NCBI GenBank assembly: GCA_036229005.1
Contig: JAZAMN010000036.1
Coordinates: 1 to 64,000, forward strand
Source of the DNA: Myxococcota bacterium
GTDB lineage: Bacteria; Myxococcota_A; UBA796; CAJQPC01
Reading direction: 5' to 3'
Length of the DNA: 64,000 bases
In this document: positions 1 through 64,000 of the stretch, piece by piece
Numbering within the stretch: the first letter of the stretch is position 1
Layout: every line of letters begins with the position of its first letter
Program-made: the position numbers and the translations under genes
The notes under the pieces: model-generated
What the model saw: only the letters and a program-made list of their open reading frames with translations
What the model was told of the DNA's origin: nothing
Databases searched by the model: none

Positions 1-178
1 GCGGAGGGGGCTCCATCTCCTCGGGCTCGGGCTCGGGCTCGGCCTCGACAGCGGGAGCGGGGGCGGGCTCTTCGGGAGCCTCAGCGGCGGCGTCGCCGGA
101 GGACTCGGGCGGCGTCTTGTCACCACAGGCGGCGAAAAGGCCGACCGGAAGCAGCAGCCAGAGGGCGCGCATCTTCAT
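1..178 (-). CDS. Lipoprotein, 5' part only (runs off the window edge)
   Basis: Manual translation MKMRALWLLLPVGLFAACGDKTPPESS...EPEPEPEE; lipobox FAAC; AAGGAG Shine-Dalgarno upstream; Pro/Glu-rich linker. Confidence 0.75.
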   Translation of the reverse strand, partial: MKMRALWLLLPVGLFAACGDKTPPESSGDAAAEAPEEPAPAPAVEAEPEPEPEEMEPPP

Positions 179-292
179 TGGACTCTCCTTTGGGGGCGGT
201 CCCCCCAAGTGTCTGACACGTCAAGACCCTAGCGGTTTCCTGAAAGACATTCAAGTGTCGGTGCGCGCCCCATCGGCCCAAAGTGAGGCGTG

Positions 293-1348
293 TCAGCCCT
301 CGGGAGGCGCCGGCTGCGGTGCTCCGGCGGGCGCTTGCTTTCCACCCGTCAGCGCCAGGGTCACCGCCCCAAAGAGCAGGAGCAGGGTCTGCTGGAGCCG
401 CACCAGGGCAGTGACCGCCACCGCCTCGGTCTCGCTCAGGCCCGCGGTCAGGTGCAGGAAGGCCACAAAGAGCGCGTCCCAGCCGAGCTGCCCACCCGGG
501 ACGGCGAACATGGCGACGATGCCGGCCGTCGCTGCGCTGTAGGTGAACACCACCCCGGCCACCGAGAACTGGGCGCCGATGCCCCAGGCGCCGATCAGGA
601 TGCCGCCCACCACGCACGCGTGCCCACCCACCGACCACCCCATCGCCCGCAGCCAGTTGCGCGCCGGGAGCCGCGTGACCTCCTTCATGGCCAGGGCCAT
701 GCGCTGCAGCTCCTGGTCGATGCGCTCCATCGCCTTTCCCAGGCGGCCCTCACCCCGCAGCCTCCCCACCGTGTGCCGCGAGAGGCCCATCAGCAAGGCC
801 GGCCAGGCGGCTACCGCGCCCATCAGGATCGCGGCCAGCGCGATGAGCCCCCCGGCCACCCACACCAGGTTCTGGTAGTCGGGAGGGACCTGGAGCTGGC
901 CCGAGAGCTGCGCGACCACCCCCATGGCCGCCGCGGTGCTCAGACCGATGAAGCGGGCTGTGACCCCACCAGCGAGGACATTGGTGGCCGGAACCCCCCA
1001 GCGCCTCTGGGCCAGCACCGCGACCGCCAGTTCGCCAGCAGGCCCTGGGAGCGCGACGTTCAGCAGCAGCCCGGTGGTGGTGAGCAGGCCCAGTCCAGAC
1101 ACCGGCAGGTCCTCGCCGTCCGGGATCAGGGCCTTCCAGCGCGCCCCCAGGAAGAACATCCCGGAGCACATCACCGCCAGCGACAGCAGCACCGGACCGG
1201 GGCGGGTGCGGGCCCACAGGTCCGTGAGCGCCTCCGCGCCCAGCTCCGTGCGGGACAGAGCCAGCACCGCCAGGGCCATCGACCCCAGGATCAGGGCCGC
1301 GAGCCCGAGGCCCTTGCGCAGGACCTGCCTCCGGTCGGGCTCAGCCAA
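293..1348 (-). CDS. UPF0104 / lysylphosphatidylglycerol synthase-like (flippase-like) membrane protein
   Basis: Multiple TM segments with RWKALI, LNVALPGPAGE and PGGQLGWD...VRL motifs; likely TTG start at 1348 overlapping the upstream stop. Confidence 0.75.
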   Translation of the reverse strand: MAEPDRRQVLRKGLGLAALILGSMALAVLALSRTELGAEALTDLWARTRPGPVLLSLAVMCSGMFFLGARWKALIPDGEDLPVSGLGLLTTTGLLLNVALPGPAGELAVAVLAQRRWGVPATNVLAGGVTARFIGLSTAAAMGVVAQLSGQLQVPPDYQNLVWVAGGLIALAAILMGAVAAWPALLMGLSRHTVGRLRGEGRLGKAMERIDQELQRMALAMKEVTRLPARNWLRAMGWSVGGHACVVGGILIGAWGIGAQFSVAGVVFTYSAATAGIVAMFAVPGGQLGWDALFVAFLHLTAGLSETEAVAVTALVRLQQTLLLLFGAVTLALTGGKQAPAGAPQPAPPEG

Positions 1349-2519
1349 CGCGGTCCAGGAGCCCGTACTTCTTGAGCTTGTAGCGCAGGGTGTTCCGCTC
1401 GACGCCCAGCAGCTCGCCCATCTGGGTGCGGTCCCCGCCGGACTCCTCGGCGGCGCGCAGCAGCAGGCTGCGCTCGATCTGCTCCAGGTGCAGCGCCAGG
1501 GAGAAGCCATCGCCCAGGCTGGGGCCGCTGCTCTGCGCCCTGGGGCTCTGGGCGGTCTCGAAGCTGCCAAAGACCAGGGCCCGCTCCACCAGCGCGGCGA
1601 GCTCTCGCAGATTGCCGGGCCAGTCGTGGTCCTGGAGGGCGGCGAGCCGCTCCGCGCTGAGCGTGGGGGGCTGAGCGCCCAGGGCCTGTGCCCGACGCTC
1701 CAACATCCCGGCAATCAGCGCGGGCAGGTCGGCCATGCGCTGCCGCAAGGCCGGGACCGGAACCACCAGCACCGCGAGGCGGTAGTACAGGGCGCTGCTG
1801 TCGGGCTCCAGCGCGGCCTTGGCCTGCCAGTCGGCCGCAGCGGAGGCCAACACCCGCGGGCCTCCCTGGGGGGGGAGGCAGTCCAGGATCTGCAGCAGTC
1901 GGCGGTGCTGGGCCGCAGAGAGCAGGTCCACAGAAGGCAGCAGCAGGGTGCCGATCCCCTCCAGGCTCGCCGGGATCTGGTCGGGGTGACTCACGCTGAG
2001 CAGGCGCCCTTGCTGGTGCAGGCTGCGGGCCAGCTCGGCCCTGCCGCTCCCGGGCTCACCCACGAACAGCACGCTGCTGTCGACCTGCCGCAGGGCGGTG
2101 AGCTGGCGTCTCAGGTTCTGGGCAGCCGGGGACTCCCCGACCACCGCCGGCTCCAGCGAGGGCGCGGCGTGGTCCTGCGCGGGGGTGAGGATCTCCAGCA
2201 CCTTGGTCGGCGAGACGGGCTTGGTCAGGAAGTCCCGGGCGCCCTCCTGCATGGCCTGCACCGCCAGGTCCACGCTCCCAAAGCCCGTCATCAGGACCAC
2301 CTGGGGCGGCTGGGGCAGCGCCCGGGCCACCCGCAGCAGCTCCAGCCCATCCATGGGCTCCATCTTGAGGTCGGTGAACACCCAGTCCACGCCGCCAGCC
2401 TCCAGGACCTCGACCGCGGAGGGGCCATCAAACACCGCCTGCGCAGCGTGCCCGCGGCGGTTCAGCACCCGGGCCAAGGCCTGGGCGGCGCTCTGGTTGT
2501 CGTCCACGACCAGGATCAC
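1341..2519 (-). CDS. NtrC-like response regulator (REC + degenerate AAA+ + Fis HTH)
   Basis: ILVVDD...FTDLKM...KP receiver; LYYRL, LRQR and WPGNLREL motifs; C-terminal HTH LGVERNTLRYKLKKY; no GAFTGA. Confidence 0.9.
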   Translation of the reverse strand: MILVVDDNQSAAQALARVLNRRGHAAQAVFDGPSAVEVLEAGGVDWVFTDLKMEPMDGLELLRVARALPQPPQVVLMTGFGSVDLAVQAMQEGARDFLTKPVSPTKVLEILTPAQDHAAPSLEPAVVGESPAAQNLRRQLTALRQVDSSVLFVGEPGSGRAELARSLHQQGRLLSVSHPDQIPASLEGIGTLLLPSVDLLSAAQHRRLLQILDCLPPQGGPRVLASAAADWQAKAALEPDSSALYYRLAVLVVPVPALRQRMADLPALIAGMLERRAQALGAQPPTLSAERLAALQDHDWPGNLRELAALVERALVFGSFETAQSPRAQSSGPSLGDGFSLALHLEQIERSLLLRAAEESGGDRTQMGELLGVERNTLRYKLKKYGLLDRVG

Positions 2520-3826
2520 GAGGCGGCTCCGGGGAGGGTCATCAGGAAGCGGGCCCCACCCAGGGGGCTGTCGTCTACGGTTAGCGCGCCGCCGTGGGCT
2601 TCAACAACCTGGAGGGCCAGCGCCAGGCCCAGCCCGGATCCGCCGCTGCGGTGACTCACCCCGCTGCGGAAGATCTCCTCGCGCAGGGGGAGGGGGACCC
2701 CAGGGCCATCGTCCTCTACGACCACCCCGACTCCACCGTCTTCACACCGCAGGCCCAGGTGCACCGTGCTGCCCCCTGTCTCGGCGAGGACCGCGAAGGC
2801 GTTGTCCAGCAGGTTCTCCACGCAGCGGCGCAGCAGCGGCGCGTCCCCGTGCACCTGCACGGCCCCAGCCGGGAGGGCCAGGGTGAGCTCCAGGCCCGCC
2901 CGTGCGGCCCGCGGACCCTGGAGGTCGGCCACCCGCTGGAGCTGGGCCCGCAGGTCGAAGGGGGTGTGCACCAGGCGCAGCTTGCCCTTGGAGGTCAGCA
3001 GGCGCTGGACGACGGCCTCGATCAGGTCGAGCTCGGCGTGGACCTCGGTCAGGGTGGCCGCGCGCTCGCTGGCGTCCGGCTCGTGGGCCAGCAGGTCGGT
3101 GAGCATCATGGCGGACTGCAGCGGGTTGCGGACCTCGTGGGCCACGATGGCGCCGAGCTCCTCGGTCAGGGCCTGTCGCGCGGCGATCTCATCCTCCCGG
3201 TCGGCCAGCGCGCTGCTCAAGCGGTTGAGCGCCTGCTGCATGCTGCGGAGCTGCGGGTCGGAAGGGGGCGGCAGGGGCTCGGGGCGCGCCCCCTGGCCCA
3301 GCACCTCCGCGAAGCGCGCCATCTCGGAGAGGGGGGCCAGGTCCCGGCCCAGCACCAGGGTGAGGGCGAGCCCGCTGGCCAGCCCGGTGGCCAGGGCGAG
3401 CAGGGCGGCGCTTCGCAGCCTCAGGGGCAGGTCGGGGACCGCCCGCCAGCCCAGCATCGGGGTGCCCTTGGGGCTCAGGCCGCAGGCGCCGACCCAGAGC
3501 TGGCCGTCCACCCGTAGCGGGCCGACGGCGGCCAAGGGGCCCGGCGCCTCGGGCATCTCACAGCGGAGCGCCAGGCGCTCCGCGACGGGGTCGGCGAACG
3601 CGGGCAGCCTGTCCTCGCTGACGCCAGTCCAGCCGTCCAGGCCCAGAGAGGGCTCCAGATCCTGGGTGTTGAGGGAGGCGTGTACGAGGGCCGCAACGTC
3701 CTCCCTCGCCTGCTCCTTGTGGGTGTGCCCCACAAAAAAGAGCACGGGCCCGACGGTCAACAGGACCGACAGACCCGTGAGCAGGGCGGCCAGGAGCGCG
3801 ACGCGGGGGAGGGCCCCAGTGCGCAT
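2516..3826 (-). CDS. Membrane sensor histidine kinase (HAMP, HisKA, HATPase)
   Basis: Two TM segments; H-box AHEVRNPL, N-box NLLDNA, G1 EDDGPG, G2 GSGLGL; 4-nt overlap with the regulator. Confidence 0.92.
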   Translation of the reverse strand: MRTGALPRVALLAALLTGLSVLLTVGPVLFFVGHTHKEQAREDVAALVHASLNTQDLEPSLGLDGWTGVSEDRLPAFADPVAERLALRCEMPEAPGPLAAVGPLRVDGQLWVGACGLSPKGTPMLGWRAVPDLPLRLRSAALLALATGLASGLALTLVLGRDLAPLSEMARFAEVLGQGARPEPLPPPSDPQLRSMQQALNRLSSALADREDEIAARQALTEELGAIVAHEVRNPLQSAMMLTDLLAHEPDASERAATLTEVHAELDLIEAVVQRLLTSKGKLRLVHTPFDLRAQLQRVADLQGPRAARAGLELTLALPAGAVQVHGDAPLLRRCVENLLDNAFAVLAETGGSTVHLGLRCEDGGVGVVVEDDGPGVPLPLREEIFRSGVSHRSGGSGLGLALALQVVEAHGGALTVDDSPLGGARFLMTLPGAAS

Positions 3827-3828
3827 GC

Positions 3829-4083
3829 CTACATGCCGACCTGAAGGCTCGAGGTGCTGGTGTCCTCGGAGTTGGTGGTCTCGGTCTCGACGGCGGCGCG
3901 GATGAGCATGCCCTCGACCCCGGAGAGCTCGTAGAGCTCCATGTTGACGCTCTCGCGGCTGAGGTCGGCCTGCATGGAGAAGGTCTCGCTGTAGGACCGG
4001 GAGTAGTCGTACTGGAGGGTCTCGGGGTGCGCGCAGGCGGACAGGGCGCTGAGGGCGATGGCGGCGATCAGCAGGCGCTTCAT
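3829..4083 (-). CDS. Small Tad-associated lipoprotein
   Basis: MKRLLIAAIALSALSAC lipoprotein signal; AAGGAG SD; ATGA overlap with the TPR gene. Confidence 0.75.
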   Translation of the reverse strand: MKRLLIAAIALSALSACAHPETLQYDYSRSYSETFSMQADLSRESVNMELYELSGVEGMLIRAAVETETTNSEDTSTSSLQVGM

Positions 4084-4880
4084 GGCGTCTCCTTGAGGTT
4101 CGGGGTCATCCCGTCCAGAGCGGCCTGGGCCTGGGCGTGGCCCGGCACGTGCTTGAGGGCGGTCAGGAAGGACTGTTTGGCCCGCAGGGTGTCCCCGCGG
4201 GAGAGCTGGGCGACGCCCAGGTTGTACCAGGCCTCGCCCTCCAGCAGCTCGGCGTCGAAGCCCAGCGTGGGACTGAGGGCGGCCCGGAATGAGCCCAGCG
4301 CCTGGTCGTCCCGCCCCAGGGCGGCCTGGGAGAAGCCCAGGTTGTTGCGGGCGCGGCGCAGGTTGGGGTCGAGCTTGAGGGCCTCGTAGTAGGAGAGCAC
4401 CGCTTCTTCGTGCTTGTTCTCCGTGGCGAGGATGAAGCCCAGGTTGTTGTGGAGCTCGGCCAGCTCCTTGGAGTCCAGATCCCCGGGGGCGTAGCGGAGG
4501 GCCTTGCGGCAAGCGGCCTCGGCCTCGTCGAGCTCACCCAGGTCCAACTGCGCGAGACACACGACGCGGTGACGTTCGTGGTTGCGCATGTACTTGTCGT
4601 CCAGCAGCAGCACGGCGTCCAGCGGCAGGCCCTTGCCGATCAGCGCGCGGGCCTGGAGGATGTCCAGTCCAGCGCCCTGGGTGCCGGTGGAGCGGACCTC
4701 TGAGATGGCGTAGAGCGCCTTGTCGAACTGGTCCGAGTCGATGAGGACGGAGATGAGCTCGAGCTGCACGGCCTCGGACTCTGCGGCGTCCCAGGTCGAC
4801 TCCTGCGGCACAGTGTCCCGTCCCGCGAAGGCAGGGGAGGACGCCGGGCCCAGGAGCAGAGAGAGGAGCAGGGCGCGCAT
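4080..4880 (-). CDS. Secreted TPR protein, TadD-like
   Basis: Signal peptide; TPR repeats (HNNLG, ARNNLG, AWYNLG); directly after tadC. Confidence 0.75.
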   Translation of the reverse strand: MRALLLSLLLGPASSPAFAGRDTVPQESTWDAAESEAVQLELISVLIDSDQFDKALYAISEVRSTGTQGAGLDILQARALIGKGLPLDAVLLLDDKYMRNHERHRVVCLAQLDLGELDEAEAACRKALRYAPGDLDSKELAELHNNLGFILATENKHEEAVLSYYEALKLDPNLRRARNNLGFSQAALGRDDQALGSFRAALSPTLGFDAELLEGEAWYNLGVAQLSRGDTLRAKQSFLTALKHVPGHAQAQAALDGMTPNLKETP

Positions 4881-5800
4881 CAGGAGATCGCCGGGAGCAG
4901 GTTGCGGATGACCTTGATGACCGCCGGGCCGATCAGGATGATGATCAGGCAGGGCAGCATGAACATGATCATCGCCACGGTCAGCTTGGGCGAGATCTTG
5001 GCGGCGGTCTCCTCGGCGGCCTGCATGCGGCGGGTACGGACGAGCTCACCGTGGACGCGCAGGGAGCGGGCGACGGGGGTACCGAAGCGCTCGGACTGCA
5101 CCAGCACGTTCACCAGCGAGCCGATCTCGTCCAGGCCGGTGCGGAACTCCAGGCGCTCCAGGGCCTCGGAGCGGGGCACACCGGCGGAGACCTCGGCGTT
5201 GACGAGCTTGAGCTCGGCGCAGAGCAGCGGGGCGGCGTCCTCCATCTCGTTGGCGATCCGGCGGAAGGCCGCGTCCAGTCCCAGGCCGGCCTCGACGCTG
5301 GCGACCAGCATGTCCAGGGCGTCCGGGAAGGTCTTGAGCAGGGCCTCCTGACGCTTCTGCAGGGCGTTCGTGACGATGATGGCGGGCAGGTAGTAGCCGA
5401 CCGCGGCCACGACCAGCGCGATCAGGACCTGGTACACCAGCGCGAACCCGCCGGTGAACACCAGCGAGAGCAGCGGGAGGGCGATGGCGAGGGCAAAGCG
5501 GCTGGCGGAGAAGGTCTCCACGTTGTTCTGGCCGCGGAACCCGGCCTGGATGAGCCGGCGCTTGAGGGCGTCGAGCTCCTCTTCGTCCGTGGGGGCGGCG
5601 ACCTGGCTGACGGCGTAGCGCATCTTGAGGACGCGCTCGTCGGGGAGCTGGGCCTGGGGGCTGACCTCGGTGCCGTGGGTCAGGTCCTCCAGGCGGTCGC
5701 GGGCGCTGCGGCTGGGGTTCATGAAGAACCAGAGGCCCGCGCCCATCCCGACGACGGCGCAGGCGACCAGGGCAGCAGCGGCGATGACGAAGGGGCTCAT
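4880..5800 (-). CDS. tadC: Tad pilus inner membrane platform protein TadC
   Basis: FPDALDMLVASVEAGLGLDAA and QSERFGT motifs (T2SSF domain). Confidence 0.93.
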   Translation of the reverse strand: MSPFVIAAAALVACAVVGMGAGLWFFMNPSRSARDRLEDLTHGTEVSPQAQLPDERVLKMRYAVSQVAAPTDEEELDALKRRLIQAGFRGQNNVETFSASRFALAIALPLLSLVFTGGFALVYQVLIALVVAAVGYYLPAIIVTNALQKRQEALLKTFPDALDMLVASVEAGLGLDAAFRRIANEMEDAAPLLCAELKLVNAEVSAGVPRSEALERLEFRTGLDEIGSLVNVLVQSERFGTPVARSLRVHGELVRTRRMQAAEETAAKISPKLTVAMIMFMLPCLIIILIGPAVIKVIRNLLPAIS

Positions 5801-5801
5801 C

Positions 5802-6764
5802 TCAGACCTCGATCTTGGTCAGCTCGACCATCACGAACACACCCATGGTGAACCAGACCACGACGAAGCCGAGCATCGCCAGCCCCAGCGGGTCGTTGAA
5901 CAGGGGGTCCAGGTACTCTGGGCGGATCAGCTTGATGACGCCGAAGATGAAGATGGGCAGCACACCCAGGATGATGGCCGAGAAGCGGGCCTCGGCGGTG
6001 AGGGCCTTGACCTTGCCCTTGAACACGAAGCGCTTGCGGATGGTGCCGGAGATGCCCTCGAGGATCTCGATGAGGTTGCCACCGGTCTCGCGCTGGAGGA
6101 GCACGGAGGAGGCGAAGATCTTGAGGTCGAAGTTGCTGGGGTTCCGGGCGACCAGGGCCTCCATGCAGTCGCGGAAGTCGCGGCCCAGGTTGTTCTGCTC
6201 GTAGACCAGGCCGAACTCCCCGGAGATGGGCATGTCCATCTCCTCGGCGCAGCCGCGCATGGCTTCGGCGATGCCGTGGCCGGCCTGCAGGGAGCGGGCG
6301 ACCAGATCCAGCGCGTCCGGGAGCTGCTCGGTGATGCGCGCGCCGCGGGCGTCCGCCTGCGACTTGAGGAGCATCAGGGGGATGTAGGCCAGCACACCCC
6401 CCAGGAGGGAGATGGGGAGGCTCTTGAAGAGCACGCCCAGCACGGCCATACCGACCAGCGCCAGCGCCACCATGCGGACGACCAGGTTCTGGAAGGTGTA
6501 TGGCTCACCAGCGGCCATCAGGCGGCGCTGGAGGTCGCGCTCCATCTTCGCGAAGAAGTCCAGCGACTCCTCGTCCTTCTTGAGGTCGAGCGTGAAGGTC
6601 AGCTCGGCCTCGGCGCCTGAGCCCGTGCCCGTCCCCAGGCGACGGGAGAGCTCCTTGGCCTCCTGCTCACGCTGGGTCACCCGGTACCAGTAGAAGCCCT
6701 GGAAGGCCATCATGACCGCAGCGAACACCACGACGACGATGAAGATGAGGAGGGCGTTGTTCAT
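5802..6764 (-). CDS. tadB: Tad pilus inner membrane platform protein TadB
   Basis: QLPDALDLVARSLQAGH, QRETGGNL and KALTAEAR motifs. Confidence 0.93.
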   Translation of the reverse strand: MNNALLIFIVVVVFAAVMMAFQGFYWYRVTQREQEAKELSRRLGTGTGSGAEAELTFTLDLKKDEESLDFFAKMERDLQRRLMAAGEPYTFQNLVVRMVALALVGMAVLGVLFKSLPISLLGGVLAYIPLMLLKSQADARGARITEQLPDALDLVARSLQAGHGIAEAMRGCAEEMDMPISGEFGLVYEQNNLGRDFRDCMEALVARNPSNFDLKIFASSVLLQRETGGNLIEILEGISGTIRKRFVFKGKVKALTAEARFSAIILGVLPIFIFGVIKLIRPEYLDPLFNDPLGLAMLGFVVVWFTMGVFVMVELTKIEV

Positions 6765-6770
6765 GGGACC

Positions 6771-8132
6771 TCAGACCTCCATTCGGAAGCGGAAGAGGTC
6801 GGGGGGCAGGGGGATGCCGTTCCGGGCGAGCTTGTCGGCGAACTTGGGGCGGGTGCCCGTCGCGCGGAAGTGACCGCGGACCTTGCCTTCTTCGTCGATG
6901 CCGGTCTGCTCGAACACGAAGATGTCCTGCGTGGTGATGACCGGCCCCTCCATGCCCAGCACCTCGGTCACGGCGGTGATGCGGCGGGTGCCGTCGGGCA
7001 GACGGGTCTGCTGGACGATGACGTGCAGCGCGCGGGCGATCATCTCGCGGATGGTCTTGTCCGTGAGGTTGGACATGCCCATGGAGACCATGGTCTCCAT
7101 CCGGGAGAGGGCGTCGCGGGTGGTGTTGGAGTGGATGGTGCCCAGGGAGCCGTCGTGGCCGGTGTTCATGGCCTGGAGCATGTCGATGGCCTCGCTGCCA
7201 CGGATCTCGCCCAGGATGATGCGGTCCGGCCGCATACGCAGACAGTTCTTGAGCAGGTCACGCTGGTTGACCTCGCCCTTGCCCTCCAGGTTCGCGGGCC
7301 GGGTCTCCAGGCGCACCACGTGGCTCTGCTGGAGCTGGAGCTCGGCGGAGTCCTCGATCGTGATGATGCGCTCGCCTTCGGGGATGAAGGAGGAGAGGAC
7401 GTTGAGCAGGGTGGTCTTACCGGAGCCCGTACCGCCGGAGATGATGACGTTCAGGTGACTGGCGACAGCACCCCGGAGCACTTCGAGGACTGGACGGGGA
7501 CAGGATCCCAGCGCGACGAGGTCCTCGGCCATGATGGGCACGGTGCCGAAGCGACGGATGGAGACGGTGGGGCCGTCCAGCGCCAGGGGGGGGATGATGG
7601 CGTTGAAGCGGGAGCCGTCAGAGAGGCGAGCGTCCACCATCGGCGTGGTCTCATCGACGCGGCGGCCCACGGCGGAGACGATGCGGTCGATGATCTGCAT
7701 GAGGTGGCGGTTGTCCTGGAAGCGCAGGGGGTAGCGCTGCAGGTTGCCCTTCTTCTCGACGTAGACGTGGTCCGGCCCGTTGATCAGGATCTCGCTGATC
7801 TCCGGATCCCGGAGCAGGGGCTCCAGGGGGCCCAGGCCCAGGATGTCGTCCAGGATCTCCTCGACCAGGCGCTCGCGCTCCAGCCGGTTGAGGGGGAGGT
7901 TCCGGAGCTCGACCTGCTCGGTGAGGGTCGCGCGCAGGCGCGCCGCCAGCTCCTCGCGGGGGGTCTGGCTGACCTGGTCGAAGTCCAGCGACTCGATGAG
8001 CTCCTGGTGGAGCTGCTTCTTGATGCGGTCGAACTCCTCGTTCGACTGGGTCCCGCCTCCGCCGGAGGGGGCCGTGCTCTTGAAGCGCTGCTGGGCACCT
8101 CGGACGCGATCGATCAGTCTTGAGCTTCCCAT
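6771..8132 (-). CDS. tadA: Tad pilus assembly ATPase TadA/CpaF
   Basis: GLGPLEPLL, Walker [25 protein letters not shown] and AMNTGH motifs. Confidence 0.97.
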
Positions 8133-8148
8133 CTGCGTTCCTTTGCGC

Positions 8149-9336
8149 TCAGTTGAACAGCCAGCTCAGGGCGCCGCCCTTCTTCTCTTCCGGGTTGGCG
8201 GCCTCCACGAACTCGTCGCCGTCGGTGACGATGGACACCATGTTGGAGATGTCCGAGGCCACGGGGCTCTTCTTGTTGACCTCTCGGACAAGGCGCCCTT
8301 CGTTCACGGCCTGGGACACGGTTTTCCAGTCGTTCTGGATGACGGCCGCCACCTTGGTCTGGAGGTTGCCCTCGATGTCCGAGACGCTGAGCTGGGAGCG
8401 CTTCTCGTGGCGGTTGATCACCAGCCGGACGCGCTTGCGGTCGATGCCGATGCGCTCGAAGAGCTGCAGGCGACGCCAGGCGTTCTTGATGGAGGGGACA
8501 TCCGGCGAGGCCACCAGCAGGATCATGTCCGCGACCGTGATGGTCGTGAGGGTGGCCTCGTTCAAGGCGGTGCCCACGTCGATCATGCAGTACTGGTAGG
8601 ACTCCGCGGAGATCTGGAGCAGCCGCAGGACGCTGTCGCCCTTGATCTCCTCCTGCTCGTCGATCTCGTTGGGCTGCGCGATGACGTGCACCTTGGACTT
8701 GTGCACGGCCACACTGCCGGCCAGCACGCGCTCATCGAGACGGTCCAGATCCGCGAGCAGGTCCGCGATGGAGCGCTTGGGCTTGAGGTCCAGGAAGCTG
8801 GCGACGTCGCCCATGGAGAAGTTCAGGTCCACCGCGACGACGCGGTGGATGGGGCACAGCTCCGCGGCGAGGTTGATCGCCACGGTGGTGCACCCTGCGC
8901 CGCCCTTGGCGCCGCAGACGACGATGATCTCACCGCGGTCCTCGGCGTCGTCCCCGGCGCTGTAGAGCGCCTCGTGGACGGCCTGCCGCAGCAGATCCCC
9001 GTCGTCGGGCAGCACCACGTACTCGCGGTAGCCCGCGCGCATGGCGGCGCGGATCTTGTCGGGGTCCGAGCCCGAGCTGAGGGCGACCAGGGTCAGGTTG
9101 GGCATGTCCGAGCTCAGCTCGTTGCCCAGCCGGACGGCCTCCTCGTAGTCGTTGTCAAAGCCGACGATCAGGGCGCTCGGGCGCCCCCTGCGGGCCTCGC
9201 CGTAGGCCTGGTCGTAGTCCAGGGACGCGGGAGGGAGCACAGCGTCTGCGCCCAGGGCCTCCCGGAGCTGTCCCATGCCGGTGCGATCGACGCCGGCGAT
9301 GAGGATGTTCGAGTTGCTGCTGCCGAAGTTCCGCAT
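8149..9336 (-). CDS. cpaE: Pilus localisation ATPase CpaE/TadZ (atypical REC + MinD/ParA-like)
   Basis: AMRAGYREY atypical receiver; deviant Walker A KGGAGCTT; position in tad cluster. Confidence 0.9.
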   Translation of the reverse strand: MRNFGSSNSNILIAGVDRTGMGQLREALGADAVLPPASLDYDQAYGEARRGRPSALIVGFDNDYEEAVRLGNELSSDMPNLTLVALSSGSDPDKIRAAMRAGYREYVVLPDDGDLLRQAVHEALYSAGDDAEDRGEIIVVCGAKGGAGCTTVAINLAAELCPIHRVVAVDLNFSMGDVASFLDLKPKRSIADLLADLDRLDERVLAGSVAVHKSKVHVIAQPNEIDEQEEIKGDSVLRLLQISAESYQYCMIDVGTALNEATLTTITVADMILLVASPDVPSIKNAWRRLQLFERIGIDRKRVRLVINRHEKRSQLSVSDIEGNLQTKVAAVIQNDWKTVSQAVNEGRLVREVNKKSPVASDISNMVSIVTDGDEFVEAANPEEKKGGALSWLFN

Positions 9337-9339
9337 CGT

Positions 9340-10788
9340 CTATCGCTGCATGCCGACGGGGCCGCTGGGATCCCAGGTGCGGGAGCCGGCGCGGTGGTCC
9401 ATTCCCAGGAGGAAGAACTCGAAGTCGTTGGGGTTGTTGTCTTCGTAGGCGCCCGGGGGAGCGGGGACCTCGTCGGGCGCCATGGGGCGGACAAGGCGGG
9501 GGGTCACGAAGATCATCAGCTCGGTCTCGTCCCGCTCGTGCTTGGTGTAGCGGAAGATGGAGCCCAGGATCGGGATCTCACCCAGGATGGGGATGCTGGA
9601 CTTGGTGTAGCGCATGCCCTCGGAGATCATGCCCGCCACCGCGAAGGTCATGCCGTTCCGGACCCGCAGGTGGGTGGAGGTCTTGCGGCTGAGGAAGCCG
9701 GGGATCTCGATGCCGGTGATCCGGGTGGAGGTGCTGTTGTCGACCTCGCTGACCTCGAAGTACATCCGCATGTCGATCACCTCGCCGCCCAGGACGGTGG
9801 GGACGAACTGGAGCTTGACCCCGTACTCCTTGAACTCCAGCGTGATGCGGTTGTTGTTCTGGGCCACGGGGACGGGGATCTCGCCGCCCGCCAGCAGCTC
9901 GGCCTCCTGACCGGAGAGCACCACCAGGGTGGGCTCGGCCTTGATCTTGGTGATGTCGTGCTGCTCCAGCACGGAGAGGATCGCGGCCAGGTCGACGCCC
10001 TCTCCCAGGAGCAGGGGGATGGCGAAGGCGCCGCTGCCGGAGGAGAGCGCGGTGCCGCTGTTGACCAGGGTCTGGAAGTTGTCGCCGTCCACGGCGTCCG
10101 GCATGGTGATGCTGGCGCGGTCGCCGGTGGTGCCGGGGTTCACGGAGCCGGTCATGACGCCGGGGCCGTAGGTCTCGCTGCCCCAGAGCCAGTTCAGGCC
10201 CATCTCGCGGGTCGCGGTGCGGCTGACCTCTGCGAAGGTGACCTCGAGCTGGACCTGGTGGTCTCCTCGGACAGTGAGGAGGTTGACGAACTCGGGGTCG
10301 TAGATGGCGGCCACCGCGGCGATGCGCTCCAGGGTGGGCAGGTCGGCGACGCTGCCCTCCAGGACGATGCGGCCCTCCATGGGGTAGGCCCGGGGCGGGG
10401 TCGCGTTGTCCCCGACGATGTCGCCGATGCGGCGGACGAGGTCCGAGAGGTCGCGGTGCACGGTGAGCTCGATGACGGAGGGGTGCTCCACGTCATCGCG
10501 GTACCAGATCCAGAGGTCGGTGCTGCCGACCTCCTTGCCGCGGATCTGGAACTGGCCCTCCTCCAACAGGCGCACCTCGGCGACCTCGTTGTTGGAGATC
10601 AGCACCCGGTGGAAGGGGCGGCCGCTCTTCTGGATGGTGGACTGGCCGACCTCGACCTCGAGCCAGGTCTTCCGGGCCTCCTGTGCTTGCGCGGTCTGGG
10701 GCGCCAGGGTGGCTCCCAGCCCAACCGCCAGGCCCATGCCCAGCACAATCGCCTTTGCTGCTGCCTTCATTGCGCGCATCTGCTGCAT
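9340..10788 (-). CDS. cpaC: Tad secretin CpaC/RcpA
   Basis: QVQLEVTFAEVSR, AEPTL, LAGGEIPVP, IPILGEIPILGSIF and ELMIFVTP motifs. Confidence 0.95.
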   Translation of the reverse strand: MQQMRAMKAAAKAIVLGMGLAVGLGATLAPQTAQAQEARKTWLEVEVGQSTIQKSGRPFHRVLISNNEVAEVRLLEEGQFQIRGKEVGSTDLWIWYRDDVEHPSVIELTVHRDLSDLVRRIGDIVGDNATPPRAYPMEGRIVLEGSVADLPTLERIAAVAAIYDPEFVNLLTVRGDHQVQLEVTFAEVSRTATREMGLNWLWGSETYGPGVMTGSVNPGTTGDRASITMPDAVDGDNFQTLVNSGTALSSGSGAFAIPLLLGEGVDLAAILSVLEQHDITKIKAEPTLVVLSGQEAELLAGGEIPVPVAQNNNRITLEFKEYGVKLQFVPTVLGGEVIDMRMYFEVSEVDNSTSTRITGIEIPGFLSRKTSTHLRVRNGMTFAVAGMISEGMRYTKSSIPILGEIPILGSIFRYTKHERDETELMIFVTPRLVRPMAPDEVPAPPGAYEDNNPNDFEFFLLGMDHRAGSRTWDPSGPVGMQR

Positions 10789-10811
10789 CCTTGGATCAGT
10801 GCTTGGGGGGT

Positions 10812-11825
10812 TCAGCGACGGCCGCGACGGCCCTCTTCGATCACCCGGCCGTCCTCACCGACGGTGTAGTCGGTCTTGTCGTCGCCCTGGATCACCTCGG
10901 CGCCCACCGCAGGGGCCTCCGTGGTCGGCTTGGTGGGGCGGGAGGTCCGACCGCCGGTGCGGGGCTTGATGGGGGAGGGGGGCGCGGCCTCGGGGTCGTC
11001 CAGACCGATCAGGCTGTCCACCCGCTTGCCGTTGGTGGTGATCTGGTTGATGTCGATGTCGGCCCGGAGCGCCAGCACGATGTCGCCCTTGGCCTGGGCC
11101 AGCGCGATCTGCTCGGCCTCCTCCGGGGTGACCTCCAGCGTGACGGTGCGCTTGCCCTTGACCACCCCGGCAGACTTGCTCTGCTGCTTCTTCTTGGTGG
11201 TGGCCTTCTTGCCCTTGGCGTCGCCCTTCTCGGTCTCGTCGCCGTAGTTGCCCTGCATGCTGTCGCCGATGGCCAGGACCTTGATGCCCTGCAGCAGGAT
11301 CTTGGAGACCGCGCGGGAGTTGACGGCCTCCTTGTCGTCGGGCTTGATGACCACGATGACGTCGACGTAGTTCAGGGGCTGGATGAAGCCGGCCACCGCC
11401 TCTTCGGCCTTGACGGCGATCGAGACGGCGCGCTTTCCGGGGGTGATGAGGGCGTTGAGGCCCACACCGGACTCGGCCCGGGCCAGGCGCTCAGCGCGGA
11501 GGATCTCCTGCGCCAGGACCCGCTCCTTGGGGATGCGGCCCATCACGGCGTCCTTGGAGGTGAAGGTCACGTCCGCGGGGACGATCTCAGGGACCAGCTT
11601 GACGACCGCGACGTCGTCCTCGCCGATGGGGAGGCCCATGTAGAGGTTGCGGGCTGCCACGACGACGTCGACGGTCTCCTGCGGCTTGCTGGCCTCCGCG
11701 AGCTGGTTCTCCGCCCGCCGGAGGAGCTGGACCACCAGGAAGACGGCCAGGGCGGCGGCGACAACGGACACGCCGAGGAAGATGTAGGCGCGTCCACGGC
11801 CACCGGTCTGCTGACGCTGCTGCAT
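10812..11825 (-). CDS. cpaB: Flp pilus assembly protein CpaB/RcpC
   Basis: N-terminal TM, SAF domain (VVVAARNL), GKRAVSI, VAGFI..VDV and TVTLEVTPEEA motifs; GGAG SD before ATG 11825. Confidence 0.92.
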   Translation of the reverse strand: MQQRQQTGGRGRAYIFLGVSVVAAALAVFLVVQLLRRAENQLAEASKPQETVDVVVAARNLYMGLPIGEDDVAVVKLVPEIVPADVTFTSKDAVMGRIPKERVLAQEILRAERLARAESGVGLNALITPGKRAVSIAVKAEEAVAGFIQPLNYVDVIVVIKPDDKEAVNSRAVSKILLQGIKVLAIGDSMQGNYGDETEKGDAKGKKATTKKKQQSKSAGVVKGKRTVTLEVTPEEAEQIALAQAKGDIVLALRADIDINQITTNGKRVDSLIGLDDPEAAPPSPIKPRTGGRTSRPTKPTTEAPAVGAEVIQGDDKTDYTVGEDGRVIEEGRRGRR

Positions 11826-12010
11826 GCTGGGTCTCCAAGGTCCGGGCCAGTATAGGCCCATCGGGGTGCTGTGCGGGGGTTTCAGACCCTTTCGCCGCGC
11901 GGTCCAGGACTAGCTATTGCGCCGTGGAGGCGCATGCAGGGGGGAGTGTCCCCAAGCGACAGACTCTCAGGGGGTGGTTTCTTACACCAACAGGCCCAGG
12001 CCCCCGGAAC

Positions 12011-12050
12011 ACAAAAGAAAAGAGGCCAGTCGCGCTGGCGACTGACCTCT
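12011..12050 (-). terminator. Intrinsic terminator after flp
   Basis: Minus-strand 13-bp stem AGAGGTCAGTCGC/GCGACTGGCCTCT (one G-U pair), 4-nt loop, then TTTCTTTT. Confidence 0.8.
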
Positions 12051-12094
12051 CTCTGTCTTCGACCGTGTGGGAGATGGCTCCCACACCGCGTGGC

Positions 12095-12262
12095 TCAGGA
12101 AGCGGCGGTGTTCACGGTGGAAGCGACGTTGCTGAACAGGGTGTCCAGGGAGCCGCCCAGGGCGGTGAGGGCGGCGATGATGGCGACGGCAACCAGGCCG
12201 GCGATCAGGCCGTACTCGATAGCGGTGGCGCCGGACTCGTCCTGAATGAATGCCTTGATCAT
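12095..12262 (-). CDS. flp: Flp family type IVc pilin
   Basis: MIKAFIQDESG|ATAIEYGLIAGL Flp motif; AAGGAG SD. Confidence 0.96.
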   Translation of the reverse strand: MIKAFIQDESGATAIEYGLIAGLVAVAIIAALTALGGSLDTLFSNVASTVNTAAS

Positions 12263-12374
12263 TGTGAACTCCTTACGCCGCCAAGCGCGGCTTGTTTTCT
12301 TTGCTTCAAGCGGGGGGACCGTCGCCCCACACCCAGAAGGTACCCAAGGGAATCGGACAGAGCAAGGGAAGTCG

Positions 12375-12405
12375 TGACATTCGGAGACAAAAAACATGAC
12401 ATTCG
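12375..12405. promoter_or_regulatory. Direct repeat TGACATTCG x2 upstream of flp, candidate regulator site
   Basis: Exact 9-mers at 12375-12383 and 12397-12405 (22-nt period), with an extra GACA at 12386. Confidence 0.45.
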
Positions 12406-12443
12406 CTTACCACTGGTCGCTGGATGGAGCGGAAAGCCAGGGT

Positions 12444-13532
12444 TCAAACGTTGATGTTGAGCTCCCTGAGCGCTGTCTTACGCCACCCAGAAAGTCTCGA
12501 CATGTCTCTAAAGGTCACGCGATCCTCCCCGGGGGTGAGCAGCTCAGGAGCGATCCCCAGCTCGAACCCCCGACGCGCCACGGCCGCCTTGAAGGCCAGC
12601 TCCCGGACGTTCTGGCTGGCCTCCTGCCGGCGGTCAGGGGGCTCGTAGCGCTCGGGGTGCGCTTGGATGAGGGCCAGCAGGGGCTCCCCGTGGTCTCGCA
12701 TCACGCGCTTGGGGAAGCGGCGGTTCTCCGCCATCTGCGCGGTGCTCTGAGGGCGGCGCCGCACCAGATCGAGCAGGAGTCCGTTGGACAGGACCTGGTG
12801 GGGAGGCTGGTTGGCCTCGAAGGCGTGCTGCTCTCTCCAGGCCGCTATCGCCTGCAGGAGCTCCAGATCGGCGCCGCGCAGCACCCGGGCGGCCCCCAGC
12901 CGGCGCCAGGCCTGATCGAAGCGGACCGGGGAGAGCGCACTCTCCATCCGCTCCTGGGTGCACTCGGCGGCCCAAGCGCGGGACTCAGGGGAGAGCCGGG
13001 CGGTGAGGGCGGCCTCCAGGGCGTGCAGGTGCAGCACATCGTCGGCGGCGTAGGCCATCTGCTGGGCGGACAGCGGGCGCTGCTTCCAGTCGGAGAGGGT
13101 GGACTGCTTGGGGAGCGCGATGTCCAGCACCTCGCGGATGAGCTCGCCCAGGGAGCGCGGGAAGCCCAGAGCGGCGAAGCCGGCCAGGACCTGGGTGTCG
13201 ATCACCGCCTGAGGCCGGAGGCCCAGGTCGCTCTGGAGCAGGGGGAGGTCCTGGCCCGGGGCGTGGAAGAGCAGGGTCCCCCGGGAGAGGACCCGACCCA
13301 GCGGGCGGAGATCCCCCAGCGCGCGCGGATCCACGAGCACGGGGGCCTGGTCCGACAAGCGGAGCTGGATCAGCATCAGCCGAGGCCGGTAGCGGAACTC
13401 GGAGTGGAACTCCGTGTCGATGGCGACGGTCCGCCCGGCCGCGATCCCGCTCTCCAGGCGCTGGAGGAGCTGTTCGAGGGCGTCCGGGGTGTCGATGAGC
13501 TCGGGCGCTACCACGACCACCCGGTCCGCCAC
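12444..13532 (-). CDS. rnd: Ribonuclease D (DEDD exonuclease + HRDC)
   Basis: AIDTEF, DTQV, SDWKQRPLS..Q..YAADDV, WRE and GWR motifs. Confidence 0.9.
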   Translation of the reverse strand: MADRVVVVAPELIDTPDALEQLLQRLESGIAAGRTVAIDTEFHSEFRYRPRLMLIQLRLSDQAPVLVDPRALGDLRPLGRVLSRGTLLFHAPGQDLPLLQSDLGLRPQAVIDTQVLAGFAALGFPRSLGELIREVLDIALPKQSTLSDWKQRPLSAQQMAYAADDVLHLHALEAALTARLSPESRAWAAECTQERMESALSPVRFDQAWRRLGAARVLRGADLELLQAIAAWREQHAFEANQPPHQVLSNGLLLDLVRRRPQSTAQMAENRRFPKRVMRDHGEPLLALIQAHPERYEPPDRRQEASQNVRELAFKAAVARRGFELGIAPELLTPGEDRVTFRDMSRLSGWRKTALRELNINV

Positions 13533-14098
13533 TCCCCACCGTGGGCGGGGGCGATCCAGCGGGTGCTGTGGAGGGTCTGCCCCAGGGTACGCACGCGCAG
13601 GTGCAGCACCTTGTGGCGGGCGTGCTCGAGGCGCTGCAGCTCGACCCAGCTATCCCAGTCGCCGGGCTGGATCAGCTCCAGCAGGCCATCCTGGGGGGGC
13701 GTGGGCTCGGTGAGGTCGCCCAGGCTTTCGAAGAGGGGCAGCAGCAAGTGGGCGAGGTCCTCCCGGGAGCGGCCGTAGACCACCGCGTGCCCGTCCGGGT
13801 TCAGGTGCACCGCCACGCGGGCGGTGTCTGGGAGCAGCTCCGGGGCCACCATCACGCTGCCCGGCAGGGCCTCGCGCTCGGCCTCGGACAGGGGGCGGTC
13901 AGCCAGCAGGTACTCGCCATCCCCCAAGGAGGTGAGCTCCCCGCCCAGATCGCGCAGGGCCTCGAGCATGCGCTCCGGTGTGACGGGCTGCAGAGACAGG
14001 GACAGGACCTGCCCGCCTTCCTCGTGGACGGCGTAGGTCGGAGTCTGTTCTTCCTGTTCAGGTCCTGCGTTCACTTGGCGCCTCGACCCAGCCACCAT
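13508..14098 (-). CDS. Hypothetical protein
   Basis: Protein-like C-terminal part of ORF 13508..15451; overlaps the rnd start; start could be ATG 14098 or GTG 14074. Confidence 0.55.
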   Translation of the reverse strand: MVAGSRRQVNAGPEQEEQTPTYAVHEEGGQVLSLSLQPVTPERMLEALRDLGGELTSLGDGEYLLADRPLSEAEREALPGSVMVAPELLPDTARVAVHLNPDGHAVVYGRSREDLAHLLLPLFESLGDLTEPTPPQDGLLELIQPGDWDSWVELQRLEHARHKVLHLRVRTLGQTLHSTRWIAPAHGGEWRTGWSW

Positions 14099-14131
14099 AC
14101 CCTCCCGAGCCTGGCCCCGATAGGACTCCAC

Positions 14132-15136
14132 ATGCTCTCGACACTCGCGCTGCTCTCGCCGCTCCTCGCCTGCACCCAGAGTCCACAGAGGGGGGAGGGG
14201 ACCGTGGTGTCCTTGGGGTTGGAGGCCCAACTTCCGGCGGCCGAGGCCCTCGCAGCAGCAGACACAGACGGTGACGGCGAGGACACGCTGTACCGCTTCG
14301 CTGGCGGGACCCTGAGCTGGGGAGAGGGCCAGAGCGCCGAGCTTGGGGGGACCTGGCAGGCCTGGGCGCGGGGAGACATCGACAGCGACGGCCGGGAGGA
14401 GCTCCTGGTGGCCACGGGCGTGGGGCGGGCGGATCGCAGCGCGCCGGTTCGGATCTGGTCGGTTGACGACGAGGGGACGGAGCTGCTGCTGGAGCAGGCG
14501 GGTGGGCGCGCGCAGGTGCCGGATCTGCGGGTGATCGACGGGCGCATCTGGGTGGCGCTGTTCACGGAGGGCACGCAGGTGGCGGGCGGCTGGCTGGTCG
14601 ACGGGGCGGTGGAGCCGGTGCATCAGGGGAACCTGGCCGTGCAGCAGCTTCCGGTCGGGGATCAGGTGGTCGTGGGGCGGATCTATGGGGACACGCCCAA
14701 GTCTGACGGGGATCTCAAGGTGCACGGGGCCCAGGTCCGGGACCTGGGGAGCTTTCGGGGCGTGCGCACGCTGCGGGCGGCGGACCTGAACGGCGACGGC
14801 GCCGAGGAGCTGCTGGTGGGAGACGGCTGGCACTACGCCTACGGGCAGCAGGCGGTGGCGCGGCTGGGGCTCTTCGAGGGGCCTGATTGGAGCGCGCAGC
14901 GCACTCTGACCCAGCTCCCCGGCGACTACTCGATCCGCGACATCCAGGTGATGGACGGGCGCATCCTCTTGGTGGGGACCAGCAGCGTGCACCTGCTCCA
15001 GCCGGACGCGCTGGGCTGGCACGACACGGTGGTGGGGACGGTGAGCGAGCAGGGGAGCGCGGTGTTCCTGCGGGGCGCCGAGCCGGCGATCGCGGTCTCC
15101 GGGGATCCGGTCAGGGTCTTCCCGCTGGTGCCCTGA
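14132..15136 (+). CDS. FG-GAP/VCBS-repeat lipoprotein
   Basis: Lipobox LLAC; repeats DTDGDGEDTL, GDIDSDGREELLV and ADLNGDGAEELLVG. Confidence 0.8.
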   Translation: MLSTLALLSPLLACTQSPQRGEGTVVSLGLEAQLPAAEALAAADTDGDGEDTLYRFAGGTLSWGEGQSAELGGTWQAWARGDIDSDGREELLVATGVGRADRSAPVRIWSVDDEGTELLLEQAGGRAQVPDLRVIDGRIWVALFTEGTQVAGGWLVDGAVEPVHQGNLAVQQLPVGDQVVVGRIYGDTPKSDGDLKVHGAQVRDLGSFRGVRTLRAADLNGDGAEELLVGDGWHYAYGQQAVARLGLFEGPDWSAQRTLTQLPGDYSIRDIQVMDGRILLVGTSSVHLLQPDALGWHDTVVGTVSEQGSAVFLRGAEPAIAVSGDPVRVFPLVP

Positions 15137-16045
15137 GTGCCGCTGAACTCCCGACACCTGCGGCCTCGCTCGCGCACCCGCCTGGACCCCGACCTGCGGC
15201 AGGCCTGGAGCTGGGGGGATCCGAGCCGGGTGGCCCAGGAGATCGGCGGGCAGGGTCGGGTGCTCTGCCACATTGATGGGGGGGAGGTCGCCCTGGAGCT
15301 CGCGCTCTCTGGGGCGCACGTGGTCGCCGTCGGGGATGAGCCCGCGCGGCAGCTCCTGGCCCTCAAGTGCGCCGCCGCGCAGCTCTCCCACGTGGAGGCG
15401 CTGCAGCTGATGGGGCGCCTGGAGGCGGGGCGGCGGGTGCACATCTACCACCAGCTCCGGGGGAGCCTGCCGGCCGCGACGCGCCGCTACTGGGACCGCT
15501 TTGAGGGGACGCTGCGGATCGGCCTGATGGACAACGGGGGGCTGGAGCGGCGCCTGGCACGGATCCGTCCGGTGCTGCAGCGCCTCTGGCCAGCGGGGGC
15601 GGGGCTCTTCGAGGAGGAGGAAGCGGATCTGCTCGCCGGACTACGCGGGTCCCTACGTTGGCGGCTTCTGGATGGACTGCAACCCTTGCCTGGGCTGCGC
15701 CTGCAAGTCGAGGACATGCTGGAGCGGGGCACGGCGCGGCGCTGTGGGGCGCTGGCCTGGCTGCTCTTTGGGGAGCTGCACAGCCTGGAGGGGCTGGAGT
15801 GGAGCTGGCTGGATCCGCGGCGCTTTCCGGAGCTGCAGGAGGCGGCGGGGCGCATCGAGATCCGCAGCGAGCCTCTGGACGTGCTGCTGCCGGGGCACGA
15901 GCGGGTGTACCTGGGGAGCGCGCGGCCGCAGCTTCCGCTTGAGGGCAAGGCCTGTGTTGGGTTCGGGCCGCCGCTGAAGGGGGCGCGCAGTGAGGCCGCC
16001 CGGGGCCTGCTGGGGCCTATGCTGAGTCGGCCACCGGCAGGCTGA
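15137..16045 (+). CDS. Divergent DUF3419/BtaA-like protein
   Basis: WGD..., VVAV...QLLALKCAA and RRYWD...IGL...GGLER resemble BtaA-family motifs, but the SAM-binding region is degenerate and the protein is short. Confidence 0.55.
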   Translation: MPLNSRHLRPRSRTRLDPDLRQAWSWGDPSRVAQEIGGQGRVLCHIDGGEVALELALSGAHVVAVGDEPARQLLALKCAAAQLSHVEALQLMGRLEAGRRVHIYHQLRGSLPAATRRYWDRFEGTLRIGLMDNGGLERRLARIRPVLQRLWPAGAGLFEEEEADLLAGLRGSLRWRLLDGLQPLPGLRLQVEDMLERGTARRCGALAWLLFGELHSLEGLEWSWLDPRRFPELQEAAGRIEIRSEPLDVLLPGHERVYLGSARPQLPLEGKACVGFGPPLKGARSEAARGLLGPMLSRPPAG

Positions 16046-16877
16046 TCTGCACCTGGAAGCCGGTGCCCGAGGTGGAGGTGAGCTCCACGTTGCCGCCCAG
16101 GTCTTCCACCCGCCCGCGCAGTGAGCCGATGGAGAAGCGGCTGCTGATGGCCAGGGGGGCGTCGTTGGAGAGGTCGATCTGGACGGTGTCCCGCAGGCGG
16201 ATCGCGGTGAGCTGTGCGCGCTGGGCGCCCTGGTCGGCGGCGGAGAGCATCATCTCCAGCAGGCCTCGCCCGAGCTCGGAGGTGGACATGGGCACGGGGG
16301 GCAGGTCGGGGTCGGACTGGATGCTGACCCGGAGCGGGGTCTTGGCCTCCACGAGCTGCGCGGCGGAGGCGGCTGCGGCCACGACGCTGCCCAACCGGGC
16401 GTCCTGACGCAGCAGGACCCGGCCGTAGCGGAGCAGCAACGACAGCTCCTCGCGGGTGGGACCGGGTTTGAGCCGGCGTACGACCACCGACACGGCGTCG
16501 AGGGTTGTGGACGCAGTGAGCAGGGCCGCAGAGCTCCTCCTCTCCTTGCGCTTGAGGTGGGCGCTCAGCATGCGGGTCCCGTCGGAGCGCCGGATGGGCA
16601 GGGTCAGCCAGTCGGCGGCGCCCGCTCGGAGGGTGCGGCGCACGAGCTCGGGGTTGTCGGGGCCCAGGATGACGAGGTCGGCGCCGTGGAGTGCGTGCCG
16701 CAGCGACAAGGCCTCGCGCTCCAGGGTGGCGAGGACGAGCGCGGGGCGGTGCTGTTCGACCAGGGCCAGGGCGCCGGCGCGGTCGTGGGCCACGTGGAGG
16801 TCCAAGGGGAGGCCCCCGAGCTGGTCTTTGAGCTCGGAGGCCGCCTTGGAGGCGCAATACAGCAGGGTGGGGGTCAC
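16017..16877 (-). CDS. Degenerate receiver + degenerate HATPase-like signalling protein
   Basis: LRAGAADWLTLPI receiver-like segment; C-terminal ..LSNDAP..SIGSLRGRVEDLGGNVELTSTSGTGFQVQISLP resembles a HATPase end; no H-box seen. Confidence 0.6.
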   Translation of the reverse strand: MTPTLLYCASKAASELKDQLGGLPLDLHVAHDRAGALALVEQHRPALVLATLEREALSLRHALHGADLVILGPDNPELVRRTLRAGAADWLTLPIRRSDGTRMLSAHLKRKERRSSAALLTASTTLDAVSVVVRRLKPGPTREELSLLLRYGRVLLRQDARLGSVVAAAASAAQLVEAKTPLRVSIQSDPDLPPVPMSTSELGRGLLEMMLSAADQGAQRAQLTAIRLRDTVQIDLSNDAPLAISSRFSIGSLRGRVEDLGGNVELTSTSGTGFQVQISLPVADSA

Positions 16878-16901
16878 GGCGGGAGTGTACCTTTGGCGCC
16901 C

Positions 16902-17477
16902 TCAAGCCGCCTGTGGCAGGAAGTCCTTCCACTCCTCGGGCACGCTGCGTCGGGCGAACAAGAGCTGCATCCCTTCGTACGCGCTGGGCTTTCGGGGGAT
17001 GGTGCGCAGGGGCATCTGGGCCTCTTCGGGGAGCCGGGCGCCCTTGCGCTGGTTGCAGGGGCGGCAGGCAGCGACGAGGTTCTCCCAGGAGCTCACCGGC
17101 ACCACCTTCCCGCTCCAGGGCAGACGCACCTGGCCGCGGCGCGCCTGGGCGCGGGGGACGACGTGGTCCAGGGTGAGCTGGCTGCGGGCGATCTGCCCCA
17201 GGTGGTTGTGCGGCTGCACCCCGCAGTACTGGCAGGTCCAGGCGTCGCGGGCCAGGACGTTGCTGCGGTTGAAGCGCAGCTTGCCCCGGTGCGATGCGTA
17301 GCGGGTGAGGGTGACCACCGCCGGCCAGGGCAGGACCATGGTCTGGGAGCGGATCAGGCGCCCCTCGTAGTCGACGACCATGTAGGCCTTGTCGTCCAAC
17401 AAGAGGCCGACCGCCCGCTGCCAGTCCAGGACCCGGACGGGGGTGTAGTCGGCGTTCAGCAGCAGTACGTCGAGCAT
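16902..17477 (-). CDS. HNH endonuclease (McrA-like, HNH_5 type)
   Basis: VLLLNADY, RDAWTCQYCG, TLDHVVPR and WENLVAACRPCNQRKG motifs. Confidence 0.92.
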   Translation of the reverse strand: MLDVLLLNADYTPVRVLDWQRAVGLLLDDKAYMVVDYEGRLIRSQTMVLPWPAVVTLTRYASHRGKLRFNRSNVLARDAWTCQYCGVQPHNHLGQIARSQLTLDHVVPRAQARRGQVRLPWSGKVVPVSSWENLVAACRPCNQRKGARLPEEAQMPLRTIPRKPSAYEGMQLLFARRSVPEEWKDFLPQAA

Positions 17478-17638
17478 CCTTCGTCTCTCCTGTGTGGCGT
17501 AGGGTAGACACGTCAAGCTACACGGCGAAGTCCCTTGTCTGTGACGAAATGGAGGCTGAAGCGTCTCTTTGGGGCAGCGAGGGGCGGCGAGCGAGCGATT
17601 GACAACCCACAGGTCACAGGCGGGGTTATGCTTGGGCC

Positions 17639-19822
17639 ATGAATGAGCCGAAGGACAGGGACACACAGGCCGACGGTGGGGGCAGCCTCCTGATGCGGGC
17701 CTTGAAGCTCGCCGATCAGCGCCCCGGCGTCGTCTTCGGGGTGCTGGTGGTCATCGCCGCGTGGCTGCGCTTTCAGGGTGCGGACGCTGGGCTTCCCTAC
17801 TGCTGGCACCCGGACGAGCCCAAGCTGATCAACAAGGGCATCGAGATGCTCCAGTCGGGCGACCTGAACCCGCACTGGTTCCACTACCCCTCGCTCCCCA
17901 TGTACATCCAGGCGGTGGGCGCGGCGCTTGGCTACCTGGACCGCGTGGGGGACAGCGCGTTCATCCCCCTGGCGGAGATCCCGACGGGCCTGGAGGACAA
18001 CCTGGTCCACACCGTCGGCGACGCCCACATCTGGAGCCGGGGCCGCAAGATCACCGGGCTGATGGGCGCTCTGGCCGTGGGGTTCACCTTCCTGACGGGT
18101 CGGCGTCTCTTCGGCACGTCGGTGGGGCTGCTCGCCGCGGTGATGCTGGCCTTCTCGCCCGTGAGCATCGTGCACGGCGCCTACATCACGGTCGACGTGC
18201 CCACCTCGATGGCCGTCTCCCTGCTGATGCTCGCCTCCGCCTGGGTCTACACCCGCGGTGACCCCCGCGACTATCTGCTGGCCGCCGTCGCCTTGGGCCT
18301 GGCCATCGGCTTCAAGTACAACGCCGCGGTCGGCGCGGTCACCCCCCTGACCGCGTGGCTGATCTCCGAGCGCCGTCAACAGCGGCTGGGCCTGGGGTTG
18401 GCGCTGGTCCCGCTGGCGATGGTGGTGTTCGTCTTGACCATGCCCTTCGCCCTGGTGGAGCCGCAGCTCGCGCTCACCGACATGGCCAAGGAGGTCAACC
18501 ACTACATGCAGCGGGGGCACGGCACCGCGTCCATCGAGCCTGGCCCCGCCCACCTGCTGGCCATGTTCCGCTCCCTGGGCTGGGACTACCTCCCCATCTG
18601 GCTGTTGGGGCTGCTGGGGCTGCCCTTTGCCATCAAGCAGCTCGGCTGGCGGCCCGTCGCGGTCGTTGCGGCCTTCCCCCTGGCGTACATGGCCTACATG
18701 AGCGGCTCCACGGTCTTCTTCAAGAGGAACCTGGTGGTGCTCGTGCCCGGCTTTGCACTGCTGTCGGCCGTTGGCCTCCACGCCATCTACCAAAAGCTCG
18801 GGCAGCGCTTCGGGGGCGCCCGCGAGGTCATGCTGGGCCGCGTCGCCTTGGGGGTCGTTCTCGTCCCGGCGGTGTTCGGCGTCAAGCAGACCCTGAACAC
18901 CCGGGAGAACCTGCAGGACTCCCGCAGCGAGATGGCGGAGTGGCTGCACGGAGAGCAAGCCGCCGGCTGGGTGGTCGCCGTCCCCCAGGAGCTGCGCATC
19001 GCGGAGTCCGACCTGGACGGGCTGGAGTGGGTGTCGGTCAAGTTCAACGACGGCCCCGAGGGCTGGGCCAAGGCCGGCGCGACCCACGTGCTGGGGGGCA
19101 CGCGCCTCAAGGTCAGCGGGACGCGGAACACGCCGATCAAGGGCAAGGCCACGGACCGGGCGGTGGCCTGGTACAAGGAGCAGACGCCCGTCCAGACCTT
19201 TGGCTACACCGGCTGGATGCTGGACCTGAATGCCCAGGATCCGGAGCTGAGCCTGTACGCCCTGGACGGCGTCGGGGCCAAGCCCGGCAAGGGCGCACAG
19301 GCGGTCAAGGACAAGCCCCCGGAGAAGGGCCAGCAGGATGGGCCAGGCGGGCCCGTGGCCGATGGGGGGAGCGACAAGCCGGGGAACAAGCCCTCGGCGT
19401 CCGCGAGCGTCGATGACCCCGAGCGCTGGCAGATCGCCCCCGCCAAGGTGCAGGACAAGGTGGAGTTCCCCAGCGGCCAGCTCGTGATGAAGGCGGCCCC
19501 CGGGCAGCGGTCTGTCAAGGCCTGCGACGCCGAGCGCACCCCCGTGGACGGCCTCAAGAAGGTCAAGGCGAGCTGGCGCTACGTGGACGTCTCCCGCGAG
19601 GACATGGCCGGACAGCTCCAGGTGCGCTTCTTCGCGCAGGACGGCAGCTACCTGGACGGCACCATGCAGGTGGTCGACCAGGCGGTGGGCTCGGTCCCGG
19701 ACTGGAAGGAGATCGAGGTCCCGCTGGAGGTGCCAGATGGCGCCAGCAAGCTGCGGCTCTGCGTTGAGCTGGGCAGCGAGGAGGGCCTGATCAAGGTGCG
19801 GGAACTCCAAGCGATTCCCTGA
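17639..19822 (+). CDS. GT-C fold (PMT/ArnT-like) glycosyltransferase with extra C-terminal soluble domain
   Basis: HPDE after first TM, NPHWFHYPSL, TVD and KYN motifs; many TMs; Lys/Pro/Gly linker then a beta-rich domain. Confidence 0.85.
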   Translation: MNEPKDRDTQADGGGSLLMRALKLADQRPGVVFGVLVVIAAWLRFQGADAGLPYCWHPDEPKLINKGIEMLQSGDLNPHWFHYPSLPMYIQAVGAALGYLDRVGDSAFIPLAEIPTGLEDNLVHTVGDAHIWSRGRKITGLMGALAVGFTFLTGRRLFGTSVGLLAAVMLAFSPVSIVHGAYITVDVPTSMAVSLLMLASAWVYTRGDPRDYLLAAVALGLAIGFKYNAAVGAVTPLTAWLISERRQQRLGLGLALVPLAMVVFVLTMPFALVEPQLALTDMAKEVNHYMQRGHGTASIEPGPAHLLAMFRSLGWDYLPIWLLGLLGLPFAIKQLGWRPVAVVAAFPLAYMAYMSGSTVFFKRNLVVLVPGFALLSAVGLHAIYQKLGQRFGGAREVMLGRVALGVVLVPAVFGVKQTLNTRENLQDSRSEMAEWLHGEQAAGWVVAVPQELRIAESDLDGLEWVSVKFNDGPEGWAKAGATHVLGGTRLKVSGTRNTPIKGKATDRAVAWYKEQTPVQTFGYTGWMLDLNAQDPELSLYALDGVGAKPGKGAQAVKDKPPEKGQQDGPGGPVADGGSDKPGNKPSASASVDDPERWQIAPAKVQDKVEFPSGQLVMKAAPGQRSVKACDAERTPVDGLKKVKASWRYVDVSREDMAGQLQVRFFAQDGSYLDGTMQVVDQAVGSVPDWKEIEVPLEVPDGASKLRLCVELGSEEGLIKVRELQAIP

Positions 19823-19864
19823 GCGGCTGGGCCTTCAGATCTTCGGAAGTTCTGTGGCAGCTCT

Positions 19865-19940
19865 GCAATATTGCGTGCTGTGGTGAAAGGACTGTGCAGG
19901 ATTTGGGCTATTGCAGGGGCTGCATGTCTGTTATTGACAG
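19865..19940. promoter_or_regulatory. Palindromic candidate operators upstream of yceI-like gene
   Basis: Perfect palindrome GCAATATTGC (19865-19874) and near-palindrome CTGTTATTGACAG (19928-19940) in an AT-richer intergenic region. Confidence 0.35.
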
Positions 19941-19978
19941 CAGGAATCAAGTGGGGGACCCCCCCGAAAAGGAGACCC

Positions 19979-20623
19979 ATGCGCAACGCCGCAGTCCTCG
20001 CCCTCTCCCTCATCGCCCTGACCGCCTGCAAGACCGAGGTGGACGGCAAGCCCGCCGCCGAGGTCAAGGAAGTCGAGGCGCCCGCCTCCTCCGCGCCCAC
20101 CCCTGAGGCCGCCGCCGCCCCCGCCCTGCCCGCTGACGGCGTCAAGGTGGACAAGGCCAGCAGCAGCATCGGCTTCGTCGGCGCCAAGGTGACCGGCCAG
20201 CATGACGGCGGCTTCAAGGACTTCGACGGCGCGGTGGTGCTGAACGACGCGGGCGAGCCCACCGACGTGGTGTTCGTGGTCGACATGAACTCCACCTGGG
20301 CCGACGCCGACAAGCTCACCAAGCACCTCAAGGACGGCGACTTCTTCGACGTCGCGACCTACCCCGAGTCCAGCTTCGACGCGACCAGCATCACCAAGGG
20401 TGAGGACGGCAAGTACACCGTCGTCGGCATCCTGGACCTGCGCGGCCAGAAGAAGGAGCTGACCTTCCCGGCTGACATCGTCGTCGCCGACGACAAGGTC
20501 ACCATGGACGCCGAGTTCACCATGAACCGCAAGGTCTGGGGCATCGCCTACGCCGGCAAGCCCGACGACCTGATCAAGGACGAGGTCCTGCTCAAGCTGG
20601 ACTTCGACTTCCCCCGGAGCTGA
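19979..20623 (+). CDS. YceI family lipoprotein (polyisoprenoid-binding)
   Basis: Lipobox LTAC; SSIGF, HDGGF, HLKDGDFFDV..YP and NRKVWGI motifs; AGGAG SD. Confidence 0.9.
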   Translation: MRNAAVLALSLIALTACKTEVDGKPAAEVKEVEAPASSAPTPEAAAAPALPADGVKVDKASSSIGFVGAKVTGQHDGGFKDFDGAVVLNDAGEPTDVVFVVDMNSTWADADKLTKHLKDGDFFDVATYPESSFDATSITKGEDGKYTVVGILDLRGQKKELTFPADIVVADDKVTMDAEFTMNRKVWGIAYAGKPDDLIKDEVLLKLDFDFPRS

Positions 20624-20626
20624 TCC

Positions 20627-21388
20627 GTGCCCTCCCAGGACCTGCTCTTTGACGGCATCGAGCGCTTCCACGCCGATGCGCGCTGGGGGCGGGTCCTGGA
20701 CGCCGGCACCGGGGACCACTCCCTGGGCTGGCTGCGCACGCTCCCCACCGAGTCCCTCACCTTGGTGACGGGAGCGCCCGCGCGCGCTGAGCGACTCAGC
20801 GCCTCCCTCCGGCCGCAGGACCGCGCGCTGGCCGGGAACTGGGAAGACCCCACGCTGCTGCACGGCGAGCGCTTTGACGTCGTGCTGGCGGACTACCTGC
20901 TGGGGGCGGTCGAGGGCTTCGCGCCCTACTTCCAGGACAGGCTGCTTGGCCGGCTGCGGCGGCACGTGGGTGGCCGCCTGTACTTTGTGGGCATGGAGCC
21001 CCTGCCCGATGCGGCCCCCGACGCTGGGGGACAGGCCATCCTGGAGATGGCCAGGCTCCGGGACGCCTGCATCCTGTTGGCGCAACACCGCTGCTACCGC
21101 GAGTACCCGCAGCAGTGGGTGGTCCGGAAGCTCCAGGAGAGCGGCTACCGCGTGCTCGATAGCTGGGAGCTGCCCATCGTCTACCGGGCCTCGAAGATCA
21201 ACCGGCAGCTCGACGTGGCGCAGTCCAAGCTGCGCTTCTTCCGGGACCCGGAGCTGGCACAGGCCATGGCGGCCCACATCGCTGAGCTGCGCGAGCGGGC
21301 CTGCATCCTGGCGGAGACCAGCGGGGGGATCCGGCTGGGCTCCGACTACGTCATCGCGGCGGAGCTCCAGCCCGGGGTTCGCCCCTGA
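20627..21388 (+). CDS. Class I SAM-dependent methyltransferase
   Basis: VLDAGTG motif I; FDVVLADYL. Confidence 0.8.
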   Translation: MPSQDLLFDGIERFHADARWGRVLDAGTGDHSLGWLRTLPTESLTLVTGAPARAERLSASLRPQDRALAGNWEDPTLLHGERFDVVLADYLLGAVEGFAPYFQDRLLGRLRRHVGGRLYFVGMEPLPDAAPDAGGQAILEMARLRDACILLAQHRCYREYPQQWVVRKLQESGYRVLDSWELPIVYRASKINRQLDVAQSKLRFFRDPELAQAMAAHIAELRERACILAETSGGIRLGSDYVIAAELQPGVRP

Positions 21389-21397
21389 GCCCTTGGA

Positions 21398-21709
21398 TCA
21401 GGCGGGCTTGAAGGCCGTCATCAGGCTCTGCAGCGCGCTGGGGTCGTTGGTCTTGATCTTGCCCCGCGCGATGTCCAGCGGGCCGGGCATCTTGCCCTTG
21501 AGGACCATGTTCGTGAAGAGCTTGGGGTCGCACTTGAGCACCACATCGGCGTTCTCCGGCTTGCCGGGGCTGGCGCTGCACTTCTCGGGGTCCATGGCCA
21601 CGGTCCACTTCTCGTCGCCCACGGAGAAGTAGTAGGTCATCGCCTTGGCGACCTTTCCGGGGATGTATCGGCCAGGCATGGACTCGAAGATCTTGGTGAC
21701 GTCGGACAC
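21398..21709 (-). CDS. SCP2 sterol/lipid-carrier domain protein
   Basis: ADVVL...MVLKGKM...GKIKT SCP2 pattern; AGGAG SD. Confidence 0.75.
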   Translation of the reverse strand: MSDVTKIFESMPGRYIPGKVAKAMTYYFSVGDEKWTVAMDPEKCSASPGKPENADVVLKCDPKLFTNMVLKGKMPGPLDIARGKIKTNDPSALQSLMTAFKPA

Positions 21710-21773
21710 GGTGTACTCCTGTGTGTTGGACGGAGCCTATCACCGCGGCTGACCGGGCATCGCGCGTGCCCGC

Positions 21774-22241
21774 TCAGTCCTCCGGCAGCACCCGCTTGAA
21801 GCCCTGGCGGTAGCAGTCGCCGACGCCCCCGGACAGGGACCAGGCGTCCTCGATGCCCTGCTCCCGCAGGTAGTGCGCCACCCCGAAGGAGCGGGCCCCC
21901 GCCGCGCAGACGACCACCAGCGTGGGGCGGTCGCGCAGCTCGTCGATGCGCTGGGGGACGTGGTTCATGGGGATGCACAGGCTCCCCTCGGCGAACCCGG
22001 AGCGCAGCTCGTAGGGCTCCCGGATGTCCAGGATCAGGAACTCCTTTTCCGCGTCGATCCAGTCCTGCAGGTCCCCGGCGTCGATCTCCAGGTCCACCGG
22101 CTCCGGCTCATCCTCCAGGACGACAGGGGGCTTGGGGGTGCGCGCAACTTGAGGGTCCACCGCCTTGGACCGGGCGGGCTCCGGCGCCTTGGGACGCCGC
22201 AGGATCCTCCGAGCGAGGCCCTTGAGGGTGCGCCGGATCAC
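21774..22241 (-). CDS. Rhodanese-like protein with N-terminal extension
   Basis: LDIREPYE, active-site CAAGARS, SLSGG; GTGA overlap with the ferredoxin gene. Confidence 0.85.
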   Translation of the reverse strand: MIRRTLKGLARRILRRPKAPEPARSKAVDPQVARTPKPPVVLEDEPEPVDLEIDAGDLQDWIDAEKEFLILDIREPYELRSGFAEGSLCIPMNHVPQRIDELRDRPTLVVVCAAGARSFGVAHYLREQGIEDAWSLSGGVGDCYRQGFKRVLPED

Positions 22242-22858
22242 GCCACCACCTCGTCCTGGTGGGTCTCGATCTCCGCATCCGAGGTCACCGCGGCGCAGCA
22301 GAGGAGCCTGAATCCCTGGTCCAGGTGCTCGTCTTCCAGCACGTACTGCTCCTCCATCTCCATGCTCCCGCGCACCAGGCGGCCTGCGCACACGGTGCAG
22401 CCGCCGTTCCGGCAGGAGCTGGGCAGGTCCACGGCCAGGCGGTCGGCGGCGTCCAGGATGAACTCGCCGGCGTAGGCCTCGATCTCCACGTCCAGACCCT
22501 CGGATGCGTTGAAGAGGCGGACGGTGAAGGTGGTGTCCTCGTTGATGGGGGGCTTCGGGAGGGGATCCTGGGGGGCCTCGATGTCCGTGGTGGGCGCCTC
22601 GGTGTCCTCGCTGATGGGAGGATCGGCGGGGTGCGCGGGGGCCGACTCGGGCTCAGGAGGTGGGGTCGGGAGGGGGGAGGGGAGCCCAACCTCTTCCTCC
22701 AGGGCCTGCTCGACGGCGAGGGGGAGCTCGGCGTCCGGGTCGCGGTACACGGCCTTGGCGCGCGGCCGCTTGGGGGGAGGCGGCGGCGGGGCGGTTTGTG
22801 GCTTGTTGGAGCCCAAGGCGCGCTGGACGCGCTTTTTGAGGCGATCGCGGAGACCCAT
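22238..22858 (-). CDS. Plant-type 2Fe-2S ferredoxin with long Pro-rich N-terminal extension
   Basis: LPSSCRNGGCTVC...LLCCA cysteine motif. Confidence 0.9.
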   Translation of the reverse strand: MGLRDRLKKRVQRALGSNKPQTAPPPPPPKRPRAKAVYRDPDAELPLAVEQALEEEVGLPSPLPTPPPEPESAPAHPADPPISEDTEAPTTDIEAPQDPLPKPPINEDTTFTVRLFNASEGLDVEIEAYAGEFILDAADRLAVDLPSSCRNGGCTVCAGRLVRGSMEMEEQYVLEDEHLDQGFRLLCCAAVTSDAEIETHQDEVVA

Positions 22859-22922
22859 GCCGCCAGTAGACAACAGGGGGCCGGGCCTTGCACGGACGCG
22901 CGCGGGTGAGCATGTGCTGGGT

Positions 22923-23732
22923 ATGGATCTGCACCTCGTCGCACTGGACCCCGACCACCCCGGCTTTCGGGACCTGACCTACAGGCAGCGGCGGGACGCC
23001 ATCGCCCGCATCGCGCTGGGACACCGCGCCGGCCAGCCGGTCCCCGAGGCGCCCTACACGGAGCAGGAGCACGGGGTCTGGCGGGAGGTCCTGGGAGCGC
23101 TCGCGCCGGTACACGCGCGGGGCGTCCACCGGGAGCTGTTGGAGGTCGACGCGCGCCTGGGGCTGGATCGCCTGCAGATCCCCCAACTGGAGGCGGTCAA
23201 TGCGCGCCTGGGGCCGGCGGGGTTCCGGATGGAGCCGGTGGCCGGGCTGGTCACCCCGCAGAGCTTCCTGGAGCACCTGGGGCGGGGGATCTTCCTGTCC
23301 ACGCAGTACATCCGACACCACAGCCGGCCCTTCTACACGCCCGAGCCCGACGTGGTCCACGAGCTGGTGGGGCACGCGGCGAGCCTGCTGCACCCGGGGA
23401 TCGCGCGGGTGTCTCGGCGCTTTGGGAAGGTCGCGGCCACCGCCGGGGACGAGCTGGTGGCGGCCCTGACGCGAATCTACTGGTACACACTGGAGTTCGG
23501 GCTGGTCCACGACGCGGGAGAGGTCAAGGCCTGGGGCGCGGGGCTGCTGTCCTCGGTCGGGGAGCTGGAGCACGCGCTGTCGCCGGCGGTGGAGCGGGTC
23601 CCCTGGGACCTGGCGCGGGTGGCGGTGATGGACTACGACCCGACGGCCTTCCAGCCTGCGTATGTGGTCGCCCCGGAGCTTGGCGCGGCCTTGGCGGATC
23701 TGGAGGCGTGGCTGGAGGCGCGCGGGGCTTGA
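22923..23732 (+). CDS. phhA: Pterin-dependent aromatic amino acid hydroxylase (phenylalanine 4-monooxygenase-like)
   Basis: TQYIRH..PFYTPEPDVVHELVGH (two His iron ligands), YWYTLEFGL (Glu ligand), GAGLLSS. Confidence 0.9.
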   Translation: MDLHLVALDPDHPGFRDLTYRQRRDAIARIALGHRAGQPVPEAPYTEQEHGVWREVLGALAPVHARGVHRELLEVDARLGLDRLQIPQLEAVNARLGPAGFRMEPVAGLVTPQSFLEHLGRGIFLSTQYIRHHSRPFYTPEPDVVHELVGHAASLLHPGIARVSRRFGKVAATAGDELVAALTRIYWYTLEFGLVHDAGEVKAWGAGLLSSVGELEHALSPAVERVPWDLARVAVMDYDPTAFQPAYVVAPELGAALADLEAWLEARGA

Positions 23733-23753
23733 ACGCCTGGGGCTCGCTTGGCG

Positions 23754-23939
23754 TCAGTTCTCAGGATCCTTGGGGCGGCGACCGAGGCGCTCGACGGCGC
23801 GGTGTACCCGGCGCTTGAGCCGCTCGCTCAGGGCCTGGGGATCGGGGGGGGCGGCGCTGGCCTGGCCCTGCGGGAGCTTGGCGCGCGCTCGCTGCACCTT
23901 TCCGCGCAGGTGCTTTCGGAGCCAGTCGGCGTCGTTCAT
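23754..23939 (-). CDS. Small basic hypothetical protein (61 aa)
   Basis: ATG with AGGA SD; fills the intergenic gap; two amphipathic basic segments. Confidence 0.55.
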   Translation of the reverse strand: MNDADWLRKHLRGKVQRARAKLPQGQASAAPPDPQALSERLKRRVHRAVERLGRRPKDPEN

Positions 23940-23976
23940 GGGTCCTGCCTTGTGGGCAAGGTAGCCCCGAAAATGG

Positions 23977-24008
23977 AAGAGGGCCCCTCCCCAAGGAGGC
24001 GCCCTCTT
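23977..24008 (-). terminator. Hairpin, probable terminator downstream of the GIDE gene
   Basis: Inverted repeat AAGAGGGC.CCTCC / GGAGG.GCCCTCTT. Confidence 0.5.
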
Positions 24009-24037
24009 GGGTGCGTGGGCCCGGAGGCCTCGGCGAA

Positions 24038-24781
24038 TCAGCCGATGAAGGCGCTGATGATGCCGAGCAGGACGCCCACACCGACAGCGACTCCGCCACC
24101 GATCAGGGTCTTCTTGGCGGTGTCCTGGGTGGAGCCCAGCAGCTCGTCACGGCTCTTGTTGCTCATGATGAGGCCGGTCCAGCCGGGGGAGGTGATGACG
24201 CCCTCGGCGTGCTTGCCGCAGACGTACATGCGGGGAGCGACCTTGACGACCTTCTCGGTGCACTCGAACTTGTCGGCCTTGGACATGGGGGGGTTCTCGA
24301 AGGCGTACTCGCCGAACATCATCGGCTCGCCCTTGCCCACGGCGGACTTGAGGTCGGCGAAGAGGCCCTCCTTCTTGGTCTCGGAGAAGGTCTTCTCGAG
24401 GTTGTCGAAGTCACCGCCCTGGGAGGCGTCGACGGGGACGGGGCCGGAGCCGTCGTCCAGGGTGAAGCCGGCAGCGATCTTCTCCTCGACGTAGGTCTTG
24501 GACTTGGTGCTGTCGCCGTCCTTCCAGGTGCCCACGACCTTGAGCTCGTAGTAGAGGCACTCGGTCTTGGTCACGGGGGAGATGAGGGGCTTGGGCACGC
24601 TGACGTCGCCCTCAGCGGAGATTGCGCCCTTCTCGCCGGAGACCTCGTCGCCCTTGGAGACGATCTCGCCGGTCTTGCCCAGGGGGGCGCCAGCGAGCTT
24701 CTTGGCCTGCCAAGTCTTGTAGCCACCGAAGATGGCGACGACGATTCCGATTGCGATGAGTAGACCTGCGATAGCGCCCAT
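24038..24781 (-). CDS. GIDE-domain (MUL1-like) membrane protein
   Basis: N- and C-terminal TM; PLISPVTKTECLYY and FTLDDGSGPVPVD patterns; AGGAG SD. Confidence 0.65.
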   Translation of the reverse strand: MGAIAGLLIAIGIVVAIFGGYKTWQAKKLAGAPLGKTGEIVSKGDEVSGEKGAISAEGDVSVPKPLISPVTKTECLYYELKVVGTWKDGDSTKSKTYVEEKIAAGFTLDDGSGPVPVDASQGGDFDNLEKTFSETKKEGLFADLKSAVGKGEPMMFGEYAFENPPMSKADKFECTEKVVKVAPRMYVCGKHAEGVITSPGWTGLIMSNKSRDELLGSTQDTAKKTLIGGGVAVGVGVLLGIISAFIG

Positions 24782-24905
24782 GTTGAGGACTCCTGAACTG
24801 TGTGATTCTCTCGGGTTTCCCGGTGATTCCGGGCCCTCATAACGGCGGGTCTGAGCGCTGGGTTTCACCCGCGGCAAAAAAAAAGCGAGGGAGGAACTCA
24901 GATCG

Positions 24906-26708
24906 CTACGAATGCAGGCCCAGCCACGGTTCAGACCAGATCGTGTCCAGGGCGTCGAGCTCGATCATCTGGTCGACGAGCTGGGCGAATCTCGGGTGAT
25001 TGCTGAGGGTTGCGCTGTCTCCCACTCCGGCAAAGAGCCGCTTTGCCCGGGTCAATGCGACGGTGAGTCGGCGGATGTCCCGGACGAAGCCCAGATCTCC
25101 GAGGGGATTGGAGCGCACGAAGCTGCAGAGGACCACCTCTTCTTCCCGGCCTTGCCATGCGTTCAACGTGGCGCATCGGATGCCGGCGAGGTCAGGGTGA
25201 TTGCGTAGGGCATCGACCTGCGCGCGGTAGGGCGTGAGGGCCACACACTGCTCGGGCTGCACACCCGCCAGGGAGAGCTGACGCCAGAGCTCGGCGAGCA
25301 CGCGGACCTCGTCTGGGTTCTCGGTGCTCTTGCTGCGGGGATCCAGCCGCTCTTCGAAGCCGGCGCCCGCGGTGTCCAGGAAGAACACGCCTCGGCGGGC
25401 CCAGTCCGGGGGGGCCTTCACCAGGTCACAGAGGCTGCGGTCCGCGACGGCGGGGTGGGGGCGGTAGCTGGGGCCGTAGATGGGGGACACGAGGCTGCCC
25501 AGGGGGGCCCCCATGCGGTGCTGGATCTCCAGCATGGAGAGGGTCAGGCGCTGCTCCTGGAGCAAGCGATCCAGCAGGGAGCGCTCCAGGGGGTTGCCGG
25601 GTTGGGTGACCACCGGGCCGAGCTGGTGGGGGTCGCCCAGGAGGATCAGGCGCTGGACACGCGGGACGAGTGCCCAGAGGAGGGGCTCGATGGCCTGGGT
25701 GGCCTCGTCCACCAGGGCGGTGTGCGCCTCGGGGAGCTGGTCGGCGCGCCGCAACAGGGTACCGAGGGTGAGGGCCAGGACCTGAGCGGAGGACATGGCC
25801 TGGTCCCGGGCCTGCTGACGGAGCTGCCGGTGCTCCCGGAGCAGGGCCCGTCGATCCCGCCAGCGGGACTCCTGAGCCGCCTTGCGGATGTCCTTGTCCA
25901 GCAGCTCCAGGGCCTTGGCGTAGGGGCCGGCTGCCAGGGCGGCCTCGAGGCCCAGGGGGCGCGCTTCGGGCCGCATTCGGGCGGGGTGCCCCAGGCGCAG
26001 CACCTTGACCCCGGCGGCGTGCAGGCTGAGCGCGAGGTGGTCGACCGCGGCGTTGGAGTCCGCGAGGGTCCAGGGCCGCTGCCCCTGCGCCACCAGGTGC
26101 TGCACCATCGCCACCAGGGTGGTGGTCTTTCCAGTGCCGGGGGGCCCGTGGATGGCGGCGAGGTGGGGGCTGCCCAGGGCCTCCGCGGCGGCGGTCGTCT
26201 GCGCGGCGTTGAGGCCGGGCAGGGTGACCTGGGGCTCGGGCTCGGGGAGGGGGGCGCCCAGGAGCTGGGCCTTGAGGGGGCCCTCGCTCAGCTCCGCGCG
26301 CTGGAGTGTGGCCTTGAGCAGGGCCAGGGTGTCCTCGTCTGGGCGCTGGGAGACCACGACGCGTCCCTGCTCCACCCAGTCCGGGAGTTGGTCCCCGGAG
26401 AGTTGGACCACCGCAAGCCTCCCCTCCACCTCCAGCAGGGTCCCGGGCAGACCGGAGACGCGGGCGGGGGGCGAGAGGGTGATGGGCGCGCCGGCGTCGA
26501 GGCCCTCGTGCAGGGGGGCGCCGGACTCCAGGAGCAGGCGAGGGCCCCGGCGGGTCCACTCGATGTCGACGACCTGCAGAGGTGGCCAGCTCACGCCTTC
26601 GGCGACGCGTTGGTCGAGACTGAGGGAGAGCTGGCGTTCAAGCTCCCGCTTGCGGTAGGCGCTCTCGTCTTCCAGGGCGCGCTGGAGGGCTTGCAGGTGG
26701 GGGTGCAT
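24906..26708 (-). CDS. SF1 helicase, Upf1/IGHMBP2/DNA2-like
   Basis: LNAAQ, HGPPGTGKTT, DSNAAVD, VDEATQ, LGDPHQLGP, QHRM, TPYRAQ, QGRE and RRLTVALTRAK motifs. Confidence 0.92.
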   Translation of the reverse strand: MHPHLQALQRALEDESAYRKRELERQLSLSLDQRVAEGVSWPPLQVVDIEWTRRGPRLLLESGAPLHEGLDAGAPITLSPPARVSGLPGTLLEVEGRLAVVQLSGDQLPDWVEQGRVVVSQRPDEDTLALLKATLQRAELSEGPLKAQLLGAPLPEPEPQVTLPGLNAAQTTAAAEALGSPHLAAIHGPPGTGKTTTLVAMVQHLVAQGQRPWTLADSNAAVDHLALSLHAAGVKVLRLGHPARMRPEARPLGLEAALAAGPYAKALELLDKDIRKAAQESRWRDRRALLREHRQLRQQARDQAMSSAQVLALTLGTLLRRADQLPEAHTALVDEATQAIEPLLWALVPRVQRLILLGDPHQLGPVVTQPGNPLERSLLDRLLQEQRLTLSMLEIQHRMGAPLGSLVSPIYGPSYRPHPAVADRSLCDLVKAPPDWARRGVFFLDTAGAGFEERLDPRSKSTENPDEVRVLAELWRQLSLAGVQPEQCVALTPYRAQVDALRNHPDLAGIRCATLNAWQGREEEVVLCSFVRSNPLGDLGFVRDIRRLTVALTRAKRLFAGVGDSATLSNHPRFAQLVDQMIELDALDTIWSEPWLGLHS

Positions 26709-27448
26709 CAGGGCGCCTGCTGGTTCAGGGACCAGTCGTAGGGTTCGAAGCGGTGGGGGCAGCCCTGCTCGTGGAGGGCCGCATAGGCCGGGTCGTAGGG
26801 GGCGAGCGCGAGGCAGAGGCCGCTCGGGTCTCCGTCCGGCCCGACGAAGTCCTCCTGGAACCAGTCCAGGATGGAGGAGAAGACCGCGGTGTCGCCCTCG
26901 ATCCGGTTCCGCTCAGCCACGAAGCGCTGCATGGCGGCGTCGAGCTGTTGGTCGAGGTCCTCTCCGGTGTAGAGGGTGGGAGACAGGGGCGGGCAGCCCA
27001 TGGACGCGCAGTTGATGGCGGCGTGGACGCGCGGGTCGTCGAAGCTCTGGCGCAGGCCGCGGGTCTCCAGCTTGTTGAGGCTGACCCAGCTCCCCTGGAA
27101 CTGGAAGCGCAGGCCGCCGAAGAAGGCCACCCCTTTGGCCGGGAAGACCCCGAAGGAGAGGTCTCTGACGCTGCCTTGGATGTCCTGGTCGAGCACGCCC
27201 AGCAGGACGAAGGCGTTGTAGGCGTTGATCCCGCGAGCGAAGGCCTGGTCGGGCTCCAGGGGGGCCACCTGCCCGAGGGAGTGGACGTAGGCCTCCAGGG
27301 TGGGGCGCTCCTGCTTGAGCAGCGCGTAGTCCACCAGCCCCTGTTCATCGACGGCCTGGGCGAGGAGCTCGGGCCAGGCCTCGGCGTCGCCGGAGCTGGC
27401 GTGGATGCGGCGTCCGCAGCCGAGCATTGACAGCAGGAGCAGGGTCAT
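26708..27448 (-). CDS. DUF547 family lipoprotein
   Basis: VDY..L, INAYNA, DPRVHAAINCASMGCPPL, WF.EDF and YDWSLN motifs; lipobox MLGC. Confidence 0.88.
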   Translation of the reverse strand: MTLLLLSMLGCGRRIHASSGDAEAWPELLAQAVDEQGLVDYALLKQERPTLEAYVHSLGQVAPLEPDQAFARGINAYNAFVLLGVLDQDIQGSVRDLSFGVFPAKGVAFFGGLRFQFQGSWVSLNKLETRGLRQSFDDPRVHAAINCASMGCPPLSPTLYTGEDLDQQLDAAMQRFVAERNRIEGDTAVFSSILDWFQEDFVGPDGDPSGLCLALAPYDPAYAALHEQGCPHRFEPYDWSLNQQAP

Positions 27449-30400
27449 GAGGGGAGCACCACGTGGCTGCGGCCGGGGGCCAGCGGGAGGACCTGGACCT
27501 GTACACCGATGTGGTCGCCGATGCCCGCCACGTGGCTGATGATGCCGACCTGTCTGCCGCCGGCCTGGAGGGCCTCGAGGGTAGCCAGGGCGGTGTCCAG
27601 GCTCTTGGGGTCCAGGCTGCCGAAGCCCTCGTCGATGAAGAGCGTGCCGACCGGGGTCTTGGAGCCGCTGAGGCTGGCCAGGCCCAAGGCCAGCGCGAGG
27701 CTGACCAGGAAGCTCTCGCCGCCGGAGAGGGTTGCGACGCTGCGGGGCTCTCCGGCGAGGGCCTGGTCGAGGATCTGCAGGTCGAGGTCCTGTCCAGGGA
27801 CCCGGGCCAAGCGGTAGCGGGGGGCGAGGTCGGCGAGATGCGCATTGGCGTGCTGGAGCAGGGTCTCCAGAGTCAGCCCCTGGGCGAACTCCCGGAAGGC
27901 GTTGCCGTCCGCGCTGCCGATGGTGGCCTTGAGCTGGGCCCAGATCTTGTGTGCCTTGCGCCGCTCGCGCAGGGCGGTCTGGAGCTGCTCGGAGCGCTCG
28001 GTGGCCTCGGCGTGGGTGCGGAGCTGGAGCTGGAGCTGGGCGAGCTGCTGACGCTGCTGTCCCAGGGCGCTCTGGACGGCGTCCTGGTCGCACTCTGGGG
28101 CCGGAGGCGCCTCGCCCAGGTGCTCGGTCTGCCGGCTCTTTCGCTCTGCCAAGGTCTGTTCGGCGGCTCTCAGGCTGCTGTCCAGCGTCGCGAGTCGCTG
28201 CTTCCGCGCGCTCTGGGACTCCTGGGGTTCCCCCAGGAGCTGGGTGAGGCCTGGGAGGTCCAGTGGGGAGTGCTCCAGAGCGCTGGCGAGGCTGGCCTGG
28301 TGGCGCTGTGACTGCTCCTGCAGGTCGGAAAGCTGCTCATGGAGGGAGCTCTGCTTGGCGCGGGCGGCGCTGAGCTCCTCTCGGGTGCTGGCCAGGGTCC
28401 GCTGGTGGTCGGTGAGCTCTCCGACGAGCTTCGCTTCCTTCGCCTTGAGCTCGGTCTGGGTCTTGTCTGGGTCCGGAACGGCCAGCGCATCGAAGCGGCC
28501 TTGGAGGGTGTTGAGCTCGGTGGTGGCCTCGGCGAGGGCCTGCGCTGCGTCCCGAACGGCTTGTTGCCTGCCCGCCAGGCGCTCCTTGAGGGCCGCGTGC
28601 TCGGGCTCGCTGGTGCGCAGGTGCTCCTCGGCGCTCTCCAGTCGGTCGGCTGCGGCGCGGAGTTCGGGGAGCTGGGCCTCCCACTCCTGGAGTTGAGGGC
28701 CGGGGTCGGCCTCCAAGCGAGCGCGCCAGCTCCCGGGGAAGCCCTCCATGGCGCGCAGGAGCTGCCGCTTGATGCTGTCGAGCTGGGCGCGGGTGTCCTG
28801 GGCGTCCTGCGCCTGAGCGCGCGCCCGTTCGAGGTCCAGGGCGGCCTTGTCCGCGTGAGCCTGCGCCTGCTGGGTCTGGCGCTGGGCCGCCTCCAGCTCG
28901 GACTGCAGGGTCTCGAGTCTTGCCTGGGAGCTGCGGGCCTTGGCCTTGAGCTGCTCCAGGGTCCCAAGGCGCGCGCTCAGGTCGGCCTCCCAGCTCTGGA
29001 GATCCGCGGCCGCCGGGGTCTGTTCGGTGAGCGTCTGGAGCTGGTCGCGGAGGCTCTGGTCCTGCGTCTGCGCGGCTTGGAGCGTCTTCTGTTCTTGGGC
29101 CAGGAGCTTGCGCTGCGTGCTCAGGTCGCTGGCGGTGTCGTTGACCTGCTGTTGTTGTGCCTGGAGCTTGAGCTCAGCCAGGCGGAGGGTCTCCTGGAGG
29201 TCCCTGAGGGCCTCGTGCACCGGCGCGTTCTCGGCGAAGGGGTGCTCGGTGCTGCCGCAGAGGGGGCAGGGCTCGTCAGGGACGAGCTCGTGGCGGCGGG
29301 CCTCCAGATCCAGGCTGCGCTCAAGCTGCTTCACGGCGTGGGCGCTGGCGTCCCGTTCTCCGGTGGTTCGCTCCAGCAGGCGCTCTGCGGTCTCCAGCGC
29401 CCGCTCGGTGCTGTGGATCTGGCTGAGCCTGTCCTCGTTTGCGGTCTGGAGCTCTACGAGGTGTTCGGCGCTCTGGGTGGCCCGTTGGTGCAGATCGATG
29501 GCGCCATTCAGCCGGATCTGCTCCTTTTTGAGGGCCTCCTCCTCCTGCTCCGGGAAGGGGATGCGGGCGGCGCGGGCCTGGTCTCGGGCGGCTTGGGCGC
29601 GCTGCTGCTTGGTGCGGGCGGCGCTGAGGTCGTCGGAGGCCGCAGCGTGTGTGCTGGTGGCGTGCGTCAGGGCCTGCTGGAGCCCTGCGCCATCGGAGAG
29701 GGCCTCGTGGAGTCGGGCGTGCTCCGCGAGCAGGGGCTGGAGCTGGGGCCAGTCGCTCAGGAGGCGGGAGAGGAGGGGATCTGCGTCGAGCTGGGCTTGG
29801 GCGCCCACCGCCAAGGTTCGGGACTCTGCGCGCTCCCGCTCCAGCCGCTCCATCGACGAGGTGACCTGCGTGAGATCCGTCTGGGCCTGCTTGGCGCGAT
29901 CTTGGAGCTTCTGGTGCTGATCGCGGTGGCGCTGTAGCTGCTCTTGTAGACGCTGGGCCTGCTCCAGGCGGGGGAAGAGCTCGGCGGCGTGTGCGCGGTG
30001 GCGCTCCAGGCCGTCCGTCAGCTCCTGCTGCTGGGTCTGCTGGGTGGAGACTTCTCTTTCGAGGGCCTCCAGCTTGAGCTTGTGCCTGGTCTGGTCGCCT
30101 TGGAGGGCGGTGGCGCTGGCTTGGGCCTGCTTGAGGCTGGAGAGCTCGGGGGCGAGGTGCTGGTGGCTGTCGAACAGGGCCTGTTGGGCGCGCTCGGTGG
30201 CGGCGCGCTCCCACTTCTGGGCGGCATCGCGCTGCGCCCGCTCGGCGCTCTCGACACGTTCCTTGTGCCGGAGGGCCTCCTGTTGCCAGAGGCTGTGGGC
30301 CTGGACCGCCTGGAGGAGGGTCTCTGCTGTCTGGATCTCGGCATTGAGGGCGGTGACCTGCTGCTGGAGATCCTGGAGCTGGTCGGCAGGCAGCAGCCCC

Positions 30401-31086
30401 AGGCGCTCCTGTTCGCTCTCCAGGTCCTGCAGGGCCTGCTCACTGGCCTTGGCGCGCTCATAGGCGGCGATGGAGATCCGGGCGAAGAGGTCGGTGCCGG
30501 TCATGCGCTCCAGCAAGGAGGCGCGGGTCTTGCTCTTGGCACGGAGGAAGGACGCGAACTGCCCCTGAGCGAGGAGCACCGAGCGGGTGAACTGCTCGAA
30601 GTTCAGGCCCAGGCGCTGCTCGATGCGTTCGAGGGTGACGGTCTTCTTGTCGTCGCCGAGCTGCTGGCCGGTGCTCAGGTCCTGGAGGCTGAGCGCGACG
30701 TTCTGGATGCGGCCGCTGGCCTTGTCTCCGGCGCGACGCACGGACCAGCGCGCGCGGTAGCGGCCGCCATCCACGCCCAGGAAGTCCACCTCGGCGAAGC
30801 CGCTGCCAGCGTCGTGGCGGAGCAGGCTCTTGGTGTCCTGGGCGGTGAGGCGGTTGCGGTCGTCCTGGTTGGCCAGGCCGATCTTGACGCGCCCGGCCTG
30901 GGCGAGCCGGGGGGTGTTGTCGAAGAGGGCGAGGCAGAGGGTGTCTAGCAGGCTGGTCTTGCCGGAGCCGGTGGGGCCCGTGATGGCGAACAGGCCCGCC
31001 TGGCCCAAGGGGCCGCGCTCCAGATCGAGCTCGAAGGCCTCCGAGAGGGAGGCGAGGTTGCAGCCGGCGATTCGGAGGATCCTCAT
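27445..31086 (-). CDS. sbcC: SbcC (Rad50-like SMC ATPase)
   Basis: ITGPTGSGKT, LLAQGQF, zinc hook CPLCGS, LSGGE, FIDEGFGSLD and IISH motifs; long coiled coil. Confidence 0.96.
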   Translation of the reverse strand: MRILRIAGCNLASLSEAFELDLERGPLGQAGLFAITGPTGSGKTSLLDTLCLALFDNTPRLAQAGRVKIGLANQDDRNRLTAQDTKSLLRHDAGSGFAEVDFLGVDGGRYRARWSVRRAGDKASGRIQNVALSLQDLSTGQQLGDDKKTVTLERIEQRLGLNFEQFTRSVLLAQGQFASFLRAKSKTRASLLERMTGTDLFARISIAAYERAKASEQALQDLESEQERLGLLPADQLQDLQQQVTALNAEIQTAETLLQAVQAHSLWQQEALRHKERVESAERAQRDAAQKWERAATERAQQALFDSHQHLAPELSSLKQAQASATALQGDQTRHKLKLEALEREVSTQQTQQQELTDGLERHRAHAAELFPRLEQAQRLQEQLQRHRDQHQKLQDRAKQAQTDLTQVTSSMERLERERAESRTLAVGAQAQLDADPLLSRLLSDWPQLQPLLAEHARLHEALSDGAGLQQALTHATSTHAAASDDLSAARTKQQRAQAARDQARAARIPFPEQEEEALKKEQIRLNGAIDLHQRATQSAEHLVELQTANEDRLSQIHSTERALETAERLLERTTGERDASAHAVKQLERSLDLEARRHELVPDEPCPLCGSTEHPFAENAPVHEALRDLQETLRLAELKLQAQQQQVNDTASDLSTQRKLLAQEQKTLQAAQTQDQSLRDQLQTLTEQTPAAADLQSWEADLSARLGTLEQLKAKARSSQARLETLQSELEAAQRQTQQAQAHADKAALDLERARAQAQDAQDTRAQLDSIKRQLLRAMEGFPGSWRARLEADPGPQLQEWEAQLPELRAAADRLESAEEHLRTSEPEHAALKERLAGRQQAVRDAAQALAEATTELNTLQGRFDALAVPDPDKTQTELKAKEAKLVGELTDHQRTLASTREELSAARAKQSSLHEQLSDLQEQSQRHQASLASALEHSPLDLPGLTQLLGEPQESQSARKQRLATLDSSLRAAEQTLAERKSRQTEHLGEAPPAPECDQDAVQSALGQQRQQLAQLQLQLRTHAEATERSEQLQTALRERRKAHKIWAQLKATIGSADGNAFREFAQGLTLETLLQHANAHLADLAPRYRLARVPGQDLDLQILDQALAGEPRSVATLSGGESFLVSLALALGLASLSGSKTPVGTLFIDEGFGSLDPKSLDTALATLEALQAGGRQVGIISHVAGIGDHIGVQVQVLPLAPGRSHVVLPS

Positions 31087-32303
31087 GCCTGCTCCGCGAG
31101 GTCGATGAGCTCGTGGAAGGCGGCCATGACGGCGTCGCTGGGGGCCTTCTCGTGCTGCTTGAGCCAGCGCCGCTTGAAGACCTCTTCGGGCGTCAGCAGG
31201 CCCAGATCCTGGTGGTCAGGCAGGGCCTTGCCGCTCCCGGTGGTCTCGCTGCGGACGGCCAGGAGGCGCACGGCCTTGCCCTCAAGGGCCTTGTCGATCT
31301 GCCGGCGCAGATCAGGGTGGGGCTGCTCCAGGGAGACGCGGACCTCGAGGTAGGGGAGGTTTCGGGGGACCAGGGTGCGATCCTCCAGCGCGGCGATCTC
31401 GCTGAGGACCTGCTCCAAGCGCGCGTAGCCGTCGCTGGGGATGCGCTTGAGGTCCACACTGCGGGGGATGGGGAGCGGAGTGAGCTTGGCGGGGGCGTCG
31501 GGCTCCAGGTCGACCTGCAGGACCTGGTGGATGTAGCCGCGCTCGGTCATGGACAGTGGGATGGGAGAGCCGCTGTAGCGGATGGTGTCGCGTCCGACGG
31601 CCTGCTCATGGTGTAGGTGCCCCAGAGCGACGTAGTCGAGGTCCGGCGGGAAGATGTCCACTGGGATGGGGTGCTGGTTGCCGCCCAGCACCTTGCGCTC
31701 GGAGTCGGGGGAGAGGCTGCCGCCCTCCCAGAAGCCGTGCCCGCAGGCGATCTTGAGCTCACCGGAGCGGGCCCGCTCGGCGAGGGCGGCGAAGACCTGT
31801 TGGTGGATCCGGGCGACGCCGGCCAGGACAGGGTCACCCGGTGCATCCGGGACGCGGGGCAGGTCCGCGATGCGCAGGTAGGGGATGGCGGCGACCCAGC
31901 CCACCCGGGCGCCGGCCTTGTGGATGGGGACCAGGAGCCGCTCCAGATCCAGCTCCCGCCCGCTGCGCCTGGGGAGGCCGCCCACGACGTGGACACGCTC
32001 GCTCAGCAAGGGCTCGGGGGCGTCCAGGCGCGCCGCGGAGTCGTGGTTGCCGCCGATGGCGACGATCTGCAGGTCGGGCAGGCGTTCGGTGGCCTGCGCC
32101 AGGAAGCGGTACCAGCGGGAGAGGGCGGAGACCGGCGGGTTGGCGGTGTCGAAGATGTCCCCGGCGATCACCAGCAGGTCCACGCGCTTGGACGCCAGGG
32201 TCTTGAGCAGGAAGTCCAGGAAGGCCTGGTGCTCGGGCCCCCGGTCGTAGTCGTAGAGGGTGTGGCCCAGGTGCCAGTCGGCGGTGTGGAGCACGCGCAG
32301 CAT
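31083..32303 (-). CDS. sbcD: SbcD (Mre11-like nuclease)
   Basis: HTADWHLG, AGDIFD, GNHDS, YVALGHLH and RYSGSP motifs. Confidence 0.96.
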   Translation of the reverse strand: MLRVLHTADWHLGHTLYDYDRGPEHQAFLDFLLKTLASKRVDLLVIAGDIFDTANPPVSALSRWYRFLAQATERLPDLQIVAIGGNHDSAARLDAPEPLLSERVHVVGGLPRRSGRELDLERLLVPIHKAGARVGWVAAIPYLRIADLPRVPDAPGDPVLAGVARIHQQVFAALAERARSGELKIACGHGFWEGGSLSPDSERKVLGGNQHPIPVDIFPPDLDYVALGHLHHEQAVGRDTIRYSGSPIPLSMTERGYIHQVLQVDLEPDAPAKLTPLPIPRSVDLKRIPSDGYARLEQVLSEIAALEDRTLVPRNLPYLEVRVSLEQPHPDLRRQIDKALEGKAVRLLAVRSETTGSGKALPDHQDLGLLTPEEVFKRRWLKQHEKAPSDAVMAAFHELIDLAEQA

Positions 32304-34144
32304 CAGGCCCCCCAGAGCGCTGCGCGCAGACCGGAGGCGCGCTGGACCCGCTCCAGGACGCCAGCGCCAAGGACCTGGCGTGTCCCGAAGATCTCCACCT
32401 GCTTCCGAGCGCGGGTGACGCCTGTGTAGAGCAGCTCGCGGGTGAGCAGGGGCGAGCGGTGGGCGGGCAGCAGGAGGAGGACGCGGTCGAACTCGGAGCC
32501 CTGGCTCTTGTGGACCGTGGTCGCGTAGACCGTCTCGTGCGGTGGAAGCCTGGCCGGGTGGACGGCCCGGGGCGCTCCGTCGCTGCCTTCGAACCAGACG
32601 AGCAGGCGCCCGCTCGCGTCGCGCAGGGCGATCCCCACATCTCCGTTGAAGAGCTCCAGCGTGTAGTCGTTCCGCGTGATCATGACCGGTCGCCCCGGGT
32701 ACCAGTCCTCGCCCAGCGGGATGAGGCCCTGGCCTGCCAGGAGGCCCTGGGCGAGCTGGTTGAGCGCCCGGACACCCCACGCACCCTTTCGGTGGGCACA
32801 GAGCACCCGCAGGCGGCCGAGGGCGTCCAGGGCCTGCGCGGGATCCTGGAGCTGGCAGAGGGGAGAGAAGCCGGAGAGGAGCGCGGCCCGTAGTGCCCGG
32901 CTCTTTCGGGGCCCACCTCCGGACAGCTCCCTGAGCGCCACATCTTTGAAGCGGGTGTCAGCGAGGACCCCGAGGGTGTCGCTGGAGCTCCCGGCGTTGA
33001 TGGCCCGAGCCAACGCGCCGATGCCGCTGCTGTCGTCGAAGCGGTAGCTGTGGGTGAGCTGGACGATGCAGTCCTGGGGGCCAGCGGCCGCCGACGGCAG
33101 GGTGTCGGGGACGTCGGCGCCGAGCTGCTCCAGCTGGAGCCGCATCTGCTCTGAGCGCCCTCGGGGATGGCCGCCGGCGTTGCAGATGTCGCCGAGGATG
33201 GCGCCGGCCTCCACGGAGGCGAGCTGGTTCTGGTCACCCAGCAGGATCAGGCGGGCGTGGTCCGGAACCGCCTGGACGAGCTTGGCCATGAGGCTGAGGT
33301 CCACCATCGAGGCCTCGTCCACCAGGACCAGATCGGCAGCCAGAGGGCGCTTGGCGTTGTGCGCGAAGCGGGTGGGTGTGCGGGGGAGCCAGCCCAGGGC
33401 CCGGTGGATGGTGGAGGCCCGCTCAGGCATGGCCGCGAGGAGCGGCTCGGGCAGATCCATGCTGGACAGCGAGGCCTGCAGGGACTCAGAGAGGCGGGCG
33501 GCGGCCTTGCCGGTGGGGGCAAGGAGCTGGATGCGGAGGGGGGCTCCCTTGGCCAGGGCCTGCTGCTGCAGGACCACGAGCAGGCGCGCGACCGTCGTGG
33601 TCTTGCCGGTCCCGGGGCCACCGCTGATCACGCTGAAGCTCCGGAGCACCCCGACCGCGCAGGCCAGGCGTTGCTTGTCGCCCGCGCTGGCGTCGGGGAA
33701 GCGCTCCGCGAGACCGGTGCTCAGCAGCTCCAGGTCGACCCCATCCGGGTTGAGCGCGCTGCGGCGGGCCAGGTCTTGGGCGAGCTGGTGTTGGTACTCC
33801 CACATGCGGCGCAAGTAGAGATCGCCTCGCTCATCCAGGACCAAGGGGCGGCCCATGGTGCCGTCACCCACGGCATCGCAGCTCAGGGCCTGCAGCCAGG
33901 GCTCCAGCTTGGGCCAGGGCTCCAGCTCCAGCACCTGGCCTTCGGCGTCCCGCACGGGGGTCTCTGCCAGCCGCTCCAGCTCGGCGCAGACGTGCCCAGC
34001 GTTCGGTGCACGCGTCGCGACCGCTGCCCCCAGGGTGAGCAGCTCGTTGTCTTCTTGGTGGACGCTCCGGGCGATGAAGCGCCCGAAGTGGAGGTCCAGG
34101 GGACTCAGGATGCCGGCCTGGGCATAGGACTCGAGGCGGGACAT
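32303..34144 (-). CDS. recD: Exodeoxyribonuclease V alpha subunit
   Basis: GGPGTGKTT, APTGKAA, TIHR, VDEASM, GDQNQL, TVHKSQGSE and YTGVTRA motifs. Confidence 0.96.
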   Translation of the reverse strand: MSRLESYAQAGILSPLDLHFGRFIARSVHQEDNELLTLGAAVATRAPNAGHVCAELERLAETPVRDAEGQVLELEPWPKLEPWLQALSCDAVGDGTMGRPLVLDERGDLYLRRMWEYQHQLAQDLARRSALNPDGVDLELLSTGLAERFPDASAGDKQRLACAVGVLRSFSVISGGPGTGKTTTVARLLVVLQQQALAKGAPLRIQLLAPTGKAAARLSESLQASLSSMDLPEPLLAAMPERASTIHRALGWLPRTPTRFAHNAKRPLAADLVLVDEASMVDLSLMAKLVQAVPDHARLILLGDQNQLASVEAGAILGDICNAGGHPRGRSEQMRLQLEQLGADVPDTLPSAAAGPQDCIVQLTHSYRFDDSSGIGALARAINAGSSSDTLGVLADTRFKDVALRELSGGGPRKSRALRAALLSGFSPLCQLQDPAQALDALGRLRVLCAHRKGAWGVRALNQLAQGLLAGQGLIPLGEDWYPGRPVMITRNDYTLELFNGDVGIALRDASGRLLVWFEGSDGAPRAVHPARLPPHETVYATTVHKSQGSEFDRVLLLLPAHRSPLLTRELLYTGVTRARKQVEIFGTRQVLGAGVLERVQRASGLRAALWGA

Positions 34145-37100
34145 CAGGACACTCCCGGGCGGAACAGGGCGTCCAGGCCTTCGACCAGGGCCCGGTTGGG
34201 GCGGTGGCTGTAGACGCCGTGGCTTGGCCCCGTGTCGGGGGTCATGCCCTTGAGGTAGAGGTAGAAGCAGCCGCCGAAGTGTTCCTCGAAGGCGTAGCCG
34301 CGCAGGCGCTGCGTGAGGTAGCGGTGCAGCGCGACGCTGTAGAGCAGGTACTGCAGGACGTAGTGGCTCTCCGCCATCGCCGGGGACAGGCGCGGGGCCT
34401 GGTAGTCGCCGAGGTGGTCACCCAGGTGGTTGGTCTTGTAGTCGACCAGGTACCACCGGCCCTGATGCACGAAGATGAGGTCGATGAAGCCGGTCAGGAA
34501 GCCGCGCAGCTCCGGGAAGGGGAGCCCCGCGAGGCGCTCGGCGTAGCCCTCCGGCAGCCCGGAGTCTCCGCTCTCCCTGAGGACTCGGGCCAGGTCGGAG
34601 GAGAGGATGGGGGAGGCCCCGTCCGCGACGGAGAGCGCCTCCGCCACGGGGATGGTGAACTGCATCTCGTCCAGGCGCTGGCCGCGGGGGATGCCTCCGA
34701 GGCAGAGCCCATCCGGGCCGAAGGGGGTCGCCAAGACCTGCTCCACGGCCTCACACACCAACGGCTGCCACTGCTCGGAGAATCCATGCTGGCGCAGCAG
34801 CTCCAGGCTGGTCTTGGGCAGCTCGCTGGTGTCCTGGAAGTCCACGAGCTCCAGCACGTGGTGGAAGAAGGTGCCGGCCCGGGCCCCGCGGGGGAAGGGC
34901 AGCAGGAGCACCTCGGGGGTGTCTTCGTGGCTCTCCAGAGCCAGGTTGGGTGGGGTCTGACCGTCGTGATCCAGCCCGGCCTGGTGCTCAGGGAGCGCAT
35001 CTTCCTGCTTGGCGTGCGCGAGGCTGGAGAAGGAGCCGATGCGCCAGTTGGGATCCGGCCGGTGGGTGCTGACGAGGCAGTCCAGCTCTCGGTCCAGGCG
35101 GCCGTCGCCCTGCCAGAAGGCTGTGGGGGCGTTGTCAGGGCCCCGAACCCCCAGGCGCCCGCCCGAGCCCTCGGCCAGCTCCAGCAGCTCCGCGCGCATG
35201 CGGCGGTCGTCGAGCCCCTTGAGGTGCTGGGTGGCTGCATCCAGGCCAGGCTGACCCGCGGAAGCGCCCAGGGGCTGGTGCAACAGCAGGCCCAGCGGCG
35301 AGTGCTCGTAGTTCCGGAAGGGACCCCAATAGAGGATGCAGCGGTGTCGGGCGCGGGTGAGCGCCACGTAGAGCAGCCGCATGTCCTCGGCGCGGGTCTC
35401 CAGATCCTGCCGGTCCCGGTTGGCCTGGAATTGCTCGCTGCCGATGTCCAGGGTCCGGCGTCCGTCCTCTGCCTGGAAGCGGACAGAGCGGTCCCAGCTC
35501 TGGGTCAGCCGGGCGCTCCACAGGTAGGGGCAGAACACCACGGGGTACTCCAGCCCCTTGGACTTGTGGATGGTCACGATCTGCACCGCCTGGGCGTCCG
35601 ACTCCAGGCGCAGCTTGCGGGCGTCGGCTCGGCTGGCGTCCGCCCCCGTGCCCTCCCGCTCCAGGCGCAGCCAGCGCAGGAGCCCGATGGGGCCCAGACC
35701 CTCCTCCAGGGCTGCGGAGTTGAGCAGCTCCACCAGGTGGAGGAGGTTGGTCAGGCGGCGCTCGCCGCCCGGCAGCACCAGGATGCGCGTCTGCAGCTCC
35801 CAGGTCTCCATGACAGAGCGGAACATGCGGGCGAAGGACTGGGACTCCCAGAGCTGCTTCCACTCCCGGAGGTGCTCCACCTGGGCCTCCCACTCGGGGT
35901 GCCCTTGGTCCAGCTGACCCAGCTCGGTGGCGCGCATCCCCAGCAGCGGGTCCGCCAGCGCCCCGCGCACAGCCCCGCGGTCGCCCGGGTCGGTGACCGC
36001 AGCCATCAAGCGCTCGAGCTGCAGGGCCTCGTCGGAGTCCAAGACGGACGCATCCCCCTGACGGACGCTCGGGACGCCCCACTGCCTGAGCGCGTCCTCG
36101 ACTGCGGAGGCCTCTGCGTTGGTGCGCACGAGGACCGCGATGTCCCCTGGTGAGAGGTCCCGATCCCCCAGGGGGAAGGCACCCTCTCGGGCCCGGTGGA
36201 GCATCCGGGTAATGTCCTGGGCGACCATGTCCGGCAGTCGGTGGTTCAGCCGGGACTTCGGGATGGGCTTGGTGCCGTGCACCCCGAAGAAGCGGCGGTC
36301 CAGGTGGCAGATCTCCAGCGCGGCGCCCCCCCAGCAGTCCTCGGCCTTGGGGCGCGCCTTGACCGACAGGAAGCCGATCTTCTGGAAGACGAAGGGGACC
36401 TGGGGCCGGGAGAAGAGGTGGTTCACGGCGCCGATCAGGCTGGGGTCCGAGCGCCAGTTGGTGTCCAGGGTGAAGGCCCGCGAGCCCGCGTCGTCCACCG
36501 CGCGCATGTAGGCGAACACGTCCGCGCCCCGGAAGGCGTAGATGGCCTGCTTGGGGTCGCCGATCAGGAAGAGGTGGCCGCCCGAGCGGGCGAAGCAGCT
36601 TGAGAAGATCTCGTACTGGACGGGGTCGGTGTCCTGGAACTCGTCGATCAGCGCCGCTCGGTAGCGCTTGGCGATGGCGCGTTGCAGGCGAGGGCCGTGC
36701 TCCGGCTCCCGCAGGGCGTCCCGCAGGCTGTGGAGCAGGTCGTCGAAGGACTGGATGTTCAGGCGGCGCTTCTTGGCGGGGAGCTGGCTGCGGACCACCC
36801 GCACCAGCTCCTGGCGCAGGTGCAGCAGGCGGCGCTTGGGTGGCAGGCTGCAGCGCTCGTGCTCGGCCAGGAAGAGCTCGACGTGGTCCGGCAGGGAGCC
36901 GTCGGGGATGAAGCGGGCGCCGGCGAAGACCTCCATCAGGCGCTGGCGGCTGAACACGCGCAGGCTGGGGTGTGGGGTGTGCGCGATGTCGGAGGCCAGG
37001 TAGTCCGCCACCTCCAGGAAGTGGGCCTCCAGGTTGTCCGCCCAGTAGTCGCTCGGGGCGCCCCGGAACTCGTTCTGCTTTAGCCAGACCTGCAGGTCCC

Positions 37101-37800
37101 GGACCTCAGCGCGCCAGCGCTCCCGGAAGCTGAGGTAGGCCTTCTGGAACTGCTGGGCGGCCTGGATCTCCGCGTTGGGGTCGAGGGGCTCAGGCTCGGG
37201 CAGGATGGGCAGGTCGGGGTCAGCCGCGGCCCAGGCCAGGTCCATGAGGCTGGAGGGGCTGACCTTCGCGTCCTGCAGGTAGCGGGCGAAGGCCGGCGCC
37301 GCGTCGTGGGTGCGCGCGGTCCAGAAGTCCTGCACGAGCTCCCGCAGCAGGGGCTCCTGGTCGGCCACGAGCTCGGTGTCGAAGAGCACGCCCGACTCGA
37401 AGGCGTTCTCCTGGAGCATGCGGCGGCAGAAGCCGTGGATGGTGGAGATCGCGGCGAGGTCGAAGCTGGTGAGCGCTGTGCGGAGCTGGCGGATGGCCCC
37501 TGCGCGGGCCTCCGGATCCGAGAAGCGGTGGGCGAGCTCCTCCAGCAGCGGATCCGTCCCGGGGTGCTGGCTCTCCAGGCGCTGCAGGGCCTGCCGAATA
37601 CGCTCCCGGACGCGGTGCTGGAGCTCCGCGGTAGCCGCCTCGGTGAAGGTGACCACCAGGATCTCCTCGACGCGGAGGCCGTGCTCCAGCAGCAGCCGGA
37701 GCACCAGCGTGGTGATGGTGTAGGTCTTGCCGGTGCCCGCGCTGGCCTCGATCAAGGTGGTGCCGGGCGTGAGCTCCTGCATGGGATCGAAGGGGATCAT
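34144..37800 (-). CDS. recB: Exodeoxyribonuclease V beta subunit
   Basis: IEASAGTGKT, TIHGFC, IDEFQDTD, IGDPKQAIY and YVALTRA motifs; nuclease motif GFIDL...VDYKTN. Confidence 0.96.
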   Translation of the reverse strand: MIPFDPMQELTPGTTLIEASAGTGKTYTITTLVLRLLLEHGLRVEEILVVTFTEAATAELQHRVRERIRQALQRLESQHPGTDPLLEELAHRFSDPEARAGAIRQLRTALTSFDLAAISTIHGFCRRMLQENAFESGVLFDTELVADQEPLLRELVQDFWTARTHDAAPAFARYLQDAKVSPSSLMDLAWAAADPDLPILPEPEPLDPNAEIQAAQQFQKAYLSFRERWRAEVRDLQVWLKQNEFRGAPSDYWADNLEAHFLEVADYLASDIAHTPHPSLRVFSRQRLMEVFAGARFIPDGSLPDHVELFLAEHERCSLPPKRRLLHLRQELVRVVRSQLPAKKRRLNIQSFDDLLHSLRDALREPEHGPRLQRAIAKRYRAALIDEFQDTDPVQYEIFSSCFARSGGHLFLIGDPKQAIYAFRGADVFAYMRAVDDAGSRAFTLDTNWRSDPSLIGAVNHLFSRPQVPFVFQKIGFLSVKARPKAEDCWGGAALEICHLDRRFFGVHGTKPIPKSRLNHRLPDMVAQDITRMLHRAREGAFPLGDRDLSPGDIAVLVRTNAEASAVEDALRQWGVPSVRQGDASVLDSDEALQLERLMAAVTDPGDRGAVRGALADPLLGMRATELGQLDQGHPEWEAQVEHLREWKQLWESQSFARMFRSVMETWELQTRILVLPGGERRLTNLLHLVELLNSAALEEGLGPIGLLRWLRLEREGTGADASRADARKLRLESDAQAVQIVTIHKSKGLEYPVVFCPYLWSARLTQSWDRSVRFQAEDGRRTLDIGSEQFQANRDRQDLETRAEDMRLLYVALTRARHRCILYWGPFRNYEHSPLGLLLHQPLGASAGQPGLDAATQHLKGLDDRRMRAELLELAEGSGGRLGVRGPDNAPTAFWQGDGRLDRELDCLVSTHRPDPNWRIGSFSSLAHAKQEDALPEHQAGLDHDGQTPPNLALESHEDTPEVLLLPFPRGARAGTFFHHVLELVDFQDTSELPKTSLELLRQHGFSEQWQPLVCEAVEQVLATPFGPDGLCLGGIPRGQRLDEMQFTIPVAEALSVADGASPILSSDLARVLRESGDSGLPEGYAERLAGLPFPELRGFLTGFIDLIFVHQGRWYLVDYKTNHLGDHLGDYQAPRLSPAMAESHYVLQYLLYSVALHRYLTQRLRGYAFEEHFGGCFYLYLKGMTPDTGPSHGVYSHRPNRALVEGLDALFRPGVS

Positions 37801-40800
37801 CGCCGGCCCTCCATGTGGTTGCGCAGCGGCAGCCCGATGCGGTTGGCCAGCCGCTCGAAGTCCCAGTCGTTGGGCAGGGCCACCTGATCCTTGACCTCCC
37901 AGGGGAGGACATCGCCCAGGACCTTCTGGACGTAGGGGTCGTGGCCCTCGCCGATGCCGCCGGAGCCAAAGGGGTTGTAGGGCAAGAAGGCGCTCTTGGT
38001 GGTGTACCAAGGGGGCTTGTTCGGGTTCTTCTGTCGGGCCCGGACGTAGCTCAGCGAGGTCTCCGGGAAGAAGAGCAGGGGATAGCGGCGGCCCAGCTCG
38101 TACAGGCGCAGCAGCTCCTCCAGCAGGGGCTCGGGCTCGTCCACCTTGCGGAAGCGCAGGGTCATCACCCCGCCGCCGCGCTCCGGCCTGCCGATGATGT
38201 AGCTGGGCTGCGGATCCACGAGCTGCATGCACAGGTGCTCCACCCAGAGGGCGACCATGTGCTTGGACCGGATGCGGCTGTATTGATGGAGCACCCTGCC
38301 GGCCGGGTACATGCGCTCCAGGCGCCCATGGAGCCGCACACCGCCGAGCGCCTGGTCCACGTTGACCGCGGGGAGGGGCCCGCCGTCCAGGTACCCACGG
38401 ACGCGCTCGGCCAGGGGGCCGACGAGGCCATGCAGCTCGCTGTACAGGGTGTCCCCAGGGCTCCCCAGAGGCAGCAGGCCCTGAGCGCGCACGGTCGGGT
38501 AGGCCTGATCCAGGGTCTCGCCCTCCAGGCTGCGCCCGAGCAGGGGCTCCGCGATCGCGTACAGCGCCAGGCCGTCGAGCTCGATGGGCTCGCGGTCCGC
38601 GATCTCGATGGCCTGATCCTGCAGCCGCAACCCCAGGCCCTTGCGGAGCAGGAAGGGGATGGGGCCCTGGAAGAAGTGGGCCAGCTCCTGGATGGAGAGC
38701 CGCTCCAGAGGCGGCTGCTCCGGAAGCGGCTGGTCGAAGAAAGGCGGCGGGGCCTGGCGGCTGCCCAGCAGGCTCTGTGCGCCGCGCAGGTGGTCCCGGG
38801 CGTAGGAGAAGCGCGGCGGCTGGAAGTTCCGGGGCGAGAAGGGCTGCAGCGGGTGCTCATGCACCAGGCGCTCCCGCAGGCGCCGCTCCTGTTCGTCGTC
38901 GTCCAGCGCGGGGTCCGGGGGCAGGGTGCAGGTCTCCAGGACCGAGTCCAGCAGCTCCGAGACGACAACGGAGGGGGGCAGGGGCTTGTTGTCCCGCACA
39001 CCCAGGCCGGTGTAGCTGATCCACAGCCGATCCCGCGCGGACAGCGTGCTCTCCAGGAAGAGGTAGCGGTCGTCCTCTCGGGGGGAGCGGTCGCCCAGCT
39101 TGGGCTCGGTCACCAGGTGGTCGAAGCCGAGCTGCTGCCCGTGACGGGGGAAGGCGCGCTCGTCCATCCCCAGCATGCAGACGACCCGGAAGGGGATGGT
39201 CCGCATGGGCACCATTCCGCAGAACAGCACCCGGCCCCCCAGGAAGGAAGCCGAAGGTCGGCTCTCTCCGAACAGGCTCTCCAGGTGCAGCCGCAGCACC
39301 CGCAGGTCCACCGGCTCGCTGTGCTCCGCGGAGTGCTCGACGGCCTCTTGGAGGGCCTCCAGGAGCTGCAGGTGCTGCCAGGCGTTGTCGTCATCCCGGT
39401 GCAGCAGGGCGGCCATCAGCGCGCCGATGTCCGCGGCCCAGCGCTCCAGGGAGCGGGGGTGCTCCAGTGCGGCGAGCTGAACGCGCAGCTTCTGGACGAA
39501 GTCCACGAAGCGACCGAGCTGGTGCGTGGTCTGTCCCTCGATCTCGTCGTAGGGGAGCACGCCCTGCCACATGCGGCGCCCGTCTCCGGGCATCGCCACG
39601 CCCAGGAGCAGCCGCTCCAGCCCGAAGGCCCAGGTGTTCTGGGGATCCGCCGGCTGGCCCATGCGCTGCCGGTGTGCTGCGTCCCAGCCCCAGCGGATGC
39701 CCGACGCCGCCACCCACTCCGTGAGCTGCTCGAGGTCCTGGGACACGAGCCCCTGGCGCTGCCGGATCTCCGGGTGGCTGAGCAGGTCCAGCACCGCGCT
39801 GGCCTGAGCCCGGCCACCCACCAGCTCCAGGATGGCCAGGGTCGCCGACGCCACCCCATTGCCCTTGCGCATGCTTCGGTCCGCCACCTTGAAGGGGATG
39901 AAGCGGTCGTCTTCCTGCGCGCGATCGAACACGGCGTGGATGAGGGGCGCCCAGCTCTCGACATCGGGCAGCAAGACCACCACATCCCGGGGCTTGAGCG
40001 CAGGCAGGGTGTTGAAGAGGTGGAGCAGGTGGTCCTGGAGCAACTGGACCTGCCGCATGGGGCTGTGGCACGCGTGCAGCTGAACGGACTGGTCGGCATC
40101 GGCGAGGACAATCGCAGGCCGATCCCGGCCCCTCCGCTCCAGGGCCAGCATGTCGGACTGCAGGGCGTGCAGCAGCGTGTCGGAGCCCGGGTCCACGAAC
40201 AGGTCCGGCCGCGGCTCCACGTAGGGGTGCTTCTCGACGATGGCCTGGAAGTCCCGCCCCAGCTTGCCCAGGCTGGCCAGCAAGGGGTGGCCCTCCTCCA
40301 TCGCGAGGGCCTCCTCCGCGAGCTGGGGCTGGGCGAAGAGGCTGCGCTGGATCTCCCGCTTGGAGCGGATGTCCGCCCACCACTGGTCCGAGGGGCTGAG
40401 CAGGTAGAGCGACAGGTCCACGTGTCCGGCCAGCAGGGCCAGCACCTGGGTGTACATGGGCGGCAGGGTCGTGACCCCGAACACGCTCACCCGCTCGGGC
40501 AGCGCCGGGAAGTGCCCCCCTCGGTGGGTGACCCGGTCGGTGAACTGGCGCATCAGCTCGGGCAGGGTGGGGGTGTCCAGGCGGGCCCGCAGCCATTGGA
40601 AGAGCAGCGGCTGCCAGGTGTCGAAGCTGTCGTCGGCGCGGGCCCAGCGGAGCAGCAGCTCAGGGCGGTACGAGGCGTAGCGCTCGAACACCCGGGCGAT
40701 GCGGCTGGCGAGCTGGAAGCGCTTGAGGCCCTTGGGATCGTCCTGGACGTAGCCGCGCAGCGGCGCGAACTCCTCGCGCTCGAGCAGCTCTCCCAAGCCA

Positions 40801-41090
40801 GCGAGGATGGTCCAGACCAGGCGCGGTGGATCCCAGCACTCCAGGCTGCCCTCCGGCATCTCCAGGACCTGCGTGAAGGCCTGCTGGACCAGGCGCCCGG
40901 GGAAGGGGTGCTCCAGGTTGGCGGCGATCCCGTGGTGCTGCGCGAGCTGCAGGCCCAGCCAGCGCGACATGCCCCGCGAAGCCACCGAGATCACCTCGGG
41001 TGCGAGGGGGTTGGACAGAGGTGTGTCCAGCGAGCGTGCCAGAGGGGTGAGCAGCCGCTCTACCTGATTGCTCCTGAATACCTTCAACAC
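37797..41090 (-). CDS. recC: Exodeoxyribonuclease V gamma subunit
   Basis: SNQVERL, HPLLASLG, CHSPMRQV, PMRTIPFRVV.MLGM, DRYLFLE and HPLQPF motifs. Confidence 0.95.
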   Translation of the reverse strand: MLKVFRSNQVERLLTPLARSLDTPLSNPLAPEVISVASRGMSRWLGLQLAQHHGIAANLEHPFPGRLVQQAFTQVLEMPEGSLECWDPPRLVWTILAGLGELLEREEFAPLRGYVQDDPKGLKRFQLASRIARVFERYASYRPELLLRWARADDSFDTWQPLLFQWLRARLDTPTLPELMRQFTDRVTHRGGHFPALPERVSVFGVTTLPPMYTQVLALLAGHVDLSLYLLSPSDQWWADIRSKREIQRSLFAQPQLAEEALAMEEGHPLLASLGKLGRDFQAIVEKHPYVEPRPDLFVDPGSDTLLHALQSDMLALERRGRDRPAIVLADADQSVQLHACHSPMRQVQLLQDHLLHLFNTLPALKPRDVVVLLPDVESWAPLIHAVFDRAQEDDRFIPFKVADRSMRKGNGVASATLAILELVGGRAQASAVLDLLSHPEIRQRQGLVSQDLEQLTEWVAASGIRWGWDAAHRQRMGQPADPQNTWAFGLERLLLGVAMPGDGRRMWQGVLPYDEIEGQTTHQLGRFVDFVQKLRVQLAALEHPRSLERWAADIGALMAALLHRDDDNAWQHLQLLEALQEAVEHSAEHSEPVDLRVLRLHLESLFGESRPSASFLGGRVLFCGMVPMRTIPFRVVCMLGMDERAFPRHGQQLGFDHLVTEPKLGDRSPREDDRYLFLESTLSARDRLWISYTGLGVRDNKPLPPSVVVSELLDSVLETCTLPPDPALDDDEQERRLRERLVHEHPLQPFSPRNFQPPRFSYARDHLRGAQSLLGSRQAPPPFFDQPLPEQPPLERLSIQELAHFFQGPIPFLLRKGLGLRLQDQAIEIADREPIELDGLALYAIAEPLLGRSLEGETLDQAYPTVRAQGLLPLGSPGDTLYSELHGLVGPLAERVRGYLDGGPLPAVNVDQALGGVRLHGRLERMYPAGRVLHQYSRIRSKHMVALWVEHLCMQLVDPQPSYIIGRPERGGGVMTLRFRKVDEPEPLLEELLRLYELGRRYPLLFFPETSLSYVRARQKNPNKPPWYTTKSAFLPYNPFGSGGIGEGHDPYVQKVLGDVLPWEVKDQVALPNDWDFERLANRIGLPLRNHMEGRR

Positions 41091-41154
41091 AAGGCGTCCC
41101 CGTTGAGAGTCATCAGGCTATCGCCTGGCAGAGCCAAAAACTGTCCGGGGGCGA

Positions 41155-42180
41155 TCACTTCTTGCGGGATCCTCGGCGTCCCCCCTGGCGCTTCTGCTCG
41201 ATCTCCTGCAGCTCCTCCCGCAGCTTGCGCCAGGCCTCGACCCGCTCGGGATCCACGCTCCCGGCCTCGACCGCCTGGTCGAACGCACAGCCCTCGTCCC
41301 CGTTGTGCCGGCAGTCGTTGTACAGGCAGTGGGCCGCCAGGCTGGCGATCTCCGGGAAGGCCTCGTCCAGGCCGTCCGCGCTCCACAAGCGCATCTCCCG
41401 CATGCCGGGGGTGTCGACCACGAGCGCTCCACCGGGCAGGGCGAAGAGCTCTCGGTGGGTGGTGGTGTGCCGGCCCTTGGCGTCCTTCTCGCGGACCTCG
41501 GCGGTGGCCTGCAGGTCCTCGCCGACGAGCTGGTTGAGCAGGGTGGACTTCCCGACGCCCGAGCTGCCCAGAAGGCAGACCGTCATCCGGGGCTCCAGGA
41601 AGGGCGCCAAGGCCTCCAGGCCCGCGCCATGCTTGGCGGCGATCGCCAGCACGGGGGCGCCTGCGGCGATCTCCTCCACCGCCTCCAGGGCCTCCTCGAC
41701 GTCCTCGGGGTCCACCTGGTCGGTCTTGTTCAGGAGCACGACGGGCTCGGCGCCGCTCTCCCAGGTGGCCGCCAGGTAGCGCTCCATGCGGCGCAGGTTG
41801 AAGTCCCCGTCCAGGGCCATCAGCAGGAAGGCCCGGTCGATGTTCGCGGCGACCACCTGGGGCTTGGCGTGGAGCCCGGCGACCTTGCGGACGAAGAGGC
41901 TCTTGCGGCCCAGCACGGCCTCGACGGTGGGGCGGCGCCCCTTCCCCAGACGCAGCGCGACGAAGTCACCGACCCCGGGGAGATCGATGGACTCCGAGCG
42001 GTGGCGCAGGCGACCGGTGGCGCGGGCCATCACCTCGCCCTTGTCGGAGCGGACGCGCCAGGCGCCGCGGTGCTCCGAGACCACCCGCGCGCCCAGCAGG
42101 CCGCGGATCTTGAGCTCGACGCCGATCTGGGCCAGCTCGCTCTGGTGTTCCGGGGTCCAGCCCAGGGTCTTGAGATCCAT
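41155..42180 (-). CDS. rsgA: Ribosome small subunit-dependent GTPase A
   Basis: NKTD, GSSGVGKSTL, GRHTTT, DTPG and Zn motif CLYNDCRH..D.GC. Confidence 0.95.
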   Translation of the reverse strand: MDLKTLGWTPEHQSELAQIGVELKIRGLLGARVVSEHRGAWRVRSDKGEVMARATGRLRHRSESIDLPGVGDFVALRLGKGRRPTVEAVLGRKSLFVRKVAGLHAKPQVVAANIDRAFLLMALDGDFNLRRMERYLAATWESGAEPVVLLNKTDQVDPEDVEEALEAVEEIAAGAPVLAIAAKHGAGLEALAPFLEPRMTVCLLGSSGVGKSTLLNQLVGEDLQATAEVREKDAKGRHTTTHRELFALPGGALVVDTPGMREMRLWSADGLDEAFPEIASLAAHCLYNDCRHNGDEGCAFDQAVEAGSVDPERVEAWRKLREELQEIEQKRQGGRRGSRKK

Positions 42181-42207
42181 GCTCCGGGTCTAACCGAAGC
42201 CGGGCGC

Positions 42208-42576
42208 TCAGGCGGCCAGGTGGAGGCTCCGGCGCAGATCCTGGCTTGGGGGGGCCTGCAGGGTGTTGCAGCCCGTGAACTCCTCCAGGCCCATCTCGAA
42301 CCAGGAGACCAGCTCAAAGGGGACGCGCCCGCCGATCTTCTCGAAGTTCACCGTCAGCTCGCGCTGGCCCAGGGTGGCCTCCAGCCAGATGTGCTGACCG
42401 TCGACCTGTACCGAGGCGTGGACCTGGTCTCCGTGGACCCGGATCCGGGACTTGGGCAACGCCAGGAAGAGAGCGGTCTCGATGACGCGCGGCATCAGGT
42501 AGCGCATGCGCAGGTAGCCGCGCTGGTCGGCGACGGTCCAGGCGACCAGGCGGCCGAGGGACTGGGGGCGAATCAT
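42208..42576 (-). CDS. Hypothetical protein
   Basis: ATG with GGAG SD; co-oriented between the MFS gene and rsgA. Confidence 0.55.
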   Translation of the reverse strand: MIRPQSLGRLVAWTVADQRGYLRMRYLMPRVIETALFLALPKSRIRVHGDQVHASVQVDGQHIWLEATLGQRELTVNFEKIGGRVPFELVSWFEMGLEEFTGCNTLQAPPSQDLRRSLHLAA

Positions 42577-42609
42577 CTGGGGACTCCGTGTGCTGGCTGT
42601 CCCCTCGGA

Positions 42610-43902
42610 TCAGGTGTCCGCCCATTCAAGCGGCTCGCCTTGCTTTTTGAGCCAGATCTGCCGGAGCTGCCAGAGAAGCCCTGAGGTGCAGAGGGCGGCG
42701 CCCATCCACACCGCCAGCGTCTGCGCACCGGTCCCCGCGTCGGAGGCCCAGCTATAGATCGCCGTGGAGGCCGCGAAGGTCGCCGTGAAGCCGGCCAGCT
42801 CCGCCGAGAACACCCGCCCCAGCAAGCGCCCGGGGACCACCTGCTGCAGGCGCACGGTCGAGAAGACCCAGCAGGTCGCGCCGCCCAGGTGGGCGATGGC
42901 GATCAGAAGCATCGCGTGGTGGAGCATCCCGGCCAGCCCCACGAGCGCGTAGAACACGCCGCCCCACAGAAAGCCCAGCCCGATCAGCCGCTCCATTCGG
43001 GCCTTGTCGCCCCGGGACATCCACCTGGCCAGAAAGGGGCCCAGGCCTGTGCCGATCCCGCGCGCCACGTAGAGCGCCGTGACCCCCAGCATGTCGCTGT
43101 CCTGCACCCGCGCGGCCAGCCCCGAGAACAGGCTGTCATCGCGGGCGTGCAGCGGCCCCTCGCCCAGCAGGGTCAGGATCAGGGTCGCCGCGCCGCCGAT
43201 GGTCCAGAGGCTCTTCACGAACACCAGCGTCCAGACCCGGCGGTGGCTCGCCATGTATTGGACGCCCTCGGCCAGGGTCCCGGAGCCCTTGCGCTCCGGC
43301 GCCTCGATCGCCGGGAGTCGCAGCAGGAAAGCCATCGAGATGAGGTAGGACGCCGCGTCCGCCAGCAGCGCCGCCTCCCAGCCCATCCAGGCCGTGACCA
43401 GCCCGCCCGCCGCCGCGCCGAGGGTCAGCATCGCCGACCAGGTCGCCGCGTCCAGGGCACCTGCTGTCTCCAGGTCCTCCGCCTTGACCACCGACGGCAC
43501 GATCGCCCGCCGCGCCGGCTCGAAGAAGGCCCCCATGAAGGCCTGCAGCGCGACCAGCGCGTACAGCACCGGCAGCGAGGGGTACCAGATCTGCGCGAGC
43601 ATCCCCAGCACCACGATCGCCCGGCCGATGTCCGAGAGGATCATCACCTGCTGGCGGTTGAAGCGGTCCACCACCAGCCCGGCCAGCGGGGTCGCCAGCA
43701 GCGGCGGCAGGCTCTTGAGGATCAGCGTGCCACCCAGGGCCATCGCGCTGTTGCCGCCCACCTCCCGCAGCAGCGCGACCAGCGCCAGCAGGTTGAACCA
43801 GTCGCCGGCCATGCTGACCAGCCGGGCCAGATAGATCCGGCGGTACGCCGCGTTCGTCCGCAGCAGGGCCAGCACACCCGATGGTCCCTGAGGAGCGTTC
43901 AT
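42610..43902 (-). CDS. MFS transporter (H+ antiporter-3/EntS-like)
   Basis: About 12 TMs; GLVVDRFNRQQVM..SD.GRA, FFEPA and LLGRVFS motifs. Confidence 0.9.
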   Translation of the reverse strand: MNAPQGPSGVLALLRTNAAYRRIYLARLVSMAGDWFNLLALVALLREVGGNSAMALGGTLILKSLPPLLATPLAGLVVDRFNRQQVMILSDIGRAIVVLGMLAQIWYPSLPVLYALVALQAFMGAFFEPARRAIVPSVVKAEDLETAGALDAATWSAMLTLGAAAGGLVTAWMGWEAALLADAASYLISMAFLLRLPAIEAPERKGSGTLAEGVQYMASHRRVWTLVFVKSLWTIGGAATLILTLLGEGPLHARDDSLFSGLAARVQDSDMLGVTALYVARGIGTGLGPFLARWMSRGDKARMERLIGLGFLWGGVFYALVGLAGMLHHAMLLIAIAHLGGATCWVFSTVRLQQVVPGRLLGRVFSAELAGFTATFAASTAIYSWASDAGTGAQTLAVWMGAALCTSGLLWQLRQIWLKKQGEPLEWADT

Positions 43903-43966
43903 GCCCCTCTCTATCCGGCAAGGCCCCAGGCGGCGGGCTATCTGCTGCCCCCGAGGGAAAGACGCT

Positions 43967-44833
43967 ATGTCCCAAGACTGGACCCACGCCCAGTGGCACC
44001 CCTTCCTCAAGCCCCAGGACTGGAAGGGCGCCGAGCACGCCATCTGCCACCCGCTCCTGGCCACCGCCCAGGACGTGCCCGAGATGCCCTGGGTGGCGCT
44101 CTGCCGCGATCTGCCCGAGCAGTTCATCTTCCCCCCGGCGGAAGAGGTCGACGGCCTCACCCTCAAGCAGCTCGGCCCGCTCGCCCTCACCAACATGGCG
44201 CAGACCAAGGTGGAGTGGGCCATCCAGCACGCCGGCGAGGTCCCCCTCCTGGTCGGCAAGGGCCCCTACGCCGCCGAGCAGCTCCTGGATCCCGCGCTCC
44301 CCGCCTTCGCCCTCCAGAAGCTCGGGGTCTCCAAGGTCGTCGCCGCCGCGCCCCGCCGCGGGATCCTGCTGATCCGCCCCTCCGAGGGCCCCGGGCTCGA
44401 CGCCTTCCAGGCCTGGATCGCCCACCTCTTCTACGCCGAGGCCCACCAGCCCGTGATGCCCTTCGGGCTCATCCTCGGAGAGGCCGGAATCCACGGCGTC
44501 CTGCGCGATGAGCAGCTCCTCGCCTTGGGTCGGGATCGCGCGCAGAGCGGGGCGTCCAAGCGCCTGGTCCAGGTGGTGGGCTACCAGGCCGCGACCCAGA
44601 CCCTCTTCCTCTCCTGTGCCCCCGCGCCCGGTCAGGGCCTCCCCCCCGAAGACCTCGACTGGATGCAGCGAATCGTCGACGAGGGCGTCTTCCAGGGGCG
44701 CCCCGTGCTCCAGCTCCGCATGACCCTGCCCAGCGTCGGTCTGGCCCAGCTCATCGCGCCCCACGTCCAGGAGCTGCCCATCTCCCTGGAGGCCGTCGGG
44801 CCTGACGGCAAGCTCGTCCCCGTGGGGATCTGA
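43967..44833 (+). CDS. Hypothetical protein, weak DUF1444-like resemblance
   Basis: GC-biased coding ORF; G.GPYAAEQLL...VVAAAPRRGILL pattern. Confidence 0.55.
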   Translation: MSQDWTHAQWHPFLKPQDWKGAEHAICHPLLATAQDVPEMPWVALCRDLPEQFIFPPAEEVDGLTLKQLGPLALTNMAQTKVEWAIQHAGEVPLLVGKGPYAAEQLLDPALPAFALQKLGVSKVVAAAPRRGILLIRPSEGPGLDAFQAWIAHLFYAEAHQPVMPFGLILGEAGIHGVLRDEQLLALGRDRAQSGASKRLVQVVGYQAATQTLFLSCAPAPGQGLPPEDLDWMQRIVDEGVFQGRPVLQLRMTLPSVGLAQLIAPHVQELPISLEAVGPDGKLVPVGI

Positions 44834-45280
44834 GTGGGGGAGGGCGGGTACAAGCTCCTGCTCATCGGCGCCATCGCCGCCATCGCCCTGATGTTGGGCT
44901 GCGCCGCGCTCTTGGGAGGCGTGCACCTGAGCGGTCTGGGATCTCGGACCACCACCCAGACCGAGCAGGCCGCCCAGGACGGCGCGAGATCCGGCCGCAC
45001 CAGCGAGGTCATTGGTTGCGTGACCCGGTCCCTGGAGCGTCAGGACGCGTGCGGAGATCTGGATCCCGTCTGCCAGCTCGAGGCCAGCGCCTGGAGCGCC
45101 GGCTGCCTCAGCGAGGCCGACGACCCCACCGGGATCTGCAGCCAGGCCCCATCCCCGCTGGACACCGAGGCCTCCGTCGCCTGGACCGTCGAGGTCTGCG
45201 CCCAGCTCGGCGACCCCCCGGAATGCCTGAGCCGCCTGGGCCCCATCCAGCAGCTCTGCGCGCTCCAGTCGGAGCTCTGA
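44834..45280 (+). CDS. Membrane-anchored Cys-rich protein
   Basis: N-terminal hydrophobic segment; eight Cys in the C-terminal domain; starts immediately after the upstream stop. Confidence 0.65.
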   Translation: MGEGGYKLLLIGAIAAIALMLGCAALLGGVHLSGLGSRTTTQTEQAAQDGARSGRTSEVIGCVTRSLERQDACGDLDPVCQLEASAWSAGCLSEADDPTGICSQAPSPLDTEASVAWTVEVCAQLGDPPECLSRLGPIQQLCALQSEL

Positions 45281-45290
45281 GGGCGCTCAG

Positions 45291-45354
45291 GGCGCGCGCT
45301 GGACCTTCGGGGCGCGCTCGTCCTTCGGGGCGCGCTGGTCCTTTCGGGGGCGCT
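45291..45354. repeat. Short tandem repeat, about 18-nt unit x3
   Basis: GCGCGCTGGACCTTCGG / GGCGCGCTCGTCCTTCGG / GGCGCGCTGGTCCTTTCGGG between convergent genes. Confidence 0.75.
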
Positions 45355-45667
45355 ACTTCTTCTGGTCGCGCAGGGCCTTGAGACGGGCCAACTCCTCCTC
45401 CGCGCGGGACTTCCGGGCCAGGCGCTCCTGGTGCACCCGCTTCCGGCCGCTCTCGTTGGCCGCCATGCGGGCCCGGGCGCGGTCTTCGAGCTCCGCGTCG
45501 GCCGCCTGCACCTCTTCGAGATCCCCGACCAGGTGCTTCTCCAGGTCGTCCACGACCTCGTGCGCGGCCTTCTCCGCGGCGGCCTGGGCGGCCTTGGTGG
45601 AGGCGTCGGTGGCGATCACCTGGCCGGTCTTCTTGAGGCGCGAAAGCAGGTCGTCGAGCAGGCTCAT
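45353..45667 (-). CDS. Small coiled-coil hypothetical protein
   Basis: Ala/Glu/Arg-rich helical sequence ending AEEELARLKALR; TAGGAT 6 nt upstream of ATG. Confidence 0.65.
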   Translation of the reverse strand: MSLLDDLLSRLKKTGQVIATDASTKAAQAAAEKAAHEVVDDLEKHLVGDLEEVQAADAELEDRARARMAANESGRKRVHQERLARKSRAEEELARLKALRDQKK

Positions 45668-45696
45668 GCCGGGATCCTACCCACCGCGCGGGCCCC

Positions 45697-46251
45697 TCAG
45701 AAGAGGCGATCCGGGTCGCAGGACCAGTTGTCACAGTCCACCACGTGCAGCCGGAGCACGCGCACCGTGGTCTGGGGCCCCGGATCCACGCGCACCTGCA
45801 CGCTGTGCTCCGCGCCCTGCCCGCCCTGGGGCAGCTTCATGACGCGCACCCAGCCCTGGGACTGATCGCCGCTGCTGATCCAGCGGTACTTGGTCACGGC
45901 GCTTTGGCCCTCCAGGAAGGCCTCGCCCGAGAAGTCGATCGCCCCGGGCTGCCCGTCCACCTCCAGCTCACCGCTGAGCCAGGGGCGCTGGAAGTGGTGC
46001 GAGACGTCCAGCTCCACCCAGATCTCCTGGGCGTGCGGGCCCTCGGTCCAGCGCAGGGTGTCGGCCACGCCGGGGTCCAGGGCCAGCGTGCTCTGGGGCT
46101 CCGAGGGGAGCATCGCCAGCATCATCGCCGCAATGACACCGGCGGTCCCTGCGAACAACAGCAGCGCACCCAGGGTGGATGCGGCCATCACCCCAAAGCT
46201 CACGGCCGTCAGGCCAAAGAGGAAGCGTCTGTCGTCGGACATCGCCGACAT
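45697..46251 (-). CDS. Hypothetical membrane-anchored protein with beta-rich domain
   Basis: N-terminal hydrophobic segment; start could be 46251 or 46242. Confidence 0.6.
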   Translation of the reverse strand: MSAMSDDRRFLFGLTAVSFGVMAASTLGALLLFAGTAGVIAAMMLAMLPSEPQSTLALDPGVADTLRWTEGPHAQEIWVELDVSHHFQRPWLSGELEVDGQPGAIDFSGEAFLEGQSAVTKYRWISSGDQSQGWVRVMKLPQGGQGAEHSVQVRVDPGPQTTVRVLRLHVVDCDNWSCDPDRLF

Positions 46252-46273
46252 CGTATCGGGATACCCTTCCGCC

Positions 46274-47719
46274 GTGGAGTCCATCTCGTCCCAGCAGCGC
46301 CTGTTGATCGCCGGCTGCGGCCCCGTTCGCTGGCTGCGATCCGACCACGGCGTCTTCGGAGAGCACTGGGAGCGCGGCAGCTTCGGCGCCCACGCCGCCC
46401 TGTCTCCCGAGGGCACGCGGCACGGTCTGCTCGCCGGGATCCCCGGACCGGGCGAGGGGCGCGTGAGCCTCAGCGGCCTGATGGATCGCGAAGCCTGCTG
46501 GCTCCCTGAGCCCGACTACACCGGAGACCCCGAGCTCATCCCGCTCCCCTCCGACGCGCAGCTCCCCCCCGTCCCCAGAGTGCCCGCGCTGGAGGGCCTC
46601 GCCCGCGCCGTGGGGAGCTGGGCCTCCGTCGAGCTCGGCGGCACCGGCACCCTCGCGATCCGCCGCGGCTGGAGCTCCGAGCGGGCGCGCAGCATCCTCC
46701 ACGCCATGGGCCAGGTCGGCTGGCGGCTCAGCTACCTGGAGGACACCCTCGCGCTCCCCCCCGGCGGCCGCGCCCTGTCCCGAGACGGCCTCTTCCTGCG
46801 CCTGGTCGACCCGGAGCAGGGGGATCTCGTCCTCCCCGTCGACGCCCACGTCGCCCGCGCCCTCAGCGGCCTGCGCAGCCTCTACAAGCAGCTCCTGGAG
46901 GCCGCCGGTCCCGAGCTCAGCGCCCGCTTCCTGGAGCAGGAGGAGGATCGCCAGGGCTGGTACGTACGCAGCCAGATCTTCCTGCGGGTGGTCGCCGGCC
47001 TCCGCGCCGAGCGGGAGGAGATCGATCTCGGCGGCGCCCAGGCCCCCCTCTTTGGCCGCTCTCCCGCCAACGCCCCCCAGGAGCTCGAGGCCCTGCACCG
47101 CCTGCGGGTGCGCGTCCGTTTCCCCCCCGCGGACACCTCCGACTGGCTGCAGAAGGTGGAGAAGCCAGGATTCCTGCGTTCGCGCTCGGGTCGCATACGG
47201 GTCGGGGGTCTGGGGTGGAGTCGCCCTGGGTTGCTGCTCCTGGACGCCGGCGAGGACAACAGCGCGCTGATCCGCGGCCTGGAGTCCCTGGGCGTTTCGC
47301 CCGAGCCCCTCTCGCTGGATGAACTCGCGCCGCGGCTGGCCCCCGGGGTCGAGTTCGCCGCCCTGCACCCCGGCTTCGTCCCCGTGCAGGAGCGCACCGC
47401 GCCCGTCCTCAGCGGCCCCGAGATCGTCGGCCCCGAGGTCGGCCTGGAGCCCGAGCAGCCCCAGCAGGCGGAGCAGGCCCTCCCGGAGACCCCCGCCGAG
47501 TCGGCGCCCGAGCTGCCCCAGCGCCCCTTCGAGCCCCAGGTCCTGGAGCTCAGCACTCCGCATCGCCGGGACTCCCTGCGCCTGAGCGTCGAGGGGGCTC
47601 CGATCGACGTGAGCCTCAACCCCCTCGGCGGCGGCCGCGGGCGCTACCTCATCGAGGGCACCGAGCTGGCCCATGGCGCCTTGCTGCGCGTCGACTTCGA
47701 GCCCCAGGACGCCTCGTGA
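46274..47719 (+). CDS. Hypothetical protein, first gene of the Hsp70/vWA operon
   Basis: In-frame GTG at 46274 preceded by TACCCT-N6; Pro/Glu linker before a small C-terminal domain; GTGA overlap with the next gene. Confidence 0.7.
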   Translation: MESISSQQRLLIAGCGPVRWLRSDHGVFGEHWERGSFGAHAALSPEGTRHGLLAGIPGPGEGRVSLSGLMDREACWLPEPDYTGDPELIPLPSDAQLPPVPRVPALEGLARAVGSWASVELGGTGTLAIRRGWSSERARSILHAMGQVGWRLSYLEDTLALPPGGRALSRDGLFLRLVDPEQGDLVLPVDAHVARALSGLRSLYKQLLEAAGPELSARFLEQEEDRQGWYVRSQIFLRVVAGLRAEREEIDLGGAQAPLFGRSPANAPQELEALHRLRVRVRFPPADTSDWLQKVEKPGFLRSRSGRIRVGGLGWSRPGLLLLDAGEDNSALIRGLESLGVSPEPLSLDELAPRLAPGVEFAALHPGFVPVQERTAPVLSGPEIVGPEVGLEPEQPQQAEQALPETPAESAPELPQRPFEPQVLELSTPHRRDSLRLSVEGAPIDVSLNPLGGGRGRYLIEGTELAHGALLRVDFEPQDAS

Positions 47720-50685
47720 GCCTCTGCCCCGGCTGTCAGGCCCCCGCCGCCCAGTGGGACCGCTACTGCGGCCGCTGCGGCACCCCCTTGGCCCGCTTGC
47801 GCTGGCAGCTCGCCGATCAGCAGCGCGAGCTGGGGGAGGACGGTCGCGTCGCGGTTCGCCGGGGCAGCCACGCCCTGCGCCTGTCCGTCGCCAATGAGGG
47901 CAGCGTCCCCGCCGGGCTGGTGCTCCCCGCCGAGGCCCTCGCCGAGCTGCCCCCCTGGATCGACCGCGCGCGCCTGGAGCGCCTGCAGGAGCGAGCGATC
48001 ACCCTGGAGCCCGGACAGGAGCAGGAGCTGGCGATCCCCTTCGCCACCGCCGAGCTCGAGCGCGTGTTCGCCGACCGCGGTCAGCAGGGCGCGCCGCTCT
48101 CCGCCCGCCTCCAGCTCCTCACCACCCTCTGCCAGCTCAGCGAGGGCGGCTGGTCCCCCCGGCCGCTCCACCTCTCGCTCGTCGTCGCGCGCGAGCCCTG
48201 GTTCTCCCCCGCCGGCAGCCACTACCGCTTCCTGCCCAGCGAGCGCCTGGCCGAAGGCCTGCACCACGAGCTCACCCTCCACAACGAGTCCGCCGAGGAG
48301 GTCGAGATCCTGGGCTTCTCCCTGGAGGACCTCCCCGACGCGCCCCCGAGCTGGGCCCAGGACGCCGCCCGCCTGGACGCCGCCCAGATCCTGGAGGGCC
48401 TGCCCAGCGCCGAGCACACCCTGCTGGCCCCCGGCGAGCAGCGGGTCATCCGCCTGAGCTTCGCGAACCCCGCGCTCAAGGGGCTGGGCTGGTTCTCCCT
48501 GCGCCTGAGCTGCCGCTACCGCCACCGCAGCGCCGGGCAGGTCTTCGCCGTGGTCCAGGGGGTCGTGGGCGCCGCACCTCGCTTGACCTGTGATGCCCCT
48601 GAGCCGCTCGGACACCCCAGCGTCGAGAGGGATGAGGTCCACACGCTCGTCCTCCGCAATCCCGGCGACCTCCCCCTCAAGATCACCGGCGTGGAGCTGC
48701 TCCGCGGTGACGCTGTGGCCCCCGCCCGGGATTGGCTGCGGGTGGAGGGCCTCGCGCCCGGTGAGATTCTGCCTCCCGGCGGCGAGCGCGCCCTGCACTA
48801 CACCCTCAGCGTCGCGGACCGCCCCGAAGACGAGTTCGACCAGGCCTGGTCCAGCCGGCGCCTGCGCATCCACCACGACGGCGCGGGGGCGCGGGTCCTG
48901 GAGCGCAGCGTGGACGCCCAGCTCGGCGTGGTGCAGGTCCCCACCGGCGTCTTCATGGGCGTGGACTTCGGCACCTCCAACTCCATGGTCGTGCTCCTGC
49001 GGCCGGACACCCGGGCGAACGTCGCCCTCAAGCTCGAGGGCGAGAGCGAGCAGCTCCCCAGCCTGATGTACTTCCTGGGCAGCAGCCCCTCCGGGCGCAG
49101 CCAGGGCTTCCTGTTCGGGCGCGAGGCCGACGCCCACGCCGAGCTCAACCCCGCCAACCTCGTGCGCTCGATCAAGTCGGTCATCAGCCGCTCGCCGGAC
49201 ACCTGGTACCACTTCCTGGAGCGCTCCCCCGAGGGCGCCTGGCGCCGCCGCTCCTACCGCCCCCAGGAGCTGCTCGACCGCTTCATCATCGAGCTGCGCC
49301 GCCGCGCCGAGCGGGCTGTGTCCGGGCTCTCCATGCAGCAGCTCCGGGCGCTGCGGATCGGCCCCAAGGTGCGCTTCCGCCAGGCCATCTTCTCCCACCC
49401 GGTCGAGGTCGACGCCGCCATGAAGGAGGCGCTGATGAAGGCGGCCCACGCGGCGGGGCTCAACCTCCAGCTCCAGAGCGCGGAGGACTTCATCGAGGAG
49501 CGCTGCGTCGACGAGGCCACCTCGGCGGCGCTCGCCTACGTGTACGCGCGCCTGGACCCGGGCTCGCGGGTGGGCGTGGAGCACGAGCTGGGCAACCGGG
49601 AGCGCGTGATCTGCGTGGACATCGGCGGCGGCACCACCGACGTGGCCGCCGTGGAGATCCTGGACCTCGCCGACTTCTGGGACCAGGCCGTCGAGCAGGT
49701 GCGGGTCGAGCTCCACAGCACCGCCGGGGACCCCCTCTGGGGCGGCGACGATCTGGACCTGCTGCTGGCCGGCTGGATGCTCGAGGAGATCCGCGAGCAG
49801 AGCGCGCGCCAGGGGGCCGCCATCCTGGACCAGGAGATCCTGCACGCCGCCGGCTTCCGCAGCTTCGGCGAGTACTTCAACGGCTTCCGCGCCCGGCAGG
49901 TCGTCCGCGGCAGCGAGGCCCTCGGGCAGGCCCAGGCCTTCTACAACAAGGCGGTCGAGGTGCTCCGCAAGGCCGAGGCCGCCAAGCGACGCCTCTCCGA
50001 GCTGGACCGGGTCGAGGTGCGCCTCTCCGACCGCGACTGGCCCCGCAGCGGCGAGCAGCCGGAGCAGGAGGCGGAGTTCCGCGTGGTGCTGGAGCGGCAG
50101 CGCCTGGAGCGCCAGGTCCGGGAGGACGCGCGGGCTCGGATCCCCCTCTTGGAGCGGGTCGTTGGCGCCGCGCAGTGGGAGTGGCCCACCGTCTCCACCG
50201 TGCTGTTCACCGGGCAGGGCAGCCGGGTCCCGTCCATCCGCGAGGAGCTGGTGCAGCACGTCCAGCAGCAGCGCGCGGGTAGCCCCGACAAGCTGCTGGT
50301 GGTGCAGCCGGACGACCGGAGCGGCTTCGACCCCAAGCGCTGCGTGGGCATGGGCGCCGCCATCTGGGGCACCCGGGAAGACGGCGAGTGGATCTCGGTG
50401 CGGCGCCGCATGCGCTTCGAGCTCACCCACGACCTCCAGACCCGCTGGGGGCCCTTCCACTTCCGCACCGTGCCCGGGCTGGAGCGGGGGCAGAGCCTGC
50501 CCGCCCAGGCCACCGTCGACTTCCGCAAGCCCCGCCAGACCCTGGAGCTGTTCCGGGACGGAGCGCTGTACATGAGCTTCACCTTCCCCGAAGCGGTGGA
50601 CGCCATCGAGCTGCAGGTGCGCGGTCCCGGCGACATCCTGGCCGTCGCGGGCGCGCTCCAGATCCCCGGCGAGGTGCTCTCGTGA
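47716..50685 (+). CDS. Zn-ribbon + Ig-like repeats + Hsp70-family ATPase fusion protein
   Basis: CPGC...YCGRCG; LSVANEG, LTLHNES and LVLRNPGD Ig-like strands; Hsp70 NBD motifs GVDFGTSNS, DEATSAALAY, DIGGGTTDV, GGDDLD, AEAAKRRLS, TGQGSRVP and VGMGAA. Confidence 0.88.
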   Translation: MSLCPGCQAPAAQWDRYCGRCGTPLARLRWQLADQQRELGEDGRVAVRRGSHALRLSVANEGSVPAGLVLPAEALAELPPWIDRARLERLQERAITLEPGQEQELAIPFATAELERVFADRGQQGAPLSARLQLLTTLCQLSEGGWSPRPLHLSLVVAREPWFSPAGSHYRFLPSERLAEGLHHELTLHNESAEEVEILGFSLEDLPDAPPSWAQDAARLDAAQILEGLPSAEHTLLAPGEQRVIRLSFANPALKGLGWFSLRLSCRYRHRSAGQVFAVVQGVVGAAPRLTCDAPEPLGHPSVERDEVHTLVLRNPGDLPLKITGVELLRGDAVAPARDWLRVEGLAPGEILPPGGERALHYTLSVADRPEDEFDQAWSSRRLRIHHDGAGARVLERSVDAQLGVVQVPTGVFMGVDFGTSNSMVVLLRPDTRANVALKLEGESEQLPSLMYFLGSSPSGRSQGFLFGREADAHAELNPANLVRSIKSVISRSPDTWYHFLERSPEGAWRRRSYRPQELLDRFIIELRRRAERAVSGLSMQQLRALRIGPKVRFRQAIFSHPVEVDAAMKEALMKAAHAAGLNLQLQSAEDFIEERCVDEATSAALAYVYARLDPGSRVGVEHELGNRERVICVDIGGGTTDVAAVEILDLADFWDQAVEQVRVELHSTAGDPLWGGDDLDLLLAGWMLEEIREQSARQGAAILDQEILHAAGFRSFGEYFNGFRARQVVRGSEALGQAQAFYNKAVEVLRKAEAAKRRLSELDRVEVRLSDRDWPRSGEQPEQEAEFRVVLERQRLERQVREDARARIPLLERVVGAAQWEWPTVSTVLFTGQGSRVPSIREELVQHVQQQRAGSPDKLLVVQPDDRSGFDPKRCVGMGAAIWGTREDGEWISVRRRMRFELTHDLQTRWGPFHFRTVPGLERGQSLPAQATVDFRKPRQTLELFRDGALYMSFTFPEAVDAIELQVRGPGDILAVAGALQIPGEVLS

Positions 50686-52256
50686 GCTTCTCCTGGGATC
50701 CCGACAACCGCCGCTTCGTCACGGTCACGCGCTGCCCCTGGCCCGGCTGCGGAGCCCCCGCCGAGCCCTTCCACCAGGGCGGTCTGCAGGGCTGGTGTCC
50801 TCGCTGCGAGCGGCCCTATGCGACCAGCCTGGAGCCACCATCCCAGGGCGGTGCACCCGTCGAGTGGAGCCTGTGCCCGACCAGCCTCTTCCACACCTTC
50901 ACGGGGCGGCGCCTGGAGGGCTACAGCCCGGTGGACTGGCCCGAGGCCAGCGGAGGCCCCGAGCGCAGCGGCTGCGCGGATGACCCCCGGGGCAGCGTCT
51001 TCGGGGCGCCCAATCCCCTGCACGGTTGGGGCCTGGAGGAGGCCTGGACCCTCCCCAGCATCGCGCCCCAGGAGCAGAACAGGGTGGGGGACGCCGTCGC
51101 CGCCGTGGCCGTGATGCGCGGGCGGGTGCTGGCCGTGAGCGCCCGTGGCCGCATGTCGCTGGTGGAGCCCTTCACCGGCGAGCTCCTCAGCCAGCGCCCC
51201 ATCGACTGGCCGGGCTTCCCGACGCCGGATGCCGACCACCCCGTCGCCTTCACGCCCGTGGTCCGAGGCAGCCGGGTCGTCCTCGCCAGCGCACTCCAGC
51301 TCCTCTTCCGGGACCTCGCATCGCAGCTCGGTGCCGGCCCCAACCAGGGCACAGAGAGCTGGCGGGTGGTGGGCCCAGAGAGTCCGGAGCGCCGCTTCGT
51401 CGGTCCTCCCCTGGGCCTGGACACGCCCGAGGGCCCCAAGGTCGCCGTCCTCGAGGCCGACGCCGAGTCCCGCCAGGGCCTCGCCAACCCCGTGCTGCGC
51501 TTCTTCACCCTGGACGGCCAGGAGCTCACCCAGTGCCCGGTGCAGGGCATCGTGCGGCCCCCGGTGTTCGATCGCCGCTCCCAGCAGCTCCTCTGGCTGG
51601 ACGCCGCTGGCTTCCTGCACCGCCTCCCCGCCGACGACCTCAGCCTCCCGCTCCCGGCGCTCCCCACCGACCCGCTGCTCCCCCTGAGCCCCAGCCTGCA
51701 CCCCACCTTCGCGCTGGCCGAGAACGCCCGCGGGGACACCGAACTCTGGGTGGGGCGCGTCGACCGCCAGGGCGTCCTGGAGCTCTGCCGCTGTGACCTC
51801 CAGGAGGCCGAGAGCCGCGGGGAGCTCCGCTGGGTGCGCCGCAAGGTCGGCGTTCGCGGAGCACTGTTGGCCCTCTCGGTGGGGCGCGGTCCGCACCATC
51901 GCCAGAACCTCGCTGGACAGCTCCTGGCCGTCAGCACGGACCAGGGCGTCTTCTCCTTCCCCAAGGATCTCATCGACGCCATGGAGCACGGCGCGGCCCG
52001 GGGGCACGAGACCGCCGATCTGCGCGGGAGCTGGGATGCGCCGGTCATCTGCTCCGCGGGGGTGCTCGCGCGCGTCCAGGGGCGCGTTCAGCTTCTGGAG
52101 CAGGGCCTCCCGTGGGGGAGGAGTCAGCGGCCATCCGTCGCGCTCCCGGTGCGCTACCCTCGGCCCCAGGGCCTGGCGCTCTACGGCCGGCTGCTCATCA
52201 TGGGCGTCTCCATGGGGCTGCAGGCGCTGCGCATCGTGCCGGAGGGAAGACCGTGA
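50682..52256 (+). CDS. Zn-ribbon + PQQ-like beta-propeller protein
   Basis: CPWPGC...WCPRC; DWPEASGGPERSG resembles the pre-propeller motif of PQQ/BamB-like proteins; repeated TPVV/PPLG/PPVF/APVI blade starts; GTGA overlaps at both ends. Confidence 0.65.
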   Translation: MSFSWDPDNRRFVTVTRCPWPGCGAPAEPFHQGGLQGWCPRCERPYATSLEPPSQGGAPVEWSLCPTSLFHTFTGRRLEGYSPVDWPEASGGPERSGCADDPRGSVFGAPNPLHGWGLEEAWTLPSIAPQEQNRVGDAVAAVAVMRGRVLAVSARGRMSLVEPFTGELLSQRPIDWPGFPTPDADHPVAFTPVVRGSRVVLASALQLLFRDLASQLGAGPNQGTESWRVVGPESPERRFVGPPLGLDTPEGPKVAVLEADAESRQGLANPVLRFFTLDGQELTQCPVQGIVRPPVFDRRSQQLLWLDAAGFLHRLPADDLSLPLPALPTDPLLPLSPSLHPTFALAENARGDTELWVGRVDRQGVLELCRCDLQEAESRGELRWVRRKVGVRGALLALSVGRGPHHRQNLAGQLLAVSTDQGVFSFPKDLIDAMEHGAARGHETADLRGSWDAPVICSAGVLARVQGRVQLLEQGLPWGRSQRPSVALPVRYPRPQGLALYGRLLIMGVSMGLQALRIVPEGRP

Positions 52257-54178
52257 TCGCACTCGCACTGGCTCTGGGCTGCGCGCTCGAGGGCGCCGGA
52301 GATCCCTTCCCTGACGACCCCGCCATGCTCCCGGACGAGGTCGCGAGCTGCGTGGCCGGCGAGCTCCCCGAGCGGGGCCTCCAGGACAGCCAGCGCAGCG
52401 TGGATCGCAGCGCAGGAGGGCGCTTGAGTGGGCCCGCCCCGGAGATCGGCAGCGCCGGAATCCCCACCGTGGTCGCCCTGGACTACTCCGGGTCCATGTT
52501 CGGCGGCTACGAGCGCGACCAGCCCAGCACCGGGACCTGCGGTTGGAGCCGCTCCTCGCGCGGCGGCCGCTCACCCAACGGGGACTTCTACTGGTCCACC
52601 CCCGGCTTCAAGGGCCTGCTGGAGGGCGGCGTGCTCTCCGGGATCCAGCCCCAGGACCCGACCTGGGCCATGCTCTTCAACGCAGCGCCCATGGTCTTGG
52701 ATGGGGAGGGCGGCGCCGTGGTGTGGGACCAGGGTTGGCCCACCACACCCCCCTCGGCCCACGACAACCTCGACACCCTGCTCACCGGCGAGGACATCGG
52801 TGGCAGCCTGCCTGACGCCCCCTGGGAGGCCCGCTTCGGGCCGCGCCGCATGTGGGACTCCTCGCAGATGGCGCGCACCCTCGACGCCAGCGCGGAGCTG
52901 TTCCAGGGGCAGGAGCGGGGGGACGGCATCCTGTGGATCGTCACCGACAACATCATCGACACCGGGGACGGCGCGCAGGCCGATGAGGCCTCCCACAACC
53001 GGGCCTTCTACGAGAAGCTGGCCGCCGATCCGCGCTGGCAGGTGGTCTACGCCTGGCCGGTCTCCCAGGGCGACTGGCTCTGCGGCAGCACCCTGCTGGT
53101 CTATGGGCTCTACTTCTCGCCCCACGAGCGCCTGGACCCCGCGGCCTACGCGCGCCTGCACAGCGGCAGCCAGGCCCGGCTCTCGCGGCCCGAGCAGGTC
53201 CAGGCCTTCGCCAAGGTCGCCAGCGCCCGCTCTCCCGCGCCCGGTCAGCCCTTCAAGCTCAAGCCCGACGACCTGGACCTCGTGGAGCCCGAGTTCGTCG
53301 GGACGGTCGACTGCGGCGGCGCAAAGGCCACCGGCCTCGCGCGCACCTGCACGGCCCAGATCTCCCTGGACAACCAGCTCCAGCACCGCCGCGTGGAGGC
53401 CGCCACCCTGAGCCTTCAGGGCCAGCGCCTGGACGCCTGGGATCGCAGCCAGAGCCCGCCCGTCTCCGTGGTCACCGCAGTTCCCCTCGCCAGCGGCACC
53501 CTCAGCGCGCAGACCAGCCTGGAGGCCCCCATCGAGCCCCACCAGGAGGCCGTGCTGCAGGTCGCGCTCCAGGTCCCCCCCATCGAGACCCAGATGCACA
53601 CCCTCCGGGACCGCTGGGAGTCCGCGCAGCACCCCCGCTTCGGCATGGTCGGGCTGGTGGACATGGAGCTCACGGGGCTGCGCACCGCCATGGCCATCGA
53701 CCCCGCGCAGCTCGGCGAAGTCTACGGCGTCCAGTCCCTGCCCCAGGTCTTTGAGAACCCCAACACCGACCAGCTCTCGCGCACCGTCTGCGTGATGATG
53801 ACCGTCGACAACCCCAGCTACTTCTCCAGCATCGTGCTGCTCGTGCTGCTCGGCGGTGGGGGGCTCGGTCTCGTGGTCGGCACCTGGCTGCTCAAGCCCA
53901 CCTGGCGGCATGTCGTGGTGGACGGCGTCGCGCAGGGGCAGATCCGCCTGTCCCGCCTGCTCCCCCAGAGCATTCAGGTGGACGGAAAGGCGGTCGCGAA
54001 GGCGCGCCTGGACGCAGCCGGTCGCATCAAGCTGCGGGCCATCAAGCCCTACCGGGTCACCCCTCGCGGCGGCGCCTGGGAGCTGCGCCAACGCGACGAG
54101 GAGTTCGACGTGCGGCGCAAGCTGGAGCTGCGCGCTCGGGGCGCCAAGACCCGGGCTCGGCGCGGCAACGACTTCTAG
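52253..54178 (+). CDS. Exported, membrane-anchored vWA-domain protein
   Basis: Short hydrophobic N-terminus with LALGC; MIDAS-like VVALDYSGSM and later WIVTDN; TM SIVLLVLLGGGGLGLVVGTWLL; basic C-terminal tail. Confidence 0.7.
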   Translation: MIALALALGCALEGAGDPFPDDPAMLPDEVASCVAGELPERGLQDSQRSVDRSAGGRLSGPAPEIGSAGIPTVVALDYSGSMFGGYERDQPSTGTCGWSRSSRGGRSPNGDFYWSTPGFKGLLEGGVLSGIQPQDPTWAMLFNAAPMVLDGEGGAVVWDQGWPTTPPSAHDNLDTLLTGEDIGGSLPDAPWEARFGPRRMWDSSQMARTLDASAELFQGQERGDGILWIVTDNIIDTGDGAQADEASHNRAFYEKLAADPRWQVVYAWPVSQGDWLCGSTLLVYGLYFSPHERLDPAAYARLHSGSQARLSRPEQVQAFAKVASARSPAPGQPFKLKPDDLDLVEPEFVGTVDCGGAKATGLARTCTAQISLDNQLQHRRVEAATLSLQGQRLDAWDRSQSPPVSVVTAVPLASGTLSAQTSLEAPIEPHQEAVLQVALQVPPIETQMHTLRDRWESAQHPRFGMVGLVDMELTGLRTAMAIDPAQLGEVYGVQSLPQVFENPNTDQLSRTVCVMMTVDNPSYFSSIVLLVLLGGGGLGLVVGTWLLKPTWRHVVVDGVAQGQIRLSRLLPQSIQVDGKAVAKARLDAAGRIKLRAIKPYRVTPRGGAWELRQRDEEFDVRRKLELRARGAKTRARRGNDF

Positions 54179-54196
54179 GATTTCAGAGGATTTCAG
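54177..54196. repeat. Perfect 10-nt tandem repeat AGGATTTCAG x2
   Basis: Read directly, upstream of the HDOD-GGDEF gene. Confidence 0.6.
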
Positions 54197-54244
54197 CCCT
54201 CAAGACGAAGCGATCCAAACCCGAAAAGGTGGGAGGAGGTCGCC

Positions 54245-55771
54245 TTGTCAAACCCTCAGGCTCTGGAAGCGCTCGACCCCGGCAAGCTGCCTGGAGCCCA
54301 AGCCACCCTGGCCGCGATCGCCCGTGAGGCGGGAGATCCGGAACTGTCCATCAACCGGCTCGCGCGCCTGGTTGCCCTGGAGCCCGGTCTCACGGTCGAG
54401 CTGCTCGAGGCCGCCAACCGCAGCGTGACCAAGCAGGGCTGTGTGAAGACGCCGCAGCAGGCCATCAGCCGGCTGGGATTCCGCTTTGTACGGAACCGGG
54501 CGGTTGCCCGGGTTGTGCGTTCGGCGAGCGCGGAGCTGGACACCGGCGGACTGGATGTACGTCGGCACTGGGAGGACTCGCTCAGGCGCGCCCTCGCAGC
54601 CCGGGTGCTCGCCGAGCGACTGGGCCACCGGGACCCCGAGGAGGTCTTCACCGCCGGCCTGCTCCAGGAGGTCGGGACCCTGTTGCTGGCCGCCCACGAC
54701 CCCGCCCGAGGTGAGGATCTGGAGCGCGTCGCCCATGAGCCCTCCGAGACCCGCATGCGCGTGGAGCGCGAGCTCTTCGGCCTCACCCACGACGAGGTCA
54801 TCCAGGTGGTCGGCGAGGCCTGGAACCTCCCGCCGGACATCCTCGCTCCGATCCGTCACCATCACGAGCCCAAGTCCTCGGAGCTGGGGCGGGAGGCTGC
54901 TCGGACCGCCACCTTGTTGGCCGCTGCGGATCGCATCGCCGACCTCTTCGTGACCCGCGGCGATGAGCGCGTTGTCCACCGCTGTCGCCAGGCCCTGGAG
55001 CAACTCCAGGGGCGGGGAGGCGTGGAGCTCGCCCAGGTGGTCCAGAGCGTCCAGAAGGGGCTCCCCAAGATCGCGAGCGAGCTCGGGATCGAGGTGGGGA
55101 GGCAGGCCTCCGTCGCCGAGGTGCTCACCGCCGCGACCTCCTCGCTGGTGCAGATCACCCAGGGCTACGAGAACCTCATCCAGCAGCTCGAGGAGGCCCT
55201 GCGCGAGAAGCAGGAGCTCGCCCGCCTGCTGGAGCGGAAGAACCACGAGCTGGAGGCCCTCGCGGCCACCGACCCGCTCACAGGGGCGGCCAATCGGCGC
55301 CGCTTCACCTCCCTCGCCCAGCGCGCCCTCAAGCAGCACTGCGCCGAGGGACGCCCGCTGACCCTGCTCATCTTCGACCTGGACCACTTCAAGAAGGTCA
55401 ACGACCAGCACGGGCACCCCGCTGGCGACGCGGTCCTCGTCGAGGTCGTGCGCCGACTCAGCCTCTCCCTGCGCGCGGACGACACCATCGCCCGTCTGGG
55501 CGGAGAGGAGTTCGCGGCCCTGCTCCCCGACACCGACGAAGAGGGAGGGCGGTTGGCCGCAGAGCGCTGTCGCAGGCGCATCGCCGAGAGCCCCATCGAT
55601 GCGGGGGAGACCTCGCTGTCGGTCACCTGCAGCATCGGGGGCGCTACGCGGACGGGCCTGGGCTCCCTGGAGGGCCTGCTCTCCGAGGCCGACCGGGCCC
55701 TGTACCACTCCAAGAGCTCCGGCCGGGACCGAGTGACCTGGTTCGGGGAGCGCGCGAAGGAAGCCGGCTGA
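54245..55771 (+). CDS. HDOD + GGDEF diguanylate cyclase
   Basis: HDOD (LLEAAN, AISRLG, AGLL.EVG, WNLP..I..HH); coiled coil; DPLTG, DLDHFK.VND, I-site RADD and GGEEF. Confidence 0.93.
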   Translation: MSNPQALEALDPGKLPGAQATLAAIAREAGDPELSINRLARLVALEPGLTVELLEAANRSVTKQGCVKTPQQAISRLGFRFVRNRAVARVVRSASAELDTGGLDVRRHWEDSLRRALAARVLAERLGHRDPEEVFTAGLLQEVGTLLLAAHDPARGEDLERVAHEPSETRMRVERELFGLTHDEVIQVVGEAWNLPPDILAPIRHHHEPKSSELGREAARTATLLAAADRIADLFVTRGDERVVHRCRQALEQLQGRGGVELAQVVQSVQKGLPKIASELGIEVGRQASVAEVLTAATSSLVQITQGYENLIQQLEEALREKQELARLLERKNHELEALAATDPLTGAANRRRFTSLAQRALKQHCAEGRPLTLLIFDLDHFKKVNDQHGHPAGDAVLVEVVRRLSLSLRADDTIARLGGEEFAALLPDTDEEGGRLAAERCRRRIAESPIDAGETSLSVTCSIGGATRTGLGSLEGLLSEADRALYHSKSSGRDRVTWFGERAKEAG

Positions 55772-55811
55772 ACGCCGCGGGGGGTAGGCTCTGGGCTCGC
55801 CAGGAGTCTGC

Positions 55812-56564
55812 GTGGCTGAGCACGTCATCATCACAGGGGCCTCGACTGGGATCGGTGCCGCGCTGGCGCGTGAGCTGGCCAACCGGGGCTATGCGGTGGG
55901 CCTGATTGCCCGTAGCGAGGACAAGCTCGCTTCCCTGGCGCAAGAGCTTGGGGCGCGGGGGGCCTCGGTCGCCTTCGCGAGCGCCGACGTCCGGGACCGG
56001 GAGGCCGTCTTCCAGGCCGTGGCTCGGCTGGAGGATGCCCTGGGGCCCGTCGACCGCCTGGTGGCCAACGCGGGCATCGGGGGCGCTCTGCGTCCGGAGA
56101 AGGGGTGGGACCACGTAGAGGTGCGTCGCACATTCGAGGTCAACCTCTTTGGGGCTGCGCACGCCGCCGAGGCTGCCTTGGAGGGCATGCGGGAGCGCAA
56201 GCGAGGACAGCTCGTGCTCATCTCCAGCGTGGCCGCCACGCGGGGGCTCCCGGGGACCGGCCCCTACAGCGCCAGCAAGGCCGCTGCGAGCACCCTGTGG
56301 GAGTCCATGCGGCCCTCGCTGCGCAAGATCGGCGTGGACTGCCTGACGGTGCACCCAGGCTTTGTGCGCACGCCGCTCACGGACAAGAACAGCTTCAAGA
56401 TGCCCTTCATCCTGGAGCCGGAGGACGCCGCGCGGCGCATCGTCCGAGCCATGGAGGCCCGCCGACGCTTCTTGACCTTCCCGCTGCCGATGGTGGTGCT
56501 GCAGTGGCTGATGAAGCGCCTGCCCAACTGGCTCTTCGACGCGCTGATGGGCGGGGCTGGCTGA
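55812..56564 (+). CDS. Short-chain dehydrogenase/reductase
   Basis: TGASTGIG, ANAG, YSASK and PGFVRT motifs. Confidence 0.93.
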   Translation: MAEHVIITGASTGIGAALARELANRGYAVGLIARSEDKLASLAQELGARGASVAFASADVRDREAVFQAVARLEDALGPVDRLVANAGIGGALRPEKGWDHVEVRRTFEVNLFGAAHAAEAALEGMRERKRGQLVLISSVAATRGLPGTGPYSASKAAASTLWESMRPSLRKIGVDCLTVHPGFVRTPLTDKNSFKMPFILEPEDAARRIVRAMEARRRFLTFPLPMVVLQWLMKRLPNWLFDALMGGAG

Positions 56565-56565
56565 G

Positions 56566-56640
56566 TCAGGGGCCCAGCATCAGGGGGGCCCAGCATCAGG
56601 GGGGGCCAGCTTCAGTGGGACCAGCGTCAGGGGGACCAGA
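56566..56640. repeat. Degenerate tandem repeat, about 15-nt unit x5
   Basis: TCAG(G)n(C/A)CCAGC units between the SDR stop and the tRNA-Trp terminator. Confidence 0.7.
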
Positions 56641-56643
56641 GTG

Positions 56644-56673
56644 AAAAACCCCGCCCAGGTGGGCGGGGTCTTT
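56644..56673 (-). terminator. Intrinsic terminator after tRNA-Trp (possibly bidirectional)
   Basis: AAAAACCCCGCCC-AGGT-GGGCGGGGTCTTT hairpin with A/T tails. Confidence 0.8.
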
Positions 56674-56674
56674 A

Positions 56675-56750
56675 TGGCAGGGGCACTAGGACTTGAACCC
56701 AGGACCTGCTGATTTGGAATCAGCTGCTCTACCAACTGAGCTATACCCCT
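56675..56750 (-). tRNA. tRNA-Trp (CCA)
   Basis: AGGGGTATAGCTCAGTTGGTAGAGC..GCTGA-TTCCAAA-TCAGC..GGTTCAAGTCC..CCCCTGCCA cloverleaf with encoded CCA. Confidence 0.95.
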
Positions 56751-56811
56751 CCAGCGCCTTCGCTTCTATGGTCGGGCGGGTTCCCCGTCAAGGCTTTGGG
56801 GCGGAAATCGC

Positions 56812-57666
56812 TCACAGACCCGGGAGGGAGATCCACCCAGCCGCCGCCGCACCCGCGAAGGCCGCGATGGCGAACAGGTAGGGCGAGAACCAGGAGAAGT
56901 CTCCGCGCTTGACCAGCTTCACCAGCAGCAGCAGGGCCAGATAGCCGCTCACCATCGAGGACAGGAAGCCGCCGCTCATCACCCCCAGGTCCAGGCTGGA
57001 GAGGTCCGCGTCCTTCGCGGTGAGCACGAATGCCCCGGAGATGGCTGGGATCGCCAGCAGGAAGGAGAAGCGGGCTGCGAGCTCGCGGTCCAATCCAAGG
57101 AACAACGCCACCGCGATCGTGGTGCCCGAGCGGCTGATCCCCGGGGTGATGGCGAGGCCCTGCGCGACGCCGATGACCAGTGCGTGCCACCACTGGAGCT
57201 GTCCCTGGGACACCACGGCCCGGGAGGACAGGCGCTCGCGCAGGCTGGCGAAGGGGCCGCCCCCCGGAGTGGTCAGGCGGGTCGCCAGGAGCAGCAGGCC
57301 CGTGATGCTGAAGGTCACGGCCAGCACGCCCAGGCCCGAGAAGAGCTCCTCGAAGACATCCTTGAACGCCACCCCGATGATGCCCGTGGGCACGGTCGCC
57401 AGCAGGACCATCAGCCCCAGGCGGGTGGAGGGGCGCTCACTGAGGGGCCCCCGCTCGGTGAAGGGTGCCTTGAGCATGCCCAGGATGTCGGCGCGGTAGA
57501 CCCACAAGACAGGCACCAGCGTGCCCACGTGGACCACCAGGTCGAAGAGGACGGTGTCCCCCACGACGGGGAAGATCTTGCCGAAGAGCACCAGGTGTCC
57601 AGAGCTGGACACGGGCAGGAACTCGGTGAGGCCCTGGATGAGGCCGAGCAGTAGAGCGGAGAGCAC
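56812..57666 (-). CDS. uppP: Undecaprenyl-diphosphate phosphatase
   Basis: QGLTEFLPVSSSGHL, PGISRSGTTI and FSFLLAIPA motifs. Confidence 0.96.
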   Translation of the reverse strand: MLSALLLGLIQGLTEFLPVSSSGHLVLFGKIFPVVGDTVLFDLVVHVGTLVPVLWVYRADILGMLKAPFTERGPLSERPSTRLGLMVLLATVPTGIIGVAFKDVFEELFSGLGVLAVTFSITGLLLLATRLTTPGGGPFASLRERLSSRAVVSQGQLQWWHALVIGVAQGLAITPGISRSGTTIAVALFLGLDRELAARFSFLLAIPAISGAFVLTAKDADLSSLDLGVMSGGFLSSMVSGYLALLLLVKLVKRGDFSWFSPYLFAIAAFAGAAAAGWISLPGL

Positions 57667-57701
57667 GCCCGCGTCTAACGCGGCGTGGTCTCAGATGGGG
57701 C

Positions 57702-58016
57702 CTACTCCGCCTTGAAGGTCTTGAGGTAGGCCACCAGGCTGTCCATCTCCTCGTCGCTGAGCTGCGGGAAGGGGGCCATCGGGGTGCCGGGCTTGCCCGC
57801 CTTGATGGAGGTCTTGAGGGCGTCGTCGCTGCGGCCGTCCCAGAATGCGGGCTTGGTGAAGTCCACGGGCTTGGGGGCCAGGGCCATCGCAGCGGGGCCC
57901 TCGCCGTTGCCGGCGTCTCCGTGGCAGGCCATGCAGTTCGCGGTGTAGACCTGCTTGCCGCGGTTCAGGTCCGCGCTCATGGTGGCGGTGGTGAGCATCA
58001 GGGTGAGCAGGGTCAT
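57702..58016 (-). CDS. Class I cytochrome c
   Basis: CMACH heme motif; GKPGTPM distal Met; GGAGG SD before ATG 58016. Confidence 0.9.
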   Translation of the reverse strand: MTLLTLMLTTATMSADLNRGKQVYTANCMACHGDAGNGEGPAAMALAPKPVDFTKPAFWDGRSDDALKTSIKAGKPGTPMAPFPQLSDEEMDSLVAYLKTFKAE

Positions 58017-58091
58017 GGGAACCTCCTGCGTCATTGTACGCGCTCCGGACCCCCTGTCTTCAACCGGCGGGTGCCCACGGCTCCCAGAGGC

Positions 58092-58511
58092 TCAGGGTCC
58101 CGTGGTCTTGGACTGGTCGGGGAGGGGAGTGCCGGGCTTGCGCTCTCCGCGGTCGAGCATCCCCAGGTAGCGGAGGACCAGGTCGGCGTCCTTGACCGGG
58201 TTCTGGAAGCTCTCCCGGAAGGCAGGCATGTCTCCCTTCCCGTTCAGGATGATGTCCACCTGGGCCTGCTGGGTCTCTGGGTCCATCTTCCCGCGCAGGT
58301 CGGGAACGCCCCCGGGCAGCGCAGCGGCTGCAGGGCCCTGGCCGTCGTTGGATTCGCCGTGGCAGGCCTGGCACTGCTCAACCCAGATCCGCATGCCCCG
58401 GACATCGTCCGGCTCCCGCTTCTTGGGGACACCCTTGGCGAAGGCCAAGCTGGCCACCATGGTGGACAGGACCAGGACCGGGAGCACTCGACGGAGGGGG
58501 GGCAGCGTCAT
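58092..58511 (-). CDS. Class I cytochrome c
   Basis: Signal peptide; CQACH; GKGDMPAF. Confidence 0.9.
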   Translation of the reverse strand: MTLPPLRRVLPVLVLSTMVASLAFAKGVPKKREPDDVRGMRIWVEQCQACHGESNDGQGPAAAALPGGVPDLRGKMDPETQQAQVDIILNGKGDMPAFRESFQNPVKDADLVLRYLGMLDRGERKPGTPLPDQSKTTGP

Positions 58512-58676
58512 GGTCTCAATCTAACGTGGCGCCGCACTGGGGGCGGGTTCGGCAAGAGAATCTCGCTTCTCCCTGGGCAATCAAGAGAGTGATCGCATTC
58601 TTTTTGACGCAGGCGATCCCAAGGATTACCTATAGGGGGCCTCAGCGAGAGGCACCGAGAATCTCGGTCTTTGAAA

Positions 58677-58749
58677 GGGCGGGTAGCTCAGTTGGGAGAG
58701 CAGCAGTTTTACACACTGCGGGTCACAGGTTCGAGCCCTGTTCCGCCCA
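58677..58749 (+). tRNA. tRNA-Val (TAC)
   Basis: Cloverleaf with GCAGT-TTTACAC-ACTGC anticodon arm; CCA not encoded. Confidence 0.93.
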
Positions 58750-58779
58750 CTTCTCTCGCTTGAAGACTGCCTGATCTGT

Positions 58780-58856
<77 letters not shown>

Positions 58857-58860
58857 TCCT

Positions 58861-58891
58861 AAGCCGCCTTGCGCAAGCAGGGCGGCTTTTT
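58861..58891 (+). terminator. Intrinsic terminator after tRNA-Asp copy 1
   Basis: AAGCCGCCTTGC-GCAA-GCAGGGCGGCTT hairpin followed by a T run. Confidence 0.8.
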
Positions 58892-58980
58892 GGCGTTTTC
58901 CCATAGGGTAGAGCCCCTTCTTTTATGAAGCGGCGCGTTCTTTGCGGGTGGGCGCTCCACAGCACCCCGCCTGAAATTCT

Positions 58981-59057
<77 letters not shown>

Positions 59058-59060
59058 TCC

Positions 59061-59092
59061 AAAGCCGTCCCTGCCTTGCAGGGGCGGCTTTT
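59061..59092 (+). terminator. Intrinsic terminator after tRNA-Asp copy 2
   Basis: AAAGCCGTCCCTGC-CTT-GCAGGGGCGGCTTT hairpin followed by T. Confidence 0.8.
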
Positions 59093-59249
59093 GGCGTTTC
59101 TGGGGGCAAGTGCCGGAGCGTGGTTGCTGGAGTGCGCCAGGGTGACCTCGGCTGGGGCAGAATGGCCCAGAGCAGAAAACGCGGACCAGAGGCCCGCGCG
59201 GTGGGGGAGGGGGCCCGGAGACCGAGATCCCTCCTCCTCGACCCTGAAC

Positions 59250-59534
59250 TCAGTCGTTCAGGGCGTCCTTGAGGGTCTTGCCGGGCTTGAAGCGCACGCC
59301 CTTGGAGGCGGCGATGTCGATGACCTCCTTGGTCTGGGGGTTGCGGCCCTTGCGGGCTGCGCGCTCCGAGACGTTGAAGGTGCCGAAGCCGACGAGGGTG
59401 ACCTTGTCGCCGTTGACGAGGGCGCTGCGGATGCCGTCCGTCATGGCGCCGAGGGCCAGCTCAGCCTGGGCCTTCTTGATGCCAGCGGCGGCTGCGATCT
59501 GGTTGACGAGGTCGTTCTTGGTGATGGAGGCCAT
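59250..59534 (-). CDS. hup: HU family DNA-binding protein
   Basis: TKNDL, VTLVGFGTF, RKGRNPQT and FKPGKTLK motifs. Confidence 0.95.
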   Translation of the reverse strand: MASITKNDLVNQIAAAAGIKKAQAELALGAMTDGIRSALVNGDKVTLVGFGTFNVSERAARKGRNPQTKEVIDIAASKGVRFKPGKTLKDALND

Positions 59535-59750
59535 GTGTCTGCTCCTGATGGGGTCGTGTCGAAGCGCGCCCCGATTCAGTCGGGGAACCCTGCACAATGC
59601 GGCGCTTTCACGAAACTTCCTACCAACGCACCTCTTTCGATGTCAACGCAAGCATTCTTACAGCCCATGACGGTCTCAACGCGCCATAGAGGCGGATTGA
59701 GGCGGGAGATCGCGTAGATCGCCATCTCCCCTGGGCTGCATATCTGGGCC

Positions 59751-62168
59751 CTACTGGTGGGGAGGGGGCGTAGAACCTTGATTTTGAACGGCTTTTCGGA
59801 GCTCGAAGAGGTCATCGGGGTTGTCGACGGCCAGTGCCGCGACCAGGACCTCGTCCATGTGGTGCACCGGCTGGATGCGTAGATCCTCCAACACGCGCGA
59901 GGGCACATCCTGCAGGTGGGGCTCGTTGTCAGCCGGTATCAACACGGTGCGGATGCCGGCCCGGTGGGCAGCGAGGAGCTTCTCCTTGAGCCCACCGATG
60001 GGGCGCACCTGCCCGCGCAGGGTGATCTCACCGGTCATCGCGATGGTTCGGCGGACCGGGATCCCGGTGACGGCGGAGACCACTGCGGTGGCGATGGTGA
60101 TGCCGGCGGAGGGGCCGTCCACGCCCCAGAGCTCCGGGACGTGCACATGGACATCCAACTGCTGGTAGAAGTCCGGGGCGAGCCCCAGGTTGGCCGAGCG
60201 GCTGCGGATGTAGGTCACCGCGGCCTGTGAGCTCTCCTGGAAGACCTTGCCGAGCTTGCCGGTCAGGGTGGTCTTGCCTGAGCCGGGCACCGCGGCCGCC
60301 TCGATGGGGACCATGACGCCGCCGGCCTCCGTCCAGGCGAGGCCCTGCACGAACCCGACCTCATCTTGATCGCTGACCTTGCCGTAGCGGAAACGCGGCG
60401 GCCCCAGGAGCTTGTCCAGGTTCCGGGAGGTCACCTTGAGCTCGATGTCGCTGCCCTCGCTGACCACCCGGCGGGCGACCTTGCGACAGACGGCGGCCAC
60501 CTCGCGCTCCAGGTTCCGGACACCCGCCTCCTTGGTGTAGCGGCGGATCAGGAAGAGCACGGCCTGCTTGGTGATGAGCAGGTTCTCCGGCGCGATGCCG
60601 TGGTGCTTGAGCTGCTTGGGGAGCAGGTAGCGCTGGGTGATCGAGAGCTTCTCGTCTTCCGTGTAGCCGGGGAGCCGGATGATCTCGAGGCGGTCCTGGA
60701 GGGGCACCGGGATGCCGTGCAGGCTGTTCGCGGTGCAGACGAACATCACCTTGGACAGGTCGTAGTCCATGTCCAGGTAGTGGTCGTTGAAGCTGTCGTT
60801 CTGCTCTGGGTCCAGGACCTCCAGCAGGGCGGAGGACGGATCACCGCGGAAGTCGGACGACATCTTGTCGATCTCGTCCAGCAGGAACACGGGGTTCGAG
60901 GAGCCCGCGCGCTGCAGCGACTGCAGGACCTTGCCGGGGAGGGCGCCGATGTAGGTGCGGCGGTGCCCTCGGATCTCGGCCTCATCGCGCACGCCGCCCA
61001 GGGCCATGCGGACGAACTCGCGGCCGGTGGCTCGGGCGATGGAGCGAGCGAGGGAGGTCTTGCCCACACCCGGTGGCCCAACAAGACACAGGATGGGGCC
61101 CTTCATCCGCTCCACCAGCGTGGAGACGGCGAGGTATTCGAGGATGCGCTCCTTGATCTTGCGGAGACCGTAGTGGTCCTCGTCCAGGACCTGGGCCGCG
61201 AAGCGGATGTCCAGGCGCTCGTCCGTGTAGCGACCCCAGGGGAGGTCGAGCACGGTGTCGATGTAGGTGCGCACGACGTTGGCCTCGGCCGACATCGGGC
61301 TCATCATCTTGAGCTTGCGCAGCTCCCGCAGCAGGCGGTCCTGAACGGGCTCCGGGACGCGCTCGTCCCGGATGCGGGTCTCGAGCTCGACCATCTCGTT
61401 CTTGATCTCGTCCTTGTCGCCCAGCTCCTTCTGGATCGCCTGCATCTGCTCGTTCAGGTAGTACTCCTTCTGGGAGCGCTCCATCTGCTTCTTGACGCGG
61501 CTCTTGATCTTGCGCTCGACCTCGAGGATCTCGATCTCACCCTGCAGGTGGGTGTAGATGGACTCCAGGCGCTTGTTGGGGTCGAACTGCTCCAGCAGCT
61601 CCTGGCGCTGATCCAGCTTGAGCCGGAGGTTGGGCACCAGGGTGTCAGCGAGCTGGCTGGGCTCCTCGATGGAGTTGATGGTCAGGCGCATCTCGGGCGC
61701 CACGGCCTTGTCCAGGCGGCTGTAGGCCTCGAAGGTGGTCCGCACCTGGCGCATCAGGGCGGCGGACTCGCTGGGAGACCCGCTCACCGGGATGCGGTTG
61801 ACCTCGACCTCGAAGTGGCCCTCGGTCTGGGAGTAGCGCAGGATCTGGGCGCGCTCGCGGCCCTCGACCAGCACCTTGATGGTGCCGTCAGGGAGCTTGA
61901 GCATCTGGATGATCTTGGCGATGCAGCCGACCTCCCGGATGTCCGAGACCTCTGGGTCCGCGGTGCGCGCCTCGCGCTGGGTGGCCAGCACCAGGGTCTT
62001 CCCGTGGGCCTTGGAGGCCTGCAGGGTGGCGATCGACTTCTCCCGGCCCACGATGAGGGGGACCACCATGTGCGGGAAGACGACCAGGTCTCGGAGGGGG
62101 AGCAGGGGAAGCCGCTCAGCGGTCCCCTTGCGGTCGGAAAAGAGCATTTGTGCCTCGTGCCCGCTCAC
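59751..62168 (-). CDS. lon: ATP-dependent Lon protease
   Basis: [30 protein letters not shown] (Ser) and IGGLKEK (Lys) motifs; ATG 62147 is an alternative start. Confidence 0.97.
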
Positions 62169-62230
62169 AGCTTAGCGGCCGGATGGGGCCTCAGGCGAGC
62201 AAGGCCCAGAAAGCAAGGCCTGAATCAGGA

Positions 62231-63505
62231 TCAGGCTTTGCTTCGGTTGGAGTCCTCGGACCAGTCTCCCTCGGTCTCGTAGACGAGCACCGGGGGCTTC
62301 CGGCCGGCGACAACATCCTCCGAGAGGATGCACTCCTTGATGTTGGCCTTGGAGGGGATGTCGTACATGACATCCAGCATCAGCTCCTCCATGATGCTCC
62401 GCAGTCCGCGCGCGCCGGTCTTGCGCTTGAGCGCTTCGGCAGCGATGGCGCGCAGGGAGTCGTCGGTGAACTTGAGCTGCACGCCCTCCATCTCGAAGAG
62501 CTTCTCGTACTGACGGACCAGGGCGTTCCGGGGACGGGTGAGGATCTCCACGAGGGTGTCCTCGTCCAGCTCGTCCAGGGTGGCCAGCACGGGCACGCGG
62601 CCCAGGAACTCGGGGATCATGCCAAAGCGCAGCAGATCCTCTGTCTCGCAGTGCTGCAGAAGCTGGCCCTTGTTCAGCTCGGTCTTGGCGTTGACCGTGG
62701 CGCCGAAGCCGATCGCGGACTTGTTCACCCGCTCCTCGACCAGCTTGTCCAGGCCCACGAACGCGCCACCACAGATGAACAGGATGTTCGTGGTGTCGAT
62801 CTGCAGGAACTCCTGCTGGGGGTGCTTGCGGCCGCCCTTGGGGGGGACGTTGGCCACGGTGCCTTCCACCAGCTTGAGCAGCGCCTGCTGCACGCCCTCG
62901 CCCGAGACATCCCGCGTGATGCTGGGGTTCTCGGACTTGCGCGAGACCTTGTCGATCTCGTCGATGTAGATGATCCCCTTCATGGTCCGCTCGACGTTGT
63001 ATTCGGCGGCCTGGAAGAGGCTCAGGATGACGTTCTCGACGTCCTCGCCCACGTAGCCGGCCTCGGTCAGGGAGGTCGCGTCCACGATGGTGAAGGGGAC
63101 GTTCAAGAAGCGGGCGAGGGTCTGCGCCAGCAGGGTCTTGCCCGTACCGGTGGGACCCACGAGCAGGATGTTCGACTTCTGCAGCTCCACGTCGTCGTGG
63201 GAGTTGCGGGCATCGATCCGCTTGTAGTGGTTGTGGACGGCCACCGACAGCACCTTCTTGGCCCGCTCCTGGCCAATGATGTACTGATCAAGGTGGGCCT
63301 TGATGTCCTTGGGCTTGGGGACCAGAGCCCGAGACGCGTAGTAGTCCTCGCGCTCGTACTCCTCGGTGATGATCTCGTTGCACAGCTCGACGCACTCGTC
63401 GCAGATGTACACCGAGGGTCCGGCGATGAGCTTCCGCACTTCCTTCTGGGGCTTGCCGCAGAAAGAGCAAGAGAGCTCCTTGGTGTCCTGGCCGCGTCGA
63501 CGCAC
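62231..63505 (-). CDS. clpX: ATP-dependent Clp protease ATP-binding subunit ClpX
   Basis: CSFC..CDEC zinc finger, [19 protein letters not shown] and IGF motifs. Confidence 0.97.
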
Positions 63506-63610
63506 CGCTCCTCCGGTCCACTTGGCTTGGGGTGGGGCAGCGCCCCGAAAAGGTCGAGGGCCCCAAGCGCTTGACGGCAGTCACCGTCCCACACTTGAGG
63601 CCCTTTGGAA

Positions 63611-64000
63611 TCAGGGGGTCGCGCCGGTTCCGGGGCGCGCGAGGACCTCGTCCACGAGGCCGTAGTCCATGGCCTCCTGAGCGGTCATGAAGTTGTCCCG
63701 GTCGGTGTCGTTGGTCACGGTCTCGAGATCCTTGCCGGAGGCGTTGGCCAGCTCCTGGTTCAGGATCTTCTTCCACCGCAGGATCTCGCGGGCGGTGATC
63801 TCGATGTCCGAGGCCTGGCCGCCGACGCCGCGCATGTGGGGCTGGTGGATCATGACCCGGGCGTTGGGCAGGATGCGCCGCTTGCCCTTCTCACCGCCGG
63901 ACAGCAGCACCGCGCCCATGGAGGCGGCCATGCCCACGCAGATGGTGGAGACGGGCGCCTTGATGAAGCGCATGGTGTCCAGGATGGCCATGCCATCGCT
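63611..64000 (-). CDS. clpP: ClpP protease (5' end outside the window)
   Basis: GMAASMG (Ser), MIHQP (His) and DTDRD (Asp) motifs; upstream of clpX. Confidence 0.95.

Follow-up and report, generated by a model that had tools for sequence, protein, structure and literature searches.

The four genes P1-P4, carried by the 64,000-nucleotide stretch of a Myxococcota contig analysed here (the window), and a second locus on contig C62 of the same genome constitute a previously undescribed variant of the FtsZl1/vWA operons predicted in PMC2875224. In these operons, described by Makarova and Koonin in 2010, FtsZl1 (Tubulin_2, PF13809) and vWA proteins were predicted to act in membrane remodelling. According to the reading preferred here, to which we give an even chance, the receptor-and-chaperone half of an FtsZl1/vWA envelope system lies in the window; its private Hsp70 cycle would gate assembly of the tubulin-like polymer of the other half, which lies on C62 and works in trans. 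An initial annotation of the window had proposed, as a candidate, an unnamed trans-membrane system of four genes sufficient in themselves. A conserved, multi-gene and trans-membrane character was borne out and the self-containment was not: a protein with three TM helices (3-TM), a Tubulin_2 GTPase and usually a GrpE-like protein belong to the unit too, which is therefore classed as a variant of the operons predicted in 2010.

Features of the cluster are collected in Table 1. All four ORFs lie on the plus strand and are joined at exactly the three GTGA overlaps annotated initially; P1-P4 have a GC3 of 0.91-0.96. The start of P1 is uncertain by a few codons because its homologues begin shortly before the stretch RLLIAGCG. 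CxxC zinc ribbons were found, as described before, at the N-termini of P2 and P3. The reported absence of adjacent DnaJ and GrpE genes also held: a crude pattern search found no DnaJ-like HPD motif in the window, the cluster lacked a recognisable GrpE-like gene, and the system yielded no J-domain partner. MoxR was absent among the conserved operon genes and the immediate flanks scanned; an AAA gene is inserted at G031 alone. A promoter and terminator scan returned nothing beyond chance. Three points had been overlooked in the initial annotation: P4 carries a predicted lipoprotein signal, P1 models as an Hsp70-like fold, and the system has a tubulin half.

Table 1. Features of the P1-P4 cluster in window coordinates; domain boundaries are residue numbers
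Feature	Position	Strand	Description
P1	46274..47719	+	481-aa ORF, start uncertain by a few codons; predicted actin/Hsp70-fold pseudo-ATPase ~3-370, Pro-rich linker 371-416, small C-terminal beta domain ~420-478
P1-P2 GTGA stop/start overlap	47716..47719	+	
P2	47716..50685	+	989-aa ORF; zinc ribbon 4-21, three related beta-sandwich (Ig/PapD-like) repeats ~27-409, ATPase domain ~410-890, beta-rich C-terminus
P2-P3 GTGA stop/start overlap	50682..50685	+	Site of GrpE-like gene in most relatives
P3	50682..52256	+	524-aa ORF
P3-P4 GTGA stop/start overlap	52253..52256	+	
P4	52253..54178	+	641-aa ORF; lipobox Cys10, vWA ~67-335, Ig/LEA-like sandwich ~336-520, TM helix ~524-543, basic beta-rich tail, predicted cytoplasmic, ~549-641
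Operon break point	54179..54244	.	3-TM and Tubulin_2 genes come next here in intact operons

P1, previously taken for an orphan, was placed by its structure model alone, after sequence-level searches had failed: no Pfam family matched, PDB profile searches gave no placement, ESM Atlas leads were all <0.9, and hhalign profile-profile comparisons with P2 and ten Hsp70-like proteins of the same genome were not significant. The AlphaFold2 model (pLDDT 88.9, 36-row alignment) was best matched by Foldseek to Ssz1, BiP and the Hsp70 nucleotide-binding domain (NBD; E 4.5e-4, prob 0.97). VIA-align returned Sse1 (Z 10.8) and BiP (Z 10.4) with 275 aligned at an rmsd of ~7 A, the Hsp110 NBD at Z 10.0 and actin/MreB nearly as high (Z 9.6); its best 43 rows were actin/Hsp70/FtsA-type folds without exception. 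Sequence identity to Hsp70 is 6-12%, DxG[TS] occurs near the N-terminus in 1/36 family members and DxGGG in 0/36. P1 thus models as a catalytically dead actin/Hsp70-fold protein, for which an Hsp110-like nucleotide-exchange role would be an analogy, since the Hsp70 likeness is structural only, at that rmsd, and actin/MreB score close. The combination of a working Hsp70 with a degenerate protein of the same fold recalls the eukaryotic Hsp70-Hsp110 (Sse1) and Ssb-Ssz1 pairs; P1 differs in its complete loss of nucleotide motifs and its want of a helical lid bundle, and an independent origin is likely. A P1-P2 fusion in G259 (1675-aa frame) was rejected, as the upstream part is off-frame.

The annotation of P2 as an Hsp70-type ATPase was confirmed by its Pfam HSP70 match (E 2.1e-17). 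The ATPase domain has its catalytic residues intact, with D417, G419, T420, K487, E600, D635, G637-T640, E754 and K757 invariant in 13/13 rows, and the four Cys of the zinc ribbon are likewise invariant in 13/13. The three repeats are related to one another (hhalign prob 94.9 and 78.8) and, judging by their sequence pattern, probably adopt an Ig fold. P2 differs from canonical DnaK and HscA in having no lid or recognisable peptide pocket and in scoring far under the NCBIfam cut-offs (76 bits vs 648 for DnaK, 70 bits vs 620 for HscA); the ~100 aa after the NBD are beta-rich, without a helical lid, and gave no significant match to the DnaK substrate-binding domain. P2 has no TM segment or signal. 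Homology among the small domains at the C-termini of P1 and P2 and the P4 tail was not significant.

P3 is predicted to consist of a zinc ribbon and a PQQ-like beta-propeller and may serve as a cytoplasmic adaptor or scaffold. C18, C39 and C42 are invariant in 20/20 members, and there is no TM segment. The propeller-like character noted initially was recovered by profile search against the designed propeller Ika8 (E 9.8e-8, four stretches); Pfam PQQ_2 matched just weakly (6/20 members, best E 0.0025), and the ESM Atlas leads at 0.82-0.84 were PQQ propellers.

P4 is predicted to be a double-anchored, receptor-like lipoprotein with its vWA domain outside and its tail inside. A lipobox-like motif is present in 38/38 rows (permissive pattern), as are the MIDAS residues D77/S79/S81/D232 and S/T204, and a TM helix was called in 37/38; the annotated DxSxS motif, TM helix and cytoplasmic tail accordingly stand. 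The tail is basic (K+R 16-25 vs D+E 6-14). No Pfam family matched P4, and an FHA identity of the tail had no Pfam support, the structure searches having barely covered it. The P4 model (pLDDT 89.2) was aligned by VIA-align to RGLG2-VWA (Z 8.6), Sec24 (Z 8.2) and many more vWA domains (Z 7-7.7), and residues 332-520 to TMEM106B (Z 8.7). The initial suggestion that the Hsp70 takes over the chaperone role of MoxR for the vWA domain fails on this topology: the vWA domain lies between lipid anchor and TM helix, hence outside, and P2 has no TM segment or signal, which leaves the Hsp70 unable to act on it in the manner of MoxR. The MoxR-vWA ternary systems treated in PMC7159879, the beta-propeller subtype among them, share with this one a MIDAS vWA domain, a propeller and an NTPase chaperone near the membrane; in the variant, unlike in those described there, the operon has no MoxR, the propeller is on a separate zinc-ribbon protein instead of being fused to vWA, and the vWA domain is predicted to be periplasmic.

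In intact operons the order is P1, Hsp70, GrpE-like, propeller, vWA, 3-TM protein, Tubulin_2 (FtsZl1) GTPase and transglutaminase-like. Gene-neighbourhood conservation had been set beforehand as a test, and homologues were co-located: the propeller gene is directly 5' of the vWA gene in 29/29 related loci, the Hsp70 gene lies upstream in all 17 loci reaching far enough, and a GrpE-like gene stands between Hsp70 and propeller in 21/24 assessable loci. A clear P1-family match was found in 11/14 loci, the other three having a same-sized gene with a weak match or none. The 3-TM and tubulin genes follow immediately 3' of the vWA gene in 6/23 assessable loci, and in G259. The system was seen solely in metagenome-derived records. 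Some titles among these relatives, such as Enterobacterales or Cognaticolwellia, seem to have been assigned automatically and were disregarded.

The GrpE-like family stays under the Pfam GrpE cut-off (best E 0.0059, 4/10 members). It was not found in the genus of the window or in G031, where P1 or a gene resembling it is retained; conversely, in L022, and probably in L026 as well, TerD stands in place of the P1 fold domain, and these loci retain the GrpE-like gene. This complementarity amounts to two plus two lineages, and most loci keep both. No system-specific GrpE-like gene was found elsewhere in the own genome, the best matches being ordinary GrpE-like genes (E >=0.003 vs <=1e-14 for true members).

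The 3-TM and tubulin genes of the own genome were located at G000:C62:61932-69799 on the minus strand. The tubulin gene (G000:C62:65404-69366; 1320 aa) matches PF13809 above the cut-off (E 9e-57), has the loop motifs LIGLGGTG and LAGGTGSG and is the sole copy in the genome. With it are encoded the 3-TM protein, a degenerate kinase-like protein, two exported TM proteins and one transglutaminase-like protein; the kinase-like remnant, which follows tubulin, matches Pkinase at E 0.01 in L037 and gave no match in the own copy. The vWA and FtsZl1 genes are thus on separate contigs here (C36 vs C62), whereas their orthologues share one operon in G259, L022, L023, L024, L037, L040 and L041. An assembly artefact was rejected, both break points being mid-contig and common to G001 and G003. 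The intact locus L037 groups as sister with the own genus, which is split (support 1.0), while the G039 clade, also split, branches outside this pair; the operon must therefore have broken at least two times, and both halves were retained. Within the genus, tubulin (84-85% identity) is as conserved as Lon (83-84%).

The two halves also co-occur. P4 and P2 are found in the same 7/41 relatives, and a full-length tubulin orthologue in six of these seven and in 0/34 others. Across the phylum, the propeller (5/401 genomes) and tubulin (5/401) mark the identical five; none of the 396 propeller-negative genomes had a tubulin orthologue at E 1e-40, in a search whose first look was stricter. All ten further vWA-positive genomes hold tubulin, and overall 17/18 vWA-positive genomes do. 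Tubulin and Hsp70 trees agree at the main forks for nine genomes or loci (the Hsp70 tree being a quick version), and vWA and tubulin identities correlate weakly (rho 0.34). Both the co-occurrence and the tree agreement overstate the linkage, because kin are not independent. The system as initially annotated, a self-contained unit in which Hsp70 replaces MoxR, would make the tubulin genes no more than frequent neighbours and is barely tenable: the four genes are translationally coupled by themselves, stand apart from tubulin in 17/23 assessable loci and occur in G019 as an Hsp70/vWA half with no tubulin found (genome 73% complete, 1040 contigs), but retention of both halves in those 17 of 18 genomes, the 0/396 count and the predicted placement of vWA and Hsp70 across the membrane from each other speak against it. 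It is largely refuted by the co-occurrence.

A dedicated immunity system of the kind discussed by Kaur et al. (2020) is a rather unlikely alternative. P4 would sense a phage or attacking cell, P1 would act as an inactive decoy to catch invader proteins directed at host Hsp70 or MreB, and polymerised tubulin would contain the infection or kill the cell. Such a role would suit the rare, patchy distribution (5/401; homologues under record titles that include Myxococcota and Thermoanaerobaculia), the variable copy number (three GrpE-like genes in L041, two vWA genes in L023-L025), the exchange of the P1 fold domain for TerD, the AAA and kinase genes inserted in G031 and the Ter clusters adjoining in L022 and G259; tubulin, Hsp70-GrpE themes and inactive decoy domains also figure among the predicted conflict systems in the relevant sections of PMC7159879. 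The anti-phage role suggested initially is nevertheless not supported as stated. PADLOC-DB 2.0 (E 0.01) matched 0/9 own-genome proteins (among them P1-P4 and four C62 components) and, of three L041 proteins, one, a neighbour, weakly (PDC-M16B, E 4e-4). The site is fixed among housekeeping genes across the genus, where P2-P4 (64-73% identity) diverge like neighbouring genes (58-77%) and P1 alone is faster (51-56%). A mobile element was rejected, there being no plasmid match for P4 and no phage match for P3, and no nuclease, NADase or pore effector was recognised. Neither DO-GTPase (PF19993) nor GAP1-N2 (PF20013) was matched in the own genome (94% complete), with positive C. glutamicum controls; PF19975 also gave no match and is uninformative, its control being silent too.

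The last searches bear on the GAP1-N2 DO-GTPase systems of PMC7159879 (sections 27 and 29). As described there, these share with the present system tubulin, an extracellular vWA domain on a TM protein, zinc ribbons and GYF domains. They also have an Hsp70 paired with a dedicated GrpE and sometimes another Hsp70-domain gene that lacks a peptide-binding domain; of these, the Hsp70 is present here, the GrpE-like protein scores under the cut-off in relatives and was not found in the own genus, and P1 is far more degenerate than that other Hsp70-domain protein. The tubulin and Hsp70-GrpE themes, called non-overlapping in those sections, are joined here; and the DO-GTPase/GAP1/FNIII core, given there for Firmicutes and Actinobacteria, was not found here.

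Membrane protein quality control or surface assembly is a further alternative, and a very unlikely one. By analogy with MoxR-vWA-YebA, the periplasmic vWA domain would recruit substrates for the exported transglutaminase-like peptidase, with Hsp70 and the tubulin-like GTPase pulling or holding from inside; the portion of PMC3495828 concerned proposes the same logic for MoxR-vWA-TGL operons. The transglutaminase-like gene encodes Cys, His and Asp motifs as well as a TM helix at the C-terminus, and follows tubulin in the own C62, G001, G003, G039, G259, L024, L037, L040 and L041. Its family match, however, is under the cut-off, it stands apart from tubulin in L022 and G031, the lidless P2 offers no recognisable peptide pocket, and the constant partner is tubulin, not the peptidase.

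FtsZl1/vWA operons as predicted in PMC2875224 resemble the system in several respects: a long FtsZl1 with intact GGTG loops, the C62 protein fitting the class of ~1000-1300 aa with an N-terminal tubulin-like domain and a GGGTG(S/T)G-type loop; a vWA protein, often exported or membrane-bound, whose MIDAS is intact, corresponding to P4; lineage-specific TM proteins; kinase-like neighbours, here a degenerate remnant; and a function that is predicted only. PMC2875224 also ascribes to FtsZl1 an extended coiled coil and a helical C-terminal region. The present system differs in that no diverged P-loop GTPase or OmpA/MotA pair, frequent partners in that paper, was found among the neighbours scanned, in the fixed module of Hsp70, pseudo-Hsp70, GrpE-like protein and zinc-ribbon propeller, and in the split over two loci. 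Hsp70, DnaK and GrpE are never mentioned in the main text of PMC2875224; its neighbour table holds a GrpE-annotated Cagg_1315 and an Hsp70, amb2961, of other sizes and contexts. As that paper speaks of a 'majority', the one-operon layout is typical and not required, and the window was filed as a split variant. No experimental study of FtsZl1 tubulins was found in the literature searched.

For the preferred receptor-and-chaperone reading, a cycle can be proposed, all binding steps of which we infer. P4, held by its lipid and TM helix, would bind an exposed periplasmic peptide through its Mg2+ MIDAS, going by predicted domain, motif and topology. Its basic tail, probably with the 3-TM protein, would then recruit the P3 scaffold, as the invariant adjacency suggests, and the tubulin-like GTPase, which has its GTP motifs, would assemble, presumably by polymerisation, beneath the membrane at the P4 site. 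P2, which has its catalytic residues in place, would be guided not by a lidded peptide pocket but by its zinc ribbon and its three sandwich repeats, and would spend ATP to license or dismantle this assembly as its putative target. A GrpE-like factor anchored in the membrane (in most genomes) and/or P1, a dead protein of predicted Hsp70 fold that would act in the manner of Hsp110, would set the nucleotide state of P2; in the own genome P1 alone remains for such an exchange role. The output would be local envelope remodelling or containment upon damage or contact. A bolder, clearly unlikely form is an integrin-like relay: the periplasmic MIDAS receptor would trigger assembly of a tubulin polymer under the control of an Hsp110-like heterodimer of Hsp70 and pseudo-Hsp70 that evolved independently, the dead copy replacing GrpE, and C-terminal GYF-like repeats of tubulin would grip the Pro-rich linker of P1, joining the loci in trans.

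The variant supplies a fixed parts list for an FtsZl1 machine, with natural knock-outs. Loss of the GrpE-like gene in two lineages, the exchange of the P1 fold domain for TerD and at least two splits of the operon point to a core of Hsp70, propeller, vWA, 3-TM protein and tubulin. The system is also a test case for the role of lidless DnaK derivatives in large-genome bacteria and for whether bacteria have Hsp110-like cochaperones; in PMC13580251, where bacterial counterparts of the eukaryotic pairs are put forward, NBD paralogues are proposed to act for canonical DnaK, whereas the partner of P1 would be a private Hsp70.

The four open reading frames P1 to P4 (see table) and the GTGA overlaps that join them at 47716, 50682 and 52253 were confirmed on the forward strand where the initial annotation had placed them, with GC3 of 0.91-0.96 across the four. 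The window opens contig C36 of a 6.4 Mb genome (G000, 94% complete) in which P1, P3 and P4 are without paralogues and Hsp70-like frames number 11, P2 among them; the ten others lie on C62, C49, C31, C36 (98653-100215), C52 (four), C40 and C34, and ordinary GrpE-like genes number three or more. The likely start of a divergent membrane-protein gene (45697-46251, minus strand) is separated from that of P1 by about 22-31 bp, and no sigma-70-like promoter was found. An HDOD-GGDEF diguanylate cyclase-like gene (54245-55771, plus strand), 66 bp past P4 and kept there in the own genus only, is probably outside the system; four tRNA genes (Trp, Val, Asp, Asp) follow at 56675-59057, and then genes that we take to be HU, Lon and ClpX.

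Coordinates of the genes of the system and of two replacements at the P1 position
Feature	Location	Strand	Remark
P1 ORF	46274..47719	+	481 aa
P2 ORF	47716..50685	+	989 aa
P3 ORF	50682..52256	+	524 aa
P4 ORF	52253..54178	+	641 aa
3-TM protein to transglutaminase-like gene set	G000:C62:61932-69799	minus	operon genes missing from window
TerD + P1 beta-domain fusion	L022:2812-4305	.	replaces predicted pseudo-ATPase domain, same operon position
TerD-looking partial region + P1 beta domain	L026:1-687	.	replaces predicted pseudo-ATPase domain, same operon position

P4 had no Pfam match. Its predicted model (pLDDT 89.2) matched vWA domains at residues ~60-335 (VIA-align Z 7-8.6) and an Ig/LEA-like sandwich at 332-520 (Z 8.7), the latter being chiefly what Foldseek picked up; the Z values are middling, yet many unrelated vWA entries concur. 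All 38 aligned rows keep the MIDAS residues and have an N-terminal hydrophobic stretch that closes with a lipobox-like Cys; in 37/38 a TM helix leads into a basic tail of ~95 residues. The predicted topology comprises a lipid anchor, periplasmic vWA and Ig domains, an inner-membrane helix and a cytoplasmic tail.

P2 matched Pfam HSP70 (E 2.1e-17), scoring well under the DnaK and HscA cut-offs, and is probably an active ATPase, since none of the 13 aligned homologues departs from its phosphate-1, catalytic and phosphate-2 residues. Ahead of the ATPase domain stand a zinc ribbon with four Cys and three beta-rich repeats that are related to one another (hhalign probabilities 94.9 and 78.8); behind it lie only ~100 residues without a lid, and comparison of this C-terminus with the DnaK peptide-binding domain was not significant. 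P3 is predicted to be a cytoplasmic zinc-ribbon propeller, from an Ika8 match (E 9.8e-8), a weak PQQ_2 signal (6/20 members) and leads from the ESM Atlas. The initial observation of an Hsp70-type ATPase, two zinc ribbons (P2 and P3), a propeller-like protein and a vWA protein with TM helix and cytoplasmic tail is borne out.

A search of 1.84 billion representatives gave 44 relatives of P1 at E 0.001; Pfam and PDB profiles assigned it to no family, and hhalign against Hsp70 was not significant. Residues 3-370 of its predicted model (pLDDT 88.9) matched the actin/Hsp70 fold by Foldseek (Ssz1 and BiP, E about 5e-4) and VIA-align (Sse1 Z 10.8, BiP 10.4, Ssz1 10.0, MreB 9.6; rmsd 6-7.6 Å), and the nucleotide motifs are lost (DxG[TS] kept in 1/36 family members, DxGGG in 0/36). 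The model points to a dead Hsp70-fold protein, after which come a linker rich in Pro and a small beta domain. In locus L022 this beta domain sits behind TerD instead (PF02342, E 9e-26), and in L026 behind a partial, TerD-looking, Pfam-negative region.

Scans with the P4 alignment, analysed by clustering and profile searches, yielded 16 genome and 13 metagenome loci, near-duplicates included (L019 equals L035; L014-L016 and L030-L032 are the own genus). Gene order proved conserved across them: the propeller gene lies immediately 5' of the vWA gene in 29/29 loci, and an Hsp70 gene lies upstream in all 17 reaching far enough (12 end sooner). A P1-family match precedes Hsp70 in 11/14 loci; the other three have a gene of equal size there that matches weakly or not at all (E 2e-5, 0.16, 7). 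Between Hsp70 and propeller, 21/24 assessable loci carry a GrpE-like gene, the three without it being the own genus; the N-terminus of its product varies, a TM helix is present in 8/10 and the GrpE-type C-terminus scores under the Pfam cut-off (4/10 members, best E 0.0059), and the profile finds the ordinary GrpE-like genes of the own genome weakly. GrpE-like genes are in tandem in L041 (three, 4551-8278) and L025 (two), two divergent vWA paralogues are in tandem in L023, L024 and L025, and the L037 Hsp70 (3298-6200) and L021 propeller (1999-3602) are each divided between two frames, by a frameshift or by an assembly error.

Genes for a 3-TM protein and a Tubulin_2 (FtsZl1) GTPase lie immediately 3' of vWA in 6/23 assessable loci, with other genes in 17. 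Genome G259 has the complete operon in one run; G031 has the order 3-TM, tubulin, P1-like, Hsp70, propeller, AAA/kinase insertion, vWA. That insertion (L012:4885-14304, ~9.4 kb) encodes a protein of 1586 aa that contains two P-loop regions, a product of 275 aa and a Ser/Thr kinase whose gene is coupled to that for vWA; relatives of the first two stand side by side on own-genome contigs C27 and C20. In our genome the tubulin half is on C62, comprising the 3-TM protein and Tubulin_2 (1320 aa, E 9e-57, sole copy), together with an unrelated lipoprotein, what looks like a kinase remnant, an exported TM protein and a transglutaminase-like protein; membrane quality control with a transglutaminase-like peptidase is an improbable reading of the system. 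Directly after this half, in the same order in genomes G001 and G003, lie (C62:57097-61883, minus strand; L043:2098-6884) two TerD-looking (Pfam-negative) genes, one resembling TerB (E 0.002), a member of the Na/Ca-exchanger family and an M48 peptidase that matches TerB weakly.

Both break points are mid-contig and common to G001 and G003. P4 and P2 are present in the same 7/41 relatives, and a full-length tubulin orthologue (>=446 bits) in 6 of those 7 (the exception, G019, is 73% complete) and 0 of the 34 others, whose distant tubulin-domain or C-terminal matches are all <100 bits. Distant Tubulin_2 genes (1000-1300 aa) in other neighbourhoods occur in many relatives without this system (G024:C67, G034:C25, G012:C143 and others). 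An even sample of 401 phylum genomes gave the propeller in at least five and the tubulin orthologue in at least five, the same five, these counts being floors with few candidates scored per genome in both searches. Ten further vWA-positive genomes all had the tubulin, some of them in contig pieces (17/18 overall). Tubulin and Hsp70 trees concur at the main forks (nine rows); kinship adds to this agreement and to the co-occurrence counts. In the tubulin tree the intact L037 groups with the split own genus as its sister (support 1.0), a split G039/G414/G415 clade falls outside both and split G419 elsewhere, with weak deep nodes; on this tree the junction broke at least twice, or rejoined, with both halves retained.

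The initial interpretation, a stand-alone four-gene system with Hsp70 replacing MoxR as chaperone for vWA, keeps its conserved multi-gene order, but its self-contained, Hsp70-as-MoxR part is contradicted by the co-occurrence with tubulin and the predicted periplasmic vWA, and is now very improbable. A dedicated immunity system is unlikely, though the better of these alternatives: patchy spread, variable copy number, a swappable decoy-like domain and true Ter clusters adjoining the operon in L022 and G259 speak for it, whereas PADLOC gave no match among the own-genome proteins scanned, DO-GTPase2 and GAP1-N2 were not found in the own genome, the position is fixed among housekeeping genes, and divergence within the genus is ordinary (P2-P4 64-73% identity, neighbours 58-77%; tubulin 84-85%, like Lon). 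P1 identity within the genus is 51-56%.

In the available parts of PMC2875224, FtsZl1/vWA operons have GTPase, kinase and OmpA partners, with Hsp70 and GrpE only as one table neighbour each; in those of PMC7159879, tubulin and Hsp70-GrpE are non-overlapping themes on a DO-GTPase/GAP1 core; those of PMC3495828, 10.64898/2026.10.19.760177 and PMC13580251 offer analogies only. No paper on the P1-P4/tubulin gene set was found in the literature searched, subscription papers being mostly outside its coverage. The system is neither a GAP1-N2 nor a MoxR system.

On these predictions, P4 is a double-anchored receptor with its MIDAS in the periplasm and P3 a cytoplasmic zinc-ribbon propeller; P2 is an active Hsp70 that lacks a lid and carries its own repeats for targeting, P1 is a dead protein of Hsp70 fold, and the tubulin-like GTPase and the 3-TM protein complete the set. 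In the envelope cycle we propose, and hold at even chances, P4 would bind a ligand, and its tail and the 3-TM protein would relay this to P3, where the tubulin-like GTPase would assemble; P2 would license or dismantle the assembly, its ADP release being set by the membrane GrpE-like factor or P1. There is a thin hint that the latter two overlap in role: the own genus and G031 lack the GrpE-like gene and keep P1 or a P1-like gene, and L022 and probably L026 have the P1 fold domain replaced and keep the GrpE-like gene. Two repeats end the tubulin and in L041 match GYF_2 weakly (E 7e-5, below the cut-off). Proline-rich sequences are ligands of GYF domains, and the Pro-rich linker of P1 is a candidate partner of these GYF-like repeats.

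The system would work like the predicted FtsZl1/vWA systems and would be a variant of that kind; in this genome it is split across two loci and so does not count as a standard member. The receptor/Hsp70 half and the tubulin half are kept together even when split.
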